Source of the DNA: an uncultured Candidatus Saccharibacteria bacterium
GTDB lineage: Bacteria > Patescibacteriota > Minisyncoccia > Phycocordibacterales > UBA2100
NCBI GenBank assembly: GCA_964584225.1
Contig: CAZOZG010000001.1
Location: 21,652 to 85,651, forward strand
Length of the DNA stretch: 64,000 nucleotides
Direction: 5' to 3'
Shown: positions 1-64,000 of the stretch, piece after piece
Layout: each line of letters begins with the position of its first letter
Numbering within the stretch: the first letter of the stretch is position 1
Position numbers and translations under genes: made by a program
Notes under the pieces: generated by a model
Seen by the model: only the letters and a program-made list of their open reading frames with translations
The model's database searches: none
Told to the model about the DNA's origin: nothing

Positions 1-8
1 AAAATCAT

Positions 9-1208
9 ATGGCAGGAGAATTCAACCGAAGTAAGCCGCACGTCAACGTCGGCACCATCGGTCACGTCGACCACGGCAAGACCACGCTCACTGCAGCGAT
101 CTTGAATGTGCTCAACAAGGCCGGCAATGGATACTCGGCGACCGTCAAAGGCGTCGATGATATCGACAAGGCGCCTGAGGAAAAGGCGCGTGGTATTACG
201 ATCTCGCTCTCACACTCTGAGTACGAGACACCGAAGCGTCACTACGCGCACGTCGATGCGCCTGGTCACGCCGACTACATCAAGAACATGATTACAGGTG
301 CTGCGCAGATGGATGGAGCAATCCTTGTCGTTGCAGCAACTGACGGCGTGATGCCGCAGACGCGTGAGCACATTCTTCTCGCACGCCAAGTCGGCGTGCC
401 GAAGATCGTTGTCTTCCTCAACAAAGTAGACATGGTCGACGACAAAGACCTCGTCGATCTCGTCGAAGAGGAAGTCCGCGAGCTTCTCACGAAGCAAGGA
501 TTCGATGGTAAGGCCGCACCGGTCATCCGCGGATCCGGTCTCAAGGCTCTTGAGAATCCGGCACCGGGAAATGAATGGAGCGATAAAGTCATGGAGCTTG
601 TGAAAGCGCTTGATGAGTACATTCCAGAACCTGTCCGCGAACTCGACAAGCCGTTCTTGATGGCAATCGAAGACGTCTTCTCGATCGAGGGTCGTGGCAC
701 AGTGGTCACCGGCCGCATCGACCGCGGTATCATCAAAGTCGGTGAGGAAGTGGAAATCATCGGTATCAAGGATACGGTAAAGACGACCGTCACCGGCGTC
801 GAAATGTTCAACAAATCACTTCAGCAAGGTCAGGCCGGCGACAACGCGGGCGTGCTTTTGCGCGGAACGAAGAAAGAAGACGTGCACCGCGGCCAAGTCT
901 TGGCGAAGCCAGGCGCCACGAAGCCGCACACTGAATTCGAATCAGAAGTCTATATTCTGACGAAGGAAGAGGGTGGCCGTCACACACCGTTCTTCTCGGG
1001 CTACAAGCCGCAGTTCTACGTCCGAACGACAGACGTCACTGGTGAAGTGACGCTCAAGGAAGGCGTGGAAATGGTTATGCCGGGCGACACCGTCACTTTC
1101 AAGGTGAAGCTCGTCGGTCCGATCGCGCTTGAAGACCAGATGCGTTTCGCCATCCGCGAGGGTGGTAAAACAGTGGGCGCAGGCGTGGTAACGAAAATTG
1201 TTGCCTAA
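9..1208 (+). CDS. tuf: translation elongation factor Tu
   Basis: 399-aa ORF with [10 protein letters not shown]-loop and DAPGH switch II; full-length EF-Tu architecture. Confidence 0.97.
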
Positions 1209-1230
1209 CCTCTCGAACAAAAAAGTGCAC

Positions 1231-1262
1231 ACACCGGCCGCCCGAAGGGCGGCCGGTGTCGT
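1231..1262 (+). terminator. GC-rich hairpin after tuf (acaccggccgccc-gaag-ggcggccggtgt)
   Basis: 12-13 bp perfect stem directly after the tuf stop; U-tract weak. Confidence 0.5.
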
Positions 1263-1621
1263 ATACTTTGAGCATGAATTGGAGAGCTTTTGCGATGTCG
1301 TTTGGCGTTTCAATAAGCATTTTCGTTGTGTTGTTTCTGTGGATGCTCTTGGTATTGAATCAGCCGTGCCAACAAGGATCGCCATCAGATTGCGAGGCAG
1401 AAGGAATGGCAGCTGAACTCACTCTTTTTTTTGGTGGAGCCGTTTTGGTGGTCGGAGGTCTCGTCATTTCGCTTGTGAGTGCAGTTCTGTCAGGCGTTGT
1501 AGCAAAACGCAAAGAAAAAGCAACTGGCATTACGATTCTTTTGAGTCATATTGCGGTTTACACCTTCTTTGGAGTCGTTTGTGTAGTTATTGGATTTTAC
1601 CTGCTGCTACGTTTCCTCTAA
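1256..1621 (+). CDS. hypothetical small membrane protein
   Basis: 121-aa ORF with 3 predicted hydrophobic helices; start uncertain. Confidence 0.3.
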   Translation: MSYTLSMNWRAFAMSFGVSISIFVVLFLWMLLVLNQPCQQGSPSDCEAEGMAAELTLFFGGAVLVVGGLVISLVSAVLSGVVAKRKEKATGITILLSHIAVYTFFGVVCVVIGFYLLLRFL

Positions 1622-1796
1622 AGGAAAAAGGTGTCAGGTACCATTTTCTCGGCTCAAGACGATTGGGGAGATGGGGTCTGACCCCTCAGAAATGAATAAG
1701 TTGTGGCGTAATCATTCTCTCTCAACCACGCAACTGTTTGCTCGGCTCAAACGGATTGAGTTGTGTGAATTGGTGCTGTGCTATACTCTCCAAGCT

Positions 1797-2096
1797 ATGG
1801 CAAAGGTAAAGAACGAGACAGGGGAAATACTTGAAATCGTAAATTTCATCAAGGATCATATGGTGACAAACATGGCCACTAAGGACGAACTAGGTGAGTT
1901 TCGCTCGGAGGCGAATGAGCGATTTTTTGAGATTAATGGTCGACTTGTATCGATCGAACAAGATCTTAAGGACATCAAGCGTCGAATCACAACTCTTGAG
2001 GACAAACTCGAAAAGCATCGCGTCGTGACGAAAGACGAGCTCGATGAGGTCTGGAAACATGTCGCGGCAATCGAGAAGCACTTAAAGATGCATTGA
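1797..2096 (+). CDS. hypothetical coiled-coil protein
   Basis: Internal ATG at 1797 preceded by a TATACT -10-like box; Glu/Lys-rich coiled-coil-like composition. Confidence 0.35.
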   Translation: MAKVKNETGEILEIVNFIKDHMVTNMATKDELGEFRSEANERFFEINGRLVSIEQDLKDIKRRITTLEDKLEKHRVVTKDELDEVWKHVAAIEKHLKMH

Positions 2097-2157
2097 CTTC
2101 AGCGCCGGCGTTGTCACAAAGATCGTCACTTAATTTCGGACGAAGGTTCGAAAGCAG

Positions 2158-2184
2158 AAAACCCGCCGCAAGGCGGGTTTTCTC
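2158..2184 (+). terminator. rho-independent terminator (aaaacccgcc-gcaa-ggcgggtttt)
   Basis: Perfect hairpin plus T-tract; near-identical copy at 5442-5468. Confidence 0.6.
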
Positions 2185-2200
2185 ATGCCATACTTTGCAT

Positions 2201-2748
2201 ATGGAAGAGATCAAAAAATCGATCGACCAAAGCCCGTACACAAAAGATTTACCAGAAAAGCGCAGAGAATCGCTCGCAGAGTTAGCGGTTTTCGTTCGCG
2301 AACTTCAAAAGCAATATCATGTGCGCGGACATGGAATCTCGACCGAACAAGAAGCAAAAAGTATTCAAGAGCACGGCCTCCATACCAAATGGTCTGCACT
2401 CCAAGACCTCACTCATGCGCTCGAGAAAGACGAGGCGAGAGTTGCACGTCAAGTGACGTACTGGATTTTGAAGCCCGAGAATACGTTGTCCTTATCGCGG
2501 TGCCTGTGCACGACGACTATATGGCGTCAGATGTTGCCGACGAAGATCGAGATGGATGGGTAAATCGCGAGCGATCAAAGAAATTTGCGCGAGCACATGT
2601 GTTTGAACCTGCCGAGCAGCCGGAAGGGATCCGTGTGCCTGAGGGCACAAACAAACGAATTCCATCCGAGAAGATAATTGGATACTGGGATGACAAAGAG
2701 GGGAAGCTCCACATCAACCCGACCTGGCAAGCAGCCCAAGCTTTGTAA
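2201..2748 (+). pseudogene. hypothetical gene with apparent frameshift, or two overlapping small genes
   Basis: Frame 2 (2201-2563) is protein-like only until about residue 90. Frame 1 is protein-like from about 2470 to 2748. The two frames switch plausibility near 2455-2475. Confidence 0.3.
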
Positions 2749-2813
2749 CCAAAATCGTCGCTTACGTAAAGCGATTTGGTATACTGTCCCGCACTATCAA
2801 ATAAATTTCTCGT

Positions 2814-3515
2814 ATGGCCAAATCAGGACGTCCGTGGACGGTGGGTGCGCACTCTGAGCTGAAGCAGATCGACGACAATCTCTGGACAGTCGAAGACGTG
2901 TTCGCTCAAGGGATACATCGCCGAATGTGCATCATCAAGCGCTCGGATGGCGCTCTTACCTTTTTTCACGCGGTACCTGTCGATGACGCGACGCTCGCGA
3001 AGATTCGCGCGCTCGGGCAACCAAAATACATCGTCGTCGGCCACGAGCAACACACGGTGGATACGCGTGCCTTTCAAGAAAAACTCGGCCTTTCGGCATA
3101 CGGTCCGAAAAAGCTCGCCGAGGCGCTCAGAAAAAGATTCAATCTCACCGGCGCCCTTGAAGATATCCCCGCTGATCCGTCGATAGAGTACATCGAGACG
3201 CCCGGATCAAAGAAGGGCGAGACGACGTTGCTCGTAAAAAGCGGTGGCGGCTCGCGGGTGAGCATTCTCACTTCAGATGTACTCCAGAATAATCCGCAGA
3301 ATCTTCGACTTATGTTCCGCTTGCTCGGTTTTGCTGGCGGGCCAAAAGTCGTCCCGGTCTACCGCATGCTCTTTACCTCCGACAAAAAAGTCCTCAAAGA
3401 CACGCTTGTGAAATGGGCTGCCATGCCGGGCTTGAAGCGCCTCGTACCCTTCCACGGCATTATCGTCGAAGACGGGGTGAGCGAGGCAATCAAGAAAGCC
3501 GCATCAGCACTATGA
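2814..3515 (+). CDS. hypothetical protein (233 aa)
   Basis: Clean ORF with protein-like composition; no signal peptide; family not recognised with confidence. Confidence 0.5.
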   Translation: MAKSGRPWTVGAHSELKQIDDNLWTVEDVFAQGIHRRMCIIKRSDGALTFFHAVPVDDATLAKIRALGQPKYIVVGHEQHTVDTRAFQEKLGLSAYGPKKLAEALRKRFNLTGALEDIPADPSIEYIETPGSKKGETTLLVKSGGGSRVSILTSDVLQNNPQNLRLMFRLLGFAGGPKVVPVYRMLFTSDKKVLKDTLVKWAAMPGLKRLVPFHGIIVEDGVSEAIKKAASAL

Positions 3516-3943
3516 AGTCCGTCAAAACGAAAAACATCAAGCAAGTCGTGCTGTTCAAAGCGTCACCCCGTGAGCTCTATGCGATGCTCATGGATTCCAA
3601 AAGTCACGCGAAATTTACGGGCGAGAGCGCAAAGATGAGCAAAAAGATTGGCGCGAAATTTACCGCCTACGGCGGCTACATCACCGGCAAAAATCTCAAG
3701 CTGAAGCCCAGTCGCTTGATCGTCCAGGAGTGGCACATGAAAGGCTGGCCCACTGGCCACGCATCGAAAGTGATGTTTCTTTTCACAAAGACGAAAGATG
3801 GCACGAAGCTCACCTTTGGTCACACCGGCGTGCCTGCGACTAGCTACAAAGGCATCAACAGTGGGTGGAAGGAATCGTATTGGGACAAAATGAAAGTTGC
3901 GCTTGGCGAAAAGAAGGCGTCGAAGAAAAAGCGAGCCATGTAG
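3512..3943 (+). CDS. SRPBCC/Aha1-like (activator of Hsp90 ATPase homolog) domain protein
   Basis: 143-aa ORF overlapping the upstream stop by ATGA. Sequence pattern (ELYAMLMDSKSHAKFTG...GGYITGKNLKLKPSRLIVQEW) is typical of the AHSA1/SRPBCC family. Confidence 0.5.
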   Translation: MKSVKTKNIKQVVLFKASPRELYAMLMDSKSHAKFTGESAKMSKKIGAKFTAYGGYITGKNLKLKPSRLIVQEWHMKGWPTGHASKVMFLFTKTKDGTKLTFGHTGVPATSYKGINSGWKESYWDKMKVALGEKKASKKKRAM

Positions 3944-3986
3944 CTCCAGTCGTAGCGAGATTTCGCACAAAGATTTGAGCGAAGAC

Positions 3987-4017
3987 AGCCCGCCTGATGG
4001 CGGGTTTTCTGATTTTG
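3987..4017 (+). terminator. rho-independent terminator (agcccgcc-tgat-ggcgggtttt)
   Basis: Hairpin plus T-tract after 3943. Confidence 0.55.
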
Positions 4018-4061
4018 TGGAATAGTTTGGCCACGTCGAAATCCCGCAGAAGGAGACAGAC

Positions 4062-4508
4062 ATGACTCTCGACGAGTTCGTTCAAGAGGCAAAAAGAAGG
4101 AAGATTGGCGACGGCACGGTAGTCATCGATGCTCGCACGTACGCGTTCGACATCCTGCCCGCGAGCTTCCAGCCAGCAATACCGTTCTTCGTCGGGTATC
4201 CGATGGACTACCTCTTCATATCCGATGAGGTGCCGGAGCAGTATCGCATGGCAGCTCTTGCTCATGAGATCCTGTGCGAACGCTTTAGATTGAGTGGCGA
4301 TCACGCGCACTGCGAGCGCGCAGTGGCGGAAGAGATGAAGTACATCCCGGCCGATGCCGACAGGGATTACTACATTTCGCTGCGGCTCAAAATGTTCGAC
4401 TCTCTCATCGAGGTGTACGAGCGGGATGGTCAACATGATTCCGCCCGGCAAATGGTCGCACCACGCGATGCGTTCAAAGCCATGGTCGGAAAGCGATCAA
4501 TCCAATGA
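4062..4508 (+). CDS. hypothetical protein (148 aa)
   Basis: ORF preceded by an aaggaga SD. Confidence 0.45.
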   Translation: MTLDEFVQEAKRRKIGDGTVVIDARTYAFDILPASFQPAIPFFVGYPMDYLFISDEVPEQYRMAALAHEILCERFRLSGDHAHCERAVAEEMKYIPADADRDYYISLRLKMFDSLIEVYERDGQHDSARQMVAPRDAFKAMVGKRSIQ

Positions 4509-4531
4509 AGGCGACATTCGTCGCTTATCCG

Positions 4532-4565
4532 AAAGCCCCGGTCTTCGCCGGGGCTTTGCTTTTCG
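4532..4565 (+). terminator. rho-independent terminator (aaagccccgg-tcttcg-ccggggcttt)
   Basis: 10-bp stem plus T-rich tail. Confidence 0.55.
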
Positions 4566-4626
4566 CTTCCGCGATAGTGTGCTATCAATTCCCGAGCCAT
4601 CAAATAGATAGGAATAGGAGAAGAGG

Positions 4627-5331
4627 ATGCAAAGAGCAACTTCGCTCGGTGACATCACGCGAAGCGTGATGTGCATATCAAACTTCCGCCCCGGAGTGGG
4701 CCTCGATGCCTCAGGGACGGCGTGGTTCCTCAGGCCCACCGTCGTCGTGACTGCCGCGCATACTGCCTCAGGTATGAGCATGTGCCGTGAGTGGCAGCCG
4801 ATTTTGTGCAGGCACGTTGATAAAGGTGGTTCGAAGGAAGTCGCGTCTCTCAACGCCGCGCGGCTCATGAGTGTCGGGAGTCAACGCATTACTCCCGAAA
4901 CGAAGTGGCCTGTGGCTGCGACGATGTACGATGACATCGCACTTCTGGAGCTCCAGGAAGAAGTCCCTCACGCGCACATGCTCGCAGTGGAGCACGAACT
5001 TCCACCTGTGGGTACTCGCGTCGGCTGCGTCGGTTTCCCGCACGGGCAAATGGCTTTGGCGGTTGGCGAAATATTCGAATATGAATCGGGGCAGCCTCTC
5101 GCCATGAGGTTGAATCTCGGGCTCCAGGGGATCGCACCGACCGTGATGCGTTTCGGATCTTCGGGGGCGCCAATAGTGGGCCGGCGGGGTCGCGCCGTCG
5201 CGGTGCTCACGGGCTTGTGCGAGCCAGACGATCCTTTCGAACTTCTCTTCTCGCTCAGACCGAAACCGACGAACTTTGCGATTCACATCTCGCTGATCAC
5301 GCCTCTACTGCAGGAGCTGGGGCTGGGGTGA
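4627..5331 (+). CDS. trypsin-like serine peptidase (S1 family), no signal peptide
   Basis: Putative catalytic triad context: TAAH (His), DIALLEL (Asp) and GSSGAPIV (Ser). An aggagaagagg SD precedes the ATG. Confidence 0.6.
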   Translation: MQRATSLGDITRSVMCISNFRPGVGLDASGTAWFLRPTVVVTAAHTASGMSMCREWQPILCRHVDKGGSKEVASLNAARLMSVGSQRITPETKWPVAATMYDDIALLELQEEVPHAHMLAVEHELPPVGTRVGCVGFPHGQMALAVGEIFEYESGQPLAMRLNLGLQGIAPTVMRFGSSGAPIVGRRGRAVAVLTGLCEPDDPFELLFSLRPKPTNFAIHISLITPLLQELGLG

Positions 5332-5441
5332 GGTGAATCCACGAACATACCAAAAGGCATCGCCCCGCGCGCATGCCTTTTGTTTTTTTTCAATAACGCA
5401 CTAAAATCGTCGCTTAAGCGAAGAGGGAAGCCTCTTTCAAG

Positions 5442-5468
5442 AAAACCCGCCGCAAGGCGGGTTTTCTA
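5442..5468 (+). terminator. rho-independent terminator, repeat of the 2158 hairpin
   Basis: aaaacccgccgcaaggcgggtttt; lies between the two S1 peptidase genes. Confidence 0.55.
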
Positions 5469-5502
5469 CAGGTTGAGTGTCTGCTATAGTTTTCATCCCA
5501 GT

Positions 5503-6642
5503 ATGAATGACATACCAATATCTACTCGGTGGTTAAACGAAGCTGCTGACACCACAAATCAGTCAATTGCTCAAAATGTTTATCTGATCCATTGTCCCAA
5601 AACGCAAAGCAAGGGCACTGGTTTCGTGATCCCGACTGGTCATATTGTAACCAACTGGCACGTTATTAAAGATTGCGGAGCTAATGAGATAAAAGCCATA
5701 TCAACCAACGGTACGCAAATCGACTTTTCGAGCCTCATTGCAGACGAAAACCGAGATCTCGCTGTTCTCAAACCAACCATAGATTTAGGAGGTGGTTTAG
5801 AAATCCATGACGAAACCGAAAAAGTTCAAACAAAAGTATTAACGTGGGGACACCCGCTCGCATATAACGGACCTTCTCCGATTCTTTCCGTAGGCTACAT
5901 CGCTGGTTTTAATGAATACAAGAAAAATGCAACTGCGCCCGTGGTTAAGCGGTACGTCATCAACGGAGCCTTTAATCCTGGAAACTCAGGCGGACCTCTC
6001 CTCGCGGATCGAACAGCTAAAGTTGTTGGTGTGGTAGTTGCAAAACACGCGCCGATTCCGGATTTTCTACAGGCTGCTCTCGATGCCCTCAACAATAACA
6101 AGTCAGGATTCATGTACACAGCTTCGCATAATGGCGTGAGTAAAGGCTCGTTCTCTGAGGCTCAGCTAGTCGGCATGCTGCTGGATCATCAAAGAAAACT
6201 GACTCAGGTGATGATTGGAGAGGCCATATCCAGCTCTGAGCTGATAGCTTTTCTACAAGAAAGCAAAATTTTTCCCGAGAATAATGATATTCGTGGCTTG
6301 TCGGCAATATTTACGCGGTTTCTGAATTCAGTCTCAGACTTGACTGACAAATTTTATGATACTTTCGGGTTGTTTCTTGTTGTCGGGGGAAGTTTGCTGG
6401 CAGCAATGGCTATAGGCGAATTTCCAGGTCACTCAAGAATAGGCACTGATTCTGGCGAATACAGCATCATCGTAATGAAGCATCCAGTTTGGTTAAAATT
6501 GGGACTCATCGCCGTTGTGGTTGGATTTATCGTTCAGCTTTCGGACAACCTGATGACTGTTCATAAATTAGGTGGAAAAAGACTTTACTGGGCTTTAGGT
6601 GCCCTGTTAGTTTATTTGATACTTTTTGTAATGGCGAATTAG
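5503..6642 (+). CDS. trypsin-like serine peptidase (S1 family) with C-terminal transmembrane region; low-GC gene
   Basis: TNWHV (His), DLAVLK (Asp) and GNSGGPLL (Ser) motifs; two C-terminal hydrophobic helices; conspicuously AT-rich compared with neighbours; no SD. Confidence 0.55.
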   Translation: MNDIPISTRWLNEAADTTNQSIAQNVYLIHCPKTQSKGTGFVIPTGHIVTNWHVIKDCGANEIKAISTNGTQIDFSSLIADENRDLAVLKPTIDLGGGLEIHDETEKVQTKVLTWGHPLAYNGPSPILSVGYIAGFNEYKKNATAPVVKRYVINGAFNPGNSGGPLLADRTAKVVGVVVAKHAPIPDFLQAALDALNNNKSGFMYTASHNGVSKGSFSEAQLVGMLLDHQRKLTQVMIGEAISSSELIAFLQESKIFPENNDIRGLSAIFTRFLNSVSDLTDKFYDTFGLFLVVGGSLLAAMAIGEFPGHSRIGTDSGEYSIIVMKHPVWLKLGLIAVVVGFIVQLSDNLMTVHKLGGKRLYWALGALLVYLILFVMAN

Positions 6643-6693
6643 TCTAAATCGGCGATTACGAAAACTGTAAGTTCAATTTGGTATAGTGGCGGG

Positions 6694-7149
6694 ATGAATA
6701 TTCTCAAACAATGGGTGTGGCCGGTGGTGGCGGGGTTTGTGGTGGCGTCGATAATCATGCTGATTTTTGAATGGATCAATCATTATTTGTTTCCGTTGCC
6801 GGGAGGACTGGACCCGATGGATACGGCTGCAGTGCAGGCTTTTACCGCATCCTTGCCGTGGACGGTGTACATTCTCGTATTTGTCGGCTGGGCATTCGGC
6901 GCATTTGAAGGCGGCTGCACGACCGCGTGGCTCGGGAAGGGTAAGCAAATTCAACTGGTATCGGTGCTTGCCGCGATCTTGGTGGCGGCCGGCACATTCG
7001 ACATGACCGTACTCGGATTCCCCATGATTGCAATAGTCCTCGGCATCCTCGTCCTTGCGGCTTTTCCATACCTTGGCCGCCTCGCGATGAATACCTTTAT
7101 GAAAAGAAAAATGGCAGCGATGGCGGCGACCAATACTTCACAAGTATAA
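6694..7149 (+). CDS. hypothetical integral membrane protein
   Basis: 151 aa with 4 hydrophobic helices. Confidence 0.45.
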   Translation: MNILKQWVWPVVAGFVVASIIMLIFEWINHYLFPLPGGLDPMDTAAVQAFTASLPWTVYILVFVGWAFGAFEGGCTTAWLGKGKQIQLVSVLAAILVAAGTFDMTVLGFPMIAIVLGILVLAAFPYLGRLAMNTFMKRKMAAMAATNTSQV

Positions 7150-7154
7150 AAAGG

Positions 7155-7188
7155 AAAGACCGCGGCGAGATTCGCCGCGGTCTTTGTC
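7155..7188. terminator. bidirectional hairpin (gaccgcggcga-gat-tcgccgcggtc)
   Basis: Sits between convergent genes 6694-7149 (+) and 7194-7574 (-). Confidence 0.5.
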
Positions 7189-7193
7189 GGGGA

Positions 7194-7574
7194 TTACGAA
7201 GCCTTGTTCAATTGCACAGCTGCATTGTGCACGAGGCAGATGTTGGGAATGAGACCCGAAAGCAGCATCTCGCGCGGAGACTTATTGCCGAGCTCCGCAA
7301 GCGGTGCTCTGAGCCATTCTGTCAGCGGCTTGCGCTTGTTGAAACGCCGATCAAGCTGTTCCCGGATGTCGATAATGGTGCCGACGAGTTGGATCTCGCT
7401 CATCACGGGGCAATGAAGCAGTTCCGTTTTCACCGCTCCGAGTTCGGACTTTCGCCTGATCCGTTCGAAAAAGACGCGTGCGATCTGGGTCGGCGCGAAG
7501 CCGAGGTGCTTGAGGGATTCGAATGCAGTATCGATACGATTTGCAAACGACACTTTGGGGGTACGTGCTGGCAT
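7194..7574 (-). CDS. Xre-like/DUF2384-like (antitoxin ParS/MbcA-type C-terminal domain) protein, module copy 1
   Basis: C-terminal W...LGNKSPREMLLSG pattern resembles the DUF2384 domain. An aaggagag SD precedes the start. Paralog of 12971-13408. Confidence 0.5.
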   Translation of the reverse strand: MPARTPKVSFANRIDTAFESLKHLGFAPTQIARVFFERIRRKSELGAVKTELLHCPVMSEIQLVGTIIDIREQLDRRFNKRKPLTEWLRAPLAELGNKSPREMLLSGLIPNICLVHNAAVQLNKAS

Positions 7575-7590
7575 GGTGATCTCTCCTTTT

Positions 7591-7615
7591 TGCCGGTCTG
7601 CACCCTAGCACAAAA
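7591..7615 (-). promoter_or_regulatory. conserved upstream motif copy a (tgccggtctgcaccctagcacaaaa)
   Basis: One of four near-identical ~22-nt motifs placed 25-40 nt upstream of each module gene. It contains an extended -10-like TGcTAGGGT on the minus strand. Confidence 0.45.
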
Positions 7616-7707
7616 TCTTTTTTTAAGAAATGAGCCAGCACGCGTACAAAGGAACGGCCGCGCGGTGAAAACCGCGCGGCTCTGATATGTCGATCGCCAA
7701 GTCGTTC

Positions 7708-7797
7708 TTAGCCGATGAGGTCGAAATAGTTGATCACGGTGAGCACGACCACTACAACCGCGACGAGGAACAAAAAGAATTTCACACACCCTGGCAT
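7708..7797 (-). CDS. 29-aa hydrophobic micropeptide (MPGCVKFFLFLVAVVVVVLTVINYFDLIG)
   Basis: Starts 2 nt after the stop of the CPFC membrane-protein gene, with an aaggag SD inside that gene's 3' end. A positional homolog exists in module copy 2. Confidence 0.3.
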   Translation of the reverse strand: MPGCVKFFLFLVAVVVVVLTVINYFDLIG

Positions 7798-7799
7798 GG

Positions 7800-8117
7800 C
7801 TACTTCTTCTCCTTGAAGTTGGGAATCGTCTGGATGGTTACGCCACTTATGATTGCTGCGACACCGACAACCGCAGCCAGAGATACAAGCACGTCGATGA
7901 CAAAAAACACGCGTAAGACCACTGGCCGGTAGATCACGATCAGTGGGAAGGCGACCCAATAGCTCGTACAGAACGGGCAACTGAGGAACGATTTGGGACC
8001 GAATTTTTTGGTGAACCAGTCCCGGAGCGGCTCACCGATATCAGCTTTCGTCAGGGTGACAGAAATCGCTGACACGGCGAAACCAAGGTAGATGATACCG
8101 ATGAACTGATCAATCAT
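7800..8117 (-). CDS. small 3-TM membrane protein with CPFCTSY motif (DUF1360-like), module copy 1
   Basis: About 105 aa; about 50% identical to 12531-12872; conserved SCPFCTS(Y/F) and IYRP motifs. Family assignment is from memory. Confidence 0.5.
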   Translation of the reverse strand: MIDQFIGIIYLGFAVSAISVTLTKADIGEPLRDWFTKKFGPKSFLSCPFCTSYWVAFPLIVIYRPVVLRVFFVIDVLVSLAAVVGVAAIISGVTIQTIPNFKEKK

Positions 8118-8133
8118 GATCGAGACCCTCTCT

Positions 8134-8157
8134 TCCGACCGGCACCCTACCATAAAA
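8134..8157 (-). promoter_or_regulatory. conserved upstream motif copy b (tccgaccggcaccctaccataaaa)
   Basis: Same motif family as 7591, 12889 and 13424. Confidence 0.45.
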
Positions 8158-8199
8158 CGTGTTTTCGAGAAATCGGGAACCATTTGTTACAATCCGCGC

Positions 8200-8631
8200 A
8201 TGGCAGCAGTAAAGACGCATGTGACGAAGACGAGCCTCGCGAAATATATCGCGAGTATTCCAGACGCTGTGCGACGCGCCGAGGCGAAGAAGGTCGCCGC
8301 GCTTCTGCAGGCGATCACCAAAGAAAAGCCGACTGTGTGGAGCAACGGTATGGTCGGGTACGGCATGTACCACTTCAAATCGGAGCACACGTCGCACGAG
8401 GGCGATTGGCCGATGGCCGCCTTTTCCGCGCGCAAAGCCAACATCAGCATCTATCTCATGGGCGGGATGGGCGCTGCGAAAAAGCAGGGCGCACTTTTGA
8501 AAAAGCTCGGGCCGCACACGGCTTCGAGCGGCGGATGCGTCTATATCAAGCGTTTGGATAAAGTTGACATGAGCGTCCTCAAGAAAGTGATCGCAGCGGG
8601 TTACGCCGACATGAAAAAGAAATACGGCTGA
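8200..8631 (+). CDS. DUF1801 (YdhG-like) domain protein
   Basis: 143 aa; WSNGMVGYG...ISIYLMGG pattern typical of DUF1801; TACAAT -10-like box upstream. Confidence 0.5.
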   Translation: MAAVKTHVTKTSLAKYIASIPDAVRRAEAKKVAALLQAITKEKPTVWSNGMVGYGMYHFKSEHTSHEGDWPMAAFSARKANISIYLMGGMGAAKKQGALLKKLGPHTASSGGCVYIKRLDKVDMSVLKKVIAAGYADMKKKYG

Positions 8632-8632
8632 T

Positions 8633-8860
8633 ATGAAAAAACTCCCGGCGTGGACGCACAAGCTCATCATGCCAGCGCTCCTTACGTTTATCATGACCGC
8701 AATCGTCTGCGCGCTCGCGACGATTCGCGCCGCAGGAGCGAACGCGACGATCGGGCTGTGGTTTGGCTCGTGGATGTTTGCGTGGGCCGTCGCGTTTCCG
8801 ACGGTACTCGTCGTCCTTCCGCTTCTCAACACATTCCTCAAGCTCATCATCGAAGACTAG
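8633..8860 (+). CDS. DUF2798-like small membrane protein
   Basis: 75 aa and 2 TM; pattern MKKLP...FIMT.IV...AFPTVL as in DUF2798. Confidence 0.45.
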   Translation: MKKLPAWTHKLIMPALLTFIMTAIVCALATIRAAGANATIGLWFGSWMFAWAVAFPTVLVVLPLLNTFLKLIIED

Positions 8861-8918
8861 CCGTGTCCTCGGGTGAGCTTTCTGTGCTATGCTCTCGGCA
8901 TATTCATAATTTTTTGCT

Positions 8919-9362
8919 ATGGCGAAAAATAAAACATTTCTCATCGGGGTCACGGTAGTCTCGGCAGTTGTCACGTTTCTTTTGAGTCCCGTTATTTGGC
9001 CCAATTATCCGGACATGATGATAGTGCCGGGTGCCGCGCAGCTGCCATATCTCATGGCGGTTGCCGCAATTGAATCAATCGCATTCGGCGTCGGCGTCGC
9101 ATTTCTTCTCTCGCTCTGGGGATCCATGCACGGCCGCGGTACGTGGGATTGGCTTACGTATCTTTCGGTCGTGTGGCTTCTCGTATCGTGGTGGCCGCAT
9201 GACAATCTCCATCGCACGATGATGATGGGAGATTATTGGCAGCTTGTGAGGATCGAGTGGGGTTTTCATGTGACCTTGATCGCGGCTGGCGTCATCGTTG
9301 CGTCGTTCGTCTGGAAGCGATTCGGGATGCAGGGCATGACACAACCCAATACTTCGGTATAG
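8919..9362 (+). CDS. hypothetical integral membrane protein
   Basis: 147 aa, multiple hydrophobic segments. Confidence 0.4.
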   Translation: MAKNKTFLIGVTVVSAVVTFLLSPVIWPNYPDMMIVPGAAQLPYLMAVAAIESIAFGVGVAFLLSLWGSMHGRGTWDWLTYLSVVWLLVSWWPHDNLHRTMMMGDYWQLVRIEWGFHVTLIAAGVIVASFVWKRFGMQGMTQPNTSV

Positions 9363-9372
9363 TGGCGACACT

Positions 9373-9990
9373 ATGCAGATGAACAAAAGCCGCCTGGAAA
9401 ATCTATCGGACGGCGTTTTCGCGATCGTGATGACGCTGCTCATCATCGAGATAAGCGTGCCATCGGTGCACGGGCCACTTGCGGGAGAGCTTTGGAAACT
9501 TGCGCCGCTTTTCCTAAGCTACTTTTTTAGCTTCGCAGTGCTCTCGAGCTTTTGCCTCGCGCACCATGGCTTTTTTCACGTCTTCGTGCGCACGGTCAAT
9601 CGGCCAATGATCCAGCTCAATATCTTGTATCTCTCGTTCATTTCGCTCATACCATTTTCAGCGCATTTGCTCGGCACCAACCTCGGCGATCAAACGGCCG
9701 TGCTGTGGTACGGAGCCAACATTTTTCTTGCCTCGTCCGTGGGGGTCATTATGTTTTGGTATGCGATCCATTCCGATGAGGTGCAGGTGGCTGATGCACC
9801 AAGGAGAACGATGCGACAGGCCCAAATTCGCTATTCTTTGGCGCCGATCCTTGCCCTGTGTGGTATCGTCGCTTCTTTTTATTCAATTCCGCTCGCGATT
9901 GTCCTCTATCTCATTCCCACCGTGATCAACGCGATCCCCGGAAGTCTCAATGTCATCGAGCGGCTTATCGGCATGCGCATTCCCGATTAG
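9373..9990 (+). CDS. TMEM175/DUF1211-like putative K+ channel, copy 1
   Basis: N-terminal RLENLSDGVFAIVMTLLIIEI signature; about 6 TM; paralog at 56871-57512. Confidence 0.6.
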   Translation: MQMNKSRLENLSDGVFAIVMTLLIIEISVPSVHGPLAGELWKLAPLFLSYFFSFAVLSSFCLAHHGFFHVFVRTVNRPMIQLNILYLSFISLIPFSAHLLGTNLGDQTAVLWYGANIFLASSVGVIMFWYAIHSDEVQVADAPRRTMRQAQIRYSLAPILALCGIVASFYSIPLAIVLYLIPTVINAIPGSLNVIERLIGMRIPD

Positions 9991-10001
9991 CCGATGCGGC
10001 G

Positions 10002-10331
10002 CTAGTGCAAGACGAGTGCGTCGATTTTCTTCAGGGTAAGCGTGAGGGGCCGCGTCGCGGCATCTCCGGAGAATTGATCCATCAGCTGATTCCTCATCGG
10101 AGAATCATCTGGTGCGAGTAAATTTCTATCAGTAAATTGTTCTGAATTCCCTCCGGTGATGCTGGAAGTTTGTTCGCTGGTGCTGTCGAATCCATTGATG
10201 AGATCTGCGCGCAGCCCTTCGTGTCGTTTGATGAGCGGGCCCTCTTCTCCGCCGATGGTCGTTTCGAGTCCACTGAGATACTGCTCGAACTGCGGGTCGG
10301 AGGCTTCGAGAGTTCCCATCGATTCAATCAT
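10002..10331 (-). CDS. hypothetical acidic protein
   Basis: Internal start chosen downstream of the minus-strand terminator of 10433-11455. Confidence 0.25.
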   Translation of the reverse strand: MIESMGTLEASDPQFEQYLSGLETTIGGEEGPLIKRHEGLRADLINGFDSTSEQTSSITGGNSEQFTDRNLLAPDDSPMRNQLMDQFSGDAATRPLTLTLKKIDALVLH

Positions 10332-10432
10332 GCAGGAATGATACCAGAGGTGAGCCTGCATCAATAAAAGGAAACCCCGAGCGTGAGCCCGGGGCTTTTT
10401 ATTCGGTCGAGTTCGCGGCTCGATGCCGCTCA

Positions 10433-11455
10433 CTATCCGATTTTCAGGCTCGGAATGAATTTGGTGTTCAACGGTTTCATCCGAGGCTCGGCGGGAAGAA
10501 TTCGCTTCACGCCGAGAGTTTGGCGGCTAAAGAACAGCCAACCGATGTTGAGGACTCGCACGAGTTGCGGGTCGACGTCGGCGCTGACCGTTTCAACGAT
10601 CATGGAGGTGGCCAGTCGCTTACGCTCGGGATCCGACTCGAAGAAGATCACAATGCCCTTGCTGACAATGATCGAGAGTGCGGCCGCAAGGAACCCTGCA
10701 AGAACCGCAATTTGTACAGCACGTACCGGGTCTTCCGCCGACGGCAGATATGTGCGCGTTGCCCATACCGTCACGCCGAGCGCCGTTGTGATGCAGATGC
10801 CGCATTCAGCGTGTTTTGCAATGTTATACAGCATCTTCCGAACCAGTCGAACAAACGACATGGCTGCACCTCCGAGAAACCAGCTCACGACGGTAAAACC
10901 GTAGAAGACTAGTTGTGATACGACGATCACCGCGAAGACTGAGCCGATCCATCCGATCTCGAGCAGTTTGCGAGTGAAAAAATACACCCGCCCACGTTCG
11001 TACTGCGCTCGCTCGGACAGTTTGTTGATCTCAGCAAACGGCTCCTCAGTCCATTCTTGCTTGAGAAGGAACGAATGCGACGTGAGGAAAAGCGCCCAGA
11101 CCGTAATCGGCAGCCAAGGGCTCATGACCGAGTCGATCTTGAAGAGCGCTACGAGCGAAAGGATGAATGCGAAGAACGCAAACACAGTCATCGCTGCCGC
11201 TCGCAACCGTGCGATTTTTTGCTCGATTGTGACTTCCCGCGCACGATACGCGGTCCACGCCGTCGCAATTTCCGCCTTGCTTGTGCAGACGCCGGTGTAG
11301 ATTTGCGGATGGAACCACCCGAGAGTGCCGAAGAGCGCGCATGCGCCGAGGACAATCATCGGATCATGCGTGAAGAAGCTGAAAATCAGAACGGCGATTA
11401 CCGTCCCGGAAAATGCTCCGGCAAAATGTTGCCAGATTGAACCAGAACAAATCAT
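10433..11455 (-). CDS. hypothetical polytopic membrane protein (340 aa)
   Basis: Long ORF with more than 8 hydrophobic helices, followed on the minus strand by a hairpin at about 10370-10400. Confidence 0.5.
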   Translation of the reverse strand: MICSGSIWQHFAGAFSGTVIAVLIFSFFTHDPMIVLGACALFGTLGWFHPQIYTGVCTSKAEIATAWTAYRAREVTIEQKIARLRAAAMTVFAFFAFILSLVALFKIDSVMSPWLPITVWALFLTSHSFLLKQEWTEEPFAEINKLSERAQYERGRVYFFTRKLLEIGWIGSVFAVIVVSQLVFYGFTVVSWFLGGAAMSFVRLVRKMLYNIAKHAECGICITTALGVTVWATRTYLPSAEDPVRAVQIAVLAGFLAAALSIIVSKGIVIFFESDPERKRLATSMIVETVSADVDPQLVRVLNIGWLFFSRQTLGVKRILPAEPRMKPLNTKFIPSLKIG

Positions 11456-11599
11456 GGTTTGTACCCTCTAGTTACCGAGTCCGAAGACCCACTTTCGCAA
11501 GTATATCTATGGGCGTGTATCGCGCTAGCCTATGGCGAATGCATCACTGGAAATGAGTGATTTGATATACTGCGCCGACTAGTAAGTAACAATCTCGAT

Positions 11600-11950
11600 A
11601 TGAAAAAATTTGTTGTGGTGTATCGCGTACCTTTAGAAGTGATGGCGGAGTGGCGCAAGAACACGTCGCAAGAGGAAATGATGAAGCAGGGGAAAGAGCT
11701 CGGTGGTCAGATGGAGGCATGGATGAAAAAGAATGAGAAATCATTTGTCGACAAAGGCAATCCGCTTGGGAAAAACAAGCGCCTGATGAAAGATGGCGTG
11801 CAGGATGTGAGCAACGATCTCAACTACTACCAGGTCGTCGAAGCCAATACTGTCGACGAAGTCATCACGATGTGCAAAGACAACCCGCACATCGCGGTCA
11901 TTCCCGAGGCGTTCCTCGACATCATGGAAGTCCCGCAGATGGGAATGTAA
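11600..11950 (+). CDS. YciI-like / dimeric alpha+beta-barrel family protein, copy 1
   Basis: 116 aa; C-terminal YQVVEANTVDEVITMCKDNPH pattern resembles YciI-like proteins; paralog at 14398-14748. Confidence 0.4.
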   Translation: MKKFVVVYRVPLEVMAEWRKNTSQEEMMKQGKELGGQMEAWMKKNEKSFVDKGNPLGKNKRLMKDGVQDVSNDLNYYQVVEANTVDEVITMCKDNPHIAVIPEAFLDIMEVPQMGM

Positions 11951-12022
11951 ACATCCGAGCCATTATAGGTCAGTTGCGGCTGGAGCGGTTCTGTTGCAGA
12001 ATCGCCGGTAGGAGAATCAATC

Positions 12023-12346
12023 ATGATCACACTTCTCGCCGAGAACGACAGCATCTCGCTGGTCGTCTATCTTCTGTTCTTCGCGTTCCTCGTCTGGTGT
12101 GGCAGACGCCAGCGTTTTTGGCCGGTCGCCGTACTCGGAGTCTGTACAGCAACGCTTGCCTATCTTCTGGCGCTCTATTGCCGGGCTGCGACCGGTCTGA
12201 GCCCTGAACTGCACGTCGCCACCGGTGCGTTCTTCCTTAGTGCCGCGACGGCTGTCATGTGCGCCATCAGCATGCGCACCATGATTCGCCAGCAAAAAAT
12301 GGACGAATACATCCGTTCGATCAAACATCGTAATATCGGCGACTAA
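12023..12346 (+). CDS. hypothetical small membrane protein
   Basis: 107 aa with 3 hydrophobic helices. Confidence 0.35.
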   Translation: MITLLAENDSISLVVYLLFFAFLVWCGRRQRFWPVAVLGVCTATLAYLLALYCRAATGLSPELHVATGAFFLSAATAVMCAISMRTMIRQQKMDEYIRSIKHRNIGD

Positions 12347-12354
12347 CCGCCGCA

Positions 12355-12392
12355 GAAAAAAGTGGCCGCCCTTGTGCGGCCACAACCTTTTA
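12355..12392. terminator. hairpin gtggccgc-ccttgt-gcggccac with flanking A/T runs (bidirectional)
   Basis: Between convergent genes; a second hairpin (agaccgccggtatgaaccagcggtct) follows at 12400-12432. Confidence 0.5.
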
Positions 12393-12444
12393 TAAAAGAG
12401 GAAGACCGCCGGTATGAACCAGCGGTCTTTTGAGTGCGCGATCT

Positions 12445-12525
12445 TCAGCTAAACGCGCCCATCAGGTAGGCGCCGAAGACGACGACACCAGCGATGATAA
12501 GCAGCCAGACGAAAGGACATTTCAT
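12445..12525 (-). CDS. 26-aa hydrophobic micropeptide (MKCPFVWLLIIAGVVVFGAYLMGAFS)
   Basis: ATG lies 5 nt after the TAG of the CPFC membrane-protein gene, with an aaggag SD. Positional homolog of 7708-7797. Confidence 0.35.
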   Translation of the reverse strand: MKCPFVWLLIIAGVVVFGAYLMGAFS

Positions 12526-12530
12526 TGGGG

Positions 12531-12872
12531 CTACTCCTTCTCTTTAAAATCCGCGTTTGGATCTTTGTTGAAGTGTGGAATCGTTTGGATGACGACTCCG
12601 CTCACAACAGACGCTACGCCGACGATCGCGAAGAGCGAAACGAATAGATCGATCGGCGCGAATGTCAGTATCACCACCGGGCGGTAGATGAGTGTCAGCG
12701 CTGCCGACACATAGAAGCTCGTGCAGAATGGGCACGAGAGTGGTCCGAGACCGCCCCACCGGCCAAATACCCAGCCTCGGATTTGCTTTGACACCTGCGC
12801 TCTCGTCAATGCGACGGAGATCGCTGAGGCAGCAAAGCCGAGGTACACAATCAGGATGAAACGATCGAGCAT
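12531..12872 (-). CDS. small 3-TM membrane protein with CPFCTSF motif (DUF1360-like), module copy 2
   Basis: 113 aa; paralog of 7800-8117. Confidence 0.5.
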   Translation of the reverse strand: MLDRFILIVYLGFAASAISVALTRAQVSKQIRGWVFGRWGGLGPLSCPFCTSFYVSAALTLIYRPVVILTFAPIDLFVSLFAIVGVASVVSGVVIQTIPHFNKDPNADFKEKE

Positions 12873-12888
12873 ACGAGACCCCCGTTTT

Positions 12889-12912
12889 TGCCGAAGAGCA
12901 CCCTAGCATGAA
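12889..12912 (-). promoter_or_regulatory. conserved upstream motif copy c (tgccgaagagcaccctagcatgaa)
   Basis: Same motif family. Confidence 0.4.
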
Positions 12913-12970
12913 GCTCCGGTAAAAGGAAAGGCCGCCCCTCGATTTTCTCGGGGCGGCCTTTTGCTGAAGG

Positions 12971-13408
12971 CTAGTTGGGAGCGAATAGTCGCAGCGACAT
13001 CGCCACAAATGTCACGAGCTTGGAATTCGCCTTCTCAAAGTTCAGCTCCTGGAGACGAATCAGCACGGCAGCCACGAGAAAGAGGCGGCCCTCCGTGAGC
13101 ATTGTCTTTGGCGAATTGCCGAGGCCCTTGTCTTTGCGTCGCACCCAACGCTGTACTTCTTTTTCCGATGTGAAGTGTCGCAACGCGAGCCGCCGGATCT
13201 TCACGAGCCACTCGGATCGGTCCAACACATCCATGTTTTGGAATTTCGTATTGGCGAGCCTGCGCCGAAGCGCGCGGATCTGCGCAGGCGTTCCGTTCAC
13301 GAGTCCGTAGACGCGTGCTCTTTCTTCGATCGAGAATCCGAGCTGCTCCAGCGCTTCAAAACCCGCGTGCACCTTCGCGCGGTATTTTTCAGCTTTCATC
13401 CATGCCAT
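12971..13408 (-). CDS. Xre-like/DUF2384-like protein, module copy 2
   Basis: 145 aa; shares the LGNSPKTMLTEG C-terminal pattern with 7194-7574; aaggag SD. Confidence 0.5.
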   Translation of the reverse strand: MAWMKAEKYRAKVHAGFEALEQLGFSIEERARVYGLVNGTPAQIRALRRRLANTKFQNMDVLDRSEWLVKIRRLALRHFTSEKEVQRWVRRKDKGLGNSPKTMLTEGRLFLVAAVLIRLQELNFEKANSKLVTFVAMSLRLFAPN

Positions 13409-13423
13409 CTTTTGTACTCCTTA

Positions 13424-13449
13424 TGCCGACCGGCACCCTAGCACAAAAG
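13424..13449 (-). promoter_or_regulatory. conserved upstream motif copy d (tgccgaccggcaccctagcacaaaag)
   Basis: Immediately upstream of the SD of 12971-13408. Confidence 0.45.
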
Positions 13450-13561
13450 AAAATCTTCGAAAATGGCGCGGTACAGCGCCAACACCAACGAGAAGAGGGA
13501 AATTCATAGCAACGTCTGCTATAGTGGCGCTCGGCAATAGTATTGAAAACGGAGGTTTCTC

Positions 13562-14314
13562 ATGGAGATGCAGACCAGGCGCTTCGCAGCGCCCGTAGTG
13601 CGCAGCTCTGAGAAGCTGCGCATCATGAGTTGGAATGTCTACTATGGCAACGGCGAGAGTCATGCCGCAGAAGTCATTGATGCGCTGCAGTCATTCGACG
13701 GCGACATACTCCTGCTCTATGAGTTGAGTTTGGGGTTGCGCCTTCCGATGCGAATTTCGGAATTGTATCGCTATGGTGTATTTGTCGATATGAACTATCG
13801 ACGATGGCTCTCGCCAGTCCCAGGTGGTGTCGCGCTGTTCTCACGATTTCCGATCGAGCGCTACCGTACTGTGAAAACGGCTAAAAATGGATTCTTGCGC
13901 GTACGGCGGTATTACCTTGAAACGCGCGTGACTCTATCGCCGGATTACACACTGACGATCGGCATGATTCACCACACGTTGCCGTTTGAGCTTGGCTACC
14001 GTAGTGCGTCGGAAACACTGCTGCGAGAAATATCAAAGCATCAAGAGAAATACGTGTTCGCTGCGGACTTAAACGCGATGCCGTCGTTCTGGATCACGAA
14101 GGAGATCGGAAAGCGACTCGTGCATCTGGGTCCGCAGTTAGCAATACCGAGCCATCCGGAGAATCGGTGGTTCGCAGACGTCACCCCACAACGACGTCTC
14201 GATTATGCGTTCGCGACTCCTGATGTCGCGGCCAGACGTACCAGTGCCCGATTTGGCGAGAGTAATCCGTCGGATCACAAGCCGCTGATCATCGATCTGG
14301 ATTTGAAAAAGTAG
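13562..14314 (+). CDS. endonuclease/exonuclease/phosphatase (EEP) family protein
   Basis: N-terminal LRIMSWNVYYG motif, C-terminal SDHKPLIIDL motif and an internal D..N motif, as in the EEP superfamily. Confidence 0.65.
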   Translation: MEMQTRRFAAPVVRSSEKLRIMSWNVYYGNGESHAAEVIDALQSFDGDILLLYELSLGLRLPMRISELYRYGVFVDMNYRRWLSPVPGGVALFSRFPIERYRTVKTAKNGFLRVRRYYLETRVTLSPDYTLTIGMIHHTLPFELGYRSASETLLREISKHQEKYVFAADLNAMPSFWITKEIGKRLVHLGPQLAIPSHPENRWFADVTPQRRLDYAFATPDVAARRTSARFGESNPSDHKPLIIDLDLKK

Positions 14315-14318
14315 ATTA

Positions 14319-14353
14319 GTGCGGCCGCGCAGAGCGCGGCCGCATTCTTTTTG
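14319..14353 (+). terminator. rho-independent terminator (gtgcggccgcgc-agag-cgcggccgca + tttttg)
   Basis: 12-bp stem plus T-tract. Confidence 0.65.
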
Positions 14354-14397
14354 CGGCGTTTTGCTATACTGTGCCTCTATTCGTTAGCATTTATTGT

Positions 14398-14748
14398 ATG
14401 AAGCAATACCTAGCAATGTTTATGGGTTCGACCGCAGCCTTCGATGCGTGGATGAAAATGCCGGAAGCGGATCGAAAAGAAAAAGAAAAAGCGGGCATGC
14501 AAGGCTGGATGAAATGGGCGACTGACAACAAAGCGAGCATCGTCAACATGGGCTCGCCTTTGGGGAAGACGAAACGTGTCGACAAGAGTGGCATTACGGA
14601 TATCAAAAACGAGATGGGCGCTTGGTGCGTCGTGCAGGCGAATTCGTACGACGATGCAGTGAAACTCTTCATAAACCACCCGCACTTCACGCTTTTCCCC
14701 GGTGAGCGCATCGAGGTGATGGAGTGCTTGCCGATTCCGTCGATGTAA
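14398..14748 (+). CDS. YciI-like / dimeric alpha+beta-barrel family protein, copy 2
   Basis: Paralog of 11600-11950 (shared GSPLGKTKRV, VVQANSYDDAV, NHPH); TATACT -10 upstream. Confidence 0.4.
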   Translation: MKQYLAMFMGSTAAFDAWMKMPEADRKEKEKAGMQGWMKWATDNKASIVNMGSPLGKTKRVDKSGITDIKNEMGAWCVVQANSYDDAVKLFINHPHFTLFPGERIEVMECLPIPSM

Positions 14749-14771
14749 GAGCTCGGATTTTGTTTTCTTGC

Positions 14772-14812
14772 AGCCCCGATAGTGCTGTGGCACTATCGGG
14801 GCGATTTGCTCT
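14772..14812 (+). terminator. rho-independent terminator (gccccgatagtgc-tgtg-gcactatcggggc)
   Basis: 13-bp stem plus T-rich tail. Confidence 0.6.
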
Positions 14813-14849
14813 TTGAGGTCAAAGGGCACGAAACAAAGAGGAGTGCCTC

Positions 14850-15383
14850 ATGCGCTCACGAATTTGCACTGTTGCACTGCTGTCTTGTTTGCTCGTGTCA
14901 CCAGCGATGAGCACCCAGCGAATTGCTCCGTGCGAAAAACGCCTGCAAGACTTGAAGGTCTACACGGACAAACAGATCCAAGCGAAGGATGCGTCGGAAG
15001 GCTATGCGACTTTTCGTGAAGCCGTGCAGCTTGGTCGGCGCAACTATCCCATCCCTGATCTTCAGGTCAAAGTTACCGATTGTGCGCCACTCGGCGACGA
15101 TGTGTTGTTGGCTCGCAAGGTTCCACTCTATGACAAACATGCGCCGATTAAATTCACGATCTACGTGTCGCTCGCGTTTTTGAGCAAGGCAGAAAAATCG
15201 GAAATCGTGCACGAGGCGCTCGCGCAAGTGTGCTTCGCTCACGTCCGGAAGGATCAGCGGACGAAACTCACGTCACAAGACGAGCTTGTCGCACTCTTGG
15301 TGCGCTCCCACATCTGCGCGGCGGATCTCGTCGGCGATGAAGTTCGTGCCGAATGGTTTCGTCGATTCCAGAAGATGCAATGA
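14850..15383 (+). CDS. hypothetical secreted protein (signal peptide)
   Basis: 177 aa with an N-terminal hydrophobic signal-like segment. Confidence 0.45.
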   Translation: MRSRICTVALLSCLLVSPAMSTQRIAPCEKRLQDLKVYTDKQIQAKDASEGYATFREAVQLGRRNYPIPDLQVKVTDCAPLGDDVLLARKVPLYDKHAPIKFTIYVSLAFLSKAEKSEIVHEALAQVCFAHVRKDQRTKLTSQDELVALLVRSHICAADLVGDEVRAEWFRRFQKMQ

Positions 15384-15458
15384 CGCTGCATGCGATATTC
15401 GCGCCGAACGTTTCGTCCGGCGCGAATCTTTTAAATCTCGATTTGGTATACTCTCTGC

Positions 15459-15941
15459 ATGAAACACGTCATCAATATTTCAGAATTACAGTTTCAAGCG
15501 AATCCCGCGCCGATGCCGGAGAGCGTCAAAGCGAAGTACGAAGGCGCGACTATCGCGCGATTTTCAGAGGGTATTGGCGCGAAGAAGCTCGGCTACAACA
15601 TCACCGCAGTCCCTGCCGGCAAACGTGCCTTTCCCGCACACAATCATCACAAAAACGAAGAGATGTTTTTCATTCTCGAGGGCGAGGGCGAAGTTCGGAT
15701 CGGCGCCGAGACGTTTCCAATCAAAAAGGGAGATTTTATCGCCTGTCCGCCCGGCGGCCCCGAGCTCGCGCATCAGATTATAAATACGGGAAAAAGCGAG
15801 ATGCGCTATGTTGCAGTGAGTACGAAAGAAGCACCCGAAATAGCGGAATATCCAGACAGCGGAAAATTCGGCGTCATGGATGAAACCATGCGCTTCATCG
15901 GCAAAAAGGATCAGTCCCTCAATTACTGGGATGGCGAGTAA
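15459..15941 (+). CDS. cupin domain protein
   Basis: AHNHHKNEEMFFILEGEG plus GDFIACPPGGPELAH is the two-motif cupin signature. Confidence 0.6.
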   Translation: MKHVINISELQFQANPAPMPESVKAKYEGATIARFSEGIGAKKLGYNITAVPAGKRAFPAHNHHKNEEMFFILEGEGEVRIGAETFPIKKGDFIACPPGGPELAHQIINTGKSEMRYVAVSTKEAPEIAEYPDSGKFGVMDETMRFIGKKDQSLNYWDGE

Positions 15942-16272
15942 ATAGCAGAAATGCGTTCAGGCACAGGAGCACGATGAGTACGACGTGCGAAAGCGCTTCA
16001 GGGCCCGTAAAACTCGCCCAGTTTCTGAGGTCATAGAGGAAATAGAGTCCATAGAAGGCGTTACCGGCTATCGCAAGGTACCGCAGCGGGTTTGGTTTGA
16101 AAAAAGAAGAGGTGCTAAAAAAGAGAAGAATGATAAAGACGAGATACCATGGCGTGGCATAGGTAAATTGAAACGCGGCTTCGTCCATCCAATTGAAGAG
16201 CAGCCACAAAATAAAGAGTGCGTTGCCGGCGCTCGCGAGGAATCGTAGCGAATTGAAGTCGTGCCGACTCAT
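15919..16272 (-). CDS. hypothetical membrane protein
   Basis: 117 aa with 3-4 aromatic-rich hydrophobic helices. Confidence 0.35.
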   Translation of the reverse strand: MSRHDFNSLRFLASAGNALFILWLLFNWMDEAAFQFTYATPWYLVFIILLFFSTSSFFKPNPLRYLAIAGNAFYGLYFLYDLRNWASFTGPEALSHVVLIVLLCLNAFLLFTRHPSN

Positions 16273-16542
16273 GAGTTCATTGTAGCGTTAATCGTAGATT
16301 CAGGAAGCCGCTGGATACTAAAGTGCATGTTTGCGGCTGCACCGGGGTTTATCATGGCACTCCTTTTTCTCCTCGGCGCTATCGTGGTGAGCGATCTTTT
16401 GATGGTGCAGGGGACGCCGCAGATCCCGAATACCGGCCTCGAGGCGAGCACGAGCGCATATACGGGCGCGGAGTGACCTCGAGTAGCCTGGGGAGTTTCC
16501 ATTTGCAATTTGCCCAAGCCTAGTGCATACTCGGCGAGTTCT

Positions 16543-16959
16543 ATGACAGTAGAAGCGACAGTCAAGAAGGCGCGCAAGCCGCGCGCCAAGAAAGCAGTTA
16601 ATAAAACTGCTGACGCTTCCGCTGCTCCCGTGCGCGCCAAAAAAGCAGATACCTCGCATCGCCTCCGGATTCGCGTGCGTGCCTATGAGCACGGCGTCTT
16701 GGATGGCGCGGTGAAGCAGATCATCGACGTCGCAGCGCGACACAATGCAGAAGTCATCGGCCCCGTGCCACTCCCGATCGATATCAAGAAATACACCGTG
16801 AATCGCGCGGCGTTTATCGATAAGGATTCGCGTGAGCAATTTGAAATTCGTATTCACAAGCGCATGATCGACATTCTGAATCCAGCGCCGAAAGTCATCG
16901 AAGCACTCACCAACATCGATCTGCCTTCCGGCGTCTCGATCGACGTGAAGATGATGTAA
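16543..16959 (+). CDS. rpsJ: 30S ribosomal protein S10 with ~35-aa Lys/Ala-rich N-terminal extension
   Basis: Core RLRIRVRAYEH...EIRIHKRMIDI matches S10; TTGCAA-17-CATACT promoter 12 nt upstream of the ATG. Confidence 0.9.
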   Translation: MTVEATVKKARKPRAKKAVNKTADASAAPVRAKKADTSHRLRIRVRAYEHGVLDGAVKQIIDVAARHNAEVIGPVPLPIDIKKYTVNRAAFIDKDSREQFEIRIHKRMIDILNPAPKVIEALTNIDLPSGVSIDVKMM

Positions 16960-16982
16960 GAAAAACACGATACACTGGCCGC

Positions 16983-18572
16983 ATGATGCGGCCAGTGTTT
17001 TTTTCTGTGCTCGGCGGGCTTCTGCTCGGGATAGGGTTTGTCGTCCCAATCGTGTGGACGCTCGTTTTTTTTGGGTTCATCCCTCTTTTGTATGCACTCA
17101 GCGAGGCGCGCTCAGATGCGCACGCCTTTGGACTTGGCTGGTGCAGTGGCTTCGCTCTCTACGGTTGCGCGATTTTTGGAATCTTTTGGTTCACGTTGCC
17201 GCTCGATTGGCTCGGTGTGTTTCCGTTGTGGTTTCAGATCGTGCTCGTCGGGATCAGCTGGTCGCTGACGAGCTCAGGGCTCGCGCTTTCCGTCGGGCTT
17301 TTTGCGGTCGTCGTTCGGCGTCTCAGCAGCGACTCATGGCACGATGTTTTTATCGTTCCCGCAGCGTGGGTACTGTGCGAGTGGCTCGCCATGTGGGAAT
17401 TCAGTATTCAAAACGCAGGCAATGGCTCGATTCTCGGGGCTCATTTTGGGCTCGGACAACTGGGGAATCTGGTCGCGCACGACGACGTACTGCTGCAGCT
17501 TGCGTCGCTTGGTGGCGTCTATATATTGAGCGCGCTCGTTCCGATTGTCGGCGTTTTGCTGTATCGACTGCGGTGCACGCACGGCTCAGAGCGCCGCGCC
17601 ATCGTCAACGTGATCGCGATCGTCGTCGTTGTGTGGGTGATGGGCTACGCGTTTTTGGAGCGCACCCCGAGTGCGCCTGCGGGCGCACTCGGGGTGCGCG
17701 TCGCACTCGTCTCCACCCAGGAGCCGCCGATTTTTCATCCGTCGGCCGATGACGCCAAAAAAAGTTTTGAGACGGTGAAAACGATACTGCCACGTGGAGA
17801 GGGAAGCGACATCGTCGTGCTTCCTGAAAGCACAGAATTTTTGAATTATTATCGCGCCGTTGATGGCCCCCTATTCGCGCAACACGTCGCCGAACTCTTG
17901 GGCACGAGTTCACCCATCCTGATCGATTCAGACACGATACAGGTCGTTGGCGGTTCGCTTGAATCGCAACTCGAACTCTATGATCCCACGACGCGTGAGT
18001 CGATCAAGAGTTATAAATATTTCTTGCTGCCAGATGGTGAGTACGTTCCTTCGATGTACAACGTTCTCATTCCACTCCTCGGTCAAGGTGCGGCTCTGAA
18101 GGCAGTCGCGCAATATCGTACGTTCGAACACGCGCTTGCACCGGCGCCTCTTTTTGTTCGCAATACATCGCTCGGCGTGCTCTTTTGCAATGAGACAATG
18201 AGTCCGACCTTGTATGCCTCGCTCGCTCTACATGGTGCGTCGGTCTTTATCAACGTCGCTGCGCACAGCTGGTTCCATGGGTCACGTGTCGTCGCCGAAC
18301 AAATGCTAGAAGCTGCAAAAATTCGTGCTGTCGAAAGTCGCCGTTGGTACGCGCAAGCGACTGACGTTGCGCCGTCGTTTGTCCTTGATCCGTATGGTCG
18401 CGTGGCGACGTCGTCAGCGTGGGGGAGTGTCGGACTCGTCAACGCCGTGGTGTATCCGCGCACCGACAGCACGCCCTACAGTGCGTTTCCTCTGTGGCCA
18501 TTGATTCTATGCACAGTTCTTATACTCGCGCGGTTTGGACGTGGCAGAAGGCGTGAGAAAATGGACGCATGA
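16983..18572 (+). CDS. lnt: apolipoprotein N-acyltransferase-like (Lnt-like: N-terminal polytopic domain plus C-terminal CN-hydrolase domain)
   Basis: About 8 N-terminal TM helices, then a nitrilase-fold region with VVLPE, a K-containing segment and LGVLFCNE (candidate E-K-C triad). Confidence 0.55.
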   Translation: MMRPVFFSVLGGLLLGIGFVVPIVWTLVFFGFIPLLYALSEARSDAHAFGLGWCSGFALYGCAIFGIFWFTLPLDWLGVFPLWFQIVLVGISWSLTSSGLALSVGLFAVVVRRLSSDSWHDVFIVPAAWVLCEWLAMWEFSIQNAGNGSILGAHFGLGQLGNLVAHDDVLLQLASLGGVYILSALVPIVGVLLYRLRCTHGSERRAIVNVIAIVVVVWVMGYAFLERTPSAPAGALGVRVALVSTQEPPIFHPSADDAKKSFETVKTILPRGEGSDIVVLPESTEFLNYYRAVDGPLFAQHVAELLGTSSPILIDSDTIQVVGGSLESQLELYDPTTRESIKSYKYFLLPDGEYVPSMYNVLIPLLGQGAALKAVAQYRTFEHALAPAPLFVRNTSLGVLFCNETMSPTLYASLALHGASVFINVAAHSWFHGSRVVAEQMLEAAKIRAVESRRWYAQATDVAPSFVLDPYGRVATSSAWGSVGLVNAVVYPRTDSTPYSAFPLWPLILCTVLILARFGRGRRREKMDA

Positions 18573-18814
18573 AAGCGCGAGCGACCCTCCCGGGGTTGAT
18601 TGTCCTGTGCGGATTTCTTCTTTCGTACGCGATTGTCGCCGCTGGCGGCAAAGGTGGGGGAGGTGGCTACGTCCCGCCGCCGCCGCCAGCCGCGTGTTGC
18701 TCCACCTACTACTATTGCAGCGGCAACGACTTAGGTAAGCACCACGCAGATTGCACTGACTCTGTCATTCAGACATGTCCGGACGGCTGCAGAAACAGCG
18801 CGTGTAATCCATAG
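18569..18814 (+). CDS. small secreted Cys-rich protein (signal peptide, poly-Gly/Pro, YYCSGNDL...TC..GC..C module)
   Basis: 81 aa; ATGA overlap with the lnt stop; shares the Cys module with 18819, 41628 and 51355. Confidence 0.45.
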   Translation: MKARATLPGLIVLCGFLLSYAIVAAGGKGGGGGYVPPPPPAACCSTYYYCSGNDLGKHHADCTDSVIQTCPDGCRNSACNP

Positions 18815-18818
18815 TCAT

Positions 18819-20963
18819 ATGCGCCTGCGTTACGCACTCATCGGTTCACTTCTCCTCATGCCGCTCGTGGCATTTGCGGGAGGAAAAGGCGGCTACGCGC
18901 AAGGCTACTACCAGGGCTACTACGCACCGCCGTGTCATGACCCGTACTACTATTGTACTGGCAATGATTTGTACGAAAAATTGACCGACGACACCGACCA
19001 ATTCGTCAAAACGTGCGCCAATGGTTGTAACAGTGCGACAGGTGCGTGTATTGACGAAAACCCACCGCAGCCCGTGACCTACACGCCGCCAAGCTGCACG
19101 ATCACATTCGACAAAAATCCCGTGGCACCCGGAGAAAGTACGACCATGCATTGGAGTTCCAGCAATGCGTATTCGATGTACATCAATACGGTTGGTTATG
19201 TCGACCCGTCCGGCTCGGCAACGGTGAACGTCAATCAGACCACCGACCTTTCGGGCGTTGCGACTGGATACAATGCGCCCGCAGGAGCGCCAGCGCCAAC
19301 AAATCAGACGAGCGCGCCGCCGCCCCCGTCGAACACCGTTACCTTCACGACACCGGGCACGTACGAATACACCTGGACGGCACCGACTGGCGTCACGCAA
19401 GTGCACGCGACAGTCGTCGGCGGCGGCGGCGGCGGCGCGGGCGGCCAGGCGCCCGACGACGATGGAGGCTGCGATTGTATTTTGGGCTCGGGCGGCGGGG
19501 CGGGTGGCGCACAGATTAATGAAACCATCAGCGTGACGCCAGGTCAGACGTATCAAGTTATTGTCGGACGAGGTGGTCTCGGTGGTATTCATCGCTCGGT
19601 GTCGTACTGCCCGAGTACCTTCCCCGGCGCGAACGGTGGTGATTCGTCGTTTGGCACGCTCGTAGCGCATGGAGGACAAGCAGGATCCGGCATTTACACA
19701 GGCGGAGCTGGTGGCACGCCAGGCGGGACTGCGGGCTGCGGCGGCACACTCTACTCTGGCGGCTCGAGCTGCGGCGGCACGAACGCCACTTCTCACGGAG
19801 CTGGCGGCACGGGCGGCGGCTGCTACGTCAACGGAGGTAATGGCGCTGATGGCTACGTTTCAATCTCGTGGGACTCGCCTGCGCCTTCTACCGAAACGCC
19901 ACCACCCAACAGCGTGTCTGTCTCGTGTGCGGCAGTGCTCACAACTGATGCCTCACTCGCGCCGTCGGCCCGCATCAGAGCTGACTCAGTCATTGTTGCG
20001 CTTGGTGATTCGATTGGCGTCCACGCCGATTACACCGTCGGCACAGGTGATACCTTAGGATCATCGCGTATCGATTCGCCAGAAGGTAACGCAGTGACCG
20101 GTAGTTCTGCGCTTGCGCATCGCGACTACAGCTTTGCTCCGGCGGTCACCGGTCTTTACACGTTCTTTGCTCGACTCGCGAGCGCAAAATTCCCGACACT
20201 CAAGACATACGATTCGGTCGGGGTACAAGTCTCAGAGAACACGGCGTGTGGCAGCGGTCAGTATTTCGCGACTGATCAGCCCTACGGTGGAGAATGTATT
20301 TGTAAAATAAATAACGCGTTGCCGATCAATGGGCAGTGCGAGTCGTCGTGCACGCTCGGCCAGCACTCCTCAGGCGGCGTATGCTTGTGCGACAACAATG
20401 ACACTGCCCCCGTTTTTGGTGAGTGTCATATGTGCACGGTGGGTACGCCAGTGTGCGCCGGGCCCGATGTCGATGGTGACAGCATCGGTGACAGCATCGC
20501 GCACATTTCAAATGCGCTCACATGTGCCGTAGATACTAGCAACCTCACTGCCTGCAGCAGCGGCTATCACTGCGTATCGGGTCAATGCACACATATGCCA
20601 CCGACTGCGTACTTCCGCGCGCTTCCTGGTGTTGTCGCGAAAGGTAACGCGTCGTCGCTTGCGTGGTTTGCCGCTGGCGTGCAGCCAAGCTCGTGCTCGG
20701 TCACGGGCCCCAACGGTCAAGCCTTTAGTTCGGTCGCGATTGGATCGGCACAAGCCTCCGGCAGTAGCACCGGCGCATGCTCGAGTGCGAACACAAGTTG
20801 CCCGCTCGGCTCTGTGTGTTTGGGGACGCAGTGCATCAACGCGCAACCGACAGCGGCTATCACGTCGCGCAGCACGTTCAATCTTGCGTGCACCGGGCTC
20901 GATGGCACTCCGCTGCGTCAAAGTGTGACGATTGGTATCGCGCCCACACATAGTGAGCACTAA
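18819..20963 (+). CDS. large secreted glycine-rich cell-surface protein (714 aa)
   Basis: Signal peptide; Cys module; CTITFDKNP Ig-like domain; Gly-rich beta-type domain (TPGTYEYTWTAPTGVTQVHATVVGGGGGG...VSISW); C-terminal Ig-like domain ending PTHSEH. Confidence 0.7.
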   Translation: MRLRYALIGSLLLMPLVAFAGGKGGYAQGYYQGYYAPPCHDPYYYCTGNDLYEKLTDDTDQFVKTCANGCNSATGACIDENPPQPVTYTPPSCTITFDKNPVAPGESTTMHWSSSNAYSMYINTVGYVDPSGSATVNVNQTTDLSGVATGYNAPAGAPAPTNQTSAPPPPSNTVTFTTPGTYEYTWTAPTGVTQVHATVVGGGGGGAGGQAPDDDGGCDCILGSGGGAGGAQINETISVTPGQTYQVIVGRGGLGGIHRSVSYCPSTFPGANGGDSSFGTLVAHGGQAGSGIYTGGAGGTPGGTAGCGGTLYSGGSSCGGTNATSHGAGGTGGGCYVNGGNGADGYVSISWDSPAPSTETPPPNSVSVSCAAVLTTDASLAPSARIRADSVIVALGDSIGVHADYTVGTGDTLGSSRIDSPEGNAVTGSSALAHRDYSFAPAVTGLYTFFARLASAKFPTLKTYDSVGVQVSENTACGSGQYFATDQPYGGECICKINNALPINGQCESSCTLGQHSSGGVCLCDNNDTAPVFGECHMCTVGTPVCAGPDVDGDSIGDSIAHISNALTCAVDTSNLTACSSGYHCVSGQCTHMPPTAYFRALPGVVAKGNASSLAWFAAGVQPSSCSVTGPNGQAFSSVAIGSAQASGSSTGACSSANTSCPLGSVCLGTQCINAQPTAAITSRSTFNLACTGLDGTPLRQSVTIGIAPTHSEH

Positions 20964-21013
20964 ACTGTTAATAGCGAGGGTCGAAGAGAAAATTTGTCGG
21001 TACAATAAGACGC

Positions 21014-21472
21014 ATGTATCACAAGGCGCTCTATGGGGGCCTCGCGATTTGCCTGTTACTCATCGCTATCATCATTTGGTTGTCGTACGCGTCCCAAACG
21101 GCGCCAGGCAGTACCGGTGTCACTTCCCCTCAAACCGCCGCTCACTCTTTGTCGAACAGTCCAGCCCCGAAACCTGGCGGCTTTCAGCTTTTGATTTCAT
21201 ATACCGAGAGCGGCTTCCAGCCCGCGATCGCACACGTGAAGCCAGGTAACACCGTTCGTTTTACAAATAATTCTTCGGGCACGTTGTGGGTCAGTGCATA
21301 CGGCAGAAATGTGTATCCACGCGAATCATCAAGTTGCGGTCAGAGCGCGCTCGATTCCTGCAAAGCGATCGCGCGCGGCGCGTTTTGGGAGTTTACGCTC
21401 AAAAATGCCGGTACCTGGTTGTATCAGAACAAAAATGACACCAGCAAAAACGGAAGCATCGTTGTGAAATGA
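21014..21472 (+). CDS. hypothetical membrane-anchored protein (possible cupredoxin-like beta domain)
   Basis: N-terminal TM; C-terminal PAIAHVKPGNTVRFTNNSSGTLWV beta-rich pattern. Confidence 0.35.
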   Translation: MYHKALYGGLAICLLLIAIIIWLSYASQTAPGSTGVTSPQTAAHSLSNSPAPKPGGFQLLISYTESGFQPAIAHVKPGNTVRFTNNSSGTLWVSAYGRNVYPRESSSCGQSALDSCKAIARGAFWEFTLKNAGTWLYQNKNDTSKNGSIVVK

Positions 21473-21473
21473 T

Positions 21474-24329
21474 ATGAAACACGTCATACACAATCTGTCA
21501 GTCGTCGTCCTTGGTCTCGGTTTCCTCATCGTGCCTTCGCTTCTGTATGCATATGGCGAAGGGAATTACTACAGCGAGGGGTATTACTATAGCCAATCGT
21601 ATTACGAAGGATTTTATTACAGCCAGGGTTCATACTCATCCAACGCGAAAAGTTGTGATCAGACATTTTCAACACCCGGTCCCGGTACATTTACTGTCCC
21701 AGCAGGTGTCACATCGCTTCGAGTAGTCGCAGTCGGCGGTGGCGGTGGCGGTGGCGCGGGTGCCGGCGGTTGGGGAAGTGGCGGTGGCGGTGGTTGCAGC
21801 GGGGCGGTAGTGGGAAACACGCTCACCGTTACACCTGGGCAAGCAATCCCAGTCTATGTTGGTTATGGCGGAGCAGGAGGTAATGGCGCCGGTCAGTGCA
21901 CTATCTCAGGGTTTCCATGGTGCGGTTCGTATAATCCAAGCACAAATGGTTCTACAGGCGGTGATTCTGGGTTTGGCTCAATCGTTGCGCACGGCGGAAG
22001 CTGGGGAAGGACGGGATTTTACAATCTGTTCAATCAATATCCGGGTGGTAGTGGAGGCGGCTCTGGCGGTGGCGGGGGAGGAAACGGCTGGCCAGGGTTT
22101 TATGCACAAGCTGGAAATGGAGGAATGGCGGGCGGACAGACAAATAGCCAAGGTGCCGGTGGATATTGCACGGGAGGTGGTTGGGGCTGGAACGGTACGT
22201 CGCTCATCAAACAGGTCCCGTATGCAGCTGGCCAGGGGGGCACTGTCGGCGGCGGGTACTACGGTGGCGGCGGTGGCGGCGGACTCATTTTGAACGGCAG
22301 CAGCATCAAGGGCGGTGACGGCCAGTCAAGCCCCGGTAACGGCGGCGTCGGCTACGGAGCGGGCGGCGGCGGTTCGAATCTCGACAACACTGGCGTCGGC
22401 GGCAGTGGGGCACAAGGCATAGTCTACGTTGAATGGGATCCATCTTCGTCTGGTTCGTGTTCTGCGCCACCACCACCCCCTCCGCCGACGGCGCAATGCT
22501 CAATCACATTTGATAAAAATCCAATCAATTTCGGCGATGGCACTACTATTCATTGGACGTCGAACGGAGGTGATCTCTACATCAACAACATCGGATACGT
22601 GAATGCAACAGGGACGGCCGTCGTCCAGCCAGCGACGACGACTGATTATTCAGGAGTTGTCTCCTCCAGCACCTCACTGGCATTCGCGCCGTCTCAGCGA
22701 GGAAAAGTCGCCGGCGCCGGGTCGCAATCGTACATAACGCCGGGCACCTATCAGTTCACGATTCCGAATTACACCGGGACGCTCACGGCCACAGTAAACG
22801 GCGCCGGGGGAGCAGGCGGCTGGGGAGGTTGCGGCGTCGATTCCGGTGGATCAAATCAGTGTCTATATGGCGCAGGCCAAGGAGTCGCATCTGGTTCAGG
22901 CGAGTCGTCTTCATTTGGGTCGGCCATGGCGGGTGGCGGCGGAAATGGTGCCGAAGGTGGGAGGGGTATTACTAGCGACCCTTGTAATGGAGGACCCGGC
23001 GCAGATGGCAACCCGGGAACAGGGACTGTCTCTGGCGGAGGCGCTCTCGGCGGCGGAGGGGGCGATGGATACACAGGAGGATGGTGCAACGGAGGAAAAG
23101 GAGGCACGGGAGGATCTGGAGGTAAGACGACTCAAACATTCACTACGTCTACACTTGCACCCGGGTCCACTGTGACAGTCGTCGTTGGTGCAGGTGGCAT
23201 CGGCTGGGTGGGGTATTGCAATCAGACTTGTGCCGGTTCTGGCCAAAACGGCTCCGTCTCAATCTCCTGGACAGACGCATCAAACCCACCTCCACCCACC
23301 TGCTCCAACGGTCTCAATATCAGCCAATATCCCAGTTGCTCTTGCCCGAGCGGGCAGTCCCAAAGTGGTTCGACGTGTGTGGCGCCCGCGGCACCGAAAG
23401 TTGTTGCAACCTGCCCCGTCACCCTCACCGTCAACAAACCCACAACTCCCACTGCACACATCAGTGCCGATTTCACGAAGCTCACCGTGGGTGAAACCAC
23501 CGGGATCCACGCAGACTTCTCAGCGGGCTCGGGAGATGCAATCGCGGAAGACAACATCGATTCGCCGGAGGGGACGGGCCTTGGTGCGACGACCAACCCT
23601 GATTCGCGCAAAGACATCACCTTCACCGCGTCCACGACGGGGACCTACACCTTCTACGCGCGCATGCGCACGGCAAATTTTCCCGAGTGGAAGTCGTACG
23701 ACAGTGTCACGATCACGGTCTCACCGTCGGCTGAATGCAATACGAACAACGACTGCGCGACCGATGAAATTTGTTCGACATCATCGATGTGCGAATTCCT
23801 CGATTGCGGTGTCGATACCAACATGCATGCAGAAAATCACGAGTGTGTCTGTGATGCCAATTACGCACTCGGCAGCGACAATATCTGCCACCTCGAATGC
23901 ATCGATGCATTTATCTGTGCCAACGCCGACGGCACGCCAGACCCGGGTGGCACCTACAGCGCTCACCAGGATACGAGCTGCACGCTCGGCGCACCGCAGT
24001 TATGTCAGTACGGATGTCTCAATGGCATTTGTGAAAGTCCAACACCGGCCTTTACCTTCAGAATTGTCCCAAGCGCAGTCGTCAAAGGAAACACGACGAC
24101 AATCATCTGGAATGCGACGCATGTGAGTTCCTGTACACTCACTGGTGACAACACAGACGCGTGGAGTTGCGACGATACTGCCTCCTGCACGACGCTTCAT
24201 ACCGTCACCACCGCTCCGATCCAGGGCAAGACGACCTACACACTTTCGTGTCTGCCGCTTGCCGGTCAGCCAGCGATTCCTGATCAAAAGAAGGCAGTCA
24301 CTGTCACGCCCACGCATAGCGAACACTAG
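21474..24329 (+). CDS. giant secreted glycine-rich cell-surface protein (951 aa), paralog of 18819-20963
   Basis: Signal peptide plus Tyr-rich low complexity; CSITFDKNP domain; two Gly-rich domains; PPPP linker; shared central domain (IDSPEG...YTFYARM); Cys-rich EGF-like segment; C-terminal domain ending PTHSEH. Confidence 0.7.
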   Translation: MKHVIHNLSVVVLGLGFLIVPSLLYAYGEGNYYSEGYYYSQSYYEGFYYSQGSYSSNAKSCDQTFSTPGPGTFTVPAGVTSLRVVAVGGGGGGGAGAGGWGSGGGGGCSGAVVGNTLTVTPGQAIPVYVGYGGAGGNGAGQCTISGFPWCGSYNPSTNGSTGGDSGFGSIVAHGGSWGRTGFYNLFNQYPGGSGGGSGGGGGGNGWPGFYAQAGNGGMAGGQTNSQGAGGYCTGGGWGWNGTSLIKQVPYAAGQGGTVGGGYYGGGGGGGLILNGSSIKGGDGQSSPGNGGVGYGAGGGGSNLDNTGVGGSGAQGIVYVEWDPSSSGSCSAPPPPPPPTAQCSITFDKNPINFGDGTTIHWTSNGGDLYINNIGYVNATGTAVVQPATTTDYSGVVSSSTSLAFAPSQRGKVAGAGSQSYITPGTYQFTIPNYTGTLTATVNGAGGAGGWGGCGVDSGGSNQCLYGAGQGVASGSGESSSFGSAMAGGGGNGAEGGRGITSDPCNGGPGADGNPGTGTVSGGGALGGGGGDGYTGGWCNGGKGGTGGSGGKTTQTFTTSTLAPGSTVTVVVGAGGIGWVGYCNQTCAGSGQNGSVSISWTDASNPPPPTCSNGLNISQYPSCSCPSGQSQSGSTCVAPAAPKVVATCPVTLTVNKPTTPTAHISADFTKLTVGETTGIHADFSAGSGDAIAEDNIDSPEGTGLGATTNPDSRKDITFTASTTGTYTFYARMRTANFPEWKSYDSVTITVSPSAECNTNNDCATDEICSTSSMCEFLDCGVDTNMHAENHECVCDANYALGSDNICHLECIDAFICANADGTPDPGGTYSAHQDTSCTLGAPQLCQYGCLNGICESPTPAFTFRIVPSAVVKGNTTTIIWNATHVSSCTLTGDNTDAWSCDDTASCTTLHTVTTAPIQGKTTYTLSCLPLAGQPAIPDQKKAVTVTPTHSEH

Positions 24330-24377
24330 CCTGTGCATATCTCACTGTTGCTCCTCGCGCGTTGGTACAATGGTTCC

Positions 24378-24761
24378 ATGATGGTTCACGTGCGTCACAC
24401 GCTCATCGCCGCATTCACTGCGCTCTTCGTTGCGGCGGTCATCGTCCCGGTGCTCGCACACGCACAAGAGACCGATCTAAAGACAGCGATTCGCGCCGCG
24501 ATCAGCGCCGACGCACGATCTGCTCACCTCACCTCCGCGCAGCTTGATGCCTTGGCGACTGCGCTCACGACACAAGCACAGTCCAACGGTGTGACAGCGC
24601 AAGATATCGAGTGGAAGCCGACGAGCGCCCTTTCGCCCGCACCCGTCTCCAATGGCTCAGACATGACTGGTCTATGGATGTTGACGCTTTTCTTTGCATC
24701 CATGCTCGGCCTTGCGACTATCGCAGCGATGATGGAGCAATCAAAAGCACAAATGGCGTAA
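24378..24761 (+). CDS. hypothetical protein with N- and C-terminal hydrophobic segments
   Basis: 128 aa; Ala-rich helical middle. Confidence 0.35.
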   Translation: MMVHVRHTLIAAFTALFVAAVIVPVLAHAQETDLKTAIRAAISADARSAHLTSAQLDALATALTTQAQSNGVTAQDIEWKPTSALSPAPVSNGSDMTGLWMLTLFFASMLGLATIAAMMEQSKAQMA

Positions 24762-24783
24762 GTGTCCTTCGGGGTCGGGACCT

Positions 24784-26052
24784 ATGATAACGAACGAAGC
24801 GCTCGATTTTATACGGCAGCAGCGAGCTCAGGGTATTGCTGACAACGATATTAAGGGTGCGCTCGCGCGAAGTGGGTGGAAACCGGAGGATATAAATGAG
24901 GCGTTTGTCGCGGCGGCGCAGCCTGCGGCTGCGCCGCCGCCCGCATCCCCAATTGCCGGCGGTGAAAAACCACTTTCCGTTGGCTCATTTATCGGCACGT
25001 CGTGGGAGATCTTCAAGAAACGTCCGTGGTTTTTGATCGGTGTGTGGCTTTTGTCGACCATCGGTTTCTTCGCCGTATCCGGCATATCAAGCGGCATCAC
25101 GACATCCATCGGACACGGGGCGCAATTCATCAGCCTCGTCGTCAATTGGATCATCCAGATTCTCTACGGCATGGGATTGATCGCGTTCTTTTTGAAGGCA
25201 CACGACGACATTAATGCTGTTTCGTTTAAAGATCTCTGGCATCCAAGAAAGTTTTGGAGTTATGTCGGCGCCTACGCACTCTACATCATCGCGATTCTCG
25301 TCGGATACATCCTGCTTCTCGTTCCTGGCGTGATTGCGATGATCGCCTTTTTCTTCGCTCCATACTTTGTCATTGATAAAGGCATGGGTCCCATCGAGGC
25401 GATGAAAGCATCAGCTCGCATCACGAAAGGCAATCGTCTCCGCTTGCTTGCGCTTTTTGGCGCGTGCGGATTACTCGCACTCCTGGGCTTCATTGCACTG
25501 ATTGTTGGAATACTGGTCGTCATCCCAGTCGTCTCACTTATCTACGTGAATGCATACCGAAGGCTCTCGGCGGCAGCGGATGCAAAGATGCCACGGCAAA
25601 AGCTCACCGGCGGCGAGCTCACACTCGTTATTCTCGGGTGTCTCATACCGGGCGCCGTTGCCGTCATCGGTCTTTTGGCTTCGGTCGTCCTCGTGAGTCT
25701 GAATTCTGCGCGTGAAAAAGGCCGCGACGCGATACGATTTTCTGACGTGAAACAACTCGAAATAGCGCTTACGCTCTATCAAGATCAAAACAATTCGTAT
25801 CCCGCGACGCTCGAGTTGCTGCAGCCGGATTTCATTGCTGCCGTACCGACTGACCCGCAAACAAATCAATCGTTTGACTATGAACCTGCCGCGGATGGCA
25901 AATCCTACCAATTGTGTACCACCTACGAGACATCGACATCGTACGACAAATGCGTCTCTTCGGATGATGGTGGTGTATCGCCAGGCGCCACAAACACGAC
26001 AGACTCCACCGGCACATCTGCGTCGCCACTCGATACGACCCCGACACTGTAA
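24784..26052 (+). CDS. membrane protein with DUF975/GDPD-membrane-like core and an internal pseudopilin-like (type IV pilin N-terminal-like) segment
   Basis: Polytopic core; then TM LTLVILGCLIPGAVAVIGLLASVVLVSL followed by NSAREKGRDAIRFSDVKQLEIALTLYQDQNNSYP, which closely resembles the post-cleavage helix of pilins/pseudopilins; Ser/Thr-rich tail. Confidence 0.5.
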   Translation: MITNEALDFIRQQRAQGIADNDIKGALARSGWKPEDINEAFVAAAQPAAAPPPASPIAGGEKPLSVGSFIGTSWEIFKKRPWFLIGVWLLSTIGFFAVSGISSGITTSIGHGAQFISLVVNWIIQILYGMGLIAFFLKAHDDINAVSFKDLWHPRKFWSYVGAYALYIIAILVGYILLLVPGVIAMIAFFFAPYFVIDKGMGPIEAMKASARITKGNRLRLLALFGACGLLALLGFIALIVGILVVIPVVSLIYVNAYRRLSAAADAKMPRQKLTGGELTLVILGCLIPGAVAVIGLLASVVLVSLNSAREKGRDAIRFSDVKQLEIALTLYQDQNNSYPATLELLQPDFIAAVPTDPQTNQSFDYEPAADGKSYQLCTTYETSTSYDKCVSSDDGGVSPGATNTTDSTGTSASPLDTTPTL

Positions 26053-26056
26053 TTTG

Positions 26057-26085
26057 CATTTTGTAGTTGCTTCGCGTATAGTGCC
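26057..26085 (+). promoter_or_regulatory. sigma70-like promoter TTGCAT-17-TATAGT upstream of rplC
   Basis: Good -35/-10 match with 17-nt spacer. Confidence 0.45.
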
Positions 26086-26130
26086 TCGCACGCCATGTCC
26101 CCATAGGGACCAATAGCGAGGCAGAGAGCT

Positions 26131-26157
26131 GCCCGCTATCGCGGGCGTTTCGTTTTT
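26131..26157 (+). promoter_or_regulatory. leader hairpin plus U-tract (gcccgc-tatc-gcgggc gtttcgttttt) in the rplC 5' UTR, putative attenuator
   Basis: Terminator-like structure between promoter and ATG; analogous hairpin before rpsS. Confidence 0.35.
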
Positions 26158-26163
26158 AAAGAT

Positions 26164-26760
26164 ATGAAATTCATGCTCGGCACCAAAGGCAAAATGACCC
26201 AGGTCTTCGACGACGCTGGTGCCGTCTGGGCTGCGACGATCGTAAACGCCGGTCCGTTGACCGTCACGCAGGTGAAGACGACGGAGAAAGATGGGTATGC
26301 ATCAGCGCAAGTGGGTTTTGGCATGAAGAAAGAAAAGCGCGTCAACCAAGCGCAAAAGGCAAAGCCGTTTCAATACATGCGCGAATTTACAGATAAAACA
26401 CTGCCGGAAATGGGCGCGAAAATCGACGCGTCGATTTTCGCGCCAGGCGATGTTGTCGCCGTTTCCGCGATCTCAAAAGGCAAAGGCTTCCAGGGCGTCG
26501 TGAAGCGCCACGGTTTTGCAGGCGGTCCTCGCTCGCACGGCCAGAAGAATAAAGAGCGCGCGCCCGGATCAATCGGCGGTGGTGCACGAGCTGGCGCACA
26601 CGTCGCAAAAGGCATGCGCATGGCCGGCCGTATGGGCAGTGATCGCATCACCATCAAAAACCTCAAAGTGCTGCAAGTCGACGCAGCGTCAAACACGATT
26701 GTGATTTCAGGCGCGATTCCCGGTCGTCCGGGCACGCTCGTTGAAATCGTAGGAAAATAA
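26164..26760 (+). CDS. rplC: 50S ribosomal protein L3
   Basis: 198 aa; QVFDDAG...KGKGFQGVVKRHGF motif typical of L3. Confidence 0.95.
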   Translation: MKFMLGTKGKMTQVFDDAGAVWAATIVNAGPLTVTQVKTTEKDGYASAQVGFGMKKEKRVNQAQKAKPFQYMREFTDKTLPEMGAKIDASIFAPGDVVAVSAISKGKGFQGVVKRHGFAGGPRSHGQKNKERAPGSIGGGARAGAHVAKGMRMAGRMGSDRITIKNLKVLQVDAASNTIVISGAIPGRPGTLVEIVGK

Positions 26761-26938
26761 TGAGCGAAGCGAATATATTTTCCACGACCCAGCACCAATT
26801 TTGAAACTCGAGAAAAATATGCAAAACTATCCGACTCAGTTGAATACAGCGAAAGGAGGCACGAACTTCTGGCACTCAAAATTGGTGCTGGGTGCAAGAG
26901 CTTCTAAGCTCGCTGTGCTCGCTAAGAATCTCTAGCAT
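26761..26938 (+). ncRNA. conserved structured intergenic element, copy A (5' GAGCGAAGCGAA; 15-bp inverted repeat cccagcaccaatttt/aaaattggtgctggg; 3' block aagagcttctaagctcgctgtgctcgctaagaatctctagcat)
   Basis: Paralogous to 36489-36646 with compensatory change of the long inverted repeat; ends exactly at the rplD ATG. Confidence 0.4.
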
Positions 26939-27604
26939 ATGGACGCACCTATCTACAACGCACAAGGAAAGAAAGGAGGCTCGGTAAAGCTCCCCGACAA
27001 CGTCTTTGGCATTGCGTGGAATGATTCTTTGATGCACCAAGTTGTCACCTCGATGCAAAGCAACGCACGCGGCCCTGTCGCGCACGCCAAAGGTCGCGGC
27101 GACGTCCGCGGTGGTGGCAAAAAGCCATGGCAGCAGAAGGGCACTGGTCGCGCTCGTCACGGCTCGATCCGCTCGCCCATTTGGAAAGGCGGTGGTGTCA
27201 CACACGGTCCGATCAAAGACAAGAATTATACCCGGGAAATTCCAAAAAAAATGCGCGCAAAGGCACTCTTCATGGCACTCTCGCGTAAACTCGCCGACAA
27301 CGAAATCGTCTTCGTCGACTCGTTCGGTATTACTGCGCCGAAGACGGCAGTTGCAAAGAAAGCACTCGTCGCACTCTCGAAGAGTGGTTTTGAAAAGCTT
27401 TCGAAGAAAAAGAATGCTGCGCTCATTGCGCTTCCCGATCCTTCAGAGGCGGCGATGAAGAGTTTCCGCAACATCGGCAATGTCGACGTCATGAGCGTCA
27501 GAAACCTCAACCCAGTGGCTGTCATGGGCAGCTCCTACCTCGTCGTCGAAAATCCTGAAGCTGCCGTCGCGATTCTCGCCACACGTGCAACAAATAAAAA
27601 ATAA
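26939..27604 (+). CDS. rplD: 50S ribosomal protein L4
   Basis: 221 aa; KKPWQQKGTGRAR motif. Confidence 0.95.
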   Translation: MDAPIYNAQGKKGGSVKLPDNVFGIAWNDSLMHQVVTSMQSNARGPVAHAKGRGDVRGGGKKPWQQKGTGRARHGSIRSPIWKGGGVTHGPIKDKNYTREIPKKMRAKALFMALSRKLADNEIVFVDSFGITAPKTAVAKKALVALSKSGFEKLSKKKNAALIALPDPSEAAMKSFRNIGNVDVMSVRNLNPVAVMGSSYLVVENPEAAVAILATRATNKK

Positions 27605-27606
27605 GT

Positions 27607-27984
27607 ATGGCCTGGTTTAAAAACGACAAAAAAGAAGAAAAGAAAGAGACAGCGACGCCGAAAGCCGCGACGCCTGTATCAGCAGCGACATCATCGACCA
27701 AAGCCGATCTCGCGCACGTCCTGAAGAATCCGCGCATCACCGAAAAGGCGACGATGCATGGGGCACAGGGCGTCTACACCTTCGACATCGCTGAAAACGC
27801 CACAAAGCGCGAAATCTTCGCCGCCGTCAAAAAGTTTTACGCCGTCACGCCGCGCATGGTGCGCGTTGTTCGTGTGCCCGCGAAGATGAAACGCAGCATG
27901 CGCACTGGCAAGGTGGGCATGAAAAGCGGTGGCAAAAAAGCATACGTTTACCTCAAAAAAGGCGAACAGATAACACTCACATAA
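27607..27984 (+). CDS. rplW: 50S ribosomal protein L23 with Lys/Ala-rich N-terminal extension
   Basis: Core VLKNPRITEKA...YTFDIAENATKREI matches L23. Confidence 0.9.
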   Translation: MAWFKNDKKEEKKETATPKAATPVSAATSSTKADLAHVLKNPRITEKATMHGAQGVYTFDIAENATKREIFAAVKKFYAVTPRMVRVVRVPAKMKRSMRTGKVGMKSGGKKAYVYLKKGEQITLT

Positions 27985-27985
27985 T

Positions 27986-28822
27986 ATGAAAACCTATCGA
28001 CCAGTCACCAAATCTGAGCGTCAGCACACCTCGATCGAATACTCGAAGCTCTTGAGCGGTCACAAGCCTCATAAGCCTTTGGTGGGCGGCAAACGCCACA
28101 CCGGCGGCCGCAATGCGCACGGCAGGATCACGATGCGTCACAAAGGTGGCGGTCACAAGAAAAACTACCGATCGGTCGACTTCACGTTCGACAAAAAGAA
28201 CGTTCCCGCGCGCATCGCGACGATCGAATACGACCCGTTCCGCTCGGCGTTCATTGGACTTGCGATTTACGCCGATGGCGAGAAGCGCTATGTCATCGTC
28301 CCGCAGCGCGTAAAGGTCGGCGACACCTTCCTCGTTTCTGAAACCGCGCCGGTGAAGCCTGCGAATCGCCTACCGCTTGGGAAAATTCCGGTGGGTACGT
28401 TTGTCTACAACATCGAGCTGAAGCCGGGCGCTGGCGGCGTCCTCGCGCGCTCGGCGGGCAATTACTGCGAAATCATCGCGCAAGATGCTGGCTACACACA
28501 CCTCAAGATGCCGTCGACCGAAGTCCGCAAAGTGATCGGCACTGCTTGGGCATCCGTCGGCGAAGTTTCAAATCAAGAACACTCGCTCGTCGTCATCGGC
28601 AAAGCGGGCCGAACGCGCTGGATGGACGTGCGCCCGACGGTGCGTGGTACTGCTATGAACCCGGTGGATCACCCGCACGGTGGAGGTGAAGGTAAGCAAG
28701 GCCGCGGCAGCCGTCGCCAAAAGACTATCTGGGGTAAACCAGCCGGCAAAGGTCAAAAGACAAGGCGGCCGAAGAAATACTCCAACGTCTTCATTGTTTC
28801 TCGCAGAAAGGTTGGCAAATAG
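27986..28822 (+). CDS. rplB: 50S ribosomal protein L2
   Basis: 278 aa; GGGHKKNYR and HPHGGGEG motifs. Confidence 0.97.
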   Translation: MKTYRPVTKSERQHTSIEYSKLLSGHKPHKPLVGGKRHTGGRNAHGRITMRHKGGGHKKNYRSVDFTFDKKNVPARIATIEYDPFRSAFIGLAIYADGEKRYVIVPQRVKVGDTFLVSETAPVKPANRLPLGKIPVGTFVYNIELKPGAGGVLARSAGNYCEIIAQDAGYTHLKMPSTEVRKVIGTAWASVGEVSNQEHSLVVIGKAGRTRWMDVRPTVRGTAMNPVDHPHGGGEGKQGRGSRRQKTIWGKPAGKGQKTRRPKKYSNVFIVSRRKVGK

Positions 28823-28854
28823 TCTCTCGATTCGCGCATGATACACTGCGCGAG

Positions 28855-30060
28855 ATGGCGAATTCGTTCGAGGATTTTCAGCTGAAAAGGAAGGAGCGCA
28901 ACGAAGATTTCGACGCCGAACTCGACTCGCTGCAGCAGCGCCTCGGGTACCGCTTTAAAAACAAAGAGCTTTTGATACAGGCGCTCACCGCGAGAGGTTT
29001 CGCCGAGCAGATTGGTGAGCGACACAACACGAGACTCGAAGCGCGCGGCGACGATATTTTGGAGCGGCGAGTCAATGCATGGCTCACACAACACCCGTTT
29101 GGTTCCTATCGAGGGTATATCTATTTAAACGGTTTTCTCAACAGCAACCTGTATCTTTCATCGGCCGGCGTTCGTTTGGGCATTGATCGCGGCGTCCGCG
29201 TGAATGAGGCGCGTGCACAGAGTCAAAGTGTCGAGACGAAAATACGGATGACCGCCGACGCCATGGAAGCGATCATCGCGGCGATCGAAGACGATGGTGG
29301 CAGACCTGCCTCGATCGACTTTATGGAGGCGCACTTGTTGCCCGAATCGGTGTCGGATTCGCCGCTTGGGCGTTTTGTTGGGCTATGCTCCGGTGATCCG
29401 CACGTGATCGAGCAGACATTCAACTCGCTCTTGCGTGGACGAGCAAAACTAGAAATGACTAAACAGGGGAGGGATTTTCATGCAGTCATCAAGGGCGTCG
29501 ACCTGCCCGACGTTCCTTCCAGCCACTCCGACGCTGCACACGCCGCTCATCGAGCAGTCATGACATTTCTCCGGCAAAATCCGTGGGTGCTGTGGGGTTT
29601 CGACGGGCCGGTGAGTCAGCGTGCACCTTCAATGGCATGGGGCGCATACCCGGAGTACGTCGAGCAATCTCTGCCGAAAGAAGTGCGAACGCCCGAATAC
29701 ATCGAAGATCCATACCTTTCGGTCCCTCATCGCGAGGAAGAAGGATGGCCAGATATCGAAATTCCTGCGCTCTTGCCTGAATCAACTCGAGATCGCGGCC
29801 CCTACATCGACAAACTTCGCTGTGTGCTCGAAGGTAAAACTGTCGTCGTGCGTTCGAAAAAAATCGGCAAGGAACAGTTTCCTCGCTACGCATTCTATGT
29901 CGACAAAAATTTTCTCACGACTGTCGAAGGACGTCGCACCTTGAACGACGCCGCGAGTCAGGCCTTACGTGAGCTCGCTGAGATCGAGGCAGAGGGAATA
30001 GAGGATAAAGAAGCAGACGAATTGCCGGTAGAAAATTCACCGGAACCAGAAAGTCAATAA
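28855..30060 (+). CDS. atypical RNase III-like protein (N-terminal ribonuclease III catalytic domain plus ~230-aa C-terminal extension with possible dsRBD-like end)
   Basis: NTRLEARGDD matches the ERLEFLGD signature with E and D retained. MTADAMEAIIAAIEDDGG matches ADALEAL(I)GAIYLDGG. It is 401 aa versus about 230 aa for canonical bacterial RNase III. Confidence 0.55.
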   Translation: MANSFEDFQLKRKERNEDFDAELDSLQQRLGYRFKNKELLIQALTARGFAEQIGERHNTRLEARGDDILERRVNAWLTQHPFGSYRGYIYLNGFLNSNLYLSSAGVRLGIDRGVRVNEARAQSQSVETKIRMTADAMEAIIAAIEDDGGRPASIDFMEAHLLPESVSDSPLGRFVGLCSGDPHVIEQTFNSLLRGRAKLEMTKQGRDFHAVIKGVDLPDVPSSHSDAAHAAHRAVMTFLRQNPWVLWGFDGPVSQRAPSMAWGAYPEYVEQSLPKEVRTPEYIEDPYLSVPHREEEGWPDIEIPALLPESTRDRGPYIDKLRCVLEGKTVVVRSKKIGKEQFPRYAFYVDKNFLTTVEGRRTLNDAASQALRELAEIEAEGIEDKEADELPVENSPEPESQ

Positions 30061-30061
30061 A

Positions 30062-30096
30062 AAGAGAAAGGCCCAGGATTTCCCCGGGCCTTTACG
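30062..30096. terminator. hairpin aaaggccc...gggccttt between convergent genes
   Basis: 8-bp stem with flanking A/T runs on both strands. Confidence 0.4.
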
Positions 30097-30108
30097 GTCG
30101 GAACTGCG

Positions 30109-30360
30109 TTAACGAAAAAGCGACAAGGCTCCCGGGGGCAGCAGGTCGTCGCCAACGCGGATCGGTTTGTCTTCCTGATGTGCCTTCACCAACAGGTGAT
30201 GAATTCGAATCGCATTCCTGTACACCTCAGATTCTGTCGCGGCGTCGGTCCACTGATCGAGATCCTGAGCCATGAGGTCAGTTGCGGGCGAAACGGATAT
30301 CGTTTTCTTGACCTTTTTAGAATTTCTCCCGACCCCAACGGCTTGTCGTTGCTTTGCCAT
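30109..30360 (-). CDS. ribbon-helix-helix (CopG/Arc/MetJ-like) DNA-binding protein
   Basis: 83 aa; KKTISVSPATDLMAQDLDQWTDAATESEVYRNAIRIHHLL fits the beta-strand plus two-helix RHH pattern; aaggag SD 7 nt upstream. Confidence 0.5.
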   Translation of the reverse strand: MAKQRQAVGVGRNSKKVKKTISVSPATDLMAQDLDQWTDAATESEVYRNAIRIHHLLVKAHQEDKPIRVGDDLLPPGALSLFR

Positions 30361-30407
30361 GGTTCAACTCCTTTGCCGAACAGCAGGCTAACATGGGCCT
30401 TAGAAAA

Positions 30408-30436
30408 TTGACAGAGAGAGCCATTTCCTATACATT
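30408..30436 (+). promoter_or_regulatory. sigma70-like promoter TTGACA-17-TACATT upstream of rpsS
   Basis: Restart promoter after the RNase III/RHH insertion. Confidence 0.45.
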
Positions 30437-30443
30437 GTGCCTA

Positions 30444-30461
30444 CCCGCGACGCGGGATTTT
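30444..30461 (+). promoter_or_regulatory. leader hairpin plus U-tract (cccgc-gac-gcggg atttt) in the rpsS 5' UTR
   Basis: Same architecture as the rplC leader hairpin. Confidence 0.3.
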
Positions 30462-30469
30462 AAATTGAT

Positions 30470-30826
30470 ATGAGTCGCAGTTTGAAGAAAGGCCCCTACG
30501 TGGACCAGAAATTGATGAAGAAAGTCGGCGCTCGAAAGTCGGGTGCGGGCTCTATCAAGACGTGGGCGCGCGCGAGCTCGATCGCGCCGGAGTTTGTCGG
30601 CTACACGTTTTCTGTACACAACGGTAAGAGCTTCGAGGAAGTGTTCGTGACCGAAGACATGGTGGGGCATCGCCTCGGTGAATTCGCCCCGACGACCAAA
30701 TTCATCAAGCACGGTGGTCGCATGCAGAAAGAAGCAGAGATGGCAGCGAAGGCCGCTGAGATCGCTTCTGCGCAAGCTGCAAAAGCAACCGCCGAGACGG
30801 CAAAGCCAGGTGCTGGTGCAAAATAA
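30470..30826 (+). CDS. rpsS: 30S ribosomal protein S19 with Ala/Lys-rich C-terminal extension
   Basis: [11 protein letters not shown]...TFSVHNGK core. Confidence 0.95.
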
Positions 30827-30829
30827 TAT

Positions 30830-31201
30830 ATGAAAGCGCTTTTGAAAAACTATCATCAGTCGCCGCGCAAGGTTCGCCTTGTCGCAGATTTGATTCGCGG
30901 CAAGAGCGTGCCCGCCGCGCGCGCTGCTCTTATGTACTTGCCGAAGAAGTCCTCGCCAGCTATTTCCAAATTGCTCGACTCCGCAGTCGCCAACGCGCGC
31001 GCGGCGGGCGCACATCCTGAGAATCTTTTCGTGAAGAAAATCACTGTCGACAAAGGTATGGTCATGCGCCGCTACCGCCCCTTTGCGCGCGGCCGCGCAG
31101 GTTCTGTACGAAAGACCATGAGTATCGTCAATCTTGAGCTCGCGCAAGGGAGCGCGCCCATGAAGGCAAAAAAGGCCAAGAAGCAAGTCGAGGCAAAATA
31201 A
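30830..31201 (+). CDS. rplV: 50S ribosomal protein L22
   Basis: 123 aa; SPRKVRLVADLIRGK motif. Confidence 0.93.
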   Translation: MKALLKNYHQSPRKVRLVADLIRGKSVPAARAALMYLPKKSSPAISKLLDSAVANARAAGAHPENLFVKKITVDKGMVMRRYRPFARGRAGSVRKTMSIVNLELAQGSAPMKAKKAKKQVEAK

Positions 31202-31202
31202 T

Positions 31203-31877
31203 ATGACTCACACAGTACATCCATACGCACACCGTCTCGGCATCATTCGCGACTGGAAGAGTCGTTGGTTTGCCAAGACACCGGCTGAGTACCGCCAGAA
31301 TGTCATGACCGACGCAGCAATTCGCCGCTTCCTCAAGAAGCGCTTGCGCGGCAGCTATGTGACCGCAGTCGAAATCGAGCGCAACGAAAAGAACATCCGC
31401 GTCTTGGTGAAGACATCGCGCCCTGGCCTTATCATCGGTCGTGGTGGCGAGGGAAGCACGAAGCTCACGAAAGAAATTGAGACGATTGCGCGCAAAGTCC
31501 CGGGTGCCACCAAGAAACCCGTGCGCCTCGATATCGAGGAGGTCCGCTCGCCAGAATCACAAGCGCCTGTTGTTGCATACATGATCGCCGAAGGTCTCGA
31601 AAAGCGACAGACCTTCCGTCGTGTTTTGAAGCAGACGGTAGAAAAAGTGATGGCCAATCGCGACGTGCAAGGTGTGCGCATCGCAATCGCCGGTCGCTTG
31701 GGCGGCGCAGAAATGTCACGCACCGAAGAGATCAAGCGTGGCCGCGTACCGCTCCAGACGTTGCGTGCCGATATCGATTTCGCGAAAGAGGAAGCGTATC
31801 TGCCGTACGGCGTGATTGGCGTCAAAGTCTGGATCTACCGCGGAGAAATTTTCGATAAAAACAAGGCACAAAAATAG
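31203..31877 (+). CDS. rpsC: 30S ribosomal protein S3
   Basis: 224 aa; KH domain plus S3 C-terminal domain. Confidence 0.95.
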   Translation: MTHTVHPYAHRLGIIRDWKSRWFAKTPAEYRQNVMTDAAIRRFLKKRLRGSYVTAVEIERNEKNIRVLVKTSRPGLIIGRGGEGSTKLTKEIETIARKVPGATKKPVRLDIEEVRSPESQAPVVAYMIAEGLEKRQTFRRVLKQTVEKVMANRDVQGVRIAIAGRLGGAEMSRTEEIKRGRVPLQTLRADIDFAKEEAYLPYGVIGVKVWIYRGEIFDKNKAQK

Positions 31878-31878
31878 T

Positions 31879-32301
31879 ATGTTGGCTCCCAAAAAAGCAA
31901 AATTCCGAAAGTGGCAGCGTGGTCGCCGGGGCGAACGCCGCATGAACGCGCCAGAGACACGTGGCATTACTGTTGCGTTTGGTTCCTTCGGCCTCAAAGC
32001 GCTGACGCAAGGGCGAGTTCGCTCCAACCAGATCGAAGCGGCGCGTCGCGCGCTCACGCGTGCGGGCGGCAAATCCGCAAAGATCTGGACGCGCGTGTTC
32101 CCCGACCGACCCTTCACACAGAAAGCAGCGGAAGTCGGCATGGGTAGCGGAAAGGGTGACGTCGCTGGCTACGAAATCGACATTCGACCAGGCCGCGTGA
32201 TTTTCGAAATCGACGGCGCGCCAGAAGAGATGGCACGTGAAGCGTTGCGCAAAGCTGGCACCAAGCTTCCCCTCAAAGCGAAAGTCGTCGCTCGACAATG
32301 A
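31879..32301 (+). CDS. rplP: 50S ribosomal protein L16
   Basis: MLAPKKAKFRKWQRGR start. Confidence 0.95.
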   Translation: MLAPKKAKFRKWQRGRRGERRMNAPETRGITVAFGSFGLKALTQGRVRSNQIEAARRALTRAGGKSAKIWTRVFPDRPFTQKAAEVGMGSGKGDVAGYEIDIRPGRVIFEIDGAPEEMAREALRKAGTKLPLKAKVVARQ

Positions 32302-32302
32302 T

Positions 32303-32491
32303 ATGGCAGATTTTAAAGCACAAAGCGTAGAGGAATTGAACCAGCTCGTCTCTGAGAAACGCGAGGCACTTCGCGCGTTTCGCTTCGGTGGAGCCGGCAG
32401 CCGCGTGCGCAACACGCGCGAGGGTCGCAGTATTCGCAAAGAAATCGCACAGATTCTCACCGAGCTTCGGGCTCGTACACTCAAGAAATAG
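32303..32491 (+). CDS. rpmC: 50S ribosomal protein L29
   Basis: 62 aa; ELNQLVSEKREALRAFRF. Confidence 0.85.
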   Translation: MADFKAQSVEELNQLVSEKREALRAFRFGGAGSRVRNTREGRSIRKEIAQILTELRARTLKK

Positions 32492-32492
32492 T

Positions 32493-32735
32493 ATGGAACA
32501 CACCAACCCAGGCGCAAAAGAATTTAATGGCGTCGTCGTCAAAACGGCGATGAAAGACACGGCCACTGTGCTCGTGAATCGCTACGTCATGCACCCGAAA
32601 TACAAAAAATATCAAAAGCGCAGCAAGAAATTCCTCGTGCACGACGTCGGCAACACAGCGAAAGTAGGAGACAAAGTCACGATCCGCGAGACGCGCCCGA
32701 TCTCGAAGCGAAAGCGCTTCATCCTCGTCACATAA
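32493..32735 (+). CDS. rpsQ: 30S ribosomal protein S17
   Basis: 80 aa; GVVVKTAMKDTATVLVNRYVMHPKYKK. Confidence 0.9.
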   Translation: MEHTNPGAKEFNGVVVKTAMKDTATVLVNRYVMHPKYKKYQKRSKKFLVHDVGNTAKVGDKVTIRETRPISKRKRFILVT

Positions 32736-32736
32736 T

Positions 32737-33117
32737 ATGATTCACGATCGAACCATCGTAAAAATTGCAGACAACTCAGGCGGCCTCATCGGTCGTGTGT
32801 TCAAAGTGCTCGGCGGATCGAAAAAGCGCTACGCGCGCATCGGTGAGGAAGTGGTGATTTCGATTCAGACTGTGCAGCCGCGCAAAGCCGTGAAGAAGAA
32901 GGAAGTGCACCGCGCCGTCGTCGTCCGCACCACTGCTCCCGTGCGCCGCAAAGATGGCTCGTACGTTCGTTTTGATGAAAACGCTGTCGTACTCGTCGTC
33001 GGATCGGGCAAAGAGCCGAAGGAGCCGAAGGCAAACCGCGTGTTTGGTCCGATCCCGCGTGAGGTTGTCGAAAAAGGCTACCAGCGCATTGGCTCGCTCG
33101 CGCCAGAAATCGTCTAA
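32737..33117 (+). CDS. rplN: 50S ribosomal protein L14
   Basis: 126 aa; KIADNSGG...KVLGGS. Confidence 0.95.
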   Translation: MIHDRTIVKIADNSGGLIGRVFKVLGGSKKRYARIGEEVVISIQTVQPRKAVKKKEVHRAVVVRTTAPVRRKDGSYVRFDENAVVLVVGSGKEPKEPKANRVFGPIPREVVEKGYQRIGSLAPEIV

Positions 33118-33127
33118 ATCTTTACAT

Positions 33128-33436
33128 ATGAAACTCAAGAAAGGAGACAAAGTAATCGTCATTGCGGGCAAAAATCGTGGTCAAAATGGCACGATTGTGC
33201 GTGTGCTACCGAAGAAAGACTTGGTGATCCTCGAGGGACTCAATCTTGTGAAAAAACACCGCAAGCCGTCGGCACAAAATCGCAAAGGTCAAATCGTCGA
33301 CAAGCCAATGCCGCTTCATGTCTCCAATGTCATGATCGCCGACCCGAAAGATGGCAAACCGACGCGCGTCAAAATCACGCGCGACAAGGATGGCATGCAC
33401 CGCGTCGCAGTCAACAGCGGCGAGCAGCTCAAATAG
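33128..33436 (+). CDS. rplX: 50S ribosomal protein L24
   Basis: MKLKKGDKVIVIAGKNRGQNGTI (KOW motif). Confidence 0.9.
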   Translation: MKLKKGDKVIVIAGKNRGQNGTIVRVLPKKDLVILEGLNLVKKHRKPSAQNRKGQIVDKPMPLHVSNVMIADPKDGKPTRVKITRDKDGMHRVAVNSGEQLK

Positions 33437-33437
33437 T

Positions 33438-33980
33438 ATGGCGACCATAACTCACACACATACGTTTGCGGCCATGAAAGATTCGATGGGCTACACCAAT
33501 GTCATGCAAGCACCGCGCGTCACCAAGATCGTCGTTTCGACAGGCGTCGGTGGCGTGAGGGGAGACAAGAAACGTCTCGAACTCATCGTTGATCGTCTCG
33601 CGCGCATTACGGGTCAAGCGCCGGCGACGCGTGCTGCGAAGAAATCGATCGCAACCTTCAAAGTGCGCCAAGGCGACATCGTCGGCTACCAAGTCACGTT
33701 GCGTGGCGCACGCATGCAAGCATTTTTGGACAAACTCATTCACATTGTGTTCCCACGCACCAAGGACTTCCGAGGCTTGAAGTCTTCTGCGATTGATGAA
33801 ATGGGCAACATGACGATCGGCATCAAAGAACACACCGTCTTTCCCGAGACTTCCGACGAAGATTCGAAAGATATCTTTGGCCTTGCTGTCACCATCACCA
33901 CGACCGCGAAGAACAAAAAAGAGGCAGAAGGGTATCTCCGGCACCTCGGCCTTCCGCTCCAGCCTGCCGACAATAAGTAA
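33438..33980 (+). CDS. rplE: 50S ribosomal protein L5
   Basis: 180 aa; typical L5 core. Confidence 0.95.
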   Translation: MATITHTHTFAAMKDSMGYTNVMQAPRVTKIVVSTGVGGVRGDKKRLELIVDRLARITGQAPATRAAKKSIATFKVRQGDIVGYQVTLRGARMQAFLDKLIHIVFPRTKDFRGLKSSAIDEMGNMTIGIKEHTVFPETSDEDSKDIFGLAVTITTTAKNKKEAEGYLRHLGLPLQPADNK

Positions 33981-34008
33981 AACGGACGCCTACGAGCATC
34001 CGTTTTTC
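33978..34008. terminator. hairpin aaaacgga...tccgttttt after rplE
   Basis: 8-bp stem plus T5. Confidence 0.45.
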
Positions 34009-34208
34009 CAGAACAAGTGATAATACTGCGTCCATTTTCTGAGGAGCTTTGCTTTAGCGCGTCTTTTTGCCTTCCGCTTGCGCTTTCTTAATTTCACCTC
34101 GACGCGGAGCAATCCGGTATAAGCGACGATCAGCTTCTTTGTATAATAGATGTGCGGTGCGCCGCACTCATCCACCCAGCCGACGTATGCGTACAGCTTC
34201 TTTGGCAT
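33990..34208 (-). CDS. hypothetical small basic protein (72 aa)
   Basis: ORF inside the rplE-rpsN insertion; Lys/Arg-rich tail. Confidence 0.3.
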   Translation of the reverse strand: MPKKLYAYVGWVDECGAPHIYYTKKLIVAYTGLLRVEVKLRKRKRKAKRRAKAKLLRKWTQYYHLFWKNGCS

Positions 34209-34328
34209 TGAGATCTCCCGTGGCTGAGCCGATAGTGCACGTAAGTGTTCCCTAGGTCAAATACCTCTCGCTATATAAAAAAGAAACGGGCGCTTTCGGG
34301 CGCCCGTTTTGTTTCGGATCAGCGGCAT

Positions 34329-34751
34329 TCACTGTGCAAGCAATTCAATCGCGTTGTTGAGAGCGATAATTGCTTTGCCCTGGGCGTCATTGAGCTTAGC
34401 CTGGAGCTTTGCCTGTGACGCTTTCGAAGCATTGCGCGCGGCTTGTGCCGCGTTGAGCCGCAATCGTGCTGTTTTCCATGCTGCACGAGCCTCCTCCACG
34501 GCTTTGTGGCAAGGGATTGCTTGCACGGTCGACAGTTCACCGCAACTCTCATTCAGCTGCACGAACGTCGCATCCGTGTACATGAGATACAGTGTTGCCA
34601 GATACACGTTTCCTGCGCCATCCATGAAATGGACGGATCCGTGCATGTACCCTTGGTTGATGACGAGGGTTTGCGCGGAGGAAACAGTTGTCGTAACAAC
34701 CAGCACAATGAATGTGATGATTGCAAAGAGCGGGCGAGTAAGCATGTTCAC
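34329..34751 (-). CDS. hypothetical secreted protein (signal peptide plus Ala/Gln-rich coiled C-terminus)
   Basis: 140 aa; followed on the minus strand by hairpin plus T-tract at about 34275-34310. Confidence 0.45.
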   Translation of the reverse strand: MNMLTRPLFAIITFIVLVVTTTVSSAQTLVINQGYMHGSVHFMDGAGNVYLATLYLMYTDATFVQLNESCGELSTVQAIPCHKAVEEARAAWKTARLRLNAAQAARNASKASQAKLQAKLNDAQGKAIIALNNAIELLAQ

Positions 34752-34999
34752 GTCTCCCTGTTGTTACATCGCGTGCAAGGATTATACCACATATATACTT
34801 ATAGCGCAAGTGCTTTTGTTTGACTTCAGAAGTGCCATCGCGTATAGTGGCAGAGCCTCGTAGGGGGCCTTGTTTTTAGCCAAAAAATGGCTGTTACCCA
34901 AAGTTTCTGAGGGGAACAAGGTCACGGTTGGGAAGCCCATAATCCTTCGCGTAAGCAAAGGATGCAGGCTCTCAAAATCTTCCTATTTGGCGCACTGCA

Positions 35000-35185
35000 A
35001 TGGCAAAAAAGTCTTTGATCGTAAAAGCGAACCGCAAGCCGAAGTTTTCTTCGCGCAAGGTTCGCCGCTGCTACAAGTGCGGCCGCCCGCGCGGTTTTAT
35101 GCGTGATTTCAATCTGTGCCGCGTGTGTTTCCGAGAGGAAGCGCTCGAAGGCAACATTCCCGGCATCAAAAAATCAAGCTGGTAA
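35000..35185 (+). CDS. rpsZ: 30S ribosomal protein S14 type Z (zinc-binding)
   Basis: 61 aa; CYKCGRP...CRVCFRE. Confidence 0.9.
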
Positions 35186-35191
35186 TTTTCT

Positions 35192-35584
35192 ATGACTGAC
35201 GTAATTGGAGATTTGGTAGTGCGTTTGAAAAACGCGAGCGACGTCAAAAAGGCGAGCGTCTCGATTCCATTTTCGAATTACAAAATGGCGATCGCGGAAA
35301 AATTACAGCATGCAGGATTCGTCAAAGGCGTCGAAAAGCGTGGGAAGAAAATTAAAAAGACGCTCGAGGTGATGCTCAAGTACGATGAAGGAGGTAAGCC
35401 GGCGATCAGCGGTACGAAACGTATTTCGAAGCCGGGTCGTCGCATGTATCGCGCTGTTTTGGACATCCACTCGGTCCGCTATGGCCGTGGCGCACTCATT
35501 CTCTCGACACCGAAGGGCATTTTGACCGACAAAGAAGCGCGTAAAGAAAAAGTCGGCGGCGAAGCACTCTTCGAAATTTGGTAA
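35192..35584 (+). CDS. rpsH: 30S ribosomal protein S8
   Basis: 130 aa; MTDVIGDLVVRLKNA start. Confidence 0.93.
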   Translation: MTDVIGDLVVRLKNASDVKKASVSIPFSNYKMAIAEKLQHAGFVKGVEKRGKKIKKTLEVMLKYDEGGKPAISGTKRISKPGRRMYRAVLDIHSVRYGRGALILSTPKGILTDKEARKEKVGGEALFEIW

Positions 35585-35591
35585 ATCATTT

Positions 35592-36140
35592 ATGAGTCGC
35601 ACCGGCAAACTTCCGATCAAAATTCCCGCAGGCACAGATGTGTCTGTCGCAAGCGGCACGATTACGGTCAAGGGCAAAGGCGGCACGCTGAAGCGCACAC
35701 TGCACCCGGCGGTTGCTGTCGCTGTGGCAAATGGTGAAGTCACCGTCACGCCCGCAACTGAATCGCGTATTGCCCGTTCGCTCTGGGGCACCTATGCAGC
35801 ACACGTACGCAACATGGTCGCCGGCGTCAACACACCCTTTTCCAAAAAGCTCCAGATCGAAGGAATCGGTTACCGCGCCGAGCTTTCTGGTAAGCAGCTC
35901 AAATTGAGCTTGGGCTTTTCGCATCCTGTCCTTGTCGCGATTCCTGAAGGCATCACGGTCACTGTCGAGAAGAACATCGTCACCGTGAGTGGCGCCAACA
36001 AAGAAATGGTCGGTGAATTTTCTGCATCTGTCCGTGCACTCAAAAAGCCAGAACCGTACAAGGGGAAGGGTATTCGCTATGAGGGCGAAGTGGTCCGCGA
36101 GAAGGCGGGCAAGAAAGCTGCCGCCGCAGCAACTGCATAA
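35592..36140 (+). CDS. rplF: 50S ribosomal protein L6
   Basis: 182 aa; two L6 repeats. Confidence 0.93.
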   Translation: MSRTGKLPIKIPAGTDVSVASGTITVKGKGGTLKRTLHPAVAVAVANGEVTVTPATESRIARSLWGTYAAHVRNMVAGVNTPFSKKLQIEGIGYRAELSGKQLKLSLGFSHPVLVAIPEGITVTVEKNIVTVSGANKEMVGEFSASVRALKKPEPYKGKGIRYEGEVVREKAGKKAAAAATA

Positions 36141-36143
36141 TCT

Positions 36144-36488
36144 ATGACAATGACGAAATCACAACAGCGAGAACGACGTCATCGCCGGGTGCGTGCAAAA
36201 GTCATTGGTACGGAAAAGCGTCCGCGCCTTTCTGTATTTAAATCCAATACGCGTTTGGTCGCACAGATCATCAATGATGATAAGGGCGTGACGATCGCAG
36301 CCGTTTCTTCGCGTGACGAGCAGGGCAAGACGCCGCGTGAGCGCGCCGAGATGGCAGCAAAGACACTTGCGACGCGCGCAAACGAGAAAGGCGTGAAAGC
36401 GGTAGTCTTCGATCGAGGCGGCTTTCAATACCTCGGGACGATCAAGGCTTTCGCCGATGCTGCGCGCGCCGCAGGATTAGAGTTTTAA
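36144..36488 (+). CDS. rplR: 50S ribosomal protein L18
   Basis: 114 aa; RLSVFKSN...FDRGG. Confidence 0.9.
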
Positions 36489-36646
36489 GGGAGCGAAGCG
36501 AACACTTACCCCGCACTTTCTAACATCACTTTTCTTCAAGAAGCAAATATGAAAACACCAACCGACAACAGTACAAAATGCAACGTACAGAAAGTGCGGG
36601 GTGTAAGAGCTTCTAAGCTCGTTGTTACTCGCTAAGAATCTCTAAC
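36489..36646 (+). ncRNA. conserved structured intergenic element, copy B (5' GAGCGAAGCGAA; 14-bp inverted repeat ccccgcactttct/agaaagtgcgggg; 3' block aagagcttctaagctcgttgttactcgctaagaatctctaacATG)
   Basis: Ends exactly at the rpsE ATG; paralog of 26761-26938. Confidence 0.4.
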
Positions 36647-37270
36647 ATGAACGCTGAACCAAACATGCAAGAGGGAGGAATGACAGAGCCGGCCGTCGAG
36701 GTGCCGGTGCGGGAGGTGAGCATGCCGGAGCCGCAGGCTTCGGAGACGAAACCATTTGAACGACGTGGTGGTTTCCGCGAACGCGGCGGTGATCGCCGTG
36801 GTGGCCGCCCGCCTCGAGGCGGTGGCCGCGAGGGCCAGCGCAGCGAATTTGCGCAAAAATTGATCGGCATCCGCCGCGTGGCGCGTGTCATGGCGGGCGG
36901 CCGTCGTTTCAATTTCTCCGTCGGCATTGTCTTGGGCGACAAAAAGGGCCGTGTCGGTGTGGGCTTGGGCAAGGCGGCAGACACGCAGCTCGCGATTGAA
37001 AAGGCAAGCCGCGCAGCCAAGCGCAACATGCTCAACCTCAATCTCACCAAAAACCGCTCGATTCCACACAACGTCGAGGCGAAATACTGCGCGTCAGTCG
37101 TCGAAATCCGTCCGGCCGCGGGCCGCGGATTGGTTGCTGGCTCTTCGGTCCGAACGGTCTTGGAGCTCGGTGGAGTCTCCGATGTCACTGCAAAATTGCT
37201 CTCCCGCAGCCACAATCCGGTCAACAACGCACGCGCAGCAATCGAAGCCTTGCGCCAAATTTCCAAATAA
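36647..37270 (+). CDS. rpsE: 30S ribosomal protein S5 with Arg/Gly-rich N-terminal extension
   Basis: S5 dsRBD-like and C-terminal domains; rplR is followed directly by rpsE and rplO, with no rpmD. Confidence 0.93.
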   Translation: MNAEPNMQEGGMTEPAVEVPVREVSMPEPQASETKPFERRGGFRERGGDRRGGRPPRGGGREGQRSEFAQKLIGIRRVARVMAGGRRFNFSVGIVLGDKKGRVGVGLGKAADTQLAIEKASRAAKRNMLNLNLTKNRSIPHNVEAKYCASVVEIRPAAGRGLVAGSSVRTVLELGGVSDVTAKLLSRSHNPVNNARAAIEALRQISK

Positions 37271-37273
37271 TCT

Positions 37274-37726
37274 ATGCAGCTTCACTCAATCACACGTCCC
37301 TCGACACTGAAGCGCCCGTACCGCCGAGTCGGTCGCGGTCAATCTTCAACGCGTGGCAAACAATCAGGCCGTGGCGGCAAAGGGCAGACGGCGCGCGCCG
37401 GTCACAAAATTCGTCCGGCACTTCGCGACATCATCAAGAAAATCCCGAAGCGCCGTGGATTTGGTAAAAACCGTGGTCGCACTGTCGTCGGGACGCGTCT
37501 TCCGACGTTTGCAATTCCGCTCGCCCGCCTCGAAGCGGCGTTTGATAGCGGGGCAGAAGTGACGCTCGCGGCACTCCGAGAGCGCGGCATTCTCCACGCT
37601 CGGAAACACATGCCGGTCAAAGTCGTCGGCGGTGGTGAACTCTCGAAAAAACTTTCACTCAAAGGCTTGAGCGTTTCTGCAGGAGTTCGCGCGAGCGTCG
37701 AAAAAGCAGGTGGCAGCATCGCCTAA
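37274..37726 (+). CDS. rplO: 50S ribosomal protein L15
   Basis: 150 aa; Gly/Arg-rich N-terminus. Confidence 0.9.
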   Translation: MQLHSITRPSTLKRPYRRVGRGQSSTRGKQSGRGGKGQTARAGHKIRPALRDIIKKIPKRRGFGKNRGRTVVGTRLPTFAIPLARLEAAFDSGAEVTLAALRERGILHARKHMPVKVVGGGELSKKLSLKGLSVSAGVRASVEKAGGSIA

Positions 37727-37728
37727 AT

Positions 37729-39003
37729 ATGTTTCAAGAATTTCTTCGCAAAGCAAAACTCATCGCGACTGATGAGACATTGCGCTCGCGCGTCTTGTTC
37801 GTCTTGGGAGCACTCATCGTTTTCCGTTTGCTCGCCGCGATTCCGGTTCCCGGTATCAACGCAGCCGCACTCCAAAATTATCTCAACAACAACCAATTCC
37901 TGGGCCTCTTGAATGTTTTTTCTGGCGGCGGTTTTTCCAATCTCTCGATCATGATGATCGGTGTCTCGCCCTTCATCACTGCTTCGATCATCATGCAACT
38001 CGCGACAGTCCTCTTTCCGAAATTGAAGGAAATGTATCAAGAAGAAGGCGACTCGGGCCGGCAGCGCTTTACGCAGTACTCGCGATACCTCACGGTGCCC
38101 TTGGCGTTCGTCCAGGCGTTCGGTTTTCTCATTTTGCTTGCGCAAAACGGCGTCCTTCCAGCGCTTGATCTCATGCACATGGTGACCAACGTCGTCGTCA
38201 TCGCAGCAGGATCGATTCTTCTTATGTGGATCGGCGAGTTGATCACGGAATTTGGCGTCGGCAACGGCGTCTCGCTCCTCATCTTCGCTGGTATCGTCGC
38301 GCGCATTCCGAGTAATATTTCGCAACTTGCATTTAGTTTTGACGTCTCGCAGTTGCCGGCCTACGTCGGCTTCCTCGCGGCTGCAATTGTGATCGTCGCT
38401 GGCGTTGTCTTTATCACAGAAGCTGAGCGGCCGATTCCAGTTACCTATGCGCGCCGCGTGCGTGGCATGAAAGTCTTGGGTGGCGTCTCGACGTACTTGC
38501 CGCTTCGCGTGAATCAGGCGGGCGTGATTCCGATTGTCTTTGCACTCTCGATTCTCCTTTTCCCGCAGATGATCGCGTCGTTTCTCGCGCGCAGTTCGGT
38601 GAGCATCGTCGCGACGATCGCGAGCGCAGTCGTCTCAGGCTTGGCGAATCAGTGGATTTACGGAGGTCTGTACTTTGCATTTGTTGTTATCTTCACGTAC
38701 TTCTACACGGCGATTACATTCGAGCCGCACCAGATTGCAAAAAACCTCCATAAAAACGGGGCATTCATCCCCGGCGTTCGTCCGGGCCAAACGACCTCGG
38801 AGTACCTTGGCAACATCATCACGCGCATTACGCTCGTCGGTGCTCTCTTCCTTGGTTTGCTCGCGATCTTGCCCCTCATACTGCGTGGCATCACCGGAAT
38901 TACCGCGCTCACGATTGGTGGCACGGCGCTCCTGATCGTCGTTTCGGTCGTATTGGATGTGGTTAAAAAGATTGACGCGCAAACTTCCATCCGCGAGTAC
39001 TAG
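37729..39003 (+). CDS. secY: preprotein translocase subunit SecY
   Basis: 424 aa, 10 TM; LFVLGALIVFRLLA..IPVPGI N-terminus. Confidence 0.95.
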   Translation: MFQEFLRKAKLIATDETLRSRVLFVLGALIVFRLLAAIPVPGINAAALQNYLNNNQFLGLLNVFSGGGFSNLSIMMIGVSPFITASIIMQLATVLFPKLKEMYQEEGDSGRQRFTQYSRYLTVPLAFVQAFGFLILLAQNGVLPALDLMHMVTNVVVIAAGSILLMWIGELITEFGVGNGVSLLIFAGIVARIPSNISQLAFSFDVSQLPAYVGFLAAAIVIVAGVVFITEAERPIPVTYARRVRGMKVLGGVSTYLPLRVNQAGVIPIVFALSILLFPQMIASFLARSSVSIVATIASAVVSGLANQWIYGGLYFAFVVIFTYFYTAITFEPHQIAKNLHKNGAFIPGVRPGQTTSEYLGNIITRITLVGALFLGLLAILPLILRGITGITALTIGGTALLIVVSVVLDVVKKIDAQTSIREY

Positions 39004-39018
39004 TGCTACAATTTGCGG

Positions 39019-39561
39019 ATGCCCCCGGGGTCTCCATCTCCTTCAACGGGTATCAAGTGGCATGAAGTCACCTGGTATTCCAAGCTCGGCGCAATAATTC
39101 TTTTTTTGGGCATAGTTCCGGTGGTTTGTTTTTATATCGGAACACAATATGAGTTAGCTCAACAATCTTTTACGGCACCCATTTCGATGTCGGTTTCACC
39201 AGCTAATAATCAACAAGAAAATGTTAGATCTCAAAACAGAAATGCATCAATCGCAACAACCACGCCGGCGGGTATTCCTGTCACCATAGAAATCTCACCC
39301 TGCGCACAGAATGATGATCAGTATTGTTTCGGATCTGGTACTGCAAATTCCGCAACGAAAGGCAATATCACTGTGTTCGATACGGTATCGACGGATTGTT
39401 CCATAAATTATGGGGTAATAGCTGACCGCCAGGGAACAAAATATTTCTACAATGTGGATGTGGATTCAGGAAATAACTGCTCTTCACTACAGCCTGACGA
39501 CAGATACCTAGCGCATGCTCAATTTCGTGACGAAATTCTCAATGGTGCTCTGGGAATGTAG
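39019..39561 (+). CDS. hypothetical membrane-anchored protein, low-GC gene inserted after secY
   Basis: N-terminal TM; Cys-containing extracytoplasmic region; markedly AT-rich versus flanks. Confidence 0.4.
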   Translation: MPPGSPSPSTGIKWHEVTWYSKLGAIILFLGIVPVVCFYIGTQYELAQQSFTAPISMSVSPANNQQENVRSQNRNASIATTTPAGIPVTIEISPCAQNDDQYCFGSGTANSATKGNITVFDTVSTDCSINYGVIADRQGTKYFYNVDVDSGNNCSSLQPDDRYLAHAQFRDEILNGALGM

Positions 39562-39636
39562 GGTAAGTCTTCGTCTATTAATTTTTAATTCTCTAACGTC
39601 GTGCACCGTGATCTGATGTGGTAGGATGTCGCGAAT

Positions 39637-40212
39637 ATGAAGCAGGTCGTCGTGATCGCGGGCCCGTCGGGGAGCGGGAAGGATGTCATCATCCGCGAGC
39701 TTGAAAAGCGCTACAAAAATGTCACGCGCATGGTTACAGCGACGACCCGACCACCGCGCCCCGGTGAGCAGGATGGGATCGACTACCATTTCATGTCGAA
39801 CGACGATTTCAAACAGGAAATCAAAGCCGGAAATATTCTCGAACACTACTATCGCGAAGAGACTGAGACGTACTACGGCACGTACAAGCCCGACGTCGAC
39901 ACCCGAATCGCGACCGGGAAGATTGTCTTTTGTCAGCTCCAGATCGTAGGCGCAAAATATTTTAAAGAGCATTACCATGCGACAACGATTTTTATCGAAC
40001 CGCCGTCCTTGAAGGTGCTCGATGAGCGTATCGCGGCACGTTCGGTGATGAGTGCAATTGAACTCAAAGAGCGCGAAAAAATCACGAAAGAAGAAATCGA
40101 GCAGGATGCAAAATGGTACGACTATCGAGTCGTCAACGAAGAAGGCAAGCTCGAAAAAGCGGTCGACGAAGTGGTGGCAATTCTCCAAAAAGAGGGCTAT
40201 ACTCTTGCGTAA
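39637..40212 (+). CDS. gmk: guanylate kinase
   Basis: GPSGSGK P-loop and TTRPPRPGEQDGIDYHF motif. Confidence 0.8.
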   Translation: MKQVVVIAGPSGSGKDVIIRELEKRYKNVTRMVTATTRPPRPGEQDGIDYHFMSNDDFKQEIKAGNILEHYYREETETYYGTYKPDVDTRIATGKIVFCQLQIVGAKYFKEHYHATTIFIEPPSLKVLDERIAARSVMSAIELKEREKITKEEIEQDAKWYDYRVVNEEGKLEKAVDEVVAILQKEGYTLA

Positions 40213-40809
40213 ATGAAAGATCCACTCACGATTGCGTTCTTCGGTATTTCTGGAAGCGGCAAAGGGACACAAGCCGCACTTCTCATAGATTACTTGAAAG
40301 AAAAGGATCCCGGCCGCGTCTCCGCGCGCGCAGAGATGGGAAATTTCTTGCGTGCCTTTGCCGAGGAGCCGACGTTGCTCGGGAAAAAAGTGAAAGAGAT
40401 CCTGATGTCCGGCGGCCTCGTGCCGTCTTTTATGGCGATTTACATGCTGGTACGGTATTTCGATACACACATTCAAGGTGATGAGCATTTTATTTTCGAC
40501 GGCACCTGCCGCCGGCCGGAGCAGTCGATCGCTGTCGACGAGCTCGCGCGTTTCTACGGACGCAAAGATCTGCATGTTGTTGTCTTGAACCTCTCACGAG
40601 AAGAAGCGCATAAGCGCCTTCTCGCGCGCGGTCGCCCGGACGATGCAACAGAAGAAGCATTAAATAGTCGTTTCCAGTGGTACACCGATCACGTTATTCC
40701 CTCGATCAATAAATTGGTTGAGCTGGGGTGGACCAAGCACGAAGTCGACGGTGCCGCCGATATCGCGACGGTTCATAAGCAACTGCTCGGAGAACTGAAA
40801 CTCGCATGA
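40213..40809 (+). CDS. adk: adenylate kinase
   Basis: GISGSGKGTQA P-loop; FDG; ARGRPDD LID-like segment; in the canonical position between secY and map. Confidence 0.75.
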   Translation: MKDPLTIAFFGISGSGKGTQAALLIDYLKEKDPGRVSARAEMGNFLRAFAEEPTLLGKKVKEILMSGGLVPSFMAIYMLVRYFDTHIQGDEHFIFDGTCRRPEQSIAVDELARFYGRKDLHVVVLNLSREEAHKRLLARGRPDDATEEALNSRFQWYTDHVIPSINKLVELGWTKHEVDGAADIATVHKQLLGELKLA

Positions 40810-41576
40810 TTGCGAAAAAGAAAGAAGAACTCGAAATCCTGCGCGAAGGCGGCAGGAGGCTTGCGCGTCACGTTCGTCATCTAAGTGAAATGGTACAACC
40901 GGGCGTCGCTGCAGCCGATCTCGAAAAAGCAGCGCGTGAGTGGGTTGCCGCTGAAGGCGATGAGCTCGCGTTCTTTGGGTACCGAGGCAAGAAAGACGAA
41001 CACGGCTTTCCGTCTGGGCTGTGCGTATCAGTCAACGACGTGATCGTGCACTCGCCGGCCGGGCAGAACAACGCCGTCTTTCAAGAGGGCGACGTCGTCT
41101 GCGTCGATTTCGGAATCAAACATCGCGGTCTCTACACTGATCATGCGGCGACCGTCATCGCAGGAAAAGCAAAAAGCGTAGACGACGAGAAACTTGTCAG
41201 AGGGACGTATGAGGCGCTCACCGCCGGGATTACAGAGGCCGTCGTCGGCAATACGACGGGCGACATCGGCTACGCAGTGCAAGAAATCGCCGAAAAATAC
41301 GCCTTTGGCTATCCGAAGAATCTCTCGGGGCATGGAGTTGGCAAACACGTCCACGAAGAACCACACGTCCCGAATTACGGCGAGCCCGGTAGAGGTGAGA
41401 AATTAGTGGAAGGACTCGTCATCGCAATTGAGCCAATGATGACGCTCGGCTCCGGAGAGCTCTACATCGACAAGGACGGGCACTCGTATCGCACCAAAGA
41501 CAAATCTCGCTCCGCACACGCGGAACACACGGTGCTCATCACAAAAAAAGGTCCGGAAATTTTGACGAAAGAGTAG
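40806..41576 (+). CDS. map: methionine aminopeptidase type I
   Basis: 256 aa; metal-binding D/D/H/E/E pattern. Confidence 0.9.
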   Translation: MIAKKKEELEILREGGRRLARHVRHLSEMVQPGVAAADLEKAAREWVAAEGDELAFFGYRGKKDEHGFPSGLCVSVNDVIVHSPAGQNNAVFQEGDVVCVDFGIKHRGLYTDHAATVIAGKAKSVDDEKLVRGTYEALTAGITEAVVGNTTGDIGYAVQEIAEKYAFGYPKNLSGHGVGKHVHEEPHVPNYGEPGRGEKLVEGLVIAIEPMMTLGSGELYIDKDGHSYRTKDKSRSAHAEHTVLITKKGPEILTKE

Positions 41577-41627
41577 CCTGTTGACAGCGAGCTCGGCCGA
41601 TGCCGATGCTGCGGGTATACTTCCGGT

Positions 41628-42995
41628 ATGACACTCGTGCGCGTGCGGGTCGGTTATCTCGTGGCAGTGATGGTAGCGCTTTGTGCACTCCCGACTCTCG
41701 TTGTGCACGCACAGGCTGCCGGATGTCACATCGCATCGCAAGCTGAAGTTGATGCAGGTGCGGTAGCAGGGCGCGAGGTGTGCGCAGCGGACGTCGCCGC
41801 GGGCATTACCGTTCAAGCAGGTGAGGCAAAAGAATACCTGCGCTCAATCTTTACGTCAGGCGGACAGCAATGTACGGCACAGCAGGATAAGATCGGTCAG
41901 CTCAATAACACGTTTGCAACGTGCGCGGCCCAGATGCTGAAGGCATATCAGGAGCGTTACGGCAAAGTCACCATCAATCGCGCATACAACGCAATGTCAT
42001 GCGAGGCGGCGTTGTGCGTGAATAATCCTGGCTGCGGTGGTTTCAACAACAACCCAGCCCCCAACAGTAGCCATGTGCAAGGAGTTGCCATGGACGTACA
42101 GACGCAAAATCAACAGCAGCTCATCGGCTTTGCGCGCGCCAATCCGCAATTTGGTGTGTGTTTTCCGATTTCGTGGGATACGGTGCACCTCGTCGGCGCG
42201 GGCTACAGCAACAACGGTGAGAGTCGCAGTTGCGCGTCGCAGGGAATCACGCAGCCGTGCGATGGTCTTCAAGCGGGGCAGGTGAACGCGCCCAACATGT
42301 CGGGCTTACCGCCCGCATCTCAATACGGAATGTCGCCGAACACACCTGCGCCAGCAGGATATACGACGCCACCAGCGTCTCCCGCGTCAGTTGCGCCAAT
42401 CGGTTCGCCACCACCCCTCGGGAACAACACGACCGCGTATGCCGTCGGCACCTGCTCACCGCAGTTTTATTGTTACAACAACAGCCTCACGTACCGCGCG
42501 AGCACGTGCGTCGACCAAACCTACCAGACATGCGCGTATGGATGTTCCGGCAATCAGTGTGCTCCCGCAGGTAGTCCCAGTAGTTCCACAAGCACTGTAG
42601 CGAACACGTCGCCCGTCAATACTGGAATCTCACTCGATAGTCTTTTCAACTTCGCCTCTAGCACGCCATCGCAAACGTCGTCGCAAACGGTCTCAACGTC
42701 GACGCCTGTCTTTAATTCCAATATGGCGGATGTGGTCGCGCTCAAGGTAGCCAATCCTTTCGCATCTCTCGGTCAGCAAGTCGCGACGGCCGCGCCACAG
42801 ACCGCATACACTTCAGGCGAGACATTCACCTCATCAGATCTGAGTTACTCTCCAGGCGGATCCTTTTCTTCTGTCGTGCAAAACAATAGCCTCCAATTTA
42901 CGCTCGGAGTTCTCAAAGACGCGTTGGTTGGATTGCTTGGTCTTTTGAAACCATTCGGCGGCGTCAACCCGCACGCGACGGGCACGCTGTACTAA
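41628..42995 (+). CDS. secreted LAS/M15-like peptidase-domain protein with Ser/Thr-rich linker, Cys-rich module and conserved C-terminus
   Basis: Signal peptide; SSHVQGVAMDV and WDTVH motifs; CSPQFYCYNNSL...TCAYGCSGNQC module; C-terminal LLGLLKPFGG; paralog at 51355-52704. Confidence 0.5.
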   Translation: MTLVRVRVGYLVAVMVALCALPTLVVHAQAAGCHIASQAEVDAGAVAGREVCAADVAAGITVQAGEAKEYLRSIFTSGGQQCTAQQDKIGQLNNTFATCAAQMLKAYQERYGKVTINRAYNAMSCEAALCVNNPGCGGFNNNPAPNSSHVQGVAMDVQTQNQQQLIGFARANPQFGVCFPISWDTVHLVGAGYSNNGESRSCASQGITQPCDGLQAGQVNAPNMSGLPPASQYGMSPNTPAPAGYTTPPASPASVAPIGSPPPLGNNTTAYAVGTCSPQFYCYNNSLTYRASTCVDQTYQTCAYGCSGNQCAPAGSPSSSTSTVANTSPVNTGISLDSLFNFASSTPSQTSSQTVSTSTPVFNSNMADVVALKVANPFASLGQQVATAAPQTAYTSGETFTSSDLSYSPGGSFSSVVQNNSLQFTLGVLKDALVGLLGLLKPFGGVNPHATGTLY

Positions 42996-43023
42996 AAGAA
43001 TGCTAGAGTAGACGCAATTCGCC

Positions 43024-44358
43024 ATGGAAGACAAGATCGACGTACTCTTGATCGGCAACGGTGGCAGGGAAGCAGCAATCGCCTGGAAACTGAAACAATC
43101 CCCGCGGCTCGGGAAGTTTTACATCGCTCCCGGCAATCCGGGGACGGCGCTCTACGGTGAAAACGTAAATATCCCGGCGACAGATGTTCCCGGGCTTACC
43201 AAATTCGCTTCAGAAAATAAAATCGGATTGACGATCGTCGGGCCCGAGGACGCACTTGCCGCCGGTATCTCTGATTTTTTCAAATCGTGTGGTCTGCGCG
43301 TGTGGGGACCGGTCAAGGACGCCGCGCAAATCGAAAGCTCAAAAGCATTTGCCAAGCAGCTCATGAAGCAGATGGAGATTCCCACTGCCGCGTACCAGGT
43401 ATTCACCAAGTACGAGGACGCGATGAAATATTTGAAGACGCAAAAAGCACCGATCGTCGTGAAAGCGAGTGGATTATCGCTGGGGAAGGGCGTCTACGTC
43501 TGCCAAAGCATCGAAGAAGCGGAGCAGGCAGTGCACGACATCATGATCATGCGCGTGCACAAGGATGCCGGTAGCACGGTCGTCATCGAAGAATATCTGG
43601 AAGGACAAGAAATTTCCATTCACGCGATCGCTGACACGAAAACCTTCTACACATTCCCACCGTCACAGGATCATAAGCGCATCGGCGAGAGTGACACCAA
43701 TAAAAACACGGGCGGCATGGGTACGATCGCGCCGGTGCCGTGGGTAACCGAACAGCAAATGTATGAAATCGAAGAGAAAATCGTCCGCCCCGCACTCAAA
43801 ATGCTCGGCGCGCGCAGCATTCCCTACGTCGGCGTACTCTATCCGGGTATCATGATGACCGACAAAGGACCAAAAGTGCTCGAGTACAACTGCCGCATGG
43901 GGGATCCGGAGACGCAGGTCTACATGCGACTTCTCAAAAACGACCTGCTGGAATTCCTCCATGCATGCGTGTTCGTCAATCTCGATCAAATGAAACCTGA
44001 GTGGGAGCCGGGCTTTGCCTGTAATATCGTAATCGCCTCCGGAGGTTACCCGGATGAATACCAGACAGGCTTTCCGATCACCGGCATTGATGAAGCAGAG
44101 AAAGTGCCCGGCGTCGTCGTCTTTCAGGCTGGGACAAAAATGGAAAATGGCCAGCTCGTCACTGCAGGCGGGCGCGTCTTGAGTGTCTCAGCGGTCGGTG
44201 CGACCTTACAAGAGGCACTCGATCGAGCCTACCAAGGTTGTGAAAAGATCAAGTTCGAGGGCGCTTATTTCCGCCGCGACATTGGCGCCAAAGCACTTGG
44301 CAACGAGGTGTTGCAAACACAGAAACAGAGTTCAACGCCAAATAATGTCGGTTGGTAG
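43024..44358 (+). CDS. purD: phosphoribosylamine--glycine ligase
   Basis: 444 aa; ATP-grasp; VLLIGNGGREAAIAWKL start. Confidence 0.93.
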   Translation: MEDKIDVLLIGNGGREAAIAWKLKQSPRLGKFYIAPGNPGTALYGENVNIPATDVPGLTKFASENKIGLTIVGPEDALAAGISDFFKSCGLRVWGPVKDAAQIESSKAFAKQLMKQMEIPTAAYQVFTKYEDAMKYLKTQKAPIVVKASGLSLGKGVYVCQSIEEAEQAVHDIMIMRVHKDAGSTVVIEEYLEGQEISIHAIADTKTFYTFPPSQDHKRIGESDTNKNTGGMGTIAPVPWVTEQQMYEIEEKIVRPALKMLGARSIPYVGVLYPGIMMTDKGPKVLEYNCRMGDPETQVYMRLLKNDLLEFLHACVFVNLDQMKPEWEPGFACNIVIASGGYPDEYQTGFPITGIDEAEKVPGVVVFQAGTKMENGQLVTAGGRVLSVSAVGATLQEALDRAYQGCEKIKFEGAYFRRDIGAKALGNEVLQTQKQSSTPNNVGW

Positions 44359-44360
44359 CC

Positions 44361-44933
44361 ATGAGTTACTGGCCAGTGATCCTCGGATCGTTCGTCAATC
44401 TTCTCGGAACCTCATATTACATTCGTAATACGATTCGCGGAGTCACCAAGCCTAATCGCGTGACGTGGTTGATGTGGTCGATCGCACCTGTGATTGGCAC
44501 CGCGGCAGCGCTTGCCAGTGGTGTTACGTGGGCAACGTTGCCAGTGTTTATGGCAGGTCTCATGCCGTTTCTCGTATTCATAGCATCGTTTATCAATCCG
44601 AATTCATATTGGAAACTTGGCACATTCGATTATGGATGCGGCATACTGTCTGCTTTCGCGCTCATATTGTGGTATCTCACGAGCGAACCTGCCGTCGCTA
44701 TCGTCTTTTCAATCGCGAGTGACTGTGCAGCCGGAATTCCGACTCTGATAAAATGCTGGAAACAGCCAGAGACTGAGACTGCTTCTGGTTTTACTGCAAG
44801 CGGCATCAACAACCTCATGAGTTTCTTTGTCATCACGAATTGGAATTTCGCAAACATCGCGTTCCCGTTGTATCTCGTTATTTTCAACACGATACTCGCG
44901 TTTCCGGTGGTGCGCAAGAAGGGTTCGCTCTAG
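44361..44933 (+). CDS. hypothetical integral membrane protein
   Basis: About 190 aa, 6 TM. Confidence 0.45.
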   Translation: MSYWPVILGSFVNLLGTSYYIRNTIRGVTKPNRVTWLMWSIAPVIGTAAALASGVTWATLPVFMAGLMPFLVFIASFINPNSYWKLGTFDYGCGILSAFALILWYLTSEPAVAIVFSIASDCAAGIPTLIKCWKQPETETASGFTASGINNLMSFFVITNWNFANIAFPLYLVIFNTILAFPVVRKKGSL

Positions 44934-44948
44934 TGATATACTTTTTCT

Positions 44949-47768
44949 ATGCCTCCATCGACGATGGAGAAGCCGCGCGTTGTGGCTTCGGAGAAATTTA
45001 AATCCCCTCAAGAGGAATTGGCGTATTTGCGTGAGCAAGTGCGGCAGAAGGAGCAGGAACTTGAAGCTGCGCCGAATCGTTTTGAGAGTGATCGGATCGC
45101 CAAGCGCGAAATCGTAAGCTACGGTAATGCGCCGGCGGCGCAGATTTTACACGAAGATGTTGTCATGCCTGAGCACGATATCTTGCGCAACGTCTTGAAA
45201 CTTGAGCCGGAAGCGCACGACGCGCAACTCGACGAACTCTTGAAGATCGTCGTTGATCGCGGGATCAAAAACGCGTTGTCGGTTGCGGCGCGCCTTAAAA
45301 ACCCACACATCGAAGACGATTTACATCGCGCGCTCGTGCGCTACGTCGCAGAGGGTCTGCCGATGCACGGCGCGCCGCCGGAAAAGATCCGTCGTGCGCT
45401 GGATCTGATTCTCTTCACGATCGAACCGCAGGCGCACGGCGACAGAGAGAAGCAAGACAACAGCCAGCATCGTCTCGAACAAGTGCTCGCGCCATCGGAG
45501 CAACTCTATGCGGGTCTCACCTCGCTTATCGCTCCGCACGAAGGTTTTTCACTTGAGATTGCAGTTCCCGATGGTACAGAAGAAGCACTGCTCTACCTCG
45601 CTGTCCCGCGCTCCAAAAAGCATCTCGCCGAACGACTCATTTCATCGGTGTTCCCGAATGCACACATTGCCGAAAATCGTGGCGACTACAATGTTTTCAA
45701 TTTTGAAGGTGAGAACGCGGCTGCGTACGCGAAGCTCGCGAATCACCCTGCGTACCCCCTAAAGACACCGGACATGTTCGAACACGATCCGATGAATGTG
45801 CTTCTGGCGGCGTTTGCAAAAATCGCGAAACACGGCGAAGGCGCAGCGATGCAAGTCATCGTGTCTTCTGACGGCGACCGCTACAATGAGCACTATAAGA
45901 AAATGCTCCGCCGACTCGGAGAGGGCAAACATCTCCACCGCGTCCTCAATGTTCCCGAGTCGACGATTGGCGAGGTTCTCTACGACGTGAGTCACACGAT
46001 GTTCCAGGGCCAGCAGGAACTTCAAGATCAAAAAGACAAAGAGATGCGACGGCAGCCCGACAAGGTTGCGCAAGAAGAGATCGAGCGCAAAGTCAAAAGC
46101 AGAATTTGCCCGGCCCTTATCCGGCTTGTCGCCTCAGCGCCTGAAAAGCACCGCGCAGAAGAAATCATCGACAATCTGATCGCGCCGTTCTCGCAGTACG
46201 ACGACCCGCGTGGGAATCGCCTTGAGTTTAAAAAAGTCTCGAGTTGGCACAAAAACACTTTTTTGCGTGATTTCACCTATCGCACCTATGATCCAGCCTA
46301 CGCGATGCCGCTTTCACTTGCGGAGATCACCTCCATTTTCCATTTCACCGCCGAGCGTGTGCACACTTCGCCCGAGCTGAAGCGTTCCTTCGCCAAACAA
46401 GCGCCCTCACCAGTCGAAATGCCCGCCGACGGGATCGTGGTCGGTATCAACCGCTACGGTGCCGATGAGCGACCGGTTCATTTTGGCGCCGCCGATCGTC
46501 TCAGGCACTGCTACGTCATCGGGCAAACGGGTACGGGAAAGACAGGCTTTCTGAAAAACATGATTATTCAGGACATTCAAAATGGGGAAGGCGTTGCCTT
46601 TATCGATCCGCATGGCAACGACATCGAAGACGTACTCGCAGCGATTCCGCCGGAGCGCGCAAAAGATGTTATTTATTTCGATCCAGCTCACACAGAGCAA
46701 CCGATGGGACTCAACATGCTCGAGTACGATCGAAACCGTCCCGAGATGAAGACGTTCGTCGTCGACGAAGTCTACGGTATTTTCCGCAAGCTCTATGCTG
46801 ATGTGCCGGAAGCGTTTGGGCCGATGTTTGAGCAATATTATCGCAATGCCGTGCAACTCGTGGTCGAGGATCCTGATTCTGGCAGCACGTTCGTGGAGAT
46901 TCCGCGCGTCTTCGCTGATACCGCGTTTCGTAATCTGAAGCTCGCACACTGTCAAAATCCCATCATCGTGCAGTTTTGGAAGAAAATTGCAGAGCAAGCG
47001 CAAGGCGACCCGTCGCTTGAGAACGTTGCGCCCTATATCACGTCGAAATTTGACGTCTTTCTCACGAACGACATCATGCGCCCCATCGTGAGTCAGGAAA
47101 AATCCGCCTTTGATTTCCGCCAGATTATGGACGGCAAGAAAATCTTTCTCGCGAATCTCTCGAAAGGGCGTCTCGGCGATCGCAATACCGCGCTTTTGGG
47201 GCTCGTGCTCGTGTCGAAATTCCTGCAAGCAGCGTTTTCGCGAGTCGATTCACATGGCGACTTGCCAGTCTTTTACCTCTATATAGACGAATTTCAAAAT
47301 TTCGCGACGCCATCGATTGGGACGATTCTCTCTGAAGCACGTAAATATAAGCTCTCGCTTGTCGTCGCACACCAATTCATCGCACAGCTCGACGAAAAAA
47401 TCCGCGATGCAGTGATCGGTAACGTTGGCACGAAGGCGGCGTTTCGTGTCGGAACCACAGATGCGGAATTCTTAGCAAAACAGTTCGAACCGGTTTTTAG
47501 TCAAGAAGATCTGGAGAATTTGCCGAATCGAAATGCGGTTCTTTCGCTTTTGATCAACGGAACACCAGCGCGACCGTTTTCAATCCACACAGAGGATCTT
47601 CCCAAATTTGATTACGCACGCGTTGCGGCGCTTAAAGATCTTTCGTATCGCACCTACGGTAGACCGCGCGAAGAGGTTGAGGCCGAAATGCGCGCTAAAT
47701 TTGACGCCGCGTACGGAAAAAAACCCGCCCCTCGCATCGAGCCATCTCCTGCGCCAGACGTCCAGTAG
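44949..47768 (+). CDS. TraD/VirD4/HerA-FtsK-like P-loop ATPase with ~450-aa unknown N-terminal region
   Basis: GQTGTGKT Walker A, YLYIDEFQNF Walker B and VVAHQ motif in the C-terminal half; the N-terminal half has no recognisable motifs. Confidence 0.6.
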   Translation: MPPSTMEKPRVVASEKFKSPQEELAYLREQVRQKEQELEAAPNRFESDRIAKREIVSYGNAPAAQILHEDVVMPEHDILRNVLKLEPEAHDAQLDELLKIVVDRGIKNALSVAARLKNPHIEDDLHRALVRYVAEGLPMHGAPPEKIRRALDLILFTIEPQAHGDREKQDNSQHRLEQVLAPSEQLYAGLTSLIAPHEGFSLEIAVPDGTEEALLYLAVPRSKKHLAERLISSVFPNAHIAENRGDYNVFNFEGENAAAYAKLANHPAYPLKTPDMFEHDPMNVLLAAFAKIAKHGEGAAMQVIVSSDGDRYNEHYKKMLRRLGEGKHLHRVLNVPESTIGEVLYDVSHTMFQGQQELQDQKDKEMRRQPDKVAQEEIERKVKSRICPALIRLVASAPEKHRAEEIIDNLIAPFSQYDDPRGNRLEFKKVSSWHKNTFLRDFTYRTYDPAYAMPLSLAEITSIFHFTAERVHTSPELKRSFAKQAPSPVEMPADGIVVGINRYGADERPVHFGAADRLRHCYVIGQTGTGKTGFLKNMIIQDIQNGEGVAFIDPHGNDIEDVLAAIPPERAKDVIYFDPAHTEQPMGLNMLEYDRNRPEMKTFVVDEVYGIFRKLYADVPEAFGPMFEQYYRNAVQLVVEDPDSGSTFVEIPRVFADTAFRNLKLAHCQNPIIVQFWKKIAEQAQGDPSLENVAPYITSKFDVFLTNDIMRPIVSQEKSAFDFRQIMDGKKIFLANLSKGRLGDRNTALLGLVLVSKFLQAAFSRVDSHGDLPVFYLYIDEFQNFATPSIGTILSEARKYKLSLVVAHQFIAQLDEKIRDAVIGNVGTKAAFRVGTTDAEFLAKQFEPVFSQEDLENLPNRNAVLSLLINGTPARPFSIHTEDLPKFDYARVAALKDLSYRTYGRPREEVEAEMRAKFDAAYGKKPAPRIEPSPAPDVQ

Positions 47769-47790
47769 GCGCTTGTGCTATAGTGGTGGC

Positions 47791-48159
47791 ATGAAAAAGT
47801 TCGCTTCGCTTATTGCGACTGTGGCACTCTTCTGTGCTCCTGCTATCGCGCTTGCCGATTCGCTCATTCCAATGGGCCCGACGCCTGAACAACTTCTCTC
47901 GCGACAAGCATTTATGAATGCAGTGGTGCAAGGGACATCAGTCGCTTGCGTCGTGCAAACGAGCGCGACACAAGTGCGCCTCAATCAGTCGTACCGAGTG
48001 TGGTGGGGATCCTTTGGCAGTAACGGCGTCGGCTGGGCGCCAGTCGGCTCGTACACGATCATGCCGAGCAAAGAGGGAATTTATGAATTCAAACTGACGT
48101 TCCACGCGGCTGATGGCACGAGCGCGACCTGCAAGACCGATGTCGCGGTCACGGCGTAA
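47791..48159 (+). CDS. hypothetical small secreted protein
   Basis: 122 aa; signal peptide MKKFASLIATVALFCAPAIALA. Confidence 0.45.
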   Translation: MKKFASLIATVALFCAPAIALADSLIPMGPTPEQLLSRQAFMNAVVQGTSVACVVQTSATQVRLNQSYRVWWGSFGSNGVGWAPVGSYTIMPSKEGIYEFKLTFHAADGTSATCKTDVAVTA

Positions 48160-48180
48160 ATTCATGCTACAGTAGCGCCT

Positions 48181-48786
48181 ATGCAGCACCCGAAAGACGA
48201 ACGAACTTTTGTCATTATCAAACCAGATGGCGTGCAGCGTGGCCTGGTAGGCGAGATCATCAAACGATACGAAGATGTCGGTCTCAAATTAATCGCTGCA
48301 AAGATGTTGGTGCCGACGCCTGAACAAGTAGAACAGCACTACACACTCGACCCGAATTGGCGCAAAGTGACAGGCGAGAAAACCATCAAAGGATACCAAG
48401 ATAAAGGTCTGACGCCGCCGTCGATGGATCCCTTGGAGATCACGGCGAAGATTCTCGCGAATCTTAAAAAGTATTTGGCAGCGGGGCCGGTACTCGCAAT
48501 GGTCTGGGAAGGGGCACACGCGGTGAAAATCGTGCGCAAGCTCACGGGAGGCACAGAGCCGTTGACGTCAGACGTTGGCTCCATTCGCGGTGACTACGTC
48601 TTGGATTCCTATCAGATTTCCGACCCTGATAACCGCGCTGTCCGCAACCTTGTGCATGCCTCCGGCTCTGTCGATGAGGCAAATGCCGAGATTTCACACT
48701 GGTTCAAACCTGAAGAAATCACGGACTACCGAATGATTCACGAAGAGATACTCTACGACGTAAATCTCGATGGCATTCTCGAGTAA
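48181..48786 (+). CDS. ndk: nucleoside diphosphate kinase (with ~50-aa insertion)
   Basis: ERTFVIIKPDGVQRGLVGEII and NLVHASGS (active-site His) motifs. Confidence 0.85.
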   Translation: MQHPKDERTFVIIKPDGVQRGLVGEIIKRYEDVGLKLIAAKMLVPTPEQVEQHYTLDPNWRKVTGEKTIKGYQDKGLTPPSMDPLEITAKILANLKKYLAAGPVLAMVWEGAHAVKIVRKLTGGTEPLTSDVGSIRGDYVLDSYQISDPDNRAVRNLVHASGSVDEANAEISHWFKPEEITDYRMIHEEILYDVNLDGILE

Positions 48787-49018
48787 CGTCGGCGGTTGTT
48801 TGTAGAAATCGTCGATTTGATATACTAGCGGAAGCGGCTGGTACTTAAACCTGCTTGGTTCAAGTAAGGGAAGATCAATTTTGCGGCGCGCCAATGAGAA
48901 CCTCAATGGATTTCAGCGGCACAGCCACTTAGATCACCCACCTGGTCTATAAGCCCAGGCTTGCCGTACCCGCCGCCCCGATAGACCCTGCCCTCGGCAG
49001 GGTTTCTCGGCAAAAGAT

Positions 49019-49387
49019 ATGTACGGACGTCGCTTCCTTTTCAATTCATTTTTCGTACTCGTCGTTTTGACGCTTTTGAATTTAGTGGGCATCATCTTTT
49101 CTCTCTACTGGCGCTTGTGGTGGTACGATATCCCCGCGCATGTCTTAGGCGGCGTGTCTGTCGCGCTCGCGGCGGCGTGGCTGCAGGCGATCCGCGGCGA
49201 GCGACCGACGTTTCTTTTTTGTATTTCGGCCGTCTTTGCCGTCGGCGTCGCGTGGGAAATTTTTGAAGCAGTCTCTGGTCTCACGCAATTTCCTCAGGAC
49301 ACGGTCGACACCATCAAAGATCTCTGTGACGACGTCATTGGTGGTCTCATCACACTTCTCCTCATCTACCGGCGGCCCGTACAGTGA
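49019..49387 (+). CDS. hypothetical small membrane protein
   Basis: 122 aa, 4 TM. Confidence 0.4.
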   Translation: MYGRRFLFNSFFVLVVLTLLNLVGIIFSLYWRLWWYDIPAHVLGGVSVALAAAWLQAIRGERPTFLFCISAVFAVGVAWEIFEAVSGLTQFPQDTVDTIKDLCDDVIGGLITLLLIYRRPVQ

Positions 49388-49399
49388 TATACTGCTCGC

Positions 49400-50086
49400 A
49401 TGGCGAATCGGAAAGTCTTGAATCCCAATCACACCGCAGTTCCGCGCAATTTTTGTCGGCTCCCCGATGGCTACGGTGTCGTAAAAATCGGCGTCTCCGG
49501 CGCTGCGGAGACTGGCTACTGCGGCTTGGATGCGTATGAAAAGGCGAAAGAAATAGGGCGGGAAATCGCACGGCAGGGCGGTGTCATTACGACAGGCGCG
49601 ACGACTGGATTCCCCATGTATGCAGCGATGGGTGCCAAAGATGAATGCGGCTTTTCAATTGGTTTTTCTCCTGCGGCAAACGAACGTGAGCATGTCGAGG
49701 TCTACAAACTGCCTCTGGAATACATGGATGTCGTCGTCTACACCGGCTTTGGCTATTCAGGGCGCGACTTATTGCTCACACGTTCGTCGGATGCTGTCGT
49801 GATCGGCTGCGGGCGCGTCGGGACCATCAACGAATTTGCCGTCGCCTTTGAGGATCGGCGGCCGATCGGGGTCTTAGAGGGGAGCTGGGAGACAGACGAA
49901 ATTTTGCGTCATGTGATCGAGGCGGCGCATCGTCCGAATCCAAAAATTATTTTTGATTCTGATCCCAAAGCGCTCGTCACCAAGCTCATCGAGATGGTGC
50001 AGAAAGATAAAGAGGCGACCAATCTGGTCTACAATAATCCCGAAAAGTGGGATCCGACAGCGCGTGGCGCCGAATATATTCTCTAG
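49400..50086 (+). CDS. LOG/TIGR00725-like (SLOG) Rossmann-fold protein
   Basis: VKIGVSGAAETG...GGVITTGATTGFPM pattern typical of the TIGR00725/LOG superfamily. Confidence 0.5.
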   Translation: MANRKVLNPNHTAVPRNFCRLPDGYGVVKIGVSGAAETGYCGLDAYEKAKEIGREIARQGGVITTGATTGFPMYAAMGAKDECGFSIGFSPAANEREHVEVYKLPLEYMDVVVYTGFGYSGRDLLLTRSSDAVVIGCGRVGTINEFAVAFEDRRPIGVLEGSWETDEILRHVIEAAHRPNPKIIFDSDPKALVTKLIEMVQKDKEATNLVYNNPEKWDPTARGAEYIL

Positions 50087-50430
50087 CGCTTCACGTGCTC
50101 CAAAACGCGCGCGAAAATTTCTGGGTGGTCTTTGGCGAGTGCGCCGAGGGACTTACGATCGAGGCCGATGCTGCTTTTCTTCAGCGAGTCGATGAGTTTT
50201 GAATATGAAAGACCGAGCGGTCGGGCGGCGGCGTTGATGCGAAGCGTCCAGAGGTAACGGAATTCTCGCTTTTTTGCGCGGCGGTGCTTGAAGGCGTAGA
50301 TGCCTGCATGGCGGATCGCCTCACGTGCAACGCGCTCCTTGCTCTTTCGGTCAAAACGATAGCCCTTGGTCTGTGCCAAAAGGTAGCGGCGGCGTTTATT
50401 CTTCGTTGTTCCTCGTTTAACGCGTGCCAT
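50083..50430 (-). CDS. rplT: 50S ribosomal protein L20
   Basis: MARVKRGTTKNKRRR start. Confidence 0.93.
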   Translation of the reverse strand: MARVKRGTTKNKRRRYLLAQTKGYRFDRKSKERVAREAIRHAGIYAFKHRRAKKREFRYLWTLRINAAARPLGLSYSKLIDSLKKSSIGLDRKSLGALAKDHPEIFARVLEHVKR

Positions 50431-50433
50431 ATC

Positions 50434-50634
50434 TTATTGGATTGACTGGCCCGGGAAGAAGCGGCCTTTGTCGGAATTGCGCAGTGCCGCGTGGAACGAG
50501 ACGGCGCGGCGACGGCGCATGCGGCCAGCGCTCGACTCTTTTGCGTTGAAATGGTTGTGACCGGGCACGCGCGCGACGATCTTGCCGCGTTTGGTGACGC
50601 GAAGGCGCTTCATGTATGACTTATTTGATTTCAT
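50434..50634 (-). CDS. rpmI: 50S ribosomal protein L35
   Basis: 66 aa; MKSNKSYMKRLRVTKRGK. Confidence 0.9.
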   Translation of the reverse strand: MKSNKSYMKRLRVTKRGKIVARVPGHNHFNAKESSAGRMRRRRAVSFHAALRNSDKGRFFPGQSIQ

Positions 50635-50697
50635 ATTGAAACCGCGCCAAAGCGCGGTAGGGGCAGTATGCCTTACGGGAGCCGAAAACGCAAGAAT

Positions 50698-51324
50698 TCA
50701 GGCAGCTGGCGCTTCAGACGAGGGCTGCTTGGCAGGCGCCGCTTTTGGCGCGGTCGGTTTGAGGCCTTTTGAGGAATCGCGCTCGAGTGCTACCGAAAGG
50801 CCTTTCGGGCTCTTCTGAATATCTTCCGCAATTTTGAAATTCTCCGGAATCAATGCCAGGAATCGCTCAAGTCGCTCCTTCAAGAAGTTGAATTCCATCG
50901 CCTTGTAGCGACCCCACAAGAAGAGATCGATTTTGACGCGGTGGCCCTCCCGAAGCCATTCTGCTGCCTTCGACGCCTTGATGTGCATGTCGCGCTCTGA
51001 GGTTCCGATCTTCACTTGCGTCACTTTGGTCTCAGTGATATGCGATTTCGCTTTCACTTCTTTTTCCTTTTTTTTCTGCTCGTACTTAAATTTGCCGTAG
51101 TCAGTGATTTTGGCGACGGGCGGCTGCGCGTTGGGAGATATTTCGATCAAATCCAATCCCAACTCGCGCGCCTTGTCGATTGCTTCGGCGATCGCCATAA
51201 CACCGAGGTTGCCTCCCTCGGGCCCAATTACCCGCACCTGCGGCGCGCGGATGCTTTCGTTCATGCGGACGCGCTCCTTGTCCTGTTGAGTCGTGTATTT
51301 AGTGAAACCCATTTGTCCGAGCAC
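50698..51324 (-). CDS. infC: translation initiation factor IF-3 (start codon uncertain; C-terminal Ala/Pro/Lys-rich tail)
   Basis: IRAPQVRVIGPEG...DLIEISPNAQPPVAKI core; canonical infC-rpmI-rplT order. Confidence 0.85.
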   Translation of the reverse strand: MLGQMGFTKYTTQQDKERVRMNESIRAPQVRVIGPEGGNLGVMAIAEAIDKARELGLDLIEISPNAQPPVAKITDYGKFKYEQKKKEKEVKAKSHITETKVTQVKIGTSERDMHIKASKAAEWLREGHRVKIDLFLWGRYKAMEFNFLKERLERFLALIPENFKIAEDIQKSPKGLSVALERDSSKGLKPTAPKAAPAKQPSSEAPAA

Positions 51325-51354
51325 TATAGCACAACGGTCGTTTTACGACCAAGC

Positions 51355-52704
51355 TTACAGGCCCGCGCGCGTGCCGCCGAATGGTTTCAAGGCCGCGAGA
51401 ATTCCCAAGAGCGTTGTCTTCAATGTCTGGAGCATTGCTTGAAAACCGGTTGTCTGAGAACCGATAAGCGCACCGCCATTGTAATTACTGTTTGCAAGAT
51501 CTGGCGAAACAAACGTCGGGCCGCCGCTTGGCGCAAGCGCATACGTATTGCTCGCAAGGCCAGCGTTCGGCGTTGGCTGCGAAGGGAACACTGGTACGAG
51601 AGAGACGGAATTATTCGAAATACCGTTCACGTCGAGAGATGCGTTCGCGCCGGAGCCGGTGCTCGTGGAAGATCCGTAGAGGTACTGATTGAGCAAATCG
51701 TAGATCGATGTAGAGCCTGAGTTCCCTGCCCTGCTTCCAGTCGTGCTCGCGCTTTCTGCGTTGCACATACCCGAAGCGCACCCGCTCGGACACGCCTGGT
51801 ACTGCTGTTGGGTGCAACTCGATGTCTGATAAAAAACAGCGTTGCCGGAGCAATAAAATTGTGGCGAGCACAACCCGACGGTCGAAGTTGCGCTTGTCGA
51901 CGTACCAACAGGCAACACGGTCACAGGCGTGAACGGCAGTGATGCGGGATTAAAAAGGTTGCGAAATGCGTTTGAAAGTGGGGCGGTCGGCGTGGTTTGC
52001 ATCGGAGTGTTCGACGGCCCAGGTCCGAGTTCATACTCGGCGTTGCTGTTGCGGTTGACTCCCTGGTACGCAGGACCCGATGTGTAGCTGCCATCCAACG
52101 TCCCGTATCCCCCCGTGCTCCCGTTACAAGATTGTGCACACTGACTTGTCGGTGGGCGTGCGCCGCCATCCTGCACGTGCGCTGGGTCCCACGCTCCTAT
52201 AACTGCGAGACCAAATTGCGAGACGTTGGCACGAATCCAAGTAACCGTTTGCGCGCCAGTGTTGTTGAAGTCCGCTGCGAGGCCGTACTGATGATATGAG
52301 CCGCAGGGACCAACTCTCGTCGATCCGGCGGGTAAATTCGCCTGAGCAACTGGCGATCGATAACCGTCATTAATGACCGGCTTCGGAAGACCTGCGGGCA
52401 CTGCCTGAATCATATTCTTTAGTTTTTCGGCAAACGCAGCGTTGAAGCAAGAAACGTTCACGTTTCTTGTCACGTATTGCCGGAGAAATTCCTTCGCGTC
52501 GCTTGCCTGCAAGCCGGTCTCTGCGTTTGAAGGGTCATAGCATTCGCCGAGAGAGAGCATGCCGAGTTTGTAGATTGCATCGTTGGCCATCACAGCGCGG
52601 GTTCCCGGTAAGATCGAACAGTCAGTCGTTGCGAAGGCTATCGGTGCCGGACTAGAGAGGAGGGCCAACAAACCAAAAAAAGCGACCAGCCGGCGTATTG
52701 CCAT
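51355..52704 (-). CDS. secreted LAS/M15-like peptidase-domain protein, paralog of 41628-42995
   Basis: GYRSPVAQ, SYHQYGLAADF and WDPAH motifs; CSPQFYCSGNAVFYQTSSC...CPSGCASGMC module; C-terminal LLGILAALKPFGG. Confidence 0.55.
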   Translation of the reverse strand: MAIRRLVAFFGLLALLSSPAPIAFATTDCSILPGTRAVMANDAIYKLGMLSLGECYDPSNAETGLQASDAKEFLRQYVTRNVNVSCFNAAFAEKLKNMIQAVPAGLPKPVINDGYRSPVAQANLPAGSTRVGPCGSYHQYGLAADFNNTGAQTVTWIRANVSQFGLAVIGAWDPAHVQDGGARPPTSQCAQSCNGSTGGYGTLDGSYTSGPAYQGVNRNSNAEYELGPGPSNTPMQTTPTAPLSNAFRNLFNPASLPFTPVTVLPVGTSTSATSTVGLCSPQFYCSGNAVFYQTSSCTQQQYQACPSGCASGMCNAESASTTGSRAGNSGSTSIYDLLNQYLYGSSTSTGSGANASLDVNGISNNSVSLVPVFPSQPTPNAGLASNTYALAPSGGPTFVSPDLANSNYNGGALIGSQTTGFQAMLQTLKTTLLGILAALKPFGGTRAGL

Positions 52705-52795
52705 GTAAAAAGTATACAGCGTCGCCGACTTTGTGGGCCTTCCCGTGTGGGACAGCGCTTCATGTTCTTTGCACAGTTCGCTCTGCTAGAGTAGG

Positions 52796-53236
52796 ATGCT
52801 CGCCATGGATGTCACACAACTCACGTCGGTCGACGAAAGCGAGGCGCAGGAGCTCAACGCGCTTCTGACACAACTTTCATCAAAAGGCGAGGCAAAAAAT
52901 CGCTCGCGCGACGCATTGCACGAGGTTGCGACGACGCCGACGACGGAAGTCTGGGTTGCCAAAGACGGCGGCAAGATCGTCGGGATGGCATGTCTCGTGC
53001 TCGTCGTCTTGCCGGAAGGGACAAATGCGCGTGTCGAAGACGTCGTCGTCGATGGCTCGCAGCGCGGCAAAGGCCTCGGGCAAATTCTTTCGGAAAAAAT
53101 CATCGAGCGCGCGCGAGCGCGCGGCGCATCGACTTTGTATTTATCGAGTAAGCCGGCACGCGAGGCTGCGAATTCTCTGTATCAAAAACTGGGTTTTGAG
53201 CAGTACGAGACGAATACGTACAAGCTTCAGCTATAA
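52796..53236 (+). CDS. GNAT family N-acetyltransferase
   Basis: VVDGSQRGKGLGQ acetyl-CoA-binding motif. Confidence 0.7.
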   Translation: MLAMDVTQLTSVDESEAQELNALLTQLSSKGEAKNRSRDALHEVATTPTTEVWVAKDGGKIVGMACLVLVVLPEGTNARVEDVVVDGSQRGKGLGQILSEKIIERARARGASTLYLSSKPAREAANSLYQKLGFEQYETNTYKLQL

Positions 53237-53244
53237 AAAGAGTG

Positions 53245-53272
53245 GGCGGCGTCGGCCAAAGGCCGACGCCGC
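53245..53272. terminator. bidirectional hairpin ggcggcgtcggcc-aaa-ggccgacgccgc
   Basis: 13-bp stem between convergent genes. Confidence 0.55.
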
Positions 53273-53278
53273 ATGTTC

Positions 53279-53578
53279 TTATCGCAAATCGACTGCAATC
53301 GGCTTGGGAAAGTCGACGAGCTCGACTTCGGCATACGAGACGGTGTTGCGACTCGTGTTGAGCCACGGTGCGTCCCTGAGTTTAATTCGGGCATCAAGGA
53401 ACGCATCGTTGAGGGCGCAGGTCAGTTCGAGAATTGACTGGTTGATCGATTGCATTTGTCCGACCGCCCAGCGCAAGAAATCCTCGACATTCTCGACCGT
53501 CAATCCTGTCTTCTTCAGCTCTCGCAATTTCAAAGTCGCTACTGCTTTGAAGGCGACAGTATCGCTACTCATGGTCAT
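53279..53578 (-). CDS. hypothetical protein (99 aa)
   Basis: ORF with protein-like composition between terminators. Confidence 0.3.
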   Translation of the reverse strand: MTMSSDTVAFKAVATLKLRELKKTGLTVENVEDFLRWAVGQMQSINQSILELTCALNDAFLDARIKLRDAPWLNTSRNTVSYAEVELVDFPKPIAVDLR

Positions 53579-53645
53579 GGATACCCCCTATTCGTGCTGA
53601 TTGATCTGCAAGCTGCGTTAACTATGCCTGCCCGCAGGAGGTGAG

Positions 53646-54287
53646 TCAACGTGACGAAAAAAGCGACGGCAGCATCGCGGCACGCGCGCGGAAGTTGCGC
53701 ACGCAGTCGTACAATGCACCGAGCGAAATGAGCGATTGCAATATACCGAGCGACGCATACGCCCACGGAGCGTCAAAGAGATGCGGCGAGCTGTAGACTG
53801 CGGCAAAGGAGGTCACGTTGAAAACAAACGCAATCGGAACGAGGTATTTCATCTCCATCACGTGTCGCGATTCGATCTCGCCAATATAGTCGGCAGGGAA
53901 ATGCATTCGCATCGAGCGGATAATTCGCAAGTCAACGACGTAAATCACAAAGACAAACGCTGAAAAGACACACCAGGTGAGAAACCACAGCACAAGATTC
54001 TGCATCATGCCGTATGCGATCACTTGAATAAACGCCGCGACGAAGTAGGTGAGCATGTGTTCCATCCGAAGTGGCCAACGGATAAAAGAAACTGCATGCA
54101 AAATCGCTTGCGACCAAAAGACGAGAAGAATAATCAGTCCGGCCAAGATGTAAGGAAGGTGCGGCCACATACCTGGCGTGTGCAGAATATCGAGCGTATT
54201 TTCGGCCAAGAAAGTAAGCGCCACCGCCTCGATGATGCTGATCAAAACAAGTTCGATGTTGAGTGCTATCTCATCGAGCTTGGTCAT
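53646..54287 (-). CDS. hypothetical polytopic membrane protein
   Basis: About 213 aa, 6 TM. Confidence 0.45.
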   Translation of the reverse strand: MTKLDEIALNIELVLISIIEAVALTFLAENTLDILHTPGMWPHLPYILAGLIILLVFWSQAILHAVSFIRWPLRMEHMLTYFVAAFIQVIAYGMMQNLVLWFLTWCVFSAFVFVIYVVDLRIIRSMRMHFPADYIGEIESRHVMEMKYLVPIAFVFNVTSFAAVYSSPHLFDAPWAYASLGILQSLISLGALYDCVRNFRARAAMLPSLFSSR

Positions 54288-54350
54288 GCCGGCATTGTAC
54301 ACGCAGGTACAAAAAGAGAAACCGCCGCGGCCTACTGGCCGCGGCGGGAA

Positions 54351-54878
54351 CTATTCAATAACTTGTGCAACCTCCCAATTAGGATCGGGGTCCACGAGCG
54401 GTTCTCGCTCGTGCGCGTAGACGACGACATCAGTACCGCGTACTTCCAGTTTCGTGACACGTGCCCGCGGGTCTAGTGCCGAGTTGTCGAATGTTCGCAC
54501 GAACTCGATAAACTCGGCTGCGAGTTCCCGAAACAGTGCATCACCTCGAGCACCCGGCGGGATCGTGATTACAAAGAAGAGATCGTCTTTAACCTCCTCT
54601 GGAAACTCTCCGTCTTTTATAAACTCAAACGAAACCTCACCGTCCCAGATTTTTTCAGCTTTACAGGCTTCGATGAGAGCACGGTCTACAAGAGCACGGT
54701 CTGCGTAGGTTCCGACTGTTTGGACAAGTTTGACACCGTACGCGTCGCGCAGTCTTTCAATTTCCTCCTCTCTTGCGAAGAGAAGTTGAATTTTGACAAG
54801 CCAGGGACATTCCGGATGCGTTCTGATGGCTTTTAGAATTCGACGCACAAGCGGCATCGAGGGTTTAAAGTCAAACAT
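54351..54878 (-). CDS. hypothetical protein (about 175 aa)
   Basis: Clean ORF followed on the minus strand by a GC hairpin plus T-tract (54308-54345). Confidence 0.4.
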   Translation of the reverse strand: MFDFKPSMPLVRRILKAIRTHPECPWLVKIQLLFAREEEIERLRDAYGVKLVQTVGTYADRALVDRALIEACKAEKIWDGEVSFEFIKDGEFPEEVKDDLFFVITIPPGARGDALFRELAAEFIEFVRTFDNSALDPRARVTKLEVRGTDVVVYAHEREPLVDPDPNWEVAQVIE

Positions 54879-54961
54879 CTTTAGTCTCCACGTTTCTAGC
54901 GGCACAGTACTCTATGTGTTTCCCGAAAGCAAAACCACCGCGACTGTCCACAGGGCAGTGC

Positions 54962-54991
54962 TTGACAGGTGGACCATGGTTCACCTATACT
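54962..54991 (+). promoter_or_regulatory. lexA promoter TTGACA-18-TATACT with embedded palindrome GTGGACCATGGTTCAC (Cheo-box-like GGAC-N4-GTTC)
   Basis: Near-consensus sigma70 hexamers; palindromic operator in the spacer; ATG 4 nt after the -10. Confidence 0.5.
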
Positions 54992-54994
54992 GAG

Positions 54995-55567
54995 ATGGCC
55001 ATGTATGAGGAGTATAAAAAGAAATTTCTGGCGTTTTATGAAAAGAGTGGGCGTATGCCCGGCTACGCGGAGACGATGGCATTCACGGGTTTTAGATCCA
55101 AGAACGCTGTGTTCAAACTTATCAGTCGACTTGTGGAGGAAGGAGTTCTCCGAAAAGACGCCCGAGGACGACTTTCCCCCGGTGCATTCGGACAGGGCAT
55201 TCGACTGCTTGGTTTGGTCGAGGCAGGATTTCCGTCGGCGGCCGAAGAAGAGCTTTTGGACACGATCGATTTTGATGAGTACCTGACGCCGAATAAAGAG
55301 TCGAGCTACATTTTGAAAGTAAAGGGTGATTCGATGATTGAGGCTGGTATCCAGCCGGGAGACATGGTGATTGTCGAGCGCAAAGCCAATTACAAGCCCG
55401 GGCAGATCGTCATCGCACAGGTAGACAGCGAGTACACGATGAAGTATTTGCGCAAAAAAGGCGATCGCTACTACCTCGAGCCGGCCAATGCGAAGTACAA
55501 GCCGATTTATCCGAAGGAAGCATTCAGCGTCGAGGCAGTCGTCACGGCGGTAGTTAGAAAGTACTAA
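54995..55567 (+). CDS. lexA: LexA repressor (S24 peptidase)
   Basis: N-terminal wHTH; C-terminal KVKGDSMIEAGI (Ser) and K-containing catalytic region. Confidence 0.85.
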   Translation: MAMYEEYKKKFLAFYEKSGRMPGYAETMAFTGFRSKNAVFKLISRLVEEGVLRKDARGRLSPGAFGQGIRLLGLVEAGFPSAAEEELLDTIDFDEYLTPNKESSYILKVKGDSMIEAGIQPGDMVIVERKANYKPGQIVIAQVDSEYTMKYLRKKGDRYYLEPANAKYKPIYPKEAFSVEAVVTAVVRKY

Positions 55568-55569
55568 CT

Positions 55570-56874
55570 ATGTGGGGATCTCCTCGAAATTTTCCAAGAG
55601 CGATTTTGCACGTCGACGGTGACTCTTTCTTCGCAGCAGTCGAAGTTGCGAAGAACCCATCGTTACGTGGCAAGCCCGTGATTACCGGCAAAGAGCGCGG
55701 CATCGTTTCCGCATGCACGTACGAAGCAAAAGCCCGCGGTGTGAAGCGCGGCGTGAAGTTGTCCGAAGCGCTGAAGGCCTGTCCCGACGCGATTGTGTTG
55801 CCCTCTGATTACGAAACGTACTCGCTCTTCTCGGAGCGCATGTACGAAATCGTGCGGCGCTACACCCCCGACGTAGAAGAGTATTCGATTGATGAATGTT
55901 TCGCGGATCTTACCGGTATGCGCCGCGTCAATCACATGGGCTACAGGGATATGGCACTCGAAATTCGGCAGAAGTTGAAGATCGAGCTGGGGATGACATT
56001 TTCCGTCGGTCTTTCGGCGACAAAAGTCTTGGCAAAAGTCGCGTCGAAGTGGGATAAACCCGACGGCTTCACCGTGATTCCAGTCGATGAGGCGCCAAAA
56101 TTTCTTGCGAAAATTCCCGCATTCAAAGTCTGGGGAATCGGCCACAACACTGCCGCCTATCTCGAAAAATTCGGCATCCGCACAGCGCTCGACCTCGCGC
56201 GGCGCGATGATGCGTGGGTACGCGCGAATCTCTCGAAGCCATTTTATGAACTGTGGCACGAGTTGAACGGTCGGGTTGTCTTCCAACTCGCAACTGAAAA
56301 GAGGGAGACCTATCAATCCATTAGCAAGACGAAGACGTTTACGCCGCCGTCGCGTGATCAGCATTTCATCTTTTCGCAGCTATCAAAAAATATCGAAAAT
56401 GCGTGCATCAAGGCGCGTCGCTGGAATCTTGCGACCAAAGAGATTTTCTTTTTCCTCAAGACGCAAGATTTCAAATATCATGGGTTTGAGATCAAGTTGC
56501 CGCATCTCACCTCAATCCCGCAGGATATTGTGCGCGAAGTGAAGCGTTTTTACTCGCAGGTGTATCACAAGGGCACGCTGTATCGAGCAACTGGCATCAC
56601 GCTTTTGAAATTGCGAGATGCCGACGAAGCACAGCTCGATCTTTTTGGTGCCGTACAAAAATCGGAGGGAATGAAGCTTGTGTTCAAAAGTGTAGACGAA
56701 ATTTCCGAACGCTACGGCAAGCACGCCGTGTTCTTGGGTTCGAGTTTTGAAGCGATGAAATTCGGCGCGCACCTTGGCTCACGAGGCGACACGCCCGCGC
56801 GCACCAAAGAGCTTTTCAAAGGGGAGACGTCTCGCCGACGGCTCGCGATTCCATCGCTCGGAGAGATTGATTGA
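55570..56874 (+). CDS. dinB: Y-family DNA polymerase (DinB/UmuC-like)
   Basis: ILHVDGDSFFAAVE and SIDECFADLTG catalytic motifs; translationally coupled to lexA. Confidence 0.85.
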   Translation: MWGSPRNFPRAILHVDGDSFFAAVEVAKNPSLRGKPVITGKERGIVSACTYEAKARGVKRGVKLSEALKACPDAIVLPSDYETYSLFSERMYEIVRRYTPDVEEYSIDECFADLTGMRRVNHMGYRDMALEIRQKLKIELGMTFSVGLSATKVLAKVASKWDKPDGFTVIPVDEAPKFLAKIPAFKVWGIGHNTAAYLEKFGIRTALDLARRDDAWVRANLSKPFYELWHELNGRVVFQLATEKRETYQSISKTKTFTPPSRDQHFIFSQLSKNIENACIKARRWNLATKEIFFFLKTQDFKYHGFEIKLPHLTSIPQDIVREVKRFYSQVYHKGTLYRATGITLLKLRDADEAQLDLFGAVQKSEGMKLVFKSVDEISERYGKHAVFLGSSFEAMKFGAHLGSRGDTPARTKELFKGETSRRRLAIPSLGEID

Positions 56875-57512
56875 GCGTGTACAATGAGCTCATGAATAAG
56901 AACCGACTCGAAGCCCTGTCGGACGGTGTGTTCTCCATTGTGATGACGCTTCTCATTTTCAACATCGCAGTTCCGACGATTCAGGGCACACCGACGGACG
57001 CAGCAGTTCTCCAGGATCTGCTGAAGCTTTGGCCCCTCTTGGCGAGCTACTTCACCAGTTTCGCCGTACTCGCGATGTTCTGGATCTCGCACAACTTTTT
57101 CTATCATTCATTCACGCTTGAGGTGAATCGAAAGCTGGTACTCCTCAACATGCTCTACCTATCGCTTCTCGCGTTGATTCCGTTTTCGACACGGCTTCTT
57201 GGTCAGTACGAAGATGTGCGCATCGCAGTTTTGGTGTACGGGCTGAATGTGTTTCTCATCGGTATTGTCGCGACATTCGTGTTGCATTATGCAATCTATT
57301 CGCATGAGATCGACATAAGCCACATCGAGCCGCGTCTGCTGCGGCAAGCTCGCGTGCGCTCGCTGATTACGCCGACTTTTGCCGCGATCGGCATCATCGC
57401 GGCATACTTTTCGACGCCGCTCGCACTTTTGTGTTTTGCATTCCCGGTCGTTTTCAATCTCGTGCCCGGCATGCTCAATTTCGCCGAGCAAATCTTTGGG
57501 TTTACGCTCTAA
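56871..57512 (+). CDS. TMEM175/DUF1211-like putative K+ channel, copy 2
   Basis: RLEALSDGVFSIVMTLLIFNI signature; paralog of 9373-9990. Confidence 0.6.
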   Translation: MSVYNELMNKNRLEALSDGVFSIVMTLLIFNIAVPTIQGTPTDAAVLQDLLKLWPLLASYFTSFAVLAMFWISHNFFYHSFTLEVNRKLVLLNMLYLSLLALIPFSTRLLGQYEDVRIAVLVYGLNVFLIGIVATFVLHYAIYSHEIDISHIEPRLLRQARVRSLITPTFAAIGIIAAYFSTPLALLCFAFPVVFNLVPGMLNFAEQIFGFTL

Positions 57513-57517
57513 AAAAG

Positions 57518-57552
57518 AAACCGCCGCGGCTTGCGGGCCGCGGCGGGTTTGC
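57518..57552. terminator. hairpin aaaccgccgcggc-ttgc-gggccgcggcgggttt (bidirectional)
   Basis: GC-rich stem with A- and T-runs on either side. Confidence 0.55.
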
Positions 57553-57563
57553 TGTAAGAGCAA

Positions 57564-57836
57564 CTACGTCACGAGTTTGACGGCAACGAATGACGGCCAT
57601 CGTTTGTTCCACGGTCCGTAGTGTAGATTAATTGCGTCGTCGAAATCTTTGCCGATCGTGTGGAAGAGCGTACGTGCGTTGACACACACAGTCTTACCAG
57701 GATGATCATGTGTCAGTCGCTTCTGATGCGCATTGAGCCACACATCGGCATTAGCGAATACCATGGTCTTCGTGATAGACCACGGACGTATCGCGTCCAT
57801 TTCTTCCTCAGTGAGGCCTTTCAGTTCAAAGATCAT
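57564..57836 (-). CDS. hypothetical protein (90 aa)
   Basis: ggagaaccc SD before the ATG at 57836. Confidence 0.35.
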   Translation of the reverse strand: MIFELKGLTEEEMDAIRPWSITKTMVFANADVWLNAHQKRLTHDHPGKTVCVNARTLFHTIGKDFDDAINLHYGPWNKRWPSFVAVKLVT

Positions 57837-57971
57837 GGGTTCTCCTTTTTCCGGACAGTGAGCGAGTCTGAACAAATTCAGAGTCGGTCGCTATCTAAAG
57901 TTAGCGTGCTGGTGGCGCCGCAGAGTACTGCGGCATCCTACAAAAATATAGTCGCTTCGCTTCTTATTTTT

Positions 57972-58365
57972 GTGGAGATGGAGGGAATTGCACCCTCGTC
58001 CAGAGAAGGGAAGATGTATGCTTCTACACAGCGTAGATCATCTTGAAGTTTTAAATCACGTACCTAAAAGATGAACGAAACGGTACGCGATCGAGCTCGT
58101 TGTCTCGGAAATCTGCTGAGCAGACAGAATTCCATGCTTGAGATTTGTTACGCCCGGCGGAAATTAATCAAGCATCATCTCCGTGGACGGCGCTTAGGCT
58201 ACGAGAGCGTAAGCGGGCTGCAGGTCCGCCAATTGAATTGGCGAGAGTACTGCACGTGCTACTTTGTTCGCACTTAGTTTTGAGGCAGTTTCGAAAGATG
58301 CCCCAACTTTGTTGTGCACATACAAAATCCTATTTCCCTGTCGAAACTGATCATCCCCCACCTCC
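57972..58365 (-). ncRNA. ssrA: tmRNA (SsrA), about 392 nt, standard (non-permuted)
   Basis: 5' GGAGGUGGGGGAUGAUCAGUUUCGACAGGG matches the GGGGnnG...GAUUCGACGGG tmRNA consensus. The 3' end is a T-arm-like GAGGGUGCAAUUCCCUC followed by CAUCUCC-A, which pairs perfectly with the 5' GGAGGUG. An internal frame SPIQLADLQPAYALVA-UAA is a plausible tag peptide. It lies immediately downstream of smpB. Confidence 0.7.
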
Positions 58366-58465
58366 ACAAAAATAACGAGCCGCAGGCGAGTATATTTTTG
58401 TAGGATGCCGAGCGTATGCGAGGCACCGGCATTTCGTTTTGGAAGTGGCGAATGACCACAACAGG

Positions 58466-58930
58466 TCAATCTTTCAAAGTGCGTTCGATGCGGCGTTTCT
58501 CTTCACGCGCTCGGATAGTATGACGTTTATCTTCCTTTTTCTTTCCGCGCGCAATGGCGATCGAGAGTTTCAGTTTTCGACCTTTATTGTAGACCTTAAT
58601 CGGCACGATTGTCAAGCCCTTTTGGCCTTCAGCTGAAGCCACATGTGCGATTTCTTTCTCTGTGAGAAGAAGCCGACGCGTTCGTTCTGCGTCGTAACTC
58701 TTTGGGGTGTTATTCGTTTGCCATGGTGGAATCGATGCGCCGACGAGGTACACCTCGCCACCGCGTGCGACGACGTGCGCACCTTTGAGGGAGCCGTGTC
58801 CGGCTCGAAGCGACTTCACTTCAAGTCCAAGCAATTCCAGACCCGCCTCCATCGTTTCAATGATCGAGTAGTCGAAGCTGACGCGGCTATTTTCCACCAG
58901 CGACATGTCGCTCACTATACCCCGCACCAC
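58466..58930 (-). CDS. smpB: SsrA-binding protein SmpB
   Basis: 154 aa; FDYSIIETMEAGLELLGLEVKSLR...RTRRLLL core. Confidence 0.9.
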   Translation of the reverse strand: MVRGIVSDMSLVENSRVSFDYSIIETMEAGLELLGLEVKSLRAGHGSLKGAHVVARGGEVYLVGASIPPWQTNNTPKSYDAERTRRLLLTEKEIAHVASAEGQKGLTIVPIKVYNKGRKLKLSIAIARGKKKEDKRHTIRAREEKRRIERTLKD

Positions 58931-59073
58931 TTTTTACAGAAAGAGGGTTTGAACGTGCAACGGTCGTACGGATACTGTTTGTTGTATAGATTGATGAGTT
59001 GGACGTGAAGAATGTGCCGCAGCAACGGCGTTTTTTCTTTTATAATCAGGCGTTTTATGTATAATGCCTTCTC

Positions 59074-60990
59074 ATGAGTGACGGAAATCAGAAACAACGA
59101 CGCGCACCAAAATCCCCGCGCGGACCGTCCACAGGTCCATCGTTGTGGATGCAGCTTGCAATTGCGTTTGCAGTCTTTTTGCTTCTTTCTGCCGCGTATT
59201 CGCTTCTTAGAGATTACGTCGTGAACCAACAAGAATCCGTTCCACTTTCGCAAATTGCCACCGACATCGTGGGCGCCAAGATCACGTCGATCACGATTGA
59301 AGGTGATTCGATCACTGCGACCTACACCGATAAGACAGAAAAGACTTCTCGCAAGGAAACTGAGAGCTCACTCACCGACACGCTCAAAAATTACGGTCTC
59401 ACGCCTGAGCAAATCGACGGCGTAAAAATCGAAGTCAAAGACGAAAGTGGCGTCCGGTTTTGGTTTCTCACGCTCGCTCCGCTGATTCTTCCGATCATCA
59501 TGATTTTTGCGCTGATCTGGTATCTCTCGCGCCAAATGCGAGGTGCGGGCATGCAAGCGTTTACTTTCGGTCGTTCGATGGCGCGCCTCACAAATCCGGA
59601 AGATACGGTGCAACGAGTCACTTTTGCCGACGTTGCCGGTGCCAAGGAAGCGAAAGCCGAGCTTTTGGAAATCGTCGACTTTCTTAAAAATCCGAAAAAA
59701 TTTATCCAAATCGGCGCGCGTATTCCAAAAGGCGTGCTTTTGATGGGAGCGCCAGGGACGGGGAAGACTTTGCTTGCGCGCGCGGTCGCCGGTGAAGCCG
59801 GCGTGCCGTTCTTCTCAATCTCGGGCTCTGAATTTGTCGAAATGTTTGTCGGTGTCGGTGCTTCGCGTGTGCGCGACCTCTTTCAGACAGCGAAAAAAGC
59901 ATCGCCCGCGATTGTCTTCCTTGATGAAATCGATGCCGTCGGACGCGTCCGCGGCACGGGCGTTGGTGGTGGCAATGACGAACGCGAACAAACACTGAAC
60001 CAGATTCTTGTCGAAATGGACGGCTTCGAGCCGAATGAAAAAGTCATTGTGATGGCAGCAACCAATCGCCCGGACGTGCTTGATCCCGCGCTCGTGCGTC
60101 CCGGCCGTTTCGATCGCCGTGTCGTCATTGATTTGCCGGATCGAAAAGATCGCGAAGATATTTTGAATGTGCACGCACGTACGAAACCGCTCGGGCCGGA
60201 TGTGAAGCTCTCAGTGATTGCCGAGCGCACGCCTGGTTTCTCTGGTGCGGACCTCGCGAATCTCATGAACGAAGGCGCGATTCTTGCTGCGCGCGAAGAT
60301 CGCAAAGAGGTGACGCAATTCGATCTCATCCGCTCGATCGAGAAAGTGATGCTCGGGCCCGAACGTCGCTCGCATGTTTTGAACGAAAAAGAAAAGAAGA
60401 TCACGGCGTATCACGAAGCCGGGCACGCGCTCGTCGCTTCTGTCTTACCGCACGCCGATCCGGTGCATAAAATTTCTATCATTTCGCGTGGCCGTGCGGC
60501 AGGATACACGCTGAAACTCCCATTTGAAGATCGACGCATGCAGTCGCGACTCGAATTCCTCGACGATATCGCCGTATCACTCGGCGGCTACCTTGCTGAA
60601 AAAATGATATTCGACGACGTCACGACGGGTGCTTCCAACGATCTCCAGGTACTCTCAGCGCTCGCGCGCGACATGGTCACGCGCTACGGCATGAGCGAAA
60701 AAATGGGACCAGTTGCATTCGACGCAGCACAGGGGCGCACAATGTTTGGTTCAGGACTCGAAGGTGGCGAACAATCAGAGCAGGTCGCCGCGCAAATCGA
60801 CGAAGAGGTGAAACACATCGTCGACGGCGCACACAAGCGCGCGGACGCAGTATTGAAAAAACATCGCAAAGCACTCGACGCCATCGCCGAGCGCCTCATC
60901 GAAGTTGAAACCATCGAGCGCGAAGAGTTTGAGCAAATACTCTTGGGCAACGGCATCGTCCCGAAGAAAAAAGAAGAGCGCGACGCCTAA
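59074..60990 (+). CDS. ftsH: ATP-dependent zinc metalloprotease FtsH
   Basis: 2 TM; AAA+ GAPGTGKT and DEID motifs; SRH; HEAGHAL zinc motif. Confidence 0.95.
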
Positions 60991-60993
60991 TCG

Positions 60994-62064
60994 TCAGTTC
61001 GCGATTTTCCAGTGAATTGTTTCGTTACCGAGGCCGTGCTTTACGTGGCCAATCGGCCAGAGGTTGACTCCTTCATCGGTCACCACTGGTTCCGTGATTT
61101 GCCAATCTTTTTTCTCCAAGGTAATCGTCTCCGGACTTGGTTCGATGCCAAAGAATGTGGGTCCATTGAGCGAAAGGAATCCTTCCAGCTTATCGAGCGC
61201 GCCAAGTTCGTCGAAAACTTGTGTGTACATCTCAATCGCCGCAGGGGAGCAAAAAACGCCAAAAACGACGCACGAGGAAAATTTCTTGGCTTCTGGATGC
61301 GGCGCGCTGTCGGTGCCGGCGGAAATAAACGGCAGGCCTTTTCGGGCAATGTCGCGGACGCGCTCACGATCCTCGCGCGTTTTTATGAGTGGCTTCATGT
61401 GAAGGAGCGTGCGGTAGCCGCCCGAAAAGGCCTGCCGGCGATCGTACATAAGATGCGTCGGCGTGATGGTCGCAACCAATTGCCCGGCTTTTCCGTTCTT
61501 TTCCATAAAGTCGACTGCCTTCGCGGTCGACATATGTTCGAGCGACACCTTGAGCTTTGGATACGAGTCCAAGAGGCGCGGTAAGACGTCTTCGATAAAC
61601 ATGCGCTCACCTTCGTACGGATCTTCTTCTTCGTCGTGATCGTTGAGATGCACCTCGCCGTGCAAAAGAAGCGGCATGCCGAGCTCCTCCATCTTTTTCA
61701 GTACCTCATTCGCCTCGAGAATGCTGCGATAGCCCCACTGGGAATTTGTCGTTGCTCCGTACGGATACGATTTCACTGCATGCACGCCATTGCCGAATGC
61801 TTTTTCAAGTTCGTCAGGCTTCAGATTCTTCGTGAGATAAAAAGTCATCAGTGGTTCAAACGCACTTCCAGTCGGCAGTGCGGCACAAATTTCTTTCTTG
61901 TATTCCATCGCTTGTGTGAGCGTCTCAATCGGCGGCTCGGTGTTGGGCATCACAATCGCGGCGTGAAATTTTGCTGCCGTGATCGGCGTCACCGCTCGCA
62001 GTACCGATCCGCGGCGCAGGTGCACGTGCGAGTCGAATGGTTTCTTGATCGTTATGGTTTGCAT
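60994..62064 (-). CDS. pyrC: dihydroorotase (E. coli PyrC-like type II)
   Basis: DSHVHLR, VMPNTEPP, LLHGEV and GTDSAPH motifs. Confidence 0.85.
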   Translation of the reverse strand: MQTITIKKPFDSHVHLRRGSVLRAVTPITAAKFHAAIVMPNTEPPIETLTQAMEYKKEICAALPTGSAFEPLMTFYLTKNLKPDELEKAFGNGVHAVKSYPYGATTNSQWGYRSILEANEVLKKMEELGMPLLLHGEVHLNDHDEEEDPYEGERMFIEDVLPRLLDSYPKLKVSLEHMSTAKAVDFMEKNGKAGQLVATITPTHLMYDRRQAFSGGYRTLLHMKPLIKTREDRERVRDIARKGLPFISAGTDSAPHPEAKKFSSCVVFGVFCSPAAIEMYTQVFDELGALDKLEGFLSLNGPTFFGIEPSPETITLEKKDWQITEPVVTDEGVNLWPIGHVKHGLGNETIHWKIAN

Positions 62065-62124
62065 ATGCGACGCGTTTAGAATAGCATCTCTCTCGGCCAA
62101 CTTCACTCTATAGAGGAGGAGTAT

Positions 62125-62544
62125 ATGCTGGTATCGTTGCGCACACTCTTCTTCTACCTCCTGAGTAAGAAGATCGTGCGATTCGGCGGGGTCGGATGCT
62201 TGAGCACGTCCCTCTACTACGGGCTCTTCATACTTTTCGAGGGAGAGCTTGGTATCAGGTACGAAATCGCATCGGCGCTGGGCTTTCTACCGGCGTTTGT
62301 TGTGAATTTCGTGCTGCACAAATCGTGGACGTTTAGCAATCATTCGTACGATCTTCGCACGCTCGCAAAACAGCTGCCGAATTTCTCCCTGAACAAACTG
62401 CTGTTTTTCGCAGCGAATCTCGGGATGCTCCATGTATGTGTCGAGTGGATTGGGTTAGCGCCCTGGCTCGCACAGATCATCGCCATCGCCGTCTTAGGCG
62501 GCCTCAGCTACGTGAGTCTTCTGTACTGGGTATTTGCTCGTTAA
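62125..62544 (+). CDS. GtrA-like polysaccharide-synthesis membrane protein
   Basis: 139 aa, 4 TM; RFGGVGCLSTSLYYGLF typical of the GtrA family. Confidence 0.6.
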   Translation: MLVSLRTLFFYLLSKKIVRFGGVGCLSTSLYYGLFILFEGELGIRYEIASALGFLPAFVVNFVLHKSWTFSNHSYDLRTLAKQLPNFSLNKLLFFAANLGMLHVCVEWIGLAPWLAQIIAIAVLGGLSYVSLLYWVFAR

Positions 62545-62580
62545 CCTCCGGTCGCGTATCGCGTCCGGAGGTTTCTTGTT
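62543..62580 (+). terminator. rho-independent terminator (aacctccgg...ccggaggtttcttgtt)
   Basis: 9-bp outer stem with inner cgcg-tat-cgcg hairpin, then T-tract. Confidence 0.55.
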
Positions 62581-62605
62581 GTGAAGAAAGCGCTATACTG
62601 CGCCG

Positions 62606-63739
62606 ATGAAGAAAAACGATGTGTCGAAGAAGGCGCTCGCGTTGCACAAAAAGCTTGGTGGCAAAATCAGAATTGAACCAGCGACTCCGGTGCGTAATCG
62701 CACAGATCTCTCGCTCGTGTACACACCTGGCGTCGCTGCAGTTTCTTCATACGTTGCAAAAAATCCTAGAGCTGCGCGCGACTACACGATCAAGGGTCGT
62801 GCGGTCGCCGTGATTTCTGATGGCTCTGCGGTTCTCGGGCTTGGAAATATTGGTGCGCTCGGGGCGTTGCCTGTGATGGAAGGCAAGTGCATGATTTTCA
62901 AATCGTTTGCTGGTGTCGAAGCAATTCCTCTCGTCTTGGACACACAGGATCCGGACGAAATTGTCGAGACGGTGATTCGCGTCGCACCCGCATTCGGGGG
63001 GATTAATCTCGAAGACATCGCCGCGCCAAAATGTTTTGATATTGAAAAAAGAATCGTCGATGCACTCACTATTCCAGTGATGCACGATGATCAGCACGGC
63101 ACGGCGATCGTGGTCGTCGCAGCGCTACTGAATGCGCTCAAAGTGGTGGGTAAAAAAATGACGAATGTGCGCATCGTGGTACTGGGCGCGGGAGCCGCGG
63201 GAGCGGCGACCGCGCATCTTTTGCATGCAGCGGGAGCAAAAAATATCATCGTGCTCGATAGCAAGGGCGTCGTCGATTCGAAGCGGCCGGAGTCGCACAA
63301 GAAAGAGTTGGCGAAGCACAACAAACACCAGATCCGCGGTGGTCTCCGCGATGCACTCAAAGGCGCCGATATTTTGCTCGGCGTTTCCGGTCCCAATCTT
63401 GTCACGGCTGCCGATGTTAAGCTCATGGCAAAAAAGGCGATTGTGCTTGCTATGGCGAATCCGGTCCCTGAAATCATGCCGGATGAGGCGAAGAAGGGTG
63501 GCGCTGCGATCGTCGGAACTGGCCGCTCTGACTTTCCAAACCAAATCAATAACTCGCTCGCATTTCCGGGTGTGTTCCGCGGCGCGTTGGACAATCGAGT
63601 ACGGAAAATTACCACACAAATGAAATTGAACGCTGCAAAAGCAATTGCGGCGCTCGTGCAAAAGCCGTCGACCAACAAAATCGTTCCTGACATGTTCGAC
63701 AAACGCGTTGCGCCAGCTGTCGCCAAAGTGATTCGTTAG
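62606..63739 (+). CDS. NAD(P)-dependent malic enzyme (short form)
   Basis: 377 aa; LSLVYTPGVA, GINLEDI and VVLGAGAAG Rossmann motifs. Confidence 0.85.
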   Translation: MKKNDVSKKALALHKKLGGKIRIEPATPVRNRTDLSLVYTPGVAAVSSYVAKNPRAARDYTIKGRAVAVISDGSAVLGLGNIGALGALPVMEGKCMIFKSFAGVEAIPLVLDTQDPDEIVETVIRVAPAFGGINLEDIAAPKCFDIEKRIVDALTIPVMHDDQHGTAIVVVAALLNALKVVGKKMTNVRIVVLGAGAAGAATAHLLHAAGAKNIIVLDSKGVVDSKRPESHKKELAKHNKHQIRGGLRDALKGADILLGVSGPNLVTAADVKLMAKKAIVLAMANPVPEIMPDEAKKGGAAIVGTGRSDFPNQINNSLAFPGVFRGALDNRVRKITTQMKLNAAKAIAALVQKPSTNKIVPDMFDKRVAPAVAKVIR

Positions 63740-63757
63740 GCCTATAATCGCCACATT

Positions 63758-63830
63758 GCGCCCGTAGCTCAACGGTTAGAGCACAGAGCTTATACCTCTG
63801 GGGTTCCTGGTTCGAATCCAGGCGGGCGTA
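63758..63830 (+). tRNA. tRNA with anticodon UAU (reads AUA; tRNA-Ile by anticodon)
   Basis: Manual cloverleaf: acceptor GCGCCCG/CGGGCGU (G1-U72 wobble); D arm GCTC-AACGGTTA-GAGC; anticodon arm CAGAG-CTTATAC-CTCTG; variable loop GGGTT; T arm CCTGG-TTCGAAT-CCAGG; discriminator A; CCA not encoded. TATAAT at 63744-63749. Confidence 0.8.
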
Positions 63831-63872
63831 CATGAAACAAAATAGTGCCTACGCACTGTTTTGTTTCATGTA
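63831..63872 (+). terminator. long hairpin catgaaacaaaatagtgc-ctac-gcactgttttgtttcatg after the tRNA
   Basis: About 18-bp nearly perfect stem directly after the tRNA 3' end. Confidence 0.55.
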
Positions 63873-64000
63873 CGAGGCGGAGCGATGCGAGCCGCAGCGG
63901 CGGCGAACCGCGAGCCGGGGTCGCGGAATTTTTTCCGCTACGGCGGACGAAATATCCGTGACTAGAGACGTGATACGATGCGTCGATGGAAATTACGACG

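Follow-up and report, generated by a model that had tools for sequence, protein, structure and literature searches.

A divergent RNase III-family protein with two dsRBD-like domains encoded between rplB and rpsS in a ribosomal protein gene cluster

Introduction

Enzymes of the RNase III family play key parts in the maturation of rRNA, in mRNA decay, and in pathways that involve small RNAs. Characteristically, they cleave dsRNA as homodimers and leave 2-nt 3' overhangs. To our knowledge, bacterial RNase III is regarded as uniform, consisting either of one catalytic domain with one dsRBD or of the bare Mini-III, and we know of the combination of an RNase III domain with two dsRBDs otherwise only from discussions of eukaryotic proteins (R3B2 and Dcr1). 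In the fungal protein R3B2, a single RIIID is combined with two dsRBDs; its sequence does not pass the PROSITE RNase III signature, and the enzyme cleaves ssRNA alone (PMC8136814). Mini-III (MrnC) has a ribosome-tied role in the maturation of 23S rRNA, in which it is stimulated by L3 (PMC3867540). The CPR-type bacteria generally keep rnc as a non-redundant ribonuclease (PMC12641178).

Here we analyzed a 64-kb stretch of DNA (the window), in which a gene for a 401-aa protein lies inside the ribosomal protein (r-protein) cluster. [quoted passage not shown]

Results

The rplB-rpsS gap and its contents

A gap of 1,647 bp separated rplB from rpsS and held the 401-aa gene and a convergent 83-aa ORF (Table 1). 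Every ORF was found where the original prediction had placed it. Mis-assembly of the gap was ruled out by an independent Logan assembly, in which contigs L171 and L172 (run SRR12313479) were 100% identical to positions 26813-31313 of the window and spanned both junctions. No terminator-like site was detected between rplB and the 401-aa gene when positions 28700-28855 were scanned, and a search for flanking direct or inverted repeats as marks of a mobile element returned only short matches at chance level. The GC content of the 401-aa gene and the 83-aa ORF was no different from that of the flanks; their codon-usage index was 0.57 and 0.52, respectively, versus 0.63-0.73 for the flanking genes, which themselves formed the reference set of the index. 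The L30 gene was absent between rpsE and rplO, and in this respect the window looks CPR-like. No other RNase III was present within the window. The tmRNA, which had been described as close to the locus, was located at 57970-58358 on the minus strand, about 28 kb off, and a functional tie of the 401-aa gene to tmRNA was rejected on account of this separation.

Table 1. Position of the features in and around the rplB-rpsS gap, in window coordinates
Feature	Position	Strand	Evidence and remarks
rplB (ribosomal protein L2)	27986..28822	+	Upstream flank of the gap; Pfam Ribosomal_L2_N E 8e-32, Ribosomal_L2_C E 4e-48
401-aa RNase III-family gene	28855..30060	+	Starts 32 nt past the rplB stop; ORF, PF14622, PDB phmmer, Foldseek
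RNase III catalytic domain, residues about 20-165	28912..29349	+	Pfam stretch 36-163; all-helical model
Signature block LEARGDD, residues 61-67	29035..29055	+	E62 and D66 correspond to Aquifex E40 and D44; alignments to 3o2r and 1i4s
Block ADAMEAIIAAIEDDGG, residues 134-149	29254..29301	+	D135 and E138 correspond to Aquifex D107 and E110; phmmer alignments
First dsRBD-like domain, residues about 180-245, then clade motif PWxLWGxDGPxS	29392..29589	+	Model; Foldseek
Low-confidence linker, residues about 250-313	29602..29793	+	pLDDT <50 at 250-265, 272-292, and 305-313
Second dsRBD-like domain, residues about 314-385	29794..30009	+	Motifs RGPYIDKLR, RYAFYV, and LNDAA(N/S)Q; domain model
Hairpin in the convergent-gene interval	30067..30093	.	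12 pairs; T-run on the minus strand
83-aa ORF, convergent	30109..30360	-	ORF; AAGGAG Shine-Dalgarno; without detectable homologue
rpsS promoter-like site TTGACA-17-TACATT	30408..30436	+	10/12 consensus positions matched
5-bp GC hairpin followed by a U-run, start of the rpsS leader	30444..30456	+	-8.1 kcal/mol
rpsS (ribosomal protein S19)	30470..30826	+	Downstream flank of the gap; Pfam Ribosomal_S19 E 6e-32

The RNase III catalytic domain

Pfam profiles were used to classify the 401-aa protein. PF14622 matched residues 36-163 with 42.9 bits (gathering score 35), PF22935 (mL44 endonuclease-like) reached 32 bits (gathering score 27) on the same stretch as this stronger match, and PF00636 stayed below threshold (19.1 versus a gathering score of 27). 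A phmmer search of the PDB matched the protein to RNase III at 8e-7. The blocks LEARGDD and ADAMEAIIAAIEDDGG aligned to the catalytic motifs of Campylobacter and Aquifex RNase III, and all four metal-binding carboxylates (E62, D66, D135, and E138) were kept in the alignments to 3o2r and 1i4s. The profile search thus upheld the original prediction of an N-terminal RNase III domain with its catalytic acidic residues retained, in that the domain was detected and the residues were aligned; the estimate that the protein exceeds bacterial RNase III by about 170 aa also stood, at 401 aa.

The full-length structure model, built on an alignment of only 5 sequences, had a pLDDT of 70.9. In the model of the catalytic domain, pLDDT was mostly 76-96 and fell to about 59-65 around residues 111-130, and its superposition on 1jfz gave an rmsd of 2.4 A over 140 columns. 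Foldseek aligned the model of the 401-aa protein with full-length RNase III of Aquifex, E. coli, and Thermotoga (E about 1e-8, ~237 columns), and its top 50 matches were RNase III-domain proteins throughout (bacterial RNase III, Dicer/DCL, Drosha, Rnt1p, RTL4, and mL44).

The signature pattern of the family in PROSITE (PS00517) is ERLEFLGD. The corresponding sequence of the 401-aa protein, TRLEARGD, departs from it at the first, fifth, and sixth positions and keeps the catalytic E and D. What is missing from it is the aromatic residue which we take to belong to the dimer interface of Aquifex RNase III, and dimerisation of the 401-aa protein is for this reason unproven. Against TIGR02191, the rnc equivalog model of NCBIfam, the protein scored 43.6 bits versus a cut-off of 166.25 bits and covered only profile positions 1-139 of 219; judged by a score so far below the cut-off, it is not an rnc equivalog.

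Two dsRBD-like domains

Residues about 180-245 form an alpha-beta-beta-beta-alpha domain in the model (helix 182-193, strands 197-224, helix 227-241), which Foldseek co-aligned with the dsRBD of Aquifex RNase III. The PWxLWGxDGPxS motif that comes after it was common to the long form and the short-form relatives. No match to the Pfam dsrm family (PF00035) was obtained on residues 166-255 at E <= 10, and neither of the two dsRBD-like segments matched any Pfam family. Toward its end, the linker carried a conserved segment, EE(D/G)xWPxxExPxLLPxST, in alignments A1, A2, and A4. Alignment A2 was too divergent for deriving search patterns.

[quoted passage not shown] Most of its top 30 Foldseek matches in the PDB were dsRBDs (PKR, mL44, Dus2, ADAR1, Staufen, and Dcr1), the best structural E being only 4e-3, with none reaching 1e-3. 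Profile searches with A3, the alignment of this domain, gave chance-level matches only in the PDB; among 5.8 billion proteins they returned nothing at E <= 0.01 and missed the family itself, and were uninformative on other architectures. The tail had been proposed as possibly dsRBD-like, and at the level of the fold, with dsRBDs as its best structural matches, it is. The proposal had missed that residues about 180-245 are already a degenerate domain of this type, and the tail is therefore the second such domain and not the first.

The RNA-binding hallmarks of dsRBDs are a basic motif of the KKxAK type where helix alpha2 begins and a loop of the GPxH type. Helix alpha2 started with HSDAAHAAH in the first domain and TLNDAASQAL in the second, the basic motif being absent from both, while the canonical RNase III rows of the same alignment read SKQEAE and KTKKAAA at this point. 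Going by these residues, both dsRBD-like domains are likelier to adjust the choice of substrate or to make contacts with proteins than to bind dsRNA of any kind.

Size, conservation, and context of the clade

The clade to which the 401-aa protein belongs is very small, with about nine long-form sequences and about ten short-form cluster representatives among 1.84 billion; an exhaustive HMM search of the same set gave 12 representatives at E < 1e-30. Both forms carried the NSN and PWxLWG motifs, and the homologues were only 34-38% identical but collinear over the full length. Searches with the clade alignment recovered no clade member from 185,579 GTDB species genomes or from the JGI metagenome contigs, the only matches being to the N-terminal part of canonical RNase III, and the 401-aa protein used alone as a query matched no genome contigs. 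The viral contigs of IMG/VR yielded a single generic RNase III match and no clade member.

Conservation of the catalytic residues was uneven. E62 and D66 were nearly invariant, with N at the D66 position in two short-form members, and in the clade alignments E138 was either fully conserved or close to it (at least 90%). At the D135 position D, N, or S was present, and in most members N or S. Because of these replacements at the D135 and D66 positions, some of the clade members may have weak catalysis or none.

Six independent homologue contexts were compared. Their settings were all unrelated, with no common neighbour and none in an r-protein cluster, and in 0 of the 6 was there a small partner ORF comparable to the 83-aa ORF.

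The convergent ORF and its hairpin

The original prediction had described the 83-aa ORF as a convergent ribbon-helix-helix (RHH) regulator with a strong Shine-Dalgarno. The convergent ORF and the Shine-Dalgarno were confirmed, AAGGAG lying 7 nt upstream of its ATG, a feature that the native genes are without. The RHH label was not supported. Residues KKTISVS...SEVYRNAIRIHHLL fit a strand-helix-helix pattern by eye, and searches gave no Pfam family and no RHH match in the PDB at E <= 10; scans of the 82-aa translation with NCBIfam, PHROGs, and PADLOC lent no support either. Among 5.8 billion proteins the only match was to itself (P0174). GC by codon position was gene-like, but the antisense frame was equally open.

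A hairpin that had been said to close the insertion was present. It has 12 pairs, after which the minus strand reads CTCTTTTTAT, and its free energy is -19.8 kcal/mol for the minus and -16.4 kcal/mol for the plus strand. The closing role was not borne out. With its T-run on the minus strand, the hairpin would act as a terminator for the 83-aa ORF, and for the plus-strand gene it would at best be a weak one.

A variable cargo slot with its own restart promoter

Two relatives were compared at the same site. In L004, rplB and rpsS are adjacent, 22 bp apart. In the closer relative L003, the 3' end of rplB is followed by three unrelated genes, then by the same promoter and hairpin, and then by rpsS. 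The predicted promoter and leader hairpin of rpsS were thus both present in the window and conserved in L003, the 19-nt core of the promoter-like site (CATTTCCTATACATTGTGC) being identical and the hairpin having a counterpart with a different loop. The small gene adjoining rpsS in L003 showed no similarity to the 83-aa ORF. Because the two genes adjoin each other in L004 and the gap holds other genes in L003, the site between rplB and rpsS is, on this comparison, a variable cargo site in the lineage. The r-protein cluster was interrupted elsewhere in the same genome too, and in this lineage the gaps rplB|rpsS and rplE|rpsN are both variable cargo slots with conserved restart promoters.

The embedding of the gene in the r-protein operon had been taken as a hint of a dedicated RNA-processing role. 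This was not supported by the homologues (0 of 6 in an r-protein cluster) or by the differing arrangements in L003 and L004. Given the variable cargo slots at both gaps, a place within the r-protein cluster is no ground for assuming that a gene of this lineage is functionally linked to its neighbours.

Discussion

The closest described system is class-1 RNase III (rnc), represented by the enzymes of Aquifex aeolicus (1rc7/2nug) and E. coli (7r97), in which an RNase III domain is followed by an alpha-beta-beta-beta-alpha domain, as it is in the 401-aa protein. These enzymes gave the best matches in both sequence and structure and have the four carboxylates in common with it. Unlike them (about 220-250 aa), the 401-aa protein has an extra linker and a second dsRBD-like domain, reads TRLEARGD instead of ERLEFLGD, and has a first dsRBD-like domain without a dsrm match or the basic motif of helix alpha2. 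The order of one RNase III domain and two dsRBD-type domains is that of R3B2 and Dcr1; the signature of R3B2 is likewise atypical (PMC8136814), and Dcr1 (3rv0) was among the structural matches of the second dsRBD-like domain. However, those proteins are eukaryotic, no specific sequence relationship to them was detected, and R3B2 has lost the canonical catalytic residues whereas the 401-aa protein keeps its four carboxylates.

Mini-III is a bare catalytic domain (about 130-150 aa) without a dsRBD. As the 401-aa protein has two domains more, Mini-III identity was ruled out; the Mini-III models of NCBIfam did not match the protein, and a tblastn search with an approximate B. subtilis Mini-III sequence as query did not match the gene. 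The combination of an RNase III-like domain with a dsRBD is also found in mL44, which was among the structural matches and whose family PF22935 exceeded its gathering score. In contrast to mL44, a eukaryotic structural ribosomal protein, the 401-aa protein matches PF14622 more strongly on the same stretch and keeps the catalytic residues. The RNase III proteins of giant viruses and iridoviruses (pithovirus, cedratvirus, and largemouth bass virus) are similarly long, with Foldseek alignments of about 380-418 columns, but the identity was only 12-15%, TM-scores were about 0.3, and IMG/VR held no member of the clade. We found no evidence of a specific relationship to them.

In our reading, the 401-aa protein is probably a divergent RNase III that is active as a homodimer, and its gene is incidental cargo in a variable slot. 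Its first ~245 residues have the bacterial class-1 layout, with the catalytic domain and a degenerate dsRBD-like domain, beyond which come a ~65-residue linker and a second dsRBD-like domain with a conserved N-terminal extension. Because all four metal-binding carboxylates are kept, we infer an active Mg2+-dependent endoribonuclease. It would, like other RNase III enzymes, form a homodimer and cut both strands of structured or double-stranded RNA. The gene is probably transcribed by read-through from the rplC-rplB transcript, and rpsS and the genes beyond it would be served by their own conserved promoter. Its position in the operon would be an incidental placement of cargo and would not point to a ribosome-specific function.

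Several features of the locus could be read differently. The gene starts 32 nt past rplB with no terminator between them and is the only RNase III gene inside the 64-kb window, which would fit the sole RNase III of the lineage, that is, a fast-evolving rnc orthologue that processes rRNA precursors and whose level is coupled to ribosome production by co-transcription. The homologues, 34-38% identical yet collinear over their full length, are compatible with old vertical descent, and the CPR-like look of the window would agree with the general non-redundancy of rnc in CPR-type bacteria (PMC12641178). We nevertheless regard a sole RNase III as unlikely, given that the clade (12 representatives at E < 1e-30 in 1.84 billion, 0 of 185,579 GTDB genomes) is far too rare for lineage-wide housekeeping, that other genes occupy the rplB|rpsS site in the closer relative L003, and that clade members differ at the catalytic D135 position. 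The retention of four of four carboxylates in the 401-aa copy and the higher score of PF14622 over PF22935 make it quite unlikely that the protein, like mL44, uses an RNase III scaffold mainly for binding RNA or ribosomes without catalysis, or that it is a single-strand-specific nuclease, as fungal R3B2 is. Such a role would be consistent with the PF22935 match itself (32 bits versus a gathering score of 27), with the mL44 chains among the structural matches of the whole protein and of the second domain, with the degenerate signature and the variable catalytic position across the clade, with the missing basic motif of both dsRBD-like domains, and with the precedent of R3B2, in which one RIIID and two dsRBDs go with cutting of ssRNA only (PMC8136814). 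The gene also adjoins r-protein genes, but this neighbourhood is conserved in no homologue.

The 401-aa gene and the 83-aa ORF might also have arrived together as a horizontally acquired cassette, for instance one for defence or addiction, in which the nuclease would have the small ORF as its RHH-type regulator or antitoxin. A variable cargo slot would be a suitable site, the strong Shine-Dalgarno of the 83-aa ORF is absent from the native genes, the by-eye fit of KKTISVS...SEVYRNAIRIHHLL to a strand-helix-helix would agree, and the codon index of both (0.57 and 0.52) is below the 0.63-0.73 of the flanks, which served as its reference. Yet neither protein matches PADLOC or any PHROG of known function, IMG/VR yielded no clade member, 6 of 6 homologue contexts are without a comparable partner ORF, the 83-aa ORF is without a detectable homologue and matches no RHH profile at E <= 10, the GC content does not differ from that of the flanks, and no flanking repeats were found; a cassette of this kind is highly improbable.

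Beyond our preferred reading of a divergent RNase III carried as incidental cargo, the 401-aa protein could conceivably be the first example of a bacterial RNase III subclass new to description, in which the catalytic domain is followed by a degenerate dsRBD and then by a second dsRBD-like domain of extended form. The range of substrates would be unlike that of rnc (for example, specific structured RNAs, ssRNA as for R3B2, or an action associated with the ribosome as for mL44), and the genes would be exchangeable cargo in variable slots that break up the r-protein cluster of a CPR-like lineage. We put this forward tentatively and hold it to be doubtful. The picture of RNase III would become wider with a bacterial clade that combines a second dsRBD-like domain with degenerate RNA-binding motifs and with variation at a catalytic position, and such a clade would offer a small test case for extra dsRBDs redirecting substrate choice.

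Genomic context of the RNase III-like gene

The distance from rplB to rpsS was 1,647 bp by ORF coordinates. The ORF list and Pfam matched the gene placement of the original prediction, a 1.6-kb insertion that carries a 401-aa ORF and a convergent 83-aa ORF between rplB and rpsS. GC content in the gap (0.52-0.57) was the same as in the flanks. An independent assembly of run SRR12313479 yielded two contigs that spanned window 26813-29525 and 29497-31313 gap-free at 100% identity and contained both gap junctions, which ruled out a chimeric assembly at this site. The arrangement in the window is real.

Features of the rplB-rpsS region and other elements of the window and of contig L003, from a host relative
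Feature	Position	Strand	Remark
rplC	26164-26760		ORF list
rplD	26939-27604		ORF list
rplW	27607-27984		ORF list
rplB (L2)	27986-28822		ORF list; L2 confirmed by Pfam
401-aa ORF	28855-30060	+	ORF list
Hairpin	30067-30093		T-run on minus strand
83-aa ORF	30109-30360	-	ORF list; convergent
rpsS promoter-like site and hairpin	30408-30456; L003 1775-1826		Conserved in both
rpsS (S19)	30470-30826		ORF list; S19 confirmed by Pfam; then rplV, rpsC, rplP
rpsE	36647-37270		
rplO	from 37274		Directly after rpsE
tmRNA	57970-58358	-	Rfam, 93 bits
tRNA-Ile	63758-63831		Anticodon TAT (UAU)
L003 rplB, 3' end	L003 2-148		
L003 gap genes		-	189, 166 and 89 aa; then rpsS

Long-form homologues were compared in six independent genomic contexts, and none was located in a ribosomal protein cluster. 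The neighbours were uncharacterised genes (L001), argS (L002), a NUDIX/NrtR-type regulator and PRPP synthetase (L165/L166), thioredoxin/AhpC and MgtC (L167), a peptidyl-prolyl isomerase (L168), and a single partial, uncharacterised ORF on a 1.8-kb contig (L169). All-against-all BLASTP of every ORF from these loci and from window 20-40 kb found no neighbour in common, and no counterpart of the 83-aa ORF in the homologue loci. Relatives of the host were identified from the 90%-identity cluster to which its S19 belongs. On one of their contigs, L004 (L2 77% and S19 93% identical to the window), the rplB-rpsS spacing was 22 bp. L003 was closer than L004 for L2 (90% over the C-terminal 49 aa) and L22 (88%), with S19 (89%) and S3 (84%) no higher than in L004. 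When the gaps were compared (window 28823-30400 versus L003 152-1770), the three L003 genes had no relative in the window and no Pfam family. The rplB-rpsS gap is a slot with different contents in close relatives.

The cluster was also broken between tuf (9-1208) and rplC, where rpsJ was missing and about 25 kb of unrelated genes (window 1209-26163) encoded membrane and very large tyrosine-rich, repeat-like proteins (e.g. 18819-20963 and 21474-24329). A second break, which separates rplE from rpsN by about 1 kb (window 33981-34999), held small uncharacterised ORFs such as 33990-34208 on the minus strand; the corresponding L003 gap (5483-7363) held three different genes, one of them a response regulator. 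Since the slot contents vary and the cluster is broken elsewhere too, embedding in the operon is no evidence for a ribosome-related role. The original inference of a specialised RNA-processing function from this embedding is thus not supported, given the homologue contexts, the different L003 content and the gapless L004. The supposed closeness to the tmRNA was mistaken, as this gene (tag peptide ANKVARAVLSPIQLADLQPAYALVA) lay about 28 kb from the 401-aa gene. rplO follows rpsE with no L30 gene between them (window 36647-37726), an order described in many CPR/Patescibacteria genomes, and by this feature the window resembles a genome of that type. The tRNA-Ile with a UAU anticodon is an uncommon bacterial route to AUA, versus the usual lysidine-modified CAU tRNA.

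Transcription signals and the 83-aa ORF

The rplB stop codon and the start of the 401-aa ORF are 32 nt apart, with no terminator-like site in the interval; therefore read-through of the 401-aa gene from the rplC-rplB transcript is likely. The predicted closing hairpin was present, but its T-run lies on the minus strand, where the hairpin folds at -19.8 kcal/mol (-16.4 kcal/mol on the plus strand). It thus resembles a terminator for the 83-aa ORF, and would stop transcription of the RNase III-like gene weakly at best. Upstream of rpsS, the window and L003 shared TTGACA, a 17-nt spacer and TACATT inside an identical 19-mer, followed by a 5-bp GC hairpin with a differing loop and then a U-run. 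The promoter and leader hairpin of the original prediction, being conserved in both, are probably functional, and the hairpin with its U-run at the leader start could stabilise the 5' terminus or work like an attenuator.

The strong Shine-Dalgarno sequence ascribed to the 83-aa ORF was there, with AAGGAG preceding the ATG. It is exceptional in this window, where ribosomal protein and other native genes had no Shine-Dalgarno sequence and A/T-rich upstream regions (e.g. aaaataat; start contexts at window 26139-26163, 27961-27985 and 30805-30829). GC by codon position was gene-like, and the antisense frame was equally open with the same pattern. A search of 5.8 billion proteins returned only the self-match, and Pfam, NCBIfam, PHROG, PADLOC and PDB gave no support (Pfam and PDB to E <= 10), leaving the proposed ribbon-helix-helix regulator unsupported. 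By eye, KKTISVS...SEVYRNAIRIHHLL can be read as strand-helix-helix, which serves as a lead only.

A divergent RNase III domain with two dsRBD-like units

Residues 36-163 of the 401-aa protein matched PF14622 (Ribonuclease-III-like) at 42.9 bits against a gathering score of 35, and the identical stretch also passed PF22935 (mL44 endonuclease-like; 32 bits versus 27). PF00636 stayed below its gathering score (19.1 versus 27), and the rnc equivalog TIGR02191 of NCBIfam was not reached (43.6 bits, cut-off 166), its match being confined to the catalytic-domain portion of the profile. Using phmmer against PDB sequences, RNase III of Campylobacter, Aquifex and E. coli was matched (best E 8e-7); LEARGD paired with LEFLGD (E62 = Aquifex E40, D66 = D44) and TADAMEA with IGDVFEA (D135 = D107, E138 = E110). 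E110 (E. coli E117) is essential and bridges both Mg2+ ions, and the remaining carboxylates position the metals (PMC3867540). All four metal-binding carboxylates were kept (E62, D66, D135 and E138), which bears out the predicted RNase III domain with retained catalytic acids. Departures from the canon were T59 in place of the first glutamate of ERLE, AR in place of FL in LEFLGD, and an arginine where Aquifex has the acidic E64. In E. coli RNase III, mutational studies reportedly found the E38 and E65 equivalents dispensable.

The AlphaFold2 model of the protein (five-sequence family alignment, mean pLDDT 70.9) comprised a helical RNase III domain (residues about 20-165), a first unit with helix 182-193, three strands in 197-224 and helix 227-241, a low-confidence stretch (250-313), and a second unit with helix 316-324, three strands in 330-357 and helix 363-383. 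All 50 Foldseek matches listed from the PDB were RNase III-domain proteins (bacterial RNase III, Dicer/DCL, Drosha, Rnt1p, RTL4 and mL44). The isolated Aquifex catalytic domain superposed at 2.4 A over 140 columns. Because the full-length Aquifex, E. coli and Thermotoga enzymes aligned over about 237 columns (E about 1e-8), residues about 20-245 have the class-1 bacterial layout, and in the model the first alpha-beta-beta-beta-alpha unit occupies the dsRBD position of these enzymes.

Residues 292-385, modelled alone from nine sequences (pLDDT 85, pTM 0.72), again gave alpha-beta-beta-beta-alpha, with the conserved N-terminal segment placed confidently. The structural matches of this model in the PDB were nearly all dsRBDs, including PKR dsRBD1, the mL44 dsRBD, Dus2, ADAR1 dsRBD3, DHX9, Staufen dsRBD5, Dcr1, HYL1, Drosha and Dicer; none of the E-values reached 1e-3, the lowest being 4e-3. 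We read the modelled second domain as a dsRBD-type fold, with good support from topology and modest statistical support. The dsRBD-like tail of the original prediction thus stood at the fold level, but it is the second such domain, not the first. Neither unit had a Pfam match at E <= 10, and the second-domain profile found no meaningful match among PDB sequences. Helix alpha2 starts with HSDAAHAAH (first unit) or TLNDAASQAL (second unit), where the canonical RNase III rows of the same alignment carry a lysine-rich motif; from these residues, both domains look degenerate for classical dsRNA binding.

Family size and conservation

A word-indexed search of 5.8 billion proteins returned the protein itself, as an NCBI record on a contig of 86,975 bp, four relatives at 34-38% identity and, beyond these, only canonical RNase III at E >= 1e-7. 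When the family profile was run exhaustively with HMMER against 1.84 billion cluster representatives, 12 proteins scored E < 1e-30. Long forms (P0001-P0004, P0028, P0029, P0031 and P0034; fragments P0005 and P0061) shared LE..GD, NSN, T(A/S)(D/N)A.EA, PWxLWGxDGPxS, EEDxWP..LP..LP.ST.ERGPYIDKLR, (R)YAFY and LNDAA.Q. Short forms of 270-307 aa (P0030, P0032, P0033, P0036-P0038, P0040, P0041, P0043 and P0060) had all of these features as far as PWxLWG, including the divergent RNase III domain and the degenerate dsRBD-like domain, and ended there, lacking the second domain. E62, D66 and E138 were retained nearly throughout the clade; at position D135 most long forms carried N and one carried S, and at position D66 two short forms carried N. 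Short forms with N at catalytic positions may be inactive. The window's copy is among the few members with the full catalytic set. No clade member was found in 185,579 GTDB species genomes, the JGI metagenome contigs or IMG/VR.

Function of the 401-aa protein

The closest family is bacterial class-1 RNase III, whose equivalog threshold, signature motif and dsrm profile the 401-aa protein fails. A Mini-III identity was rejected. One RNase III catalytic domain with two dsRBDs is a layout known from eukaryotes, such as yeast Dcr1 (PDB 3rv0) and Mucorales R3B2; the latter does not match the PROSITE signature and cleaves ssRNA (PMC8136814), and the 401-aa protein also departs from the RNase III signature motif. 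Giant viruses and iridoviruses encode long RNase III proteins that aligned over about 380-418 columns at 12-15% identity. A literature search found no description of a bacterial clade with one catalytic domain and two dsRBD-like domains, which does not prove its absence.

Three other readings still stand beside the one we prefer. The protein could be the sole rnc of its lineage: CPR/Patescibacteria-type genomes are reported to keep rnc as a non-redundant ribonuclease (PMC12641178), and tblastn found no second RNase III or Mini-III within the 64-kb window. It could instead be a non-canonical factor of the mL44 or R3B2 kind, or its gene could be half of an acquired two-gene module. Against each of these stands one of three observations: how rare the clade is, that the catalytic set is retained, or that a conserved partner is missing.

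We think that the 401-aa protein is a divergent paralogue or xenologue of RNase III that is still active. Working as a dimer and depending on Mg2+, it would cleave structured RNA internally, with the two degenerate dsRBD-like domains either altering which substrates are chosen or making contacts with other proteins. Its gene is carried as cargo in the variable slot.

Follow-up and report, generated by a model that had tools for sequence, protein, structure and literature searches.

Inverted repeats bracket the tmRNA gene (ssrA) of an uncultured Kaiserbacteria-like bacterium, and with moderate confidence we read them as two opposite-facing copies of one two-hairpin module, each folded locally, the long leader-trailer panhandle that they can also form being a by-product. 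To judge from related loci, this module normally occurs only at the 3' end of ssrA in Kaiserbacteria, and the lineage represented by the window (the whole stretch of DNA that was analyzed, 64,000 nt) would have gained a second, inverted copy upstream. The bracket is an inverted duplication specific to this lineage and a variant on known leader-trailer architectures, and because about 90 relatives lack the arrangement, it is to be regarded as a curiosity rather than as a proven processing signal.

The tmRNA Gene and Its Ends

The locus had been described in a first-pass annotation as a standard tmRNA on the minus strand, downstream of smpB, a description borne out by two independent tools. The one-piece gene matches the Rfam family RF00023 at 58358-57970 over the full length of the model (positions 1-374 of 374) with 93.3 bits, above the gathering score of 47 bits, and ARAGORN calls a tmRNA at 58358-57972 with the tag ANKVARAVLSPIQLADLQPAYALVA*. 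It lies directly after smpB on the same strand, a synteny found in all relatives. The coordinates of this gene and of the features discussed below are collected in Table 1.

The Rfam comparison, which had been proposed as the check on the gene ends, places +1 at G58358. The acceptor stem is formed by GGGGAUG (58358-52) and CAUCUCC (57980-74), with 7/7 positions paired (G1-C, G2-C, G3·U, G4-C, A5-U, U6-A, and G7-C); the G3·U70 pair is present, the T-arm reads GAGGG/CCCUC in the Rfam alignment, and the acceptor register was checked across 100 loci. The 5' end had earlier been assigned to the heptamer GGAGGUG, an assignment that has to be shifted, as Rfam, ARAGORN, and all relatives put the mature end 7 nt downstream, at G58358 (GGGGAUG). 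GGAGGUG was also considered as the 5' strand of the acceptor and rejected: it would give an A3-U pair, and only the GGGGAUG register yields G3·U.

An encoded CCA is not a defining requirement of the tmRNA family. In the window the acceptor is followed by A-CAA, and many relatives likewise lack the triplet; CCA addition must therefore be post-transcriptional.

Table 1. Features of the smpB-ssrA region, in window coordinates.
Feature	Position	Strand	Details	Basis
Mature tmRNA (ssrA)	57973..58358	-	386 nt including discriminator A57973	Rfam, ARAGORN
Tag reading frame	58194..58271	-	ANKVARAVLSPIQLADLQPAYALVA + stop; coding part 88-165 of gene	ARAGORN
smpB CDS	58466..58906	-	ATG 58906 to TGA 58468-58466; alternative upstream GTG 58930	ORF list
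Putative sigma-70-type promoter inside smpB	58586..58615	-	TTGACA 58615-58610, 18-nt spacer, TACAAT 58591-58586; 11/12 consensus	
5' arm of clade-conserved leader hairpin	58441..58458	-	UGGUCAUUCGCCACUUCC; pairs with 58365-58348	Local fold of leader + tmRNA nt 1-14
Apex insert of leader hairpin (inverted trailer-module copy)	58366..58440	-		Alignment, folds
Hairpin A of apex insert	58427-58422 / 58409-58404	-	GGUGCC / GGCAUC	
Hairpin B of apex insert	58401-58393 / 58374-58366	-	ACAAAAAUA / UAUUUUUGU	
Outer inverted-repeat arm, leader side	58386..58410	-	CGGCAUCCUACAAAAAUAUACUCGC; pair I1: 25 nt, 96% complementary to 57931-57955	
Inner inverted-repeat arm, leader side	58355..58380	-	Through pseudo-acceptor into tmRNA nt 1-4; pair I2	
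Inner inverted-repeat arm, trailer side	57959..57984	-	Acceptor 3' strand + trailer start (ACAAAAAUAAGAAGC); pair I2: 26 nt, 85% complementary	
Pseudo-acceptor heptamer GGAGGUG	58359..58365	-	Immediately 5' of tmRNA +1	Sequence, folds
Trailer module	57917..57973	-	hp1, linker, hp2; contains outer arm 57955-57931	
Trailer hp1	57973-57965 / 57948-57940	-	ACAAAAAUA / UAUUUUUGU; GC core decayed	
Trailer linker, then hp2	57934-57917 (hp2)	-	AGGAUGC, then GCCGCAG-UACU-CUGCGGC	

smpB and Its Putative Embedded Promoter

The exact 146-aa SmpB product is on record with Pfam PF01668 and is 80-86% identical to SmpB of Candidatus Kaiserbacteria; apart from this own record, no relative above 86% SmpB identity was found in genome contigs, metagenome contigs, a collection of 5.8 billion proteins, or exact-protein look-ups. 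The neighbors of ssrA in the window encode FtsH, SmpB, a 90-aa ORF product without Pfam match, TMEM175, and DinB, and a loose pattern for RnpA returned chance matches only on the translation of the 64 kb.

The putative promoter within the smpB frame is strongly conserved. Among 67 non-redundant relatives, its -35 element comprises the Leu codon TTG in all 67 (background 24%) and the Thr codon ACA in 64 (background 11%), and its -10 element reads TATAAT or TACAAT in 62/67; this conservation falls on synonymous sites of smpB. The pattern suggests that the embedded promoter probably drives the tmRNA precursor, with a predicted start site near 58579, ~220 nt before tmRNA +1.

Two Copies of One Module

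Both features that first drew attention to the flanks, inverted repeats around the tmRNA and identical arms around a divergent center, were recovered. The outer and inner arm pairs are present and near-complementary, and when the leader is aligned with the reverse complement of the trailer, runs of 20/20 and 14/14 identical positions flank a diverged center with a 2-nt indel. The arms carry one G/A difference in ~39 positions, and the 15-nt center ~6 substitutions plus the indel. Near-unchanged arms around a diverged center are the pattern that selection on pairing would produce, local or long-range alike. Within the 64 kb there are exactly two occurrences of the 19-mer arm, and two or more matches were obtained in 0/100 shuffles.

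Each flank can, as had been noted, fold into its own AU-rich hairpin, here a 9-bp stem of ACAAAAAUA and UAUUUUUGU. The accompanying proposal that these hairpins are the terminators of smpB and ssrA fared less well: a terminator scan of 57400-59100 reported neither of them, the stems consisting of nine A-U/G-C pairs with weak GC cores, against a criterion of a GC-rich stem of at least 5 bp followed by a U-tract. A permissive Rfam scan of 57800-58700 returned only the tmRNA and sub-threshold noise, with no other known RNA family in the flanks.

Homologous sequences in related genomes define the module to which the repeats belong. It consists of hp1, in which an A-tract, a short GC stem-loop, and a U-tract follow one another, and of hp2, a GC hairpin; across the homologues the sequences of both stems differ and their pairing is kept. 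The module directly follows the tmRNA in loci L081 and L117 and is displaced downstream in L092/L094 and L078/L080. Outside the window it is bounded by direct repeats, CTCCAC(AAAA), of the tmRNA end, and its distribution is patchy (the window, L081, L117, L092/94, and L078/80). A similar hairpin trails the tRNA-Ile gene of the window (63827-63874).

The two copies in the window share derived states, namely A- and T-tracts of five rather than four bases, as well as AGGATGCCG. Their ancestral remnants differ, the leader keeping TAACGAGCCGC and the trailer CGACTATA. Read as its reverse complement, the leader gives CCCCCACCTCCAC-AAAAATAACGAG, resembling the 3' end of the tmRNA followed by the module.

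A Conserved Hairpin Masks the 5' End of the tmRNA

The inverted copy sits at the apex of a leader hairpin that is conserved in the clade, in which the sequence just 3' of the smpB stop codon pairs with the last leader bases and tmRNA nt 1-11. In the window, the 3' arm (58365-58348) comprises the pseudo-acceptor and these 11 nt, with one G·G mismatch in 18 positions, and the pairing of the leader to tmRNA nt 1-14 has a ΔΔG of -17.9 kcal/mol, a value equaled by 0/60 random segments. The corresponding test gave p ≤ 0.05 in 35/75 loci. A gapless 24-bp register has at least 18/24 positions paired in 49/72 loci, with compensatory changes, and the paired fraction is 0.741 vs. 0.605 in permuted pairings (maximum 0.635). 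The arms covary: four to seven types of pair occupy positions -1 to -10, and tmRNA positions 10 and 11 show AU<->GC and CG<->UA switches. According to the folds, tmRNA nt 1-12 of the relatives are locked in hairpins of 20-35 bp that the 7-bp acceptor stem cannot displace; a double-strand-specific step in pre-tmRNA maturation is therefore plausible throughout the clade.

The apex of the hairpin varies in length (39-109 nt), and its span is 103 nt in the window vs. a median of 48 nt. Where the window carries the insert, locus L066, the nearest tmRNA relative (82.9% identity), has a 4-nt loop. With the insert, the leader folds into a three-way junction of -47 kcal/mol. Three sequences compete for pairing with the pseudo-acceptor: CCACUUCC of the leader 5' arm, the leader sequence CAUCCU, and the acceptor 3' strand CAUCUCC. 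In 13/49 hairpin-bearing loci, L066 among them, +1 is preceded by this heptamer or one like it. Folding of the trailer back on the acceptor 3' strand was considered as a general feature and discarded, as its mean ΔΔG equals that of the control, and p ≤ 0.05 was reached clade-wide in only 8/75 loci.

The Predicted Leader-Trailer Panhandle

The unconstrained minimum free energy (MFE) structure of the precursor is a leader-trailer panhandle (-206.6 kcal/mol, z = -11; -222.9 in a later comparison of folds), ~45-50 bp long at the thermodynamic optimum. In that comparison, the native acceptor plus panhandle reached -202.7, a forced leader hairpin -201.7, and an all-local fold -187.6 kcal/mol. The panhandle is 15-35 kcal/mol more stable than the local folds, and it still forms when the native acceptor is forced, ~15 kcal/mol better than separate local folds. 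Its long-range helices (11 + 8 and 10 + 7 bp perfect) are better than either local hairpin, and the duplex of the leader with the acceptor 3' strand plus trailer has a predicted energy of -82 kcal/mol (z = -11). All these values come from nearest-neighbor folding, which ignores tmRNA pseudoknots, SmpB binding, and kinetics. The panhandle could serve as an RNase III-type substrate; hairpins folded locally during transcription are no less likely to form.

Two details of the helices as originally described need revision. The proposed continuous helix of 17 bp does not extend the acceptor: it uses the leader heptamer GGAGGUG and pairs it with CAUCUCC, the acceptor 3' strand, so that this helix and the real acceptor stem exclude each other. 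For the second helix, given as 14 bp, the length is ~25 bp.

Leader-trailer complementarity is unique to the window genome among ~90 relatives. In 42 + 46 related ssrA loci its z score lies between -3.2 and +1.9, and the relatives without it include the nearest one, L066, and the syntenic L143, L145, and L146.

Processing Stem, Mobile Element, or Local Duplication

The suggestion that the repeats form a precursor-processing stem is thus physically plausible, the panhandle being the MFE structure, and remains without comparative support for a dedicated stem, since none of the ~90 related loci is complementary. In its strongest version, RNase III would cut an rRNA-like panhandle of ~25 bp + 17 bp once the trailer has been transcribed, leaving a short-tailed pre-tmRNA with its 5' end freed from the leader hairpin, to be finished by RNase P, a 3' endonuclease, and the CCA-adding enzyme. 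We hold this to be somewhat unlikely. The stability of the panhandle over the 9-bp local hairpins, the conservation of the arms around a diverged center, and the locking of tmRNA nt 1-12 in the relatives all fit it, as does the compatibility of the panhandle with the native acceptor, a fold that leaves GGAGGUG as a 7-nt single strand suited to RNase P. The absence of the stem from every relative, the closest included, nevertheless means that it is not a conserved requirement. Moreover, in the register of lowest energy the acceptor 3' strand is bound by the pseudo-acceptor and the helix reaches into the T-arm, so that a cut there would damage the mature 3' end, and co-transcriptional folding would favor the local hairpins and the leader three-way junction, formed long before the trailer. 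A six-frame translation of the 64-kb window contains no RNase III signature, and no such stem was found described for a tmRNA in the literature searched. A broader proposal, which we rate as unlikely, starts from the clade-wide leader hairpin: because this long covarying hairpin masks the 5' acceptor strand in Kaiserbacteria precursors, a double-strand-specific cut would be needed for maturation, and in the window lineage the inverted copy would have turned this into an rRNA-style panhandle with RNase III excision before RNase P cleavage and CCA addition.

The mobile-element footprint that had been offered as the other possibility, for which we see only a slim chance, would consist of a miniature mobile or att-derived element targeting the tmRNA 3' end (CACCUCCAC/AAAA); since the leader/tmRNA junction on the opposite strand (CCCCCACCTCC) mimics this target, the second copy would have been inserted in the opposite orientation. 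What stands of the idea comes largely from the relatives, where the module recurs patchily (it is absent from L066) between direct repeats and where the 3' flank of the tmRNA is a hot spot of insertion, with a LAGLIDADG endonuclease gene and a 22-nt duplicate of the tmRNA 3' end in L078/L094 and a GIY-YIG ORF downstream of the tmRNA in L147; the reverse complement of the leader, which reads like a tmRNA 3' end plus module, is also in line with it. In the window, however, no integrase, recombinase, or endonuclease gene adjoins ssrA, only two copies of the module exist in 64 kb, the leader copy shows no clear target duplication, and the tmRNA 3' end has no second direct copy (its 20-mer occurs once in the window with up to 3 mismatches allowed, and none lies in the 58 kb downstream). 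Exact-pattern scans of viral contigs for the module gave 0 matches, and the lineage-specific derived states common to both window copies fit a local duplication at least as well. Far less probable still is that the bracket is an artefact, a fold-back chimera created during assembly or amplification, or a segment that inverts at the DNA level. Amplification or misassembly of metagenomic DNA can produce chimeric inverted duplications, but here the two copies differ in their center and by an indel, the tmRNA between them is intact and full-scoring and keeps the synteny with smpB seen in all relatives, the leader insert lies within an otherwise intact conserved hairpin, and over 5.6 kb the sequence is 100% identical to a separate Logan assembly record (contig L142, which may come from the same reads), the contig itself occurring in run SRR12313478 as well. 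Likewise, inverted repeats of 20-25 bp can mediate inversion, but the orientation of the gene is canonical, and the inverted state would part ssrA from its leader and promoter.

The preferred reading, a local inverted duplication of the trailer module, can be laid out as a sequence of probable steps. In relatives, the last seven leader bases (GGAGGUG) already resemble the acceptor 5' strand, and a short inverted repeat of the tmRNA 3' end would consequently have been in place at the leader/tmRNA junction before the duplication. The inverted copy may have been seeded at this junction, either by template switching during replication or by re-insertion of the module at the pseudo-target. The precursor would probably be transcribed either from the promoter within smpB or from that of smpB itself, and most likely the two module copies fold locally during transcription, with the panhandle not required. 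RNase P would then probably cut before G58358 and an endonuclease after A57973, followed by CCA addition.

Relation to Known Systems and Implications

In bacterial rRNA operons, RNase III stems formed by leader-trailer helices enclose 16S and 23S rRNA, and these stems are conserved and covary across species. Similarly, the window tmRNA flanks are complementary over >20 bp and can enclose the mature RNA, with the mature ends near the helix base. Unlike the rRNA stems, the panhandle exists in a single genome, stems from an inverted copy of the trailer module, and in its best register competes with the mature acceptor stem, and its cleavage is hypothetical.

In Escherichia coli, the 3' end of pre-tmRNA is matured by endo- and exonucleases and its 5' end by RNase P (for RNase P, see the review PMC3985003). 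The window tmRNA conforms to this canonical type: it is one-piece, carries G3·U, a tRNA-like domain, and a tag frame, and adjoins smpB, and RNase P cleavage at G58358 is the default expectation. It departs from it in lacking an encoded CCA, in its long leader (~220 nt if transcription starts at the embedded promoter), in the conserved leader hairpin that masks the 5' strand, and in the inverted trailer copy within the leader.

Islands inserted at tmRNA 3' ends have att sites that yield direct repeats of the ssrA 3' end. The module of the relatives, bounded by direct repeats, and the homing-endonuclease cassettes with a duplicated 3' end in L078/L094 resemble such islands, whereas the window repeats are inverted, bracket the gene itself, and have no recombinase gene nearby. 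The layout of hp1 is also that of bidirectional intrinsic terminators (A-tract, stem, U-tract), with a proper GC stem in L094, L117, and L081. Both window copies differ from these in their decayed GC cores and fail the terminator scan, and the leader copy sits between the putative promoter and the RNA that would be terminated.

No description of leader hairpins or panhandles of pre-tmRNA, or of tmRNA processing in Patescibacteria, was found in the literature searched. For annotation, the locus illustrates that a pseudo-acceptor beside the real acceptor can mislead the placement of tmRNA ends by eye. If the panhandle were used, this tmRNA would be the first for which excision via an rRNA-like leader-trailer stem is shown, and a new processing architecture would have arisen from an inverted duplication in one step. 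Even if it is not used, the findings on the hairpin by which the leader masks the 5' end of the tmRNA, and on the putative promoter within the smpB frame, hold, and they add to the pre-tmRNAs of CPR bacteria two features for which the literature searched offered no description.

The tmRNA gene and its ends

The gene 107 nt beyond smpB on the minus strand is a bona fide, standard one-piece tmRNA, as the first-pass annotation had recognised: it matches the whole Rfam model and is also called by ARAGORN (see table). Its acceptor stem pairs GGGGAUG (58358-58352) with CAUCUCC (57980-57974) and contains the G3·U pair that alanine charging needs. The discriminator, A57973, is followed in the gene by CAA and not by an encoded CCA. 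The same RF00023 match corrects the 5' end, placing it at 58358 and not at GGAGGUG, where the annotation had begun the gene. This heptamer (58365-58359), here called the pseudo-acceptor, belongs to the leader between smpB and +1 and would give A3-U instead of G3·U, and +1 lies at GGGG(G/A)UG in every relative compared. The source organism is accordingly an uncultured member of the Patescibacteria (CPR) akin to Kaiserbacteria, since its SmpB is 80-86% identical to that of metagenome-assembled Candidatus Kaiserbacteria genomes; none above 86% was found in the collections searched.

Coordinates of features in the window and in related smpB/ssrA loci (L-numbers)
Feature	Position	Strand	Remarks
smpB	58906-58466	minus	
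tmRNA (Rfam)	58358-57970	minus	RF00023, whole model, 93.3 bits
tmRNA (ARAGORN)	58358-57972	minus	tag ANKVARAVLSPIQLADLQPAYALVA*
Promoter-like site	58615-58586	minus	TTGACA-18-TACAAT, inside smpB
Leader hairpin	58348-58458	minus	also L002, L008, L011, L022, L025, L033, L041, L066, L087, L090, L146-L148, others
Basal helix of leader hairpin	58458-58441 with 58365-48	minus	kept in window; 18 positions, one G·G
Outer inverted-repeat pair	58410-58386 / 57931-57955		25 nt, 96%; repeat search
Inner inverted-repeat pair	58380-58355 / 57959-57984		26 nt, 85%; repeat search
Window trailer hairpin 1			A-tract, core, U-tract
Window trailer linker			AGGAUGC
Window trailer hairpin 2			GCCGCAG-UACU-CUGCGGC
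Two-hairpin module	L081:3359-3445; L117:2042-2128; L094:4117-4212; L078:5260-5350		~85-95 nt
Common trailer blocks	L005, L020, L034, L099 (variants L016, L022, L143); L003, L029, L033, L095, L146, L147		
LAGLIDADG homing-endonuclease gene	L094:3411-3989; L078:3411-3989	minus	directly after tmRNA, 22-nt duplicate beyond
LexA-like repressor	54914-55567		downstream of ssrA
DinB-type polymerase	55570-56874		downstream of ssrA
TMEM175-family channel	56871-57512		downstream of ssrA

Inverted repeats confined to one genome

Inverted repeats do bracket the tmRNA, as claimed. When the leader is aligned with the reverse-complemented trailer (the sequence after the tmRNA 3' end), 20/20 identical positions come first; a 15-nt centre, which has diverged and carries a 2-nt indel, separates them from 14/14 identical ones that extend into GGAG(G/A)UGG. 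In the 64 kb the 19-mer arm and the hairpin pattern occur at these two sites only, and no shuffled sequence contained them twice. The 17-bp helix thought to extend the acceptor, UUAUUUUUGU-GGAGGUG / CAUCUCC-ACAAAAAUAA, excludes the true acceptor stem, because the GGAGGUG that it pairs is leader. Each flank can fold alone, as had been suggested, through a 9-bp self-hairpin (ACAAAAAUA/UAUUUUUGU), but neither hairpin scores in a terminator scan, contrary to the role proposed for them.

Approximately 140 smpB loci were gathered, and the tmRNA was located in 100. When a 70-nt leader was paired against the acceptor 3' strand plus a 70-nt trailer, the best duplex in the window reached -82 kcal/mol (z = -11), and none comparable was found among 88 non-redundant relatives (z from -3.2 to +1.9), among them L066, whose tmRNA is the closest (82.9% identity), and L143/L145/L146, syntenic loci with amidohydrolase, FtsH and SmpB. 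The inverted repeat with leader-trailer pairing is therefore not a feature of the clade, being unique to this genome among those compared.

A recurrent trailer module and its inverted copy

The window trailer is homologous by alignment to a module of two hairpins that directly follows the tmRNA in L081 and L117 and is displaced downstream of it in L092/L094 and L078/L080. The stem sequences differ among these loci while pairing is kept, and the module is flanked there by CTCCAC(AAAA) direct repeats of the tmRNA end, with an ordinary terminator after it. Its distribution among Kaiserbacteria is patchy, and it could possibly be a miniature insertion element or att scar. Read on the opposite strand, the window leader insert (CCCCCACCTCCAC-AAAAATAACGAGCCGC...TATATTTTTGT-AGGATGCCGAG...) is this module, inverted. 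A5/T5, where the other loci have A4/T4, and AGGATGCCG are derived states common to both window copies, and each retains different ancestral bases; judged by these characters, they are thus each other's closest relatives, through intragenomic inverted duplication or re-insertion of the same variant. Additionally, unrelated genomes have common 30-50-nt trailer blocks beginning right after the discriminator; one is ACTGCTTCGCCAAGGCTTCGCAGTGCAAGCAC, and another, ACTCGACTCG...CGAGTCGAGTG, forms a long trailer stem.

The leader hairpin

In most Kaiserbacteria, the stretch right after the smpB stop codon pairs in folds with the last leader bases and tmRNA nt 1-12, giving a hairpin of 20-35 bp that passes straight through +1. 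When the 100-nt window leader is extended by tmRNA nt 1-14, the fold gains -17.9 kcal/mol, a value matched by 0/60 random segments, and this gain is significant in 35/75 loci. A gapless register of 24 positions, anchored on a single pair, has at least 18 of them paired in 49/72 loci; the paired fraction is 0.741, whereas exchanging arms among loci gives 0.605 and never more than 0.635 in 500 permutations. At each of leader positions -1 to -10, four to seven kinds of pair occur, and at tmRNA positions 10 and 11, A-U<->G-C and C-G<->U-A switches run in step with the leader. The hairpin thus has compensatory changes; 1x1 mismatches recur at tmRNA G2, G5 and A8. By these comparisons, the leader hairpin is conserved across the clade and covarying, and in the precursor it is predicted to mask the 5' strand of the acceptor stem. 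No description of leader hairpins or panhandles of pre-tmRNA was found in the literature searched.

The hairpin spans 39-109 nt (median 48; 103 in the window), and its apex is variable, from a 4-nt loop in L066 to the window's 75-nt insert (58440-58366), which folds into two hairpins. The pseudo-acceptor directly precedes +1 in 13/49 hairpin loci, L066 among them; thus, the leader/tmRNA junction and the tmRNA 3' end already formed a short inverted repeat ahead of the insert. In L009, L122 and L148 the apex is filled by palindromic AAGGTTCGACCTT / AAGGTCGAACCTT repeats, and the apex repeatedly accepts insertions. The pseudo-acceptor also equals a consensus Shine-Dalgarno sequence, 4 nt past which an AUG (tmRNA nt 5-7; the two together span 58352-58365, minus) opens a 27-codon frame, MISFDREIGF..., within an ORF at 58274-58459; this is probably coincidental, since the 3' strand of the acceptor is similar to an anti-Shine-Dalgarno sequence.

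Transcription

The promoter-like site inside smpB codes for the peptide GLTIVPIKVYN. Among 67 non-redundant relatives (Paceibacteria loci), the codons that it overlaps are fixed at their synonymous positions: Leu is TTG in 67/67 (background 24%), Thr is encoded by ACA in 64/67 (11% in the background), and the Asn codon is AAT in all 62 loci having Asn there. Of the two hexamers, the first is TTGACA in 64/67 loci, and the second reads TATAAT or TACAAT in 62/67. The site is kept even where ssrA stands 0.5-1.8 kb from smpB. It is probably the ssrA promoter, which would give a leader of ~220 nt, and read-through from smpB's own promoter is also likely.

Insertions around ssrA

The 3' flank of ssrA is an insertion hot spot in the clade. 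In L078/L094 a LAGLIDADG endonuclease gene (Pfam) is inserted ahead of the module, together with a second, 22-nt copy of the 3' end of the tmRNA; L078 also has a methyltransferase gene at this site, and in L147 the tmRNA is followed by a GIY-YIG ORF (3599-3883). Where ssrA is apart from smpB, a leftover similar to the 3' end of smpB, CACATTCCGATACTCAAT, still precedes the leader motif (L019:4960-5075, L090, L004), which points to insertion events between the two genes in which the junction was duplicated. In the window, the 90-aa ORF adjoining ssrA (57836-57564) has no Pfam match. A tRNA-Ile (anticodon UAU), found near smpB in L035/L036 as well, is followed by a 22-bp A-tract/U-tract hairpin (63827-63848 / 63853-63874) whose stem takes in the final 4 nt of the tRNA; the two together occupy 63758-63874 (plus). 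A terminator-like palindrome, AGAAAACCCGCC-GCAA-GGCGGGTTTTCT, occurs in three near-identical copies at intervals of 1.4-1.8 kb (2151-2183, 3983-4015, 5440-5467).

Origin of the repeat

Folding of 58470-57895, with pseudoknots, SmpB and kinetics ignored, predicts the panhandle, i.e., leader copy paired with trailer copy around the tmRNA, as the thermodynamic optimum of the precursor, favoured at equilibrium: the unconstrained minimum (-222.9 kcal/mol) is a panhandle in the pseudo-acceptor register, vs -201.7 kcal/mol with the conserved leader helix forced and -187.6 kcal/mol with leader, body and trailer folded apart. With the native acceptor forced (-202.7 kcal/mol) the panhandle persists, leaving GGAGGUG as a 7-nt single strand before +1. 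These energies speak for a functional RNase III-type processing stem, a reading that we nevertheless consider doubtful: the leader three-way junction (-47 kcal/mol) forms ~400 nt ahead of the trailer's existence, the best panhandle register disrupts the T-arm, and the 88 relatives lack the duplex that a conserved processing stem should show. The likeness to rRNA processing stems is one of geometry only; conservation is absent and cleavage hypothetical.

Insertion of a mobile module is improbable as the origin. The patchy, direct-repeat-bounded module of L081, L117, L094 and L078 argues for it, but in the window neither a direct repeat of the tmRNA end nor a recombinase gene near ssrA was found, and for this reason the locus does not count as an att-type island. 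Very improbable, too, is an artefact or an inversion switch; a Logan contig assembled separately matches the repeat-bearing region at 100% identity, though it may derive from the same reads. On balance, we lean toward a lineage-specific inverted duplication for which the panhandle is not required. The second copy would have been seeded at the pre-existing inverted homology between pseudo-acceptor and acceptor and may have arisen by template switching or re-insertion. Folding in vivo would be mostly local, with maturation by RNase P at G58358 and by a cut after A57973 followed by CCA addition.

The window repeat is thus a recurrent trailer module present in two copies inverted relative to each other, of which the upstream one lies in the leader-hairpin apex; it is a variation on known leader-trailer architectures. 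It is a real, statistically solid structural oddity of a single genome, most simply explained by inverted duplication; the leader hairpin shared across the clade and the probable promoter inside smpB arguably outweigh the repeat itself in significance.
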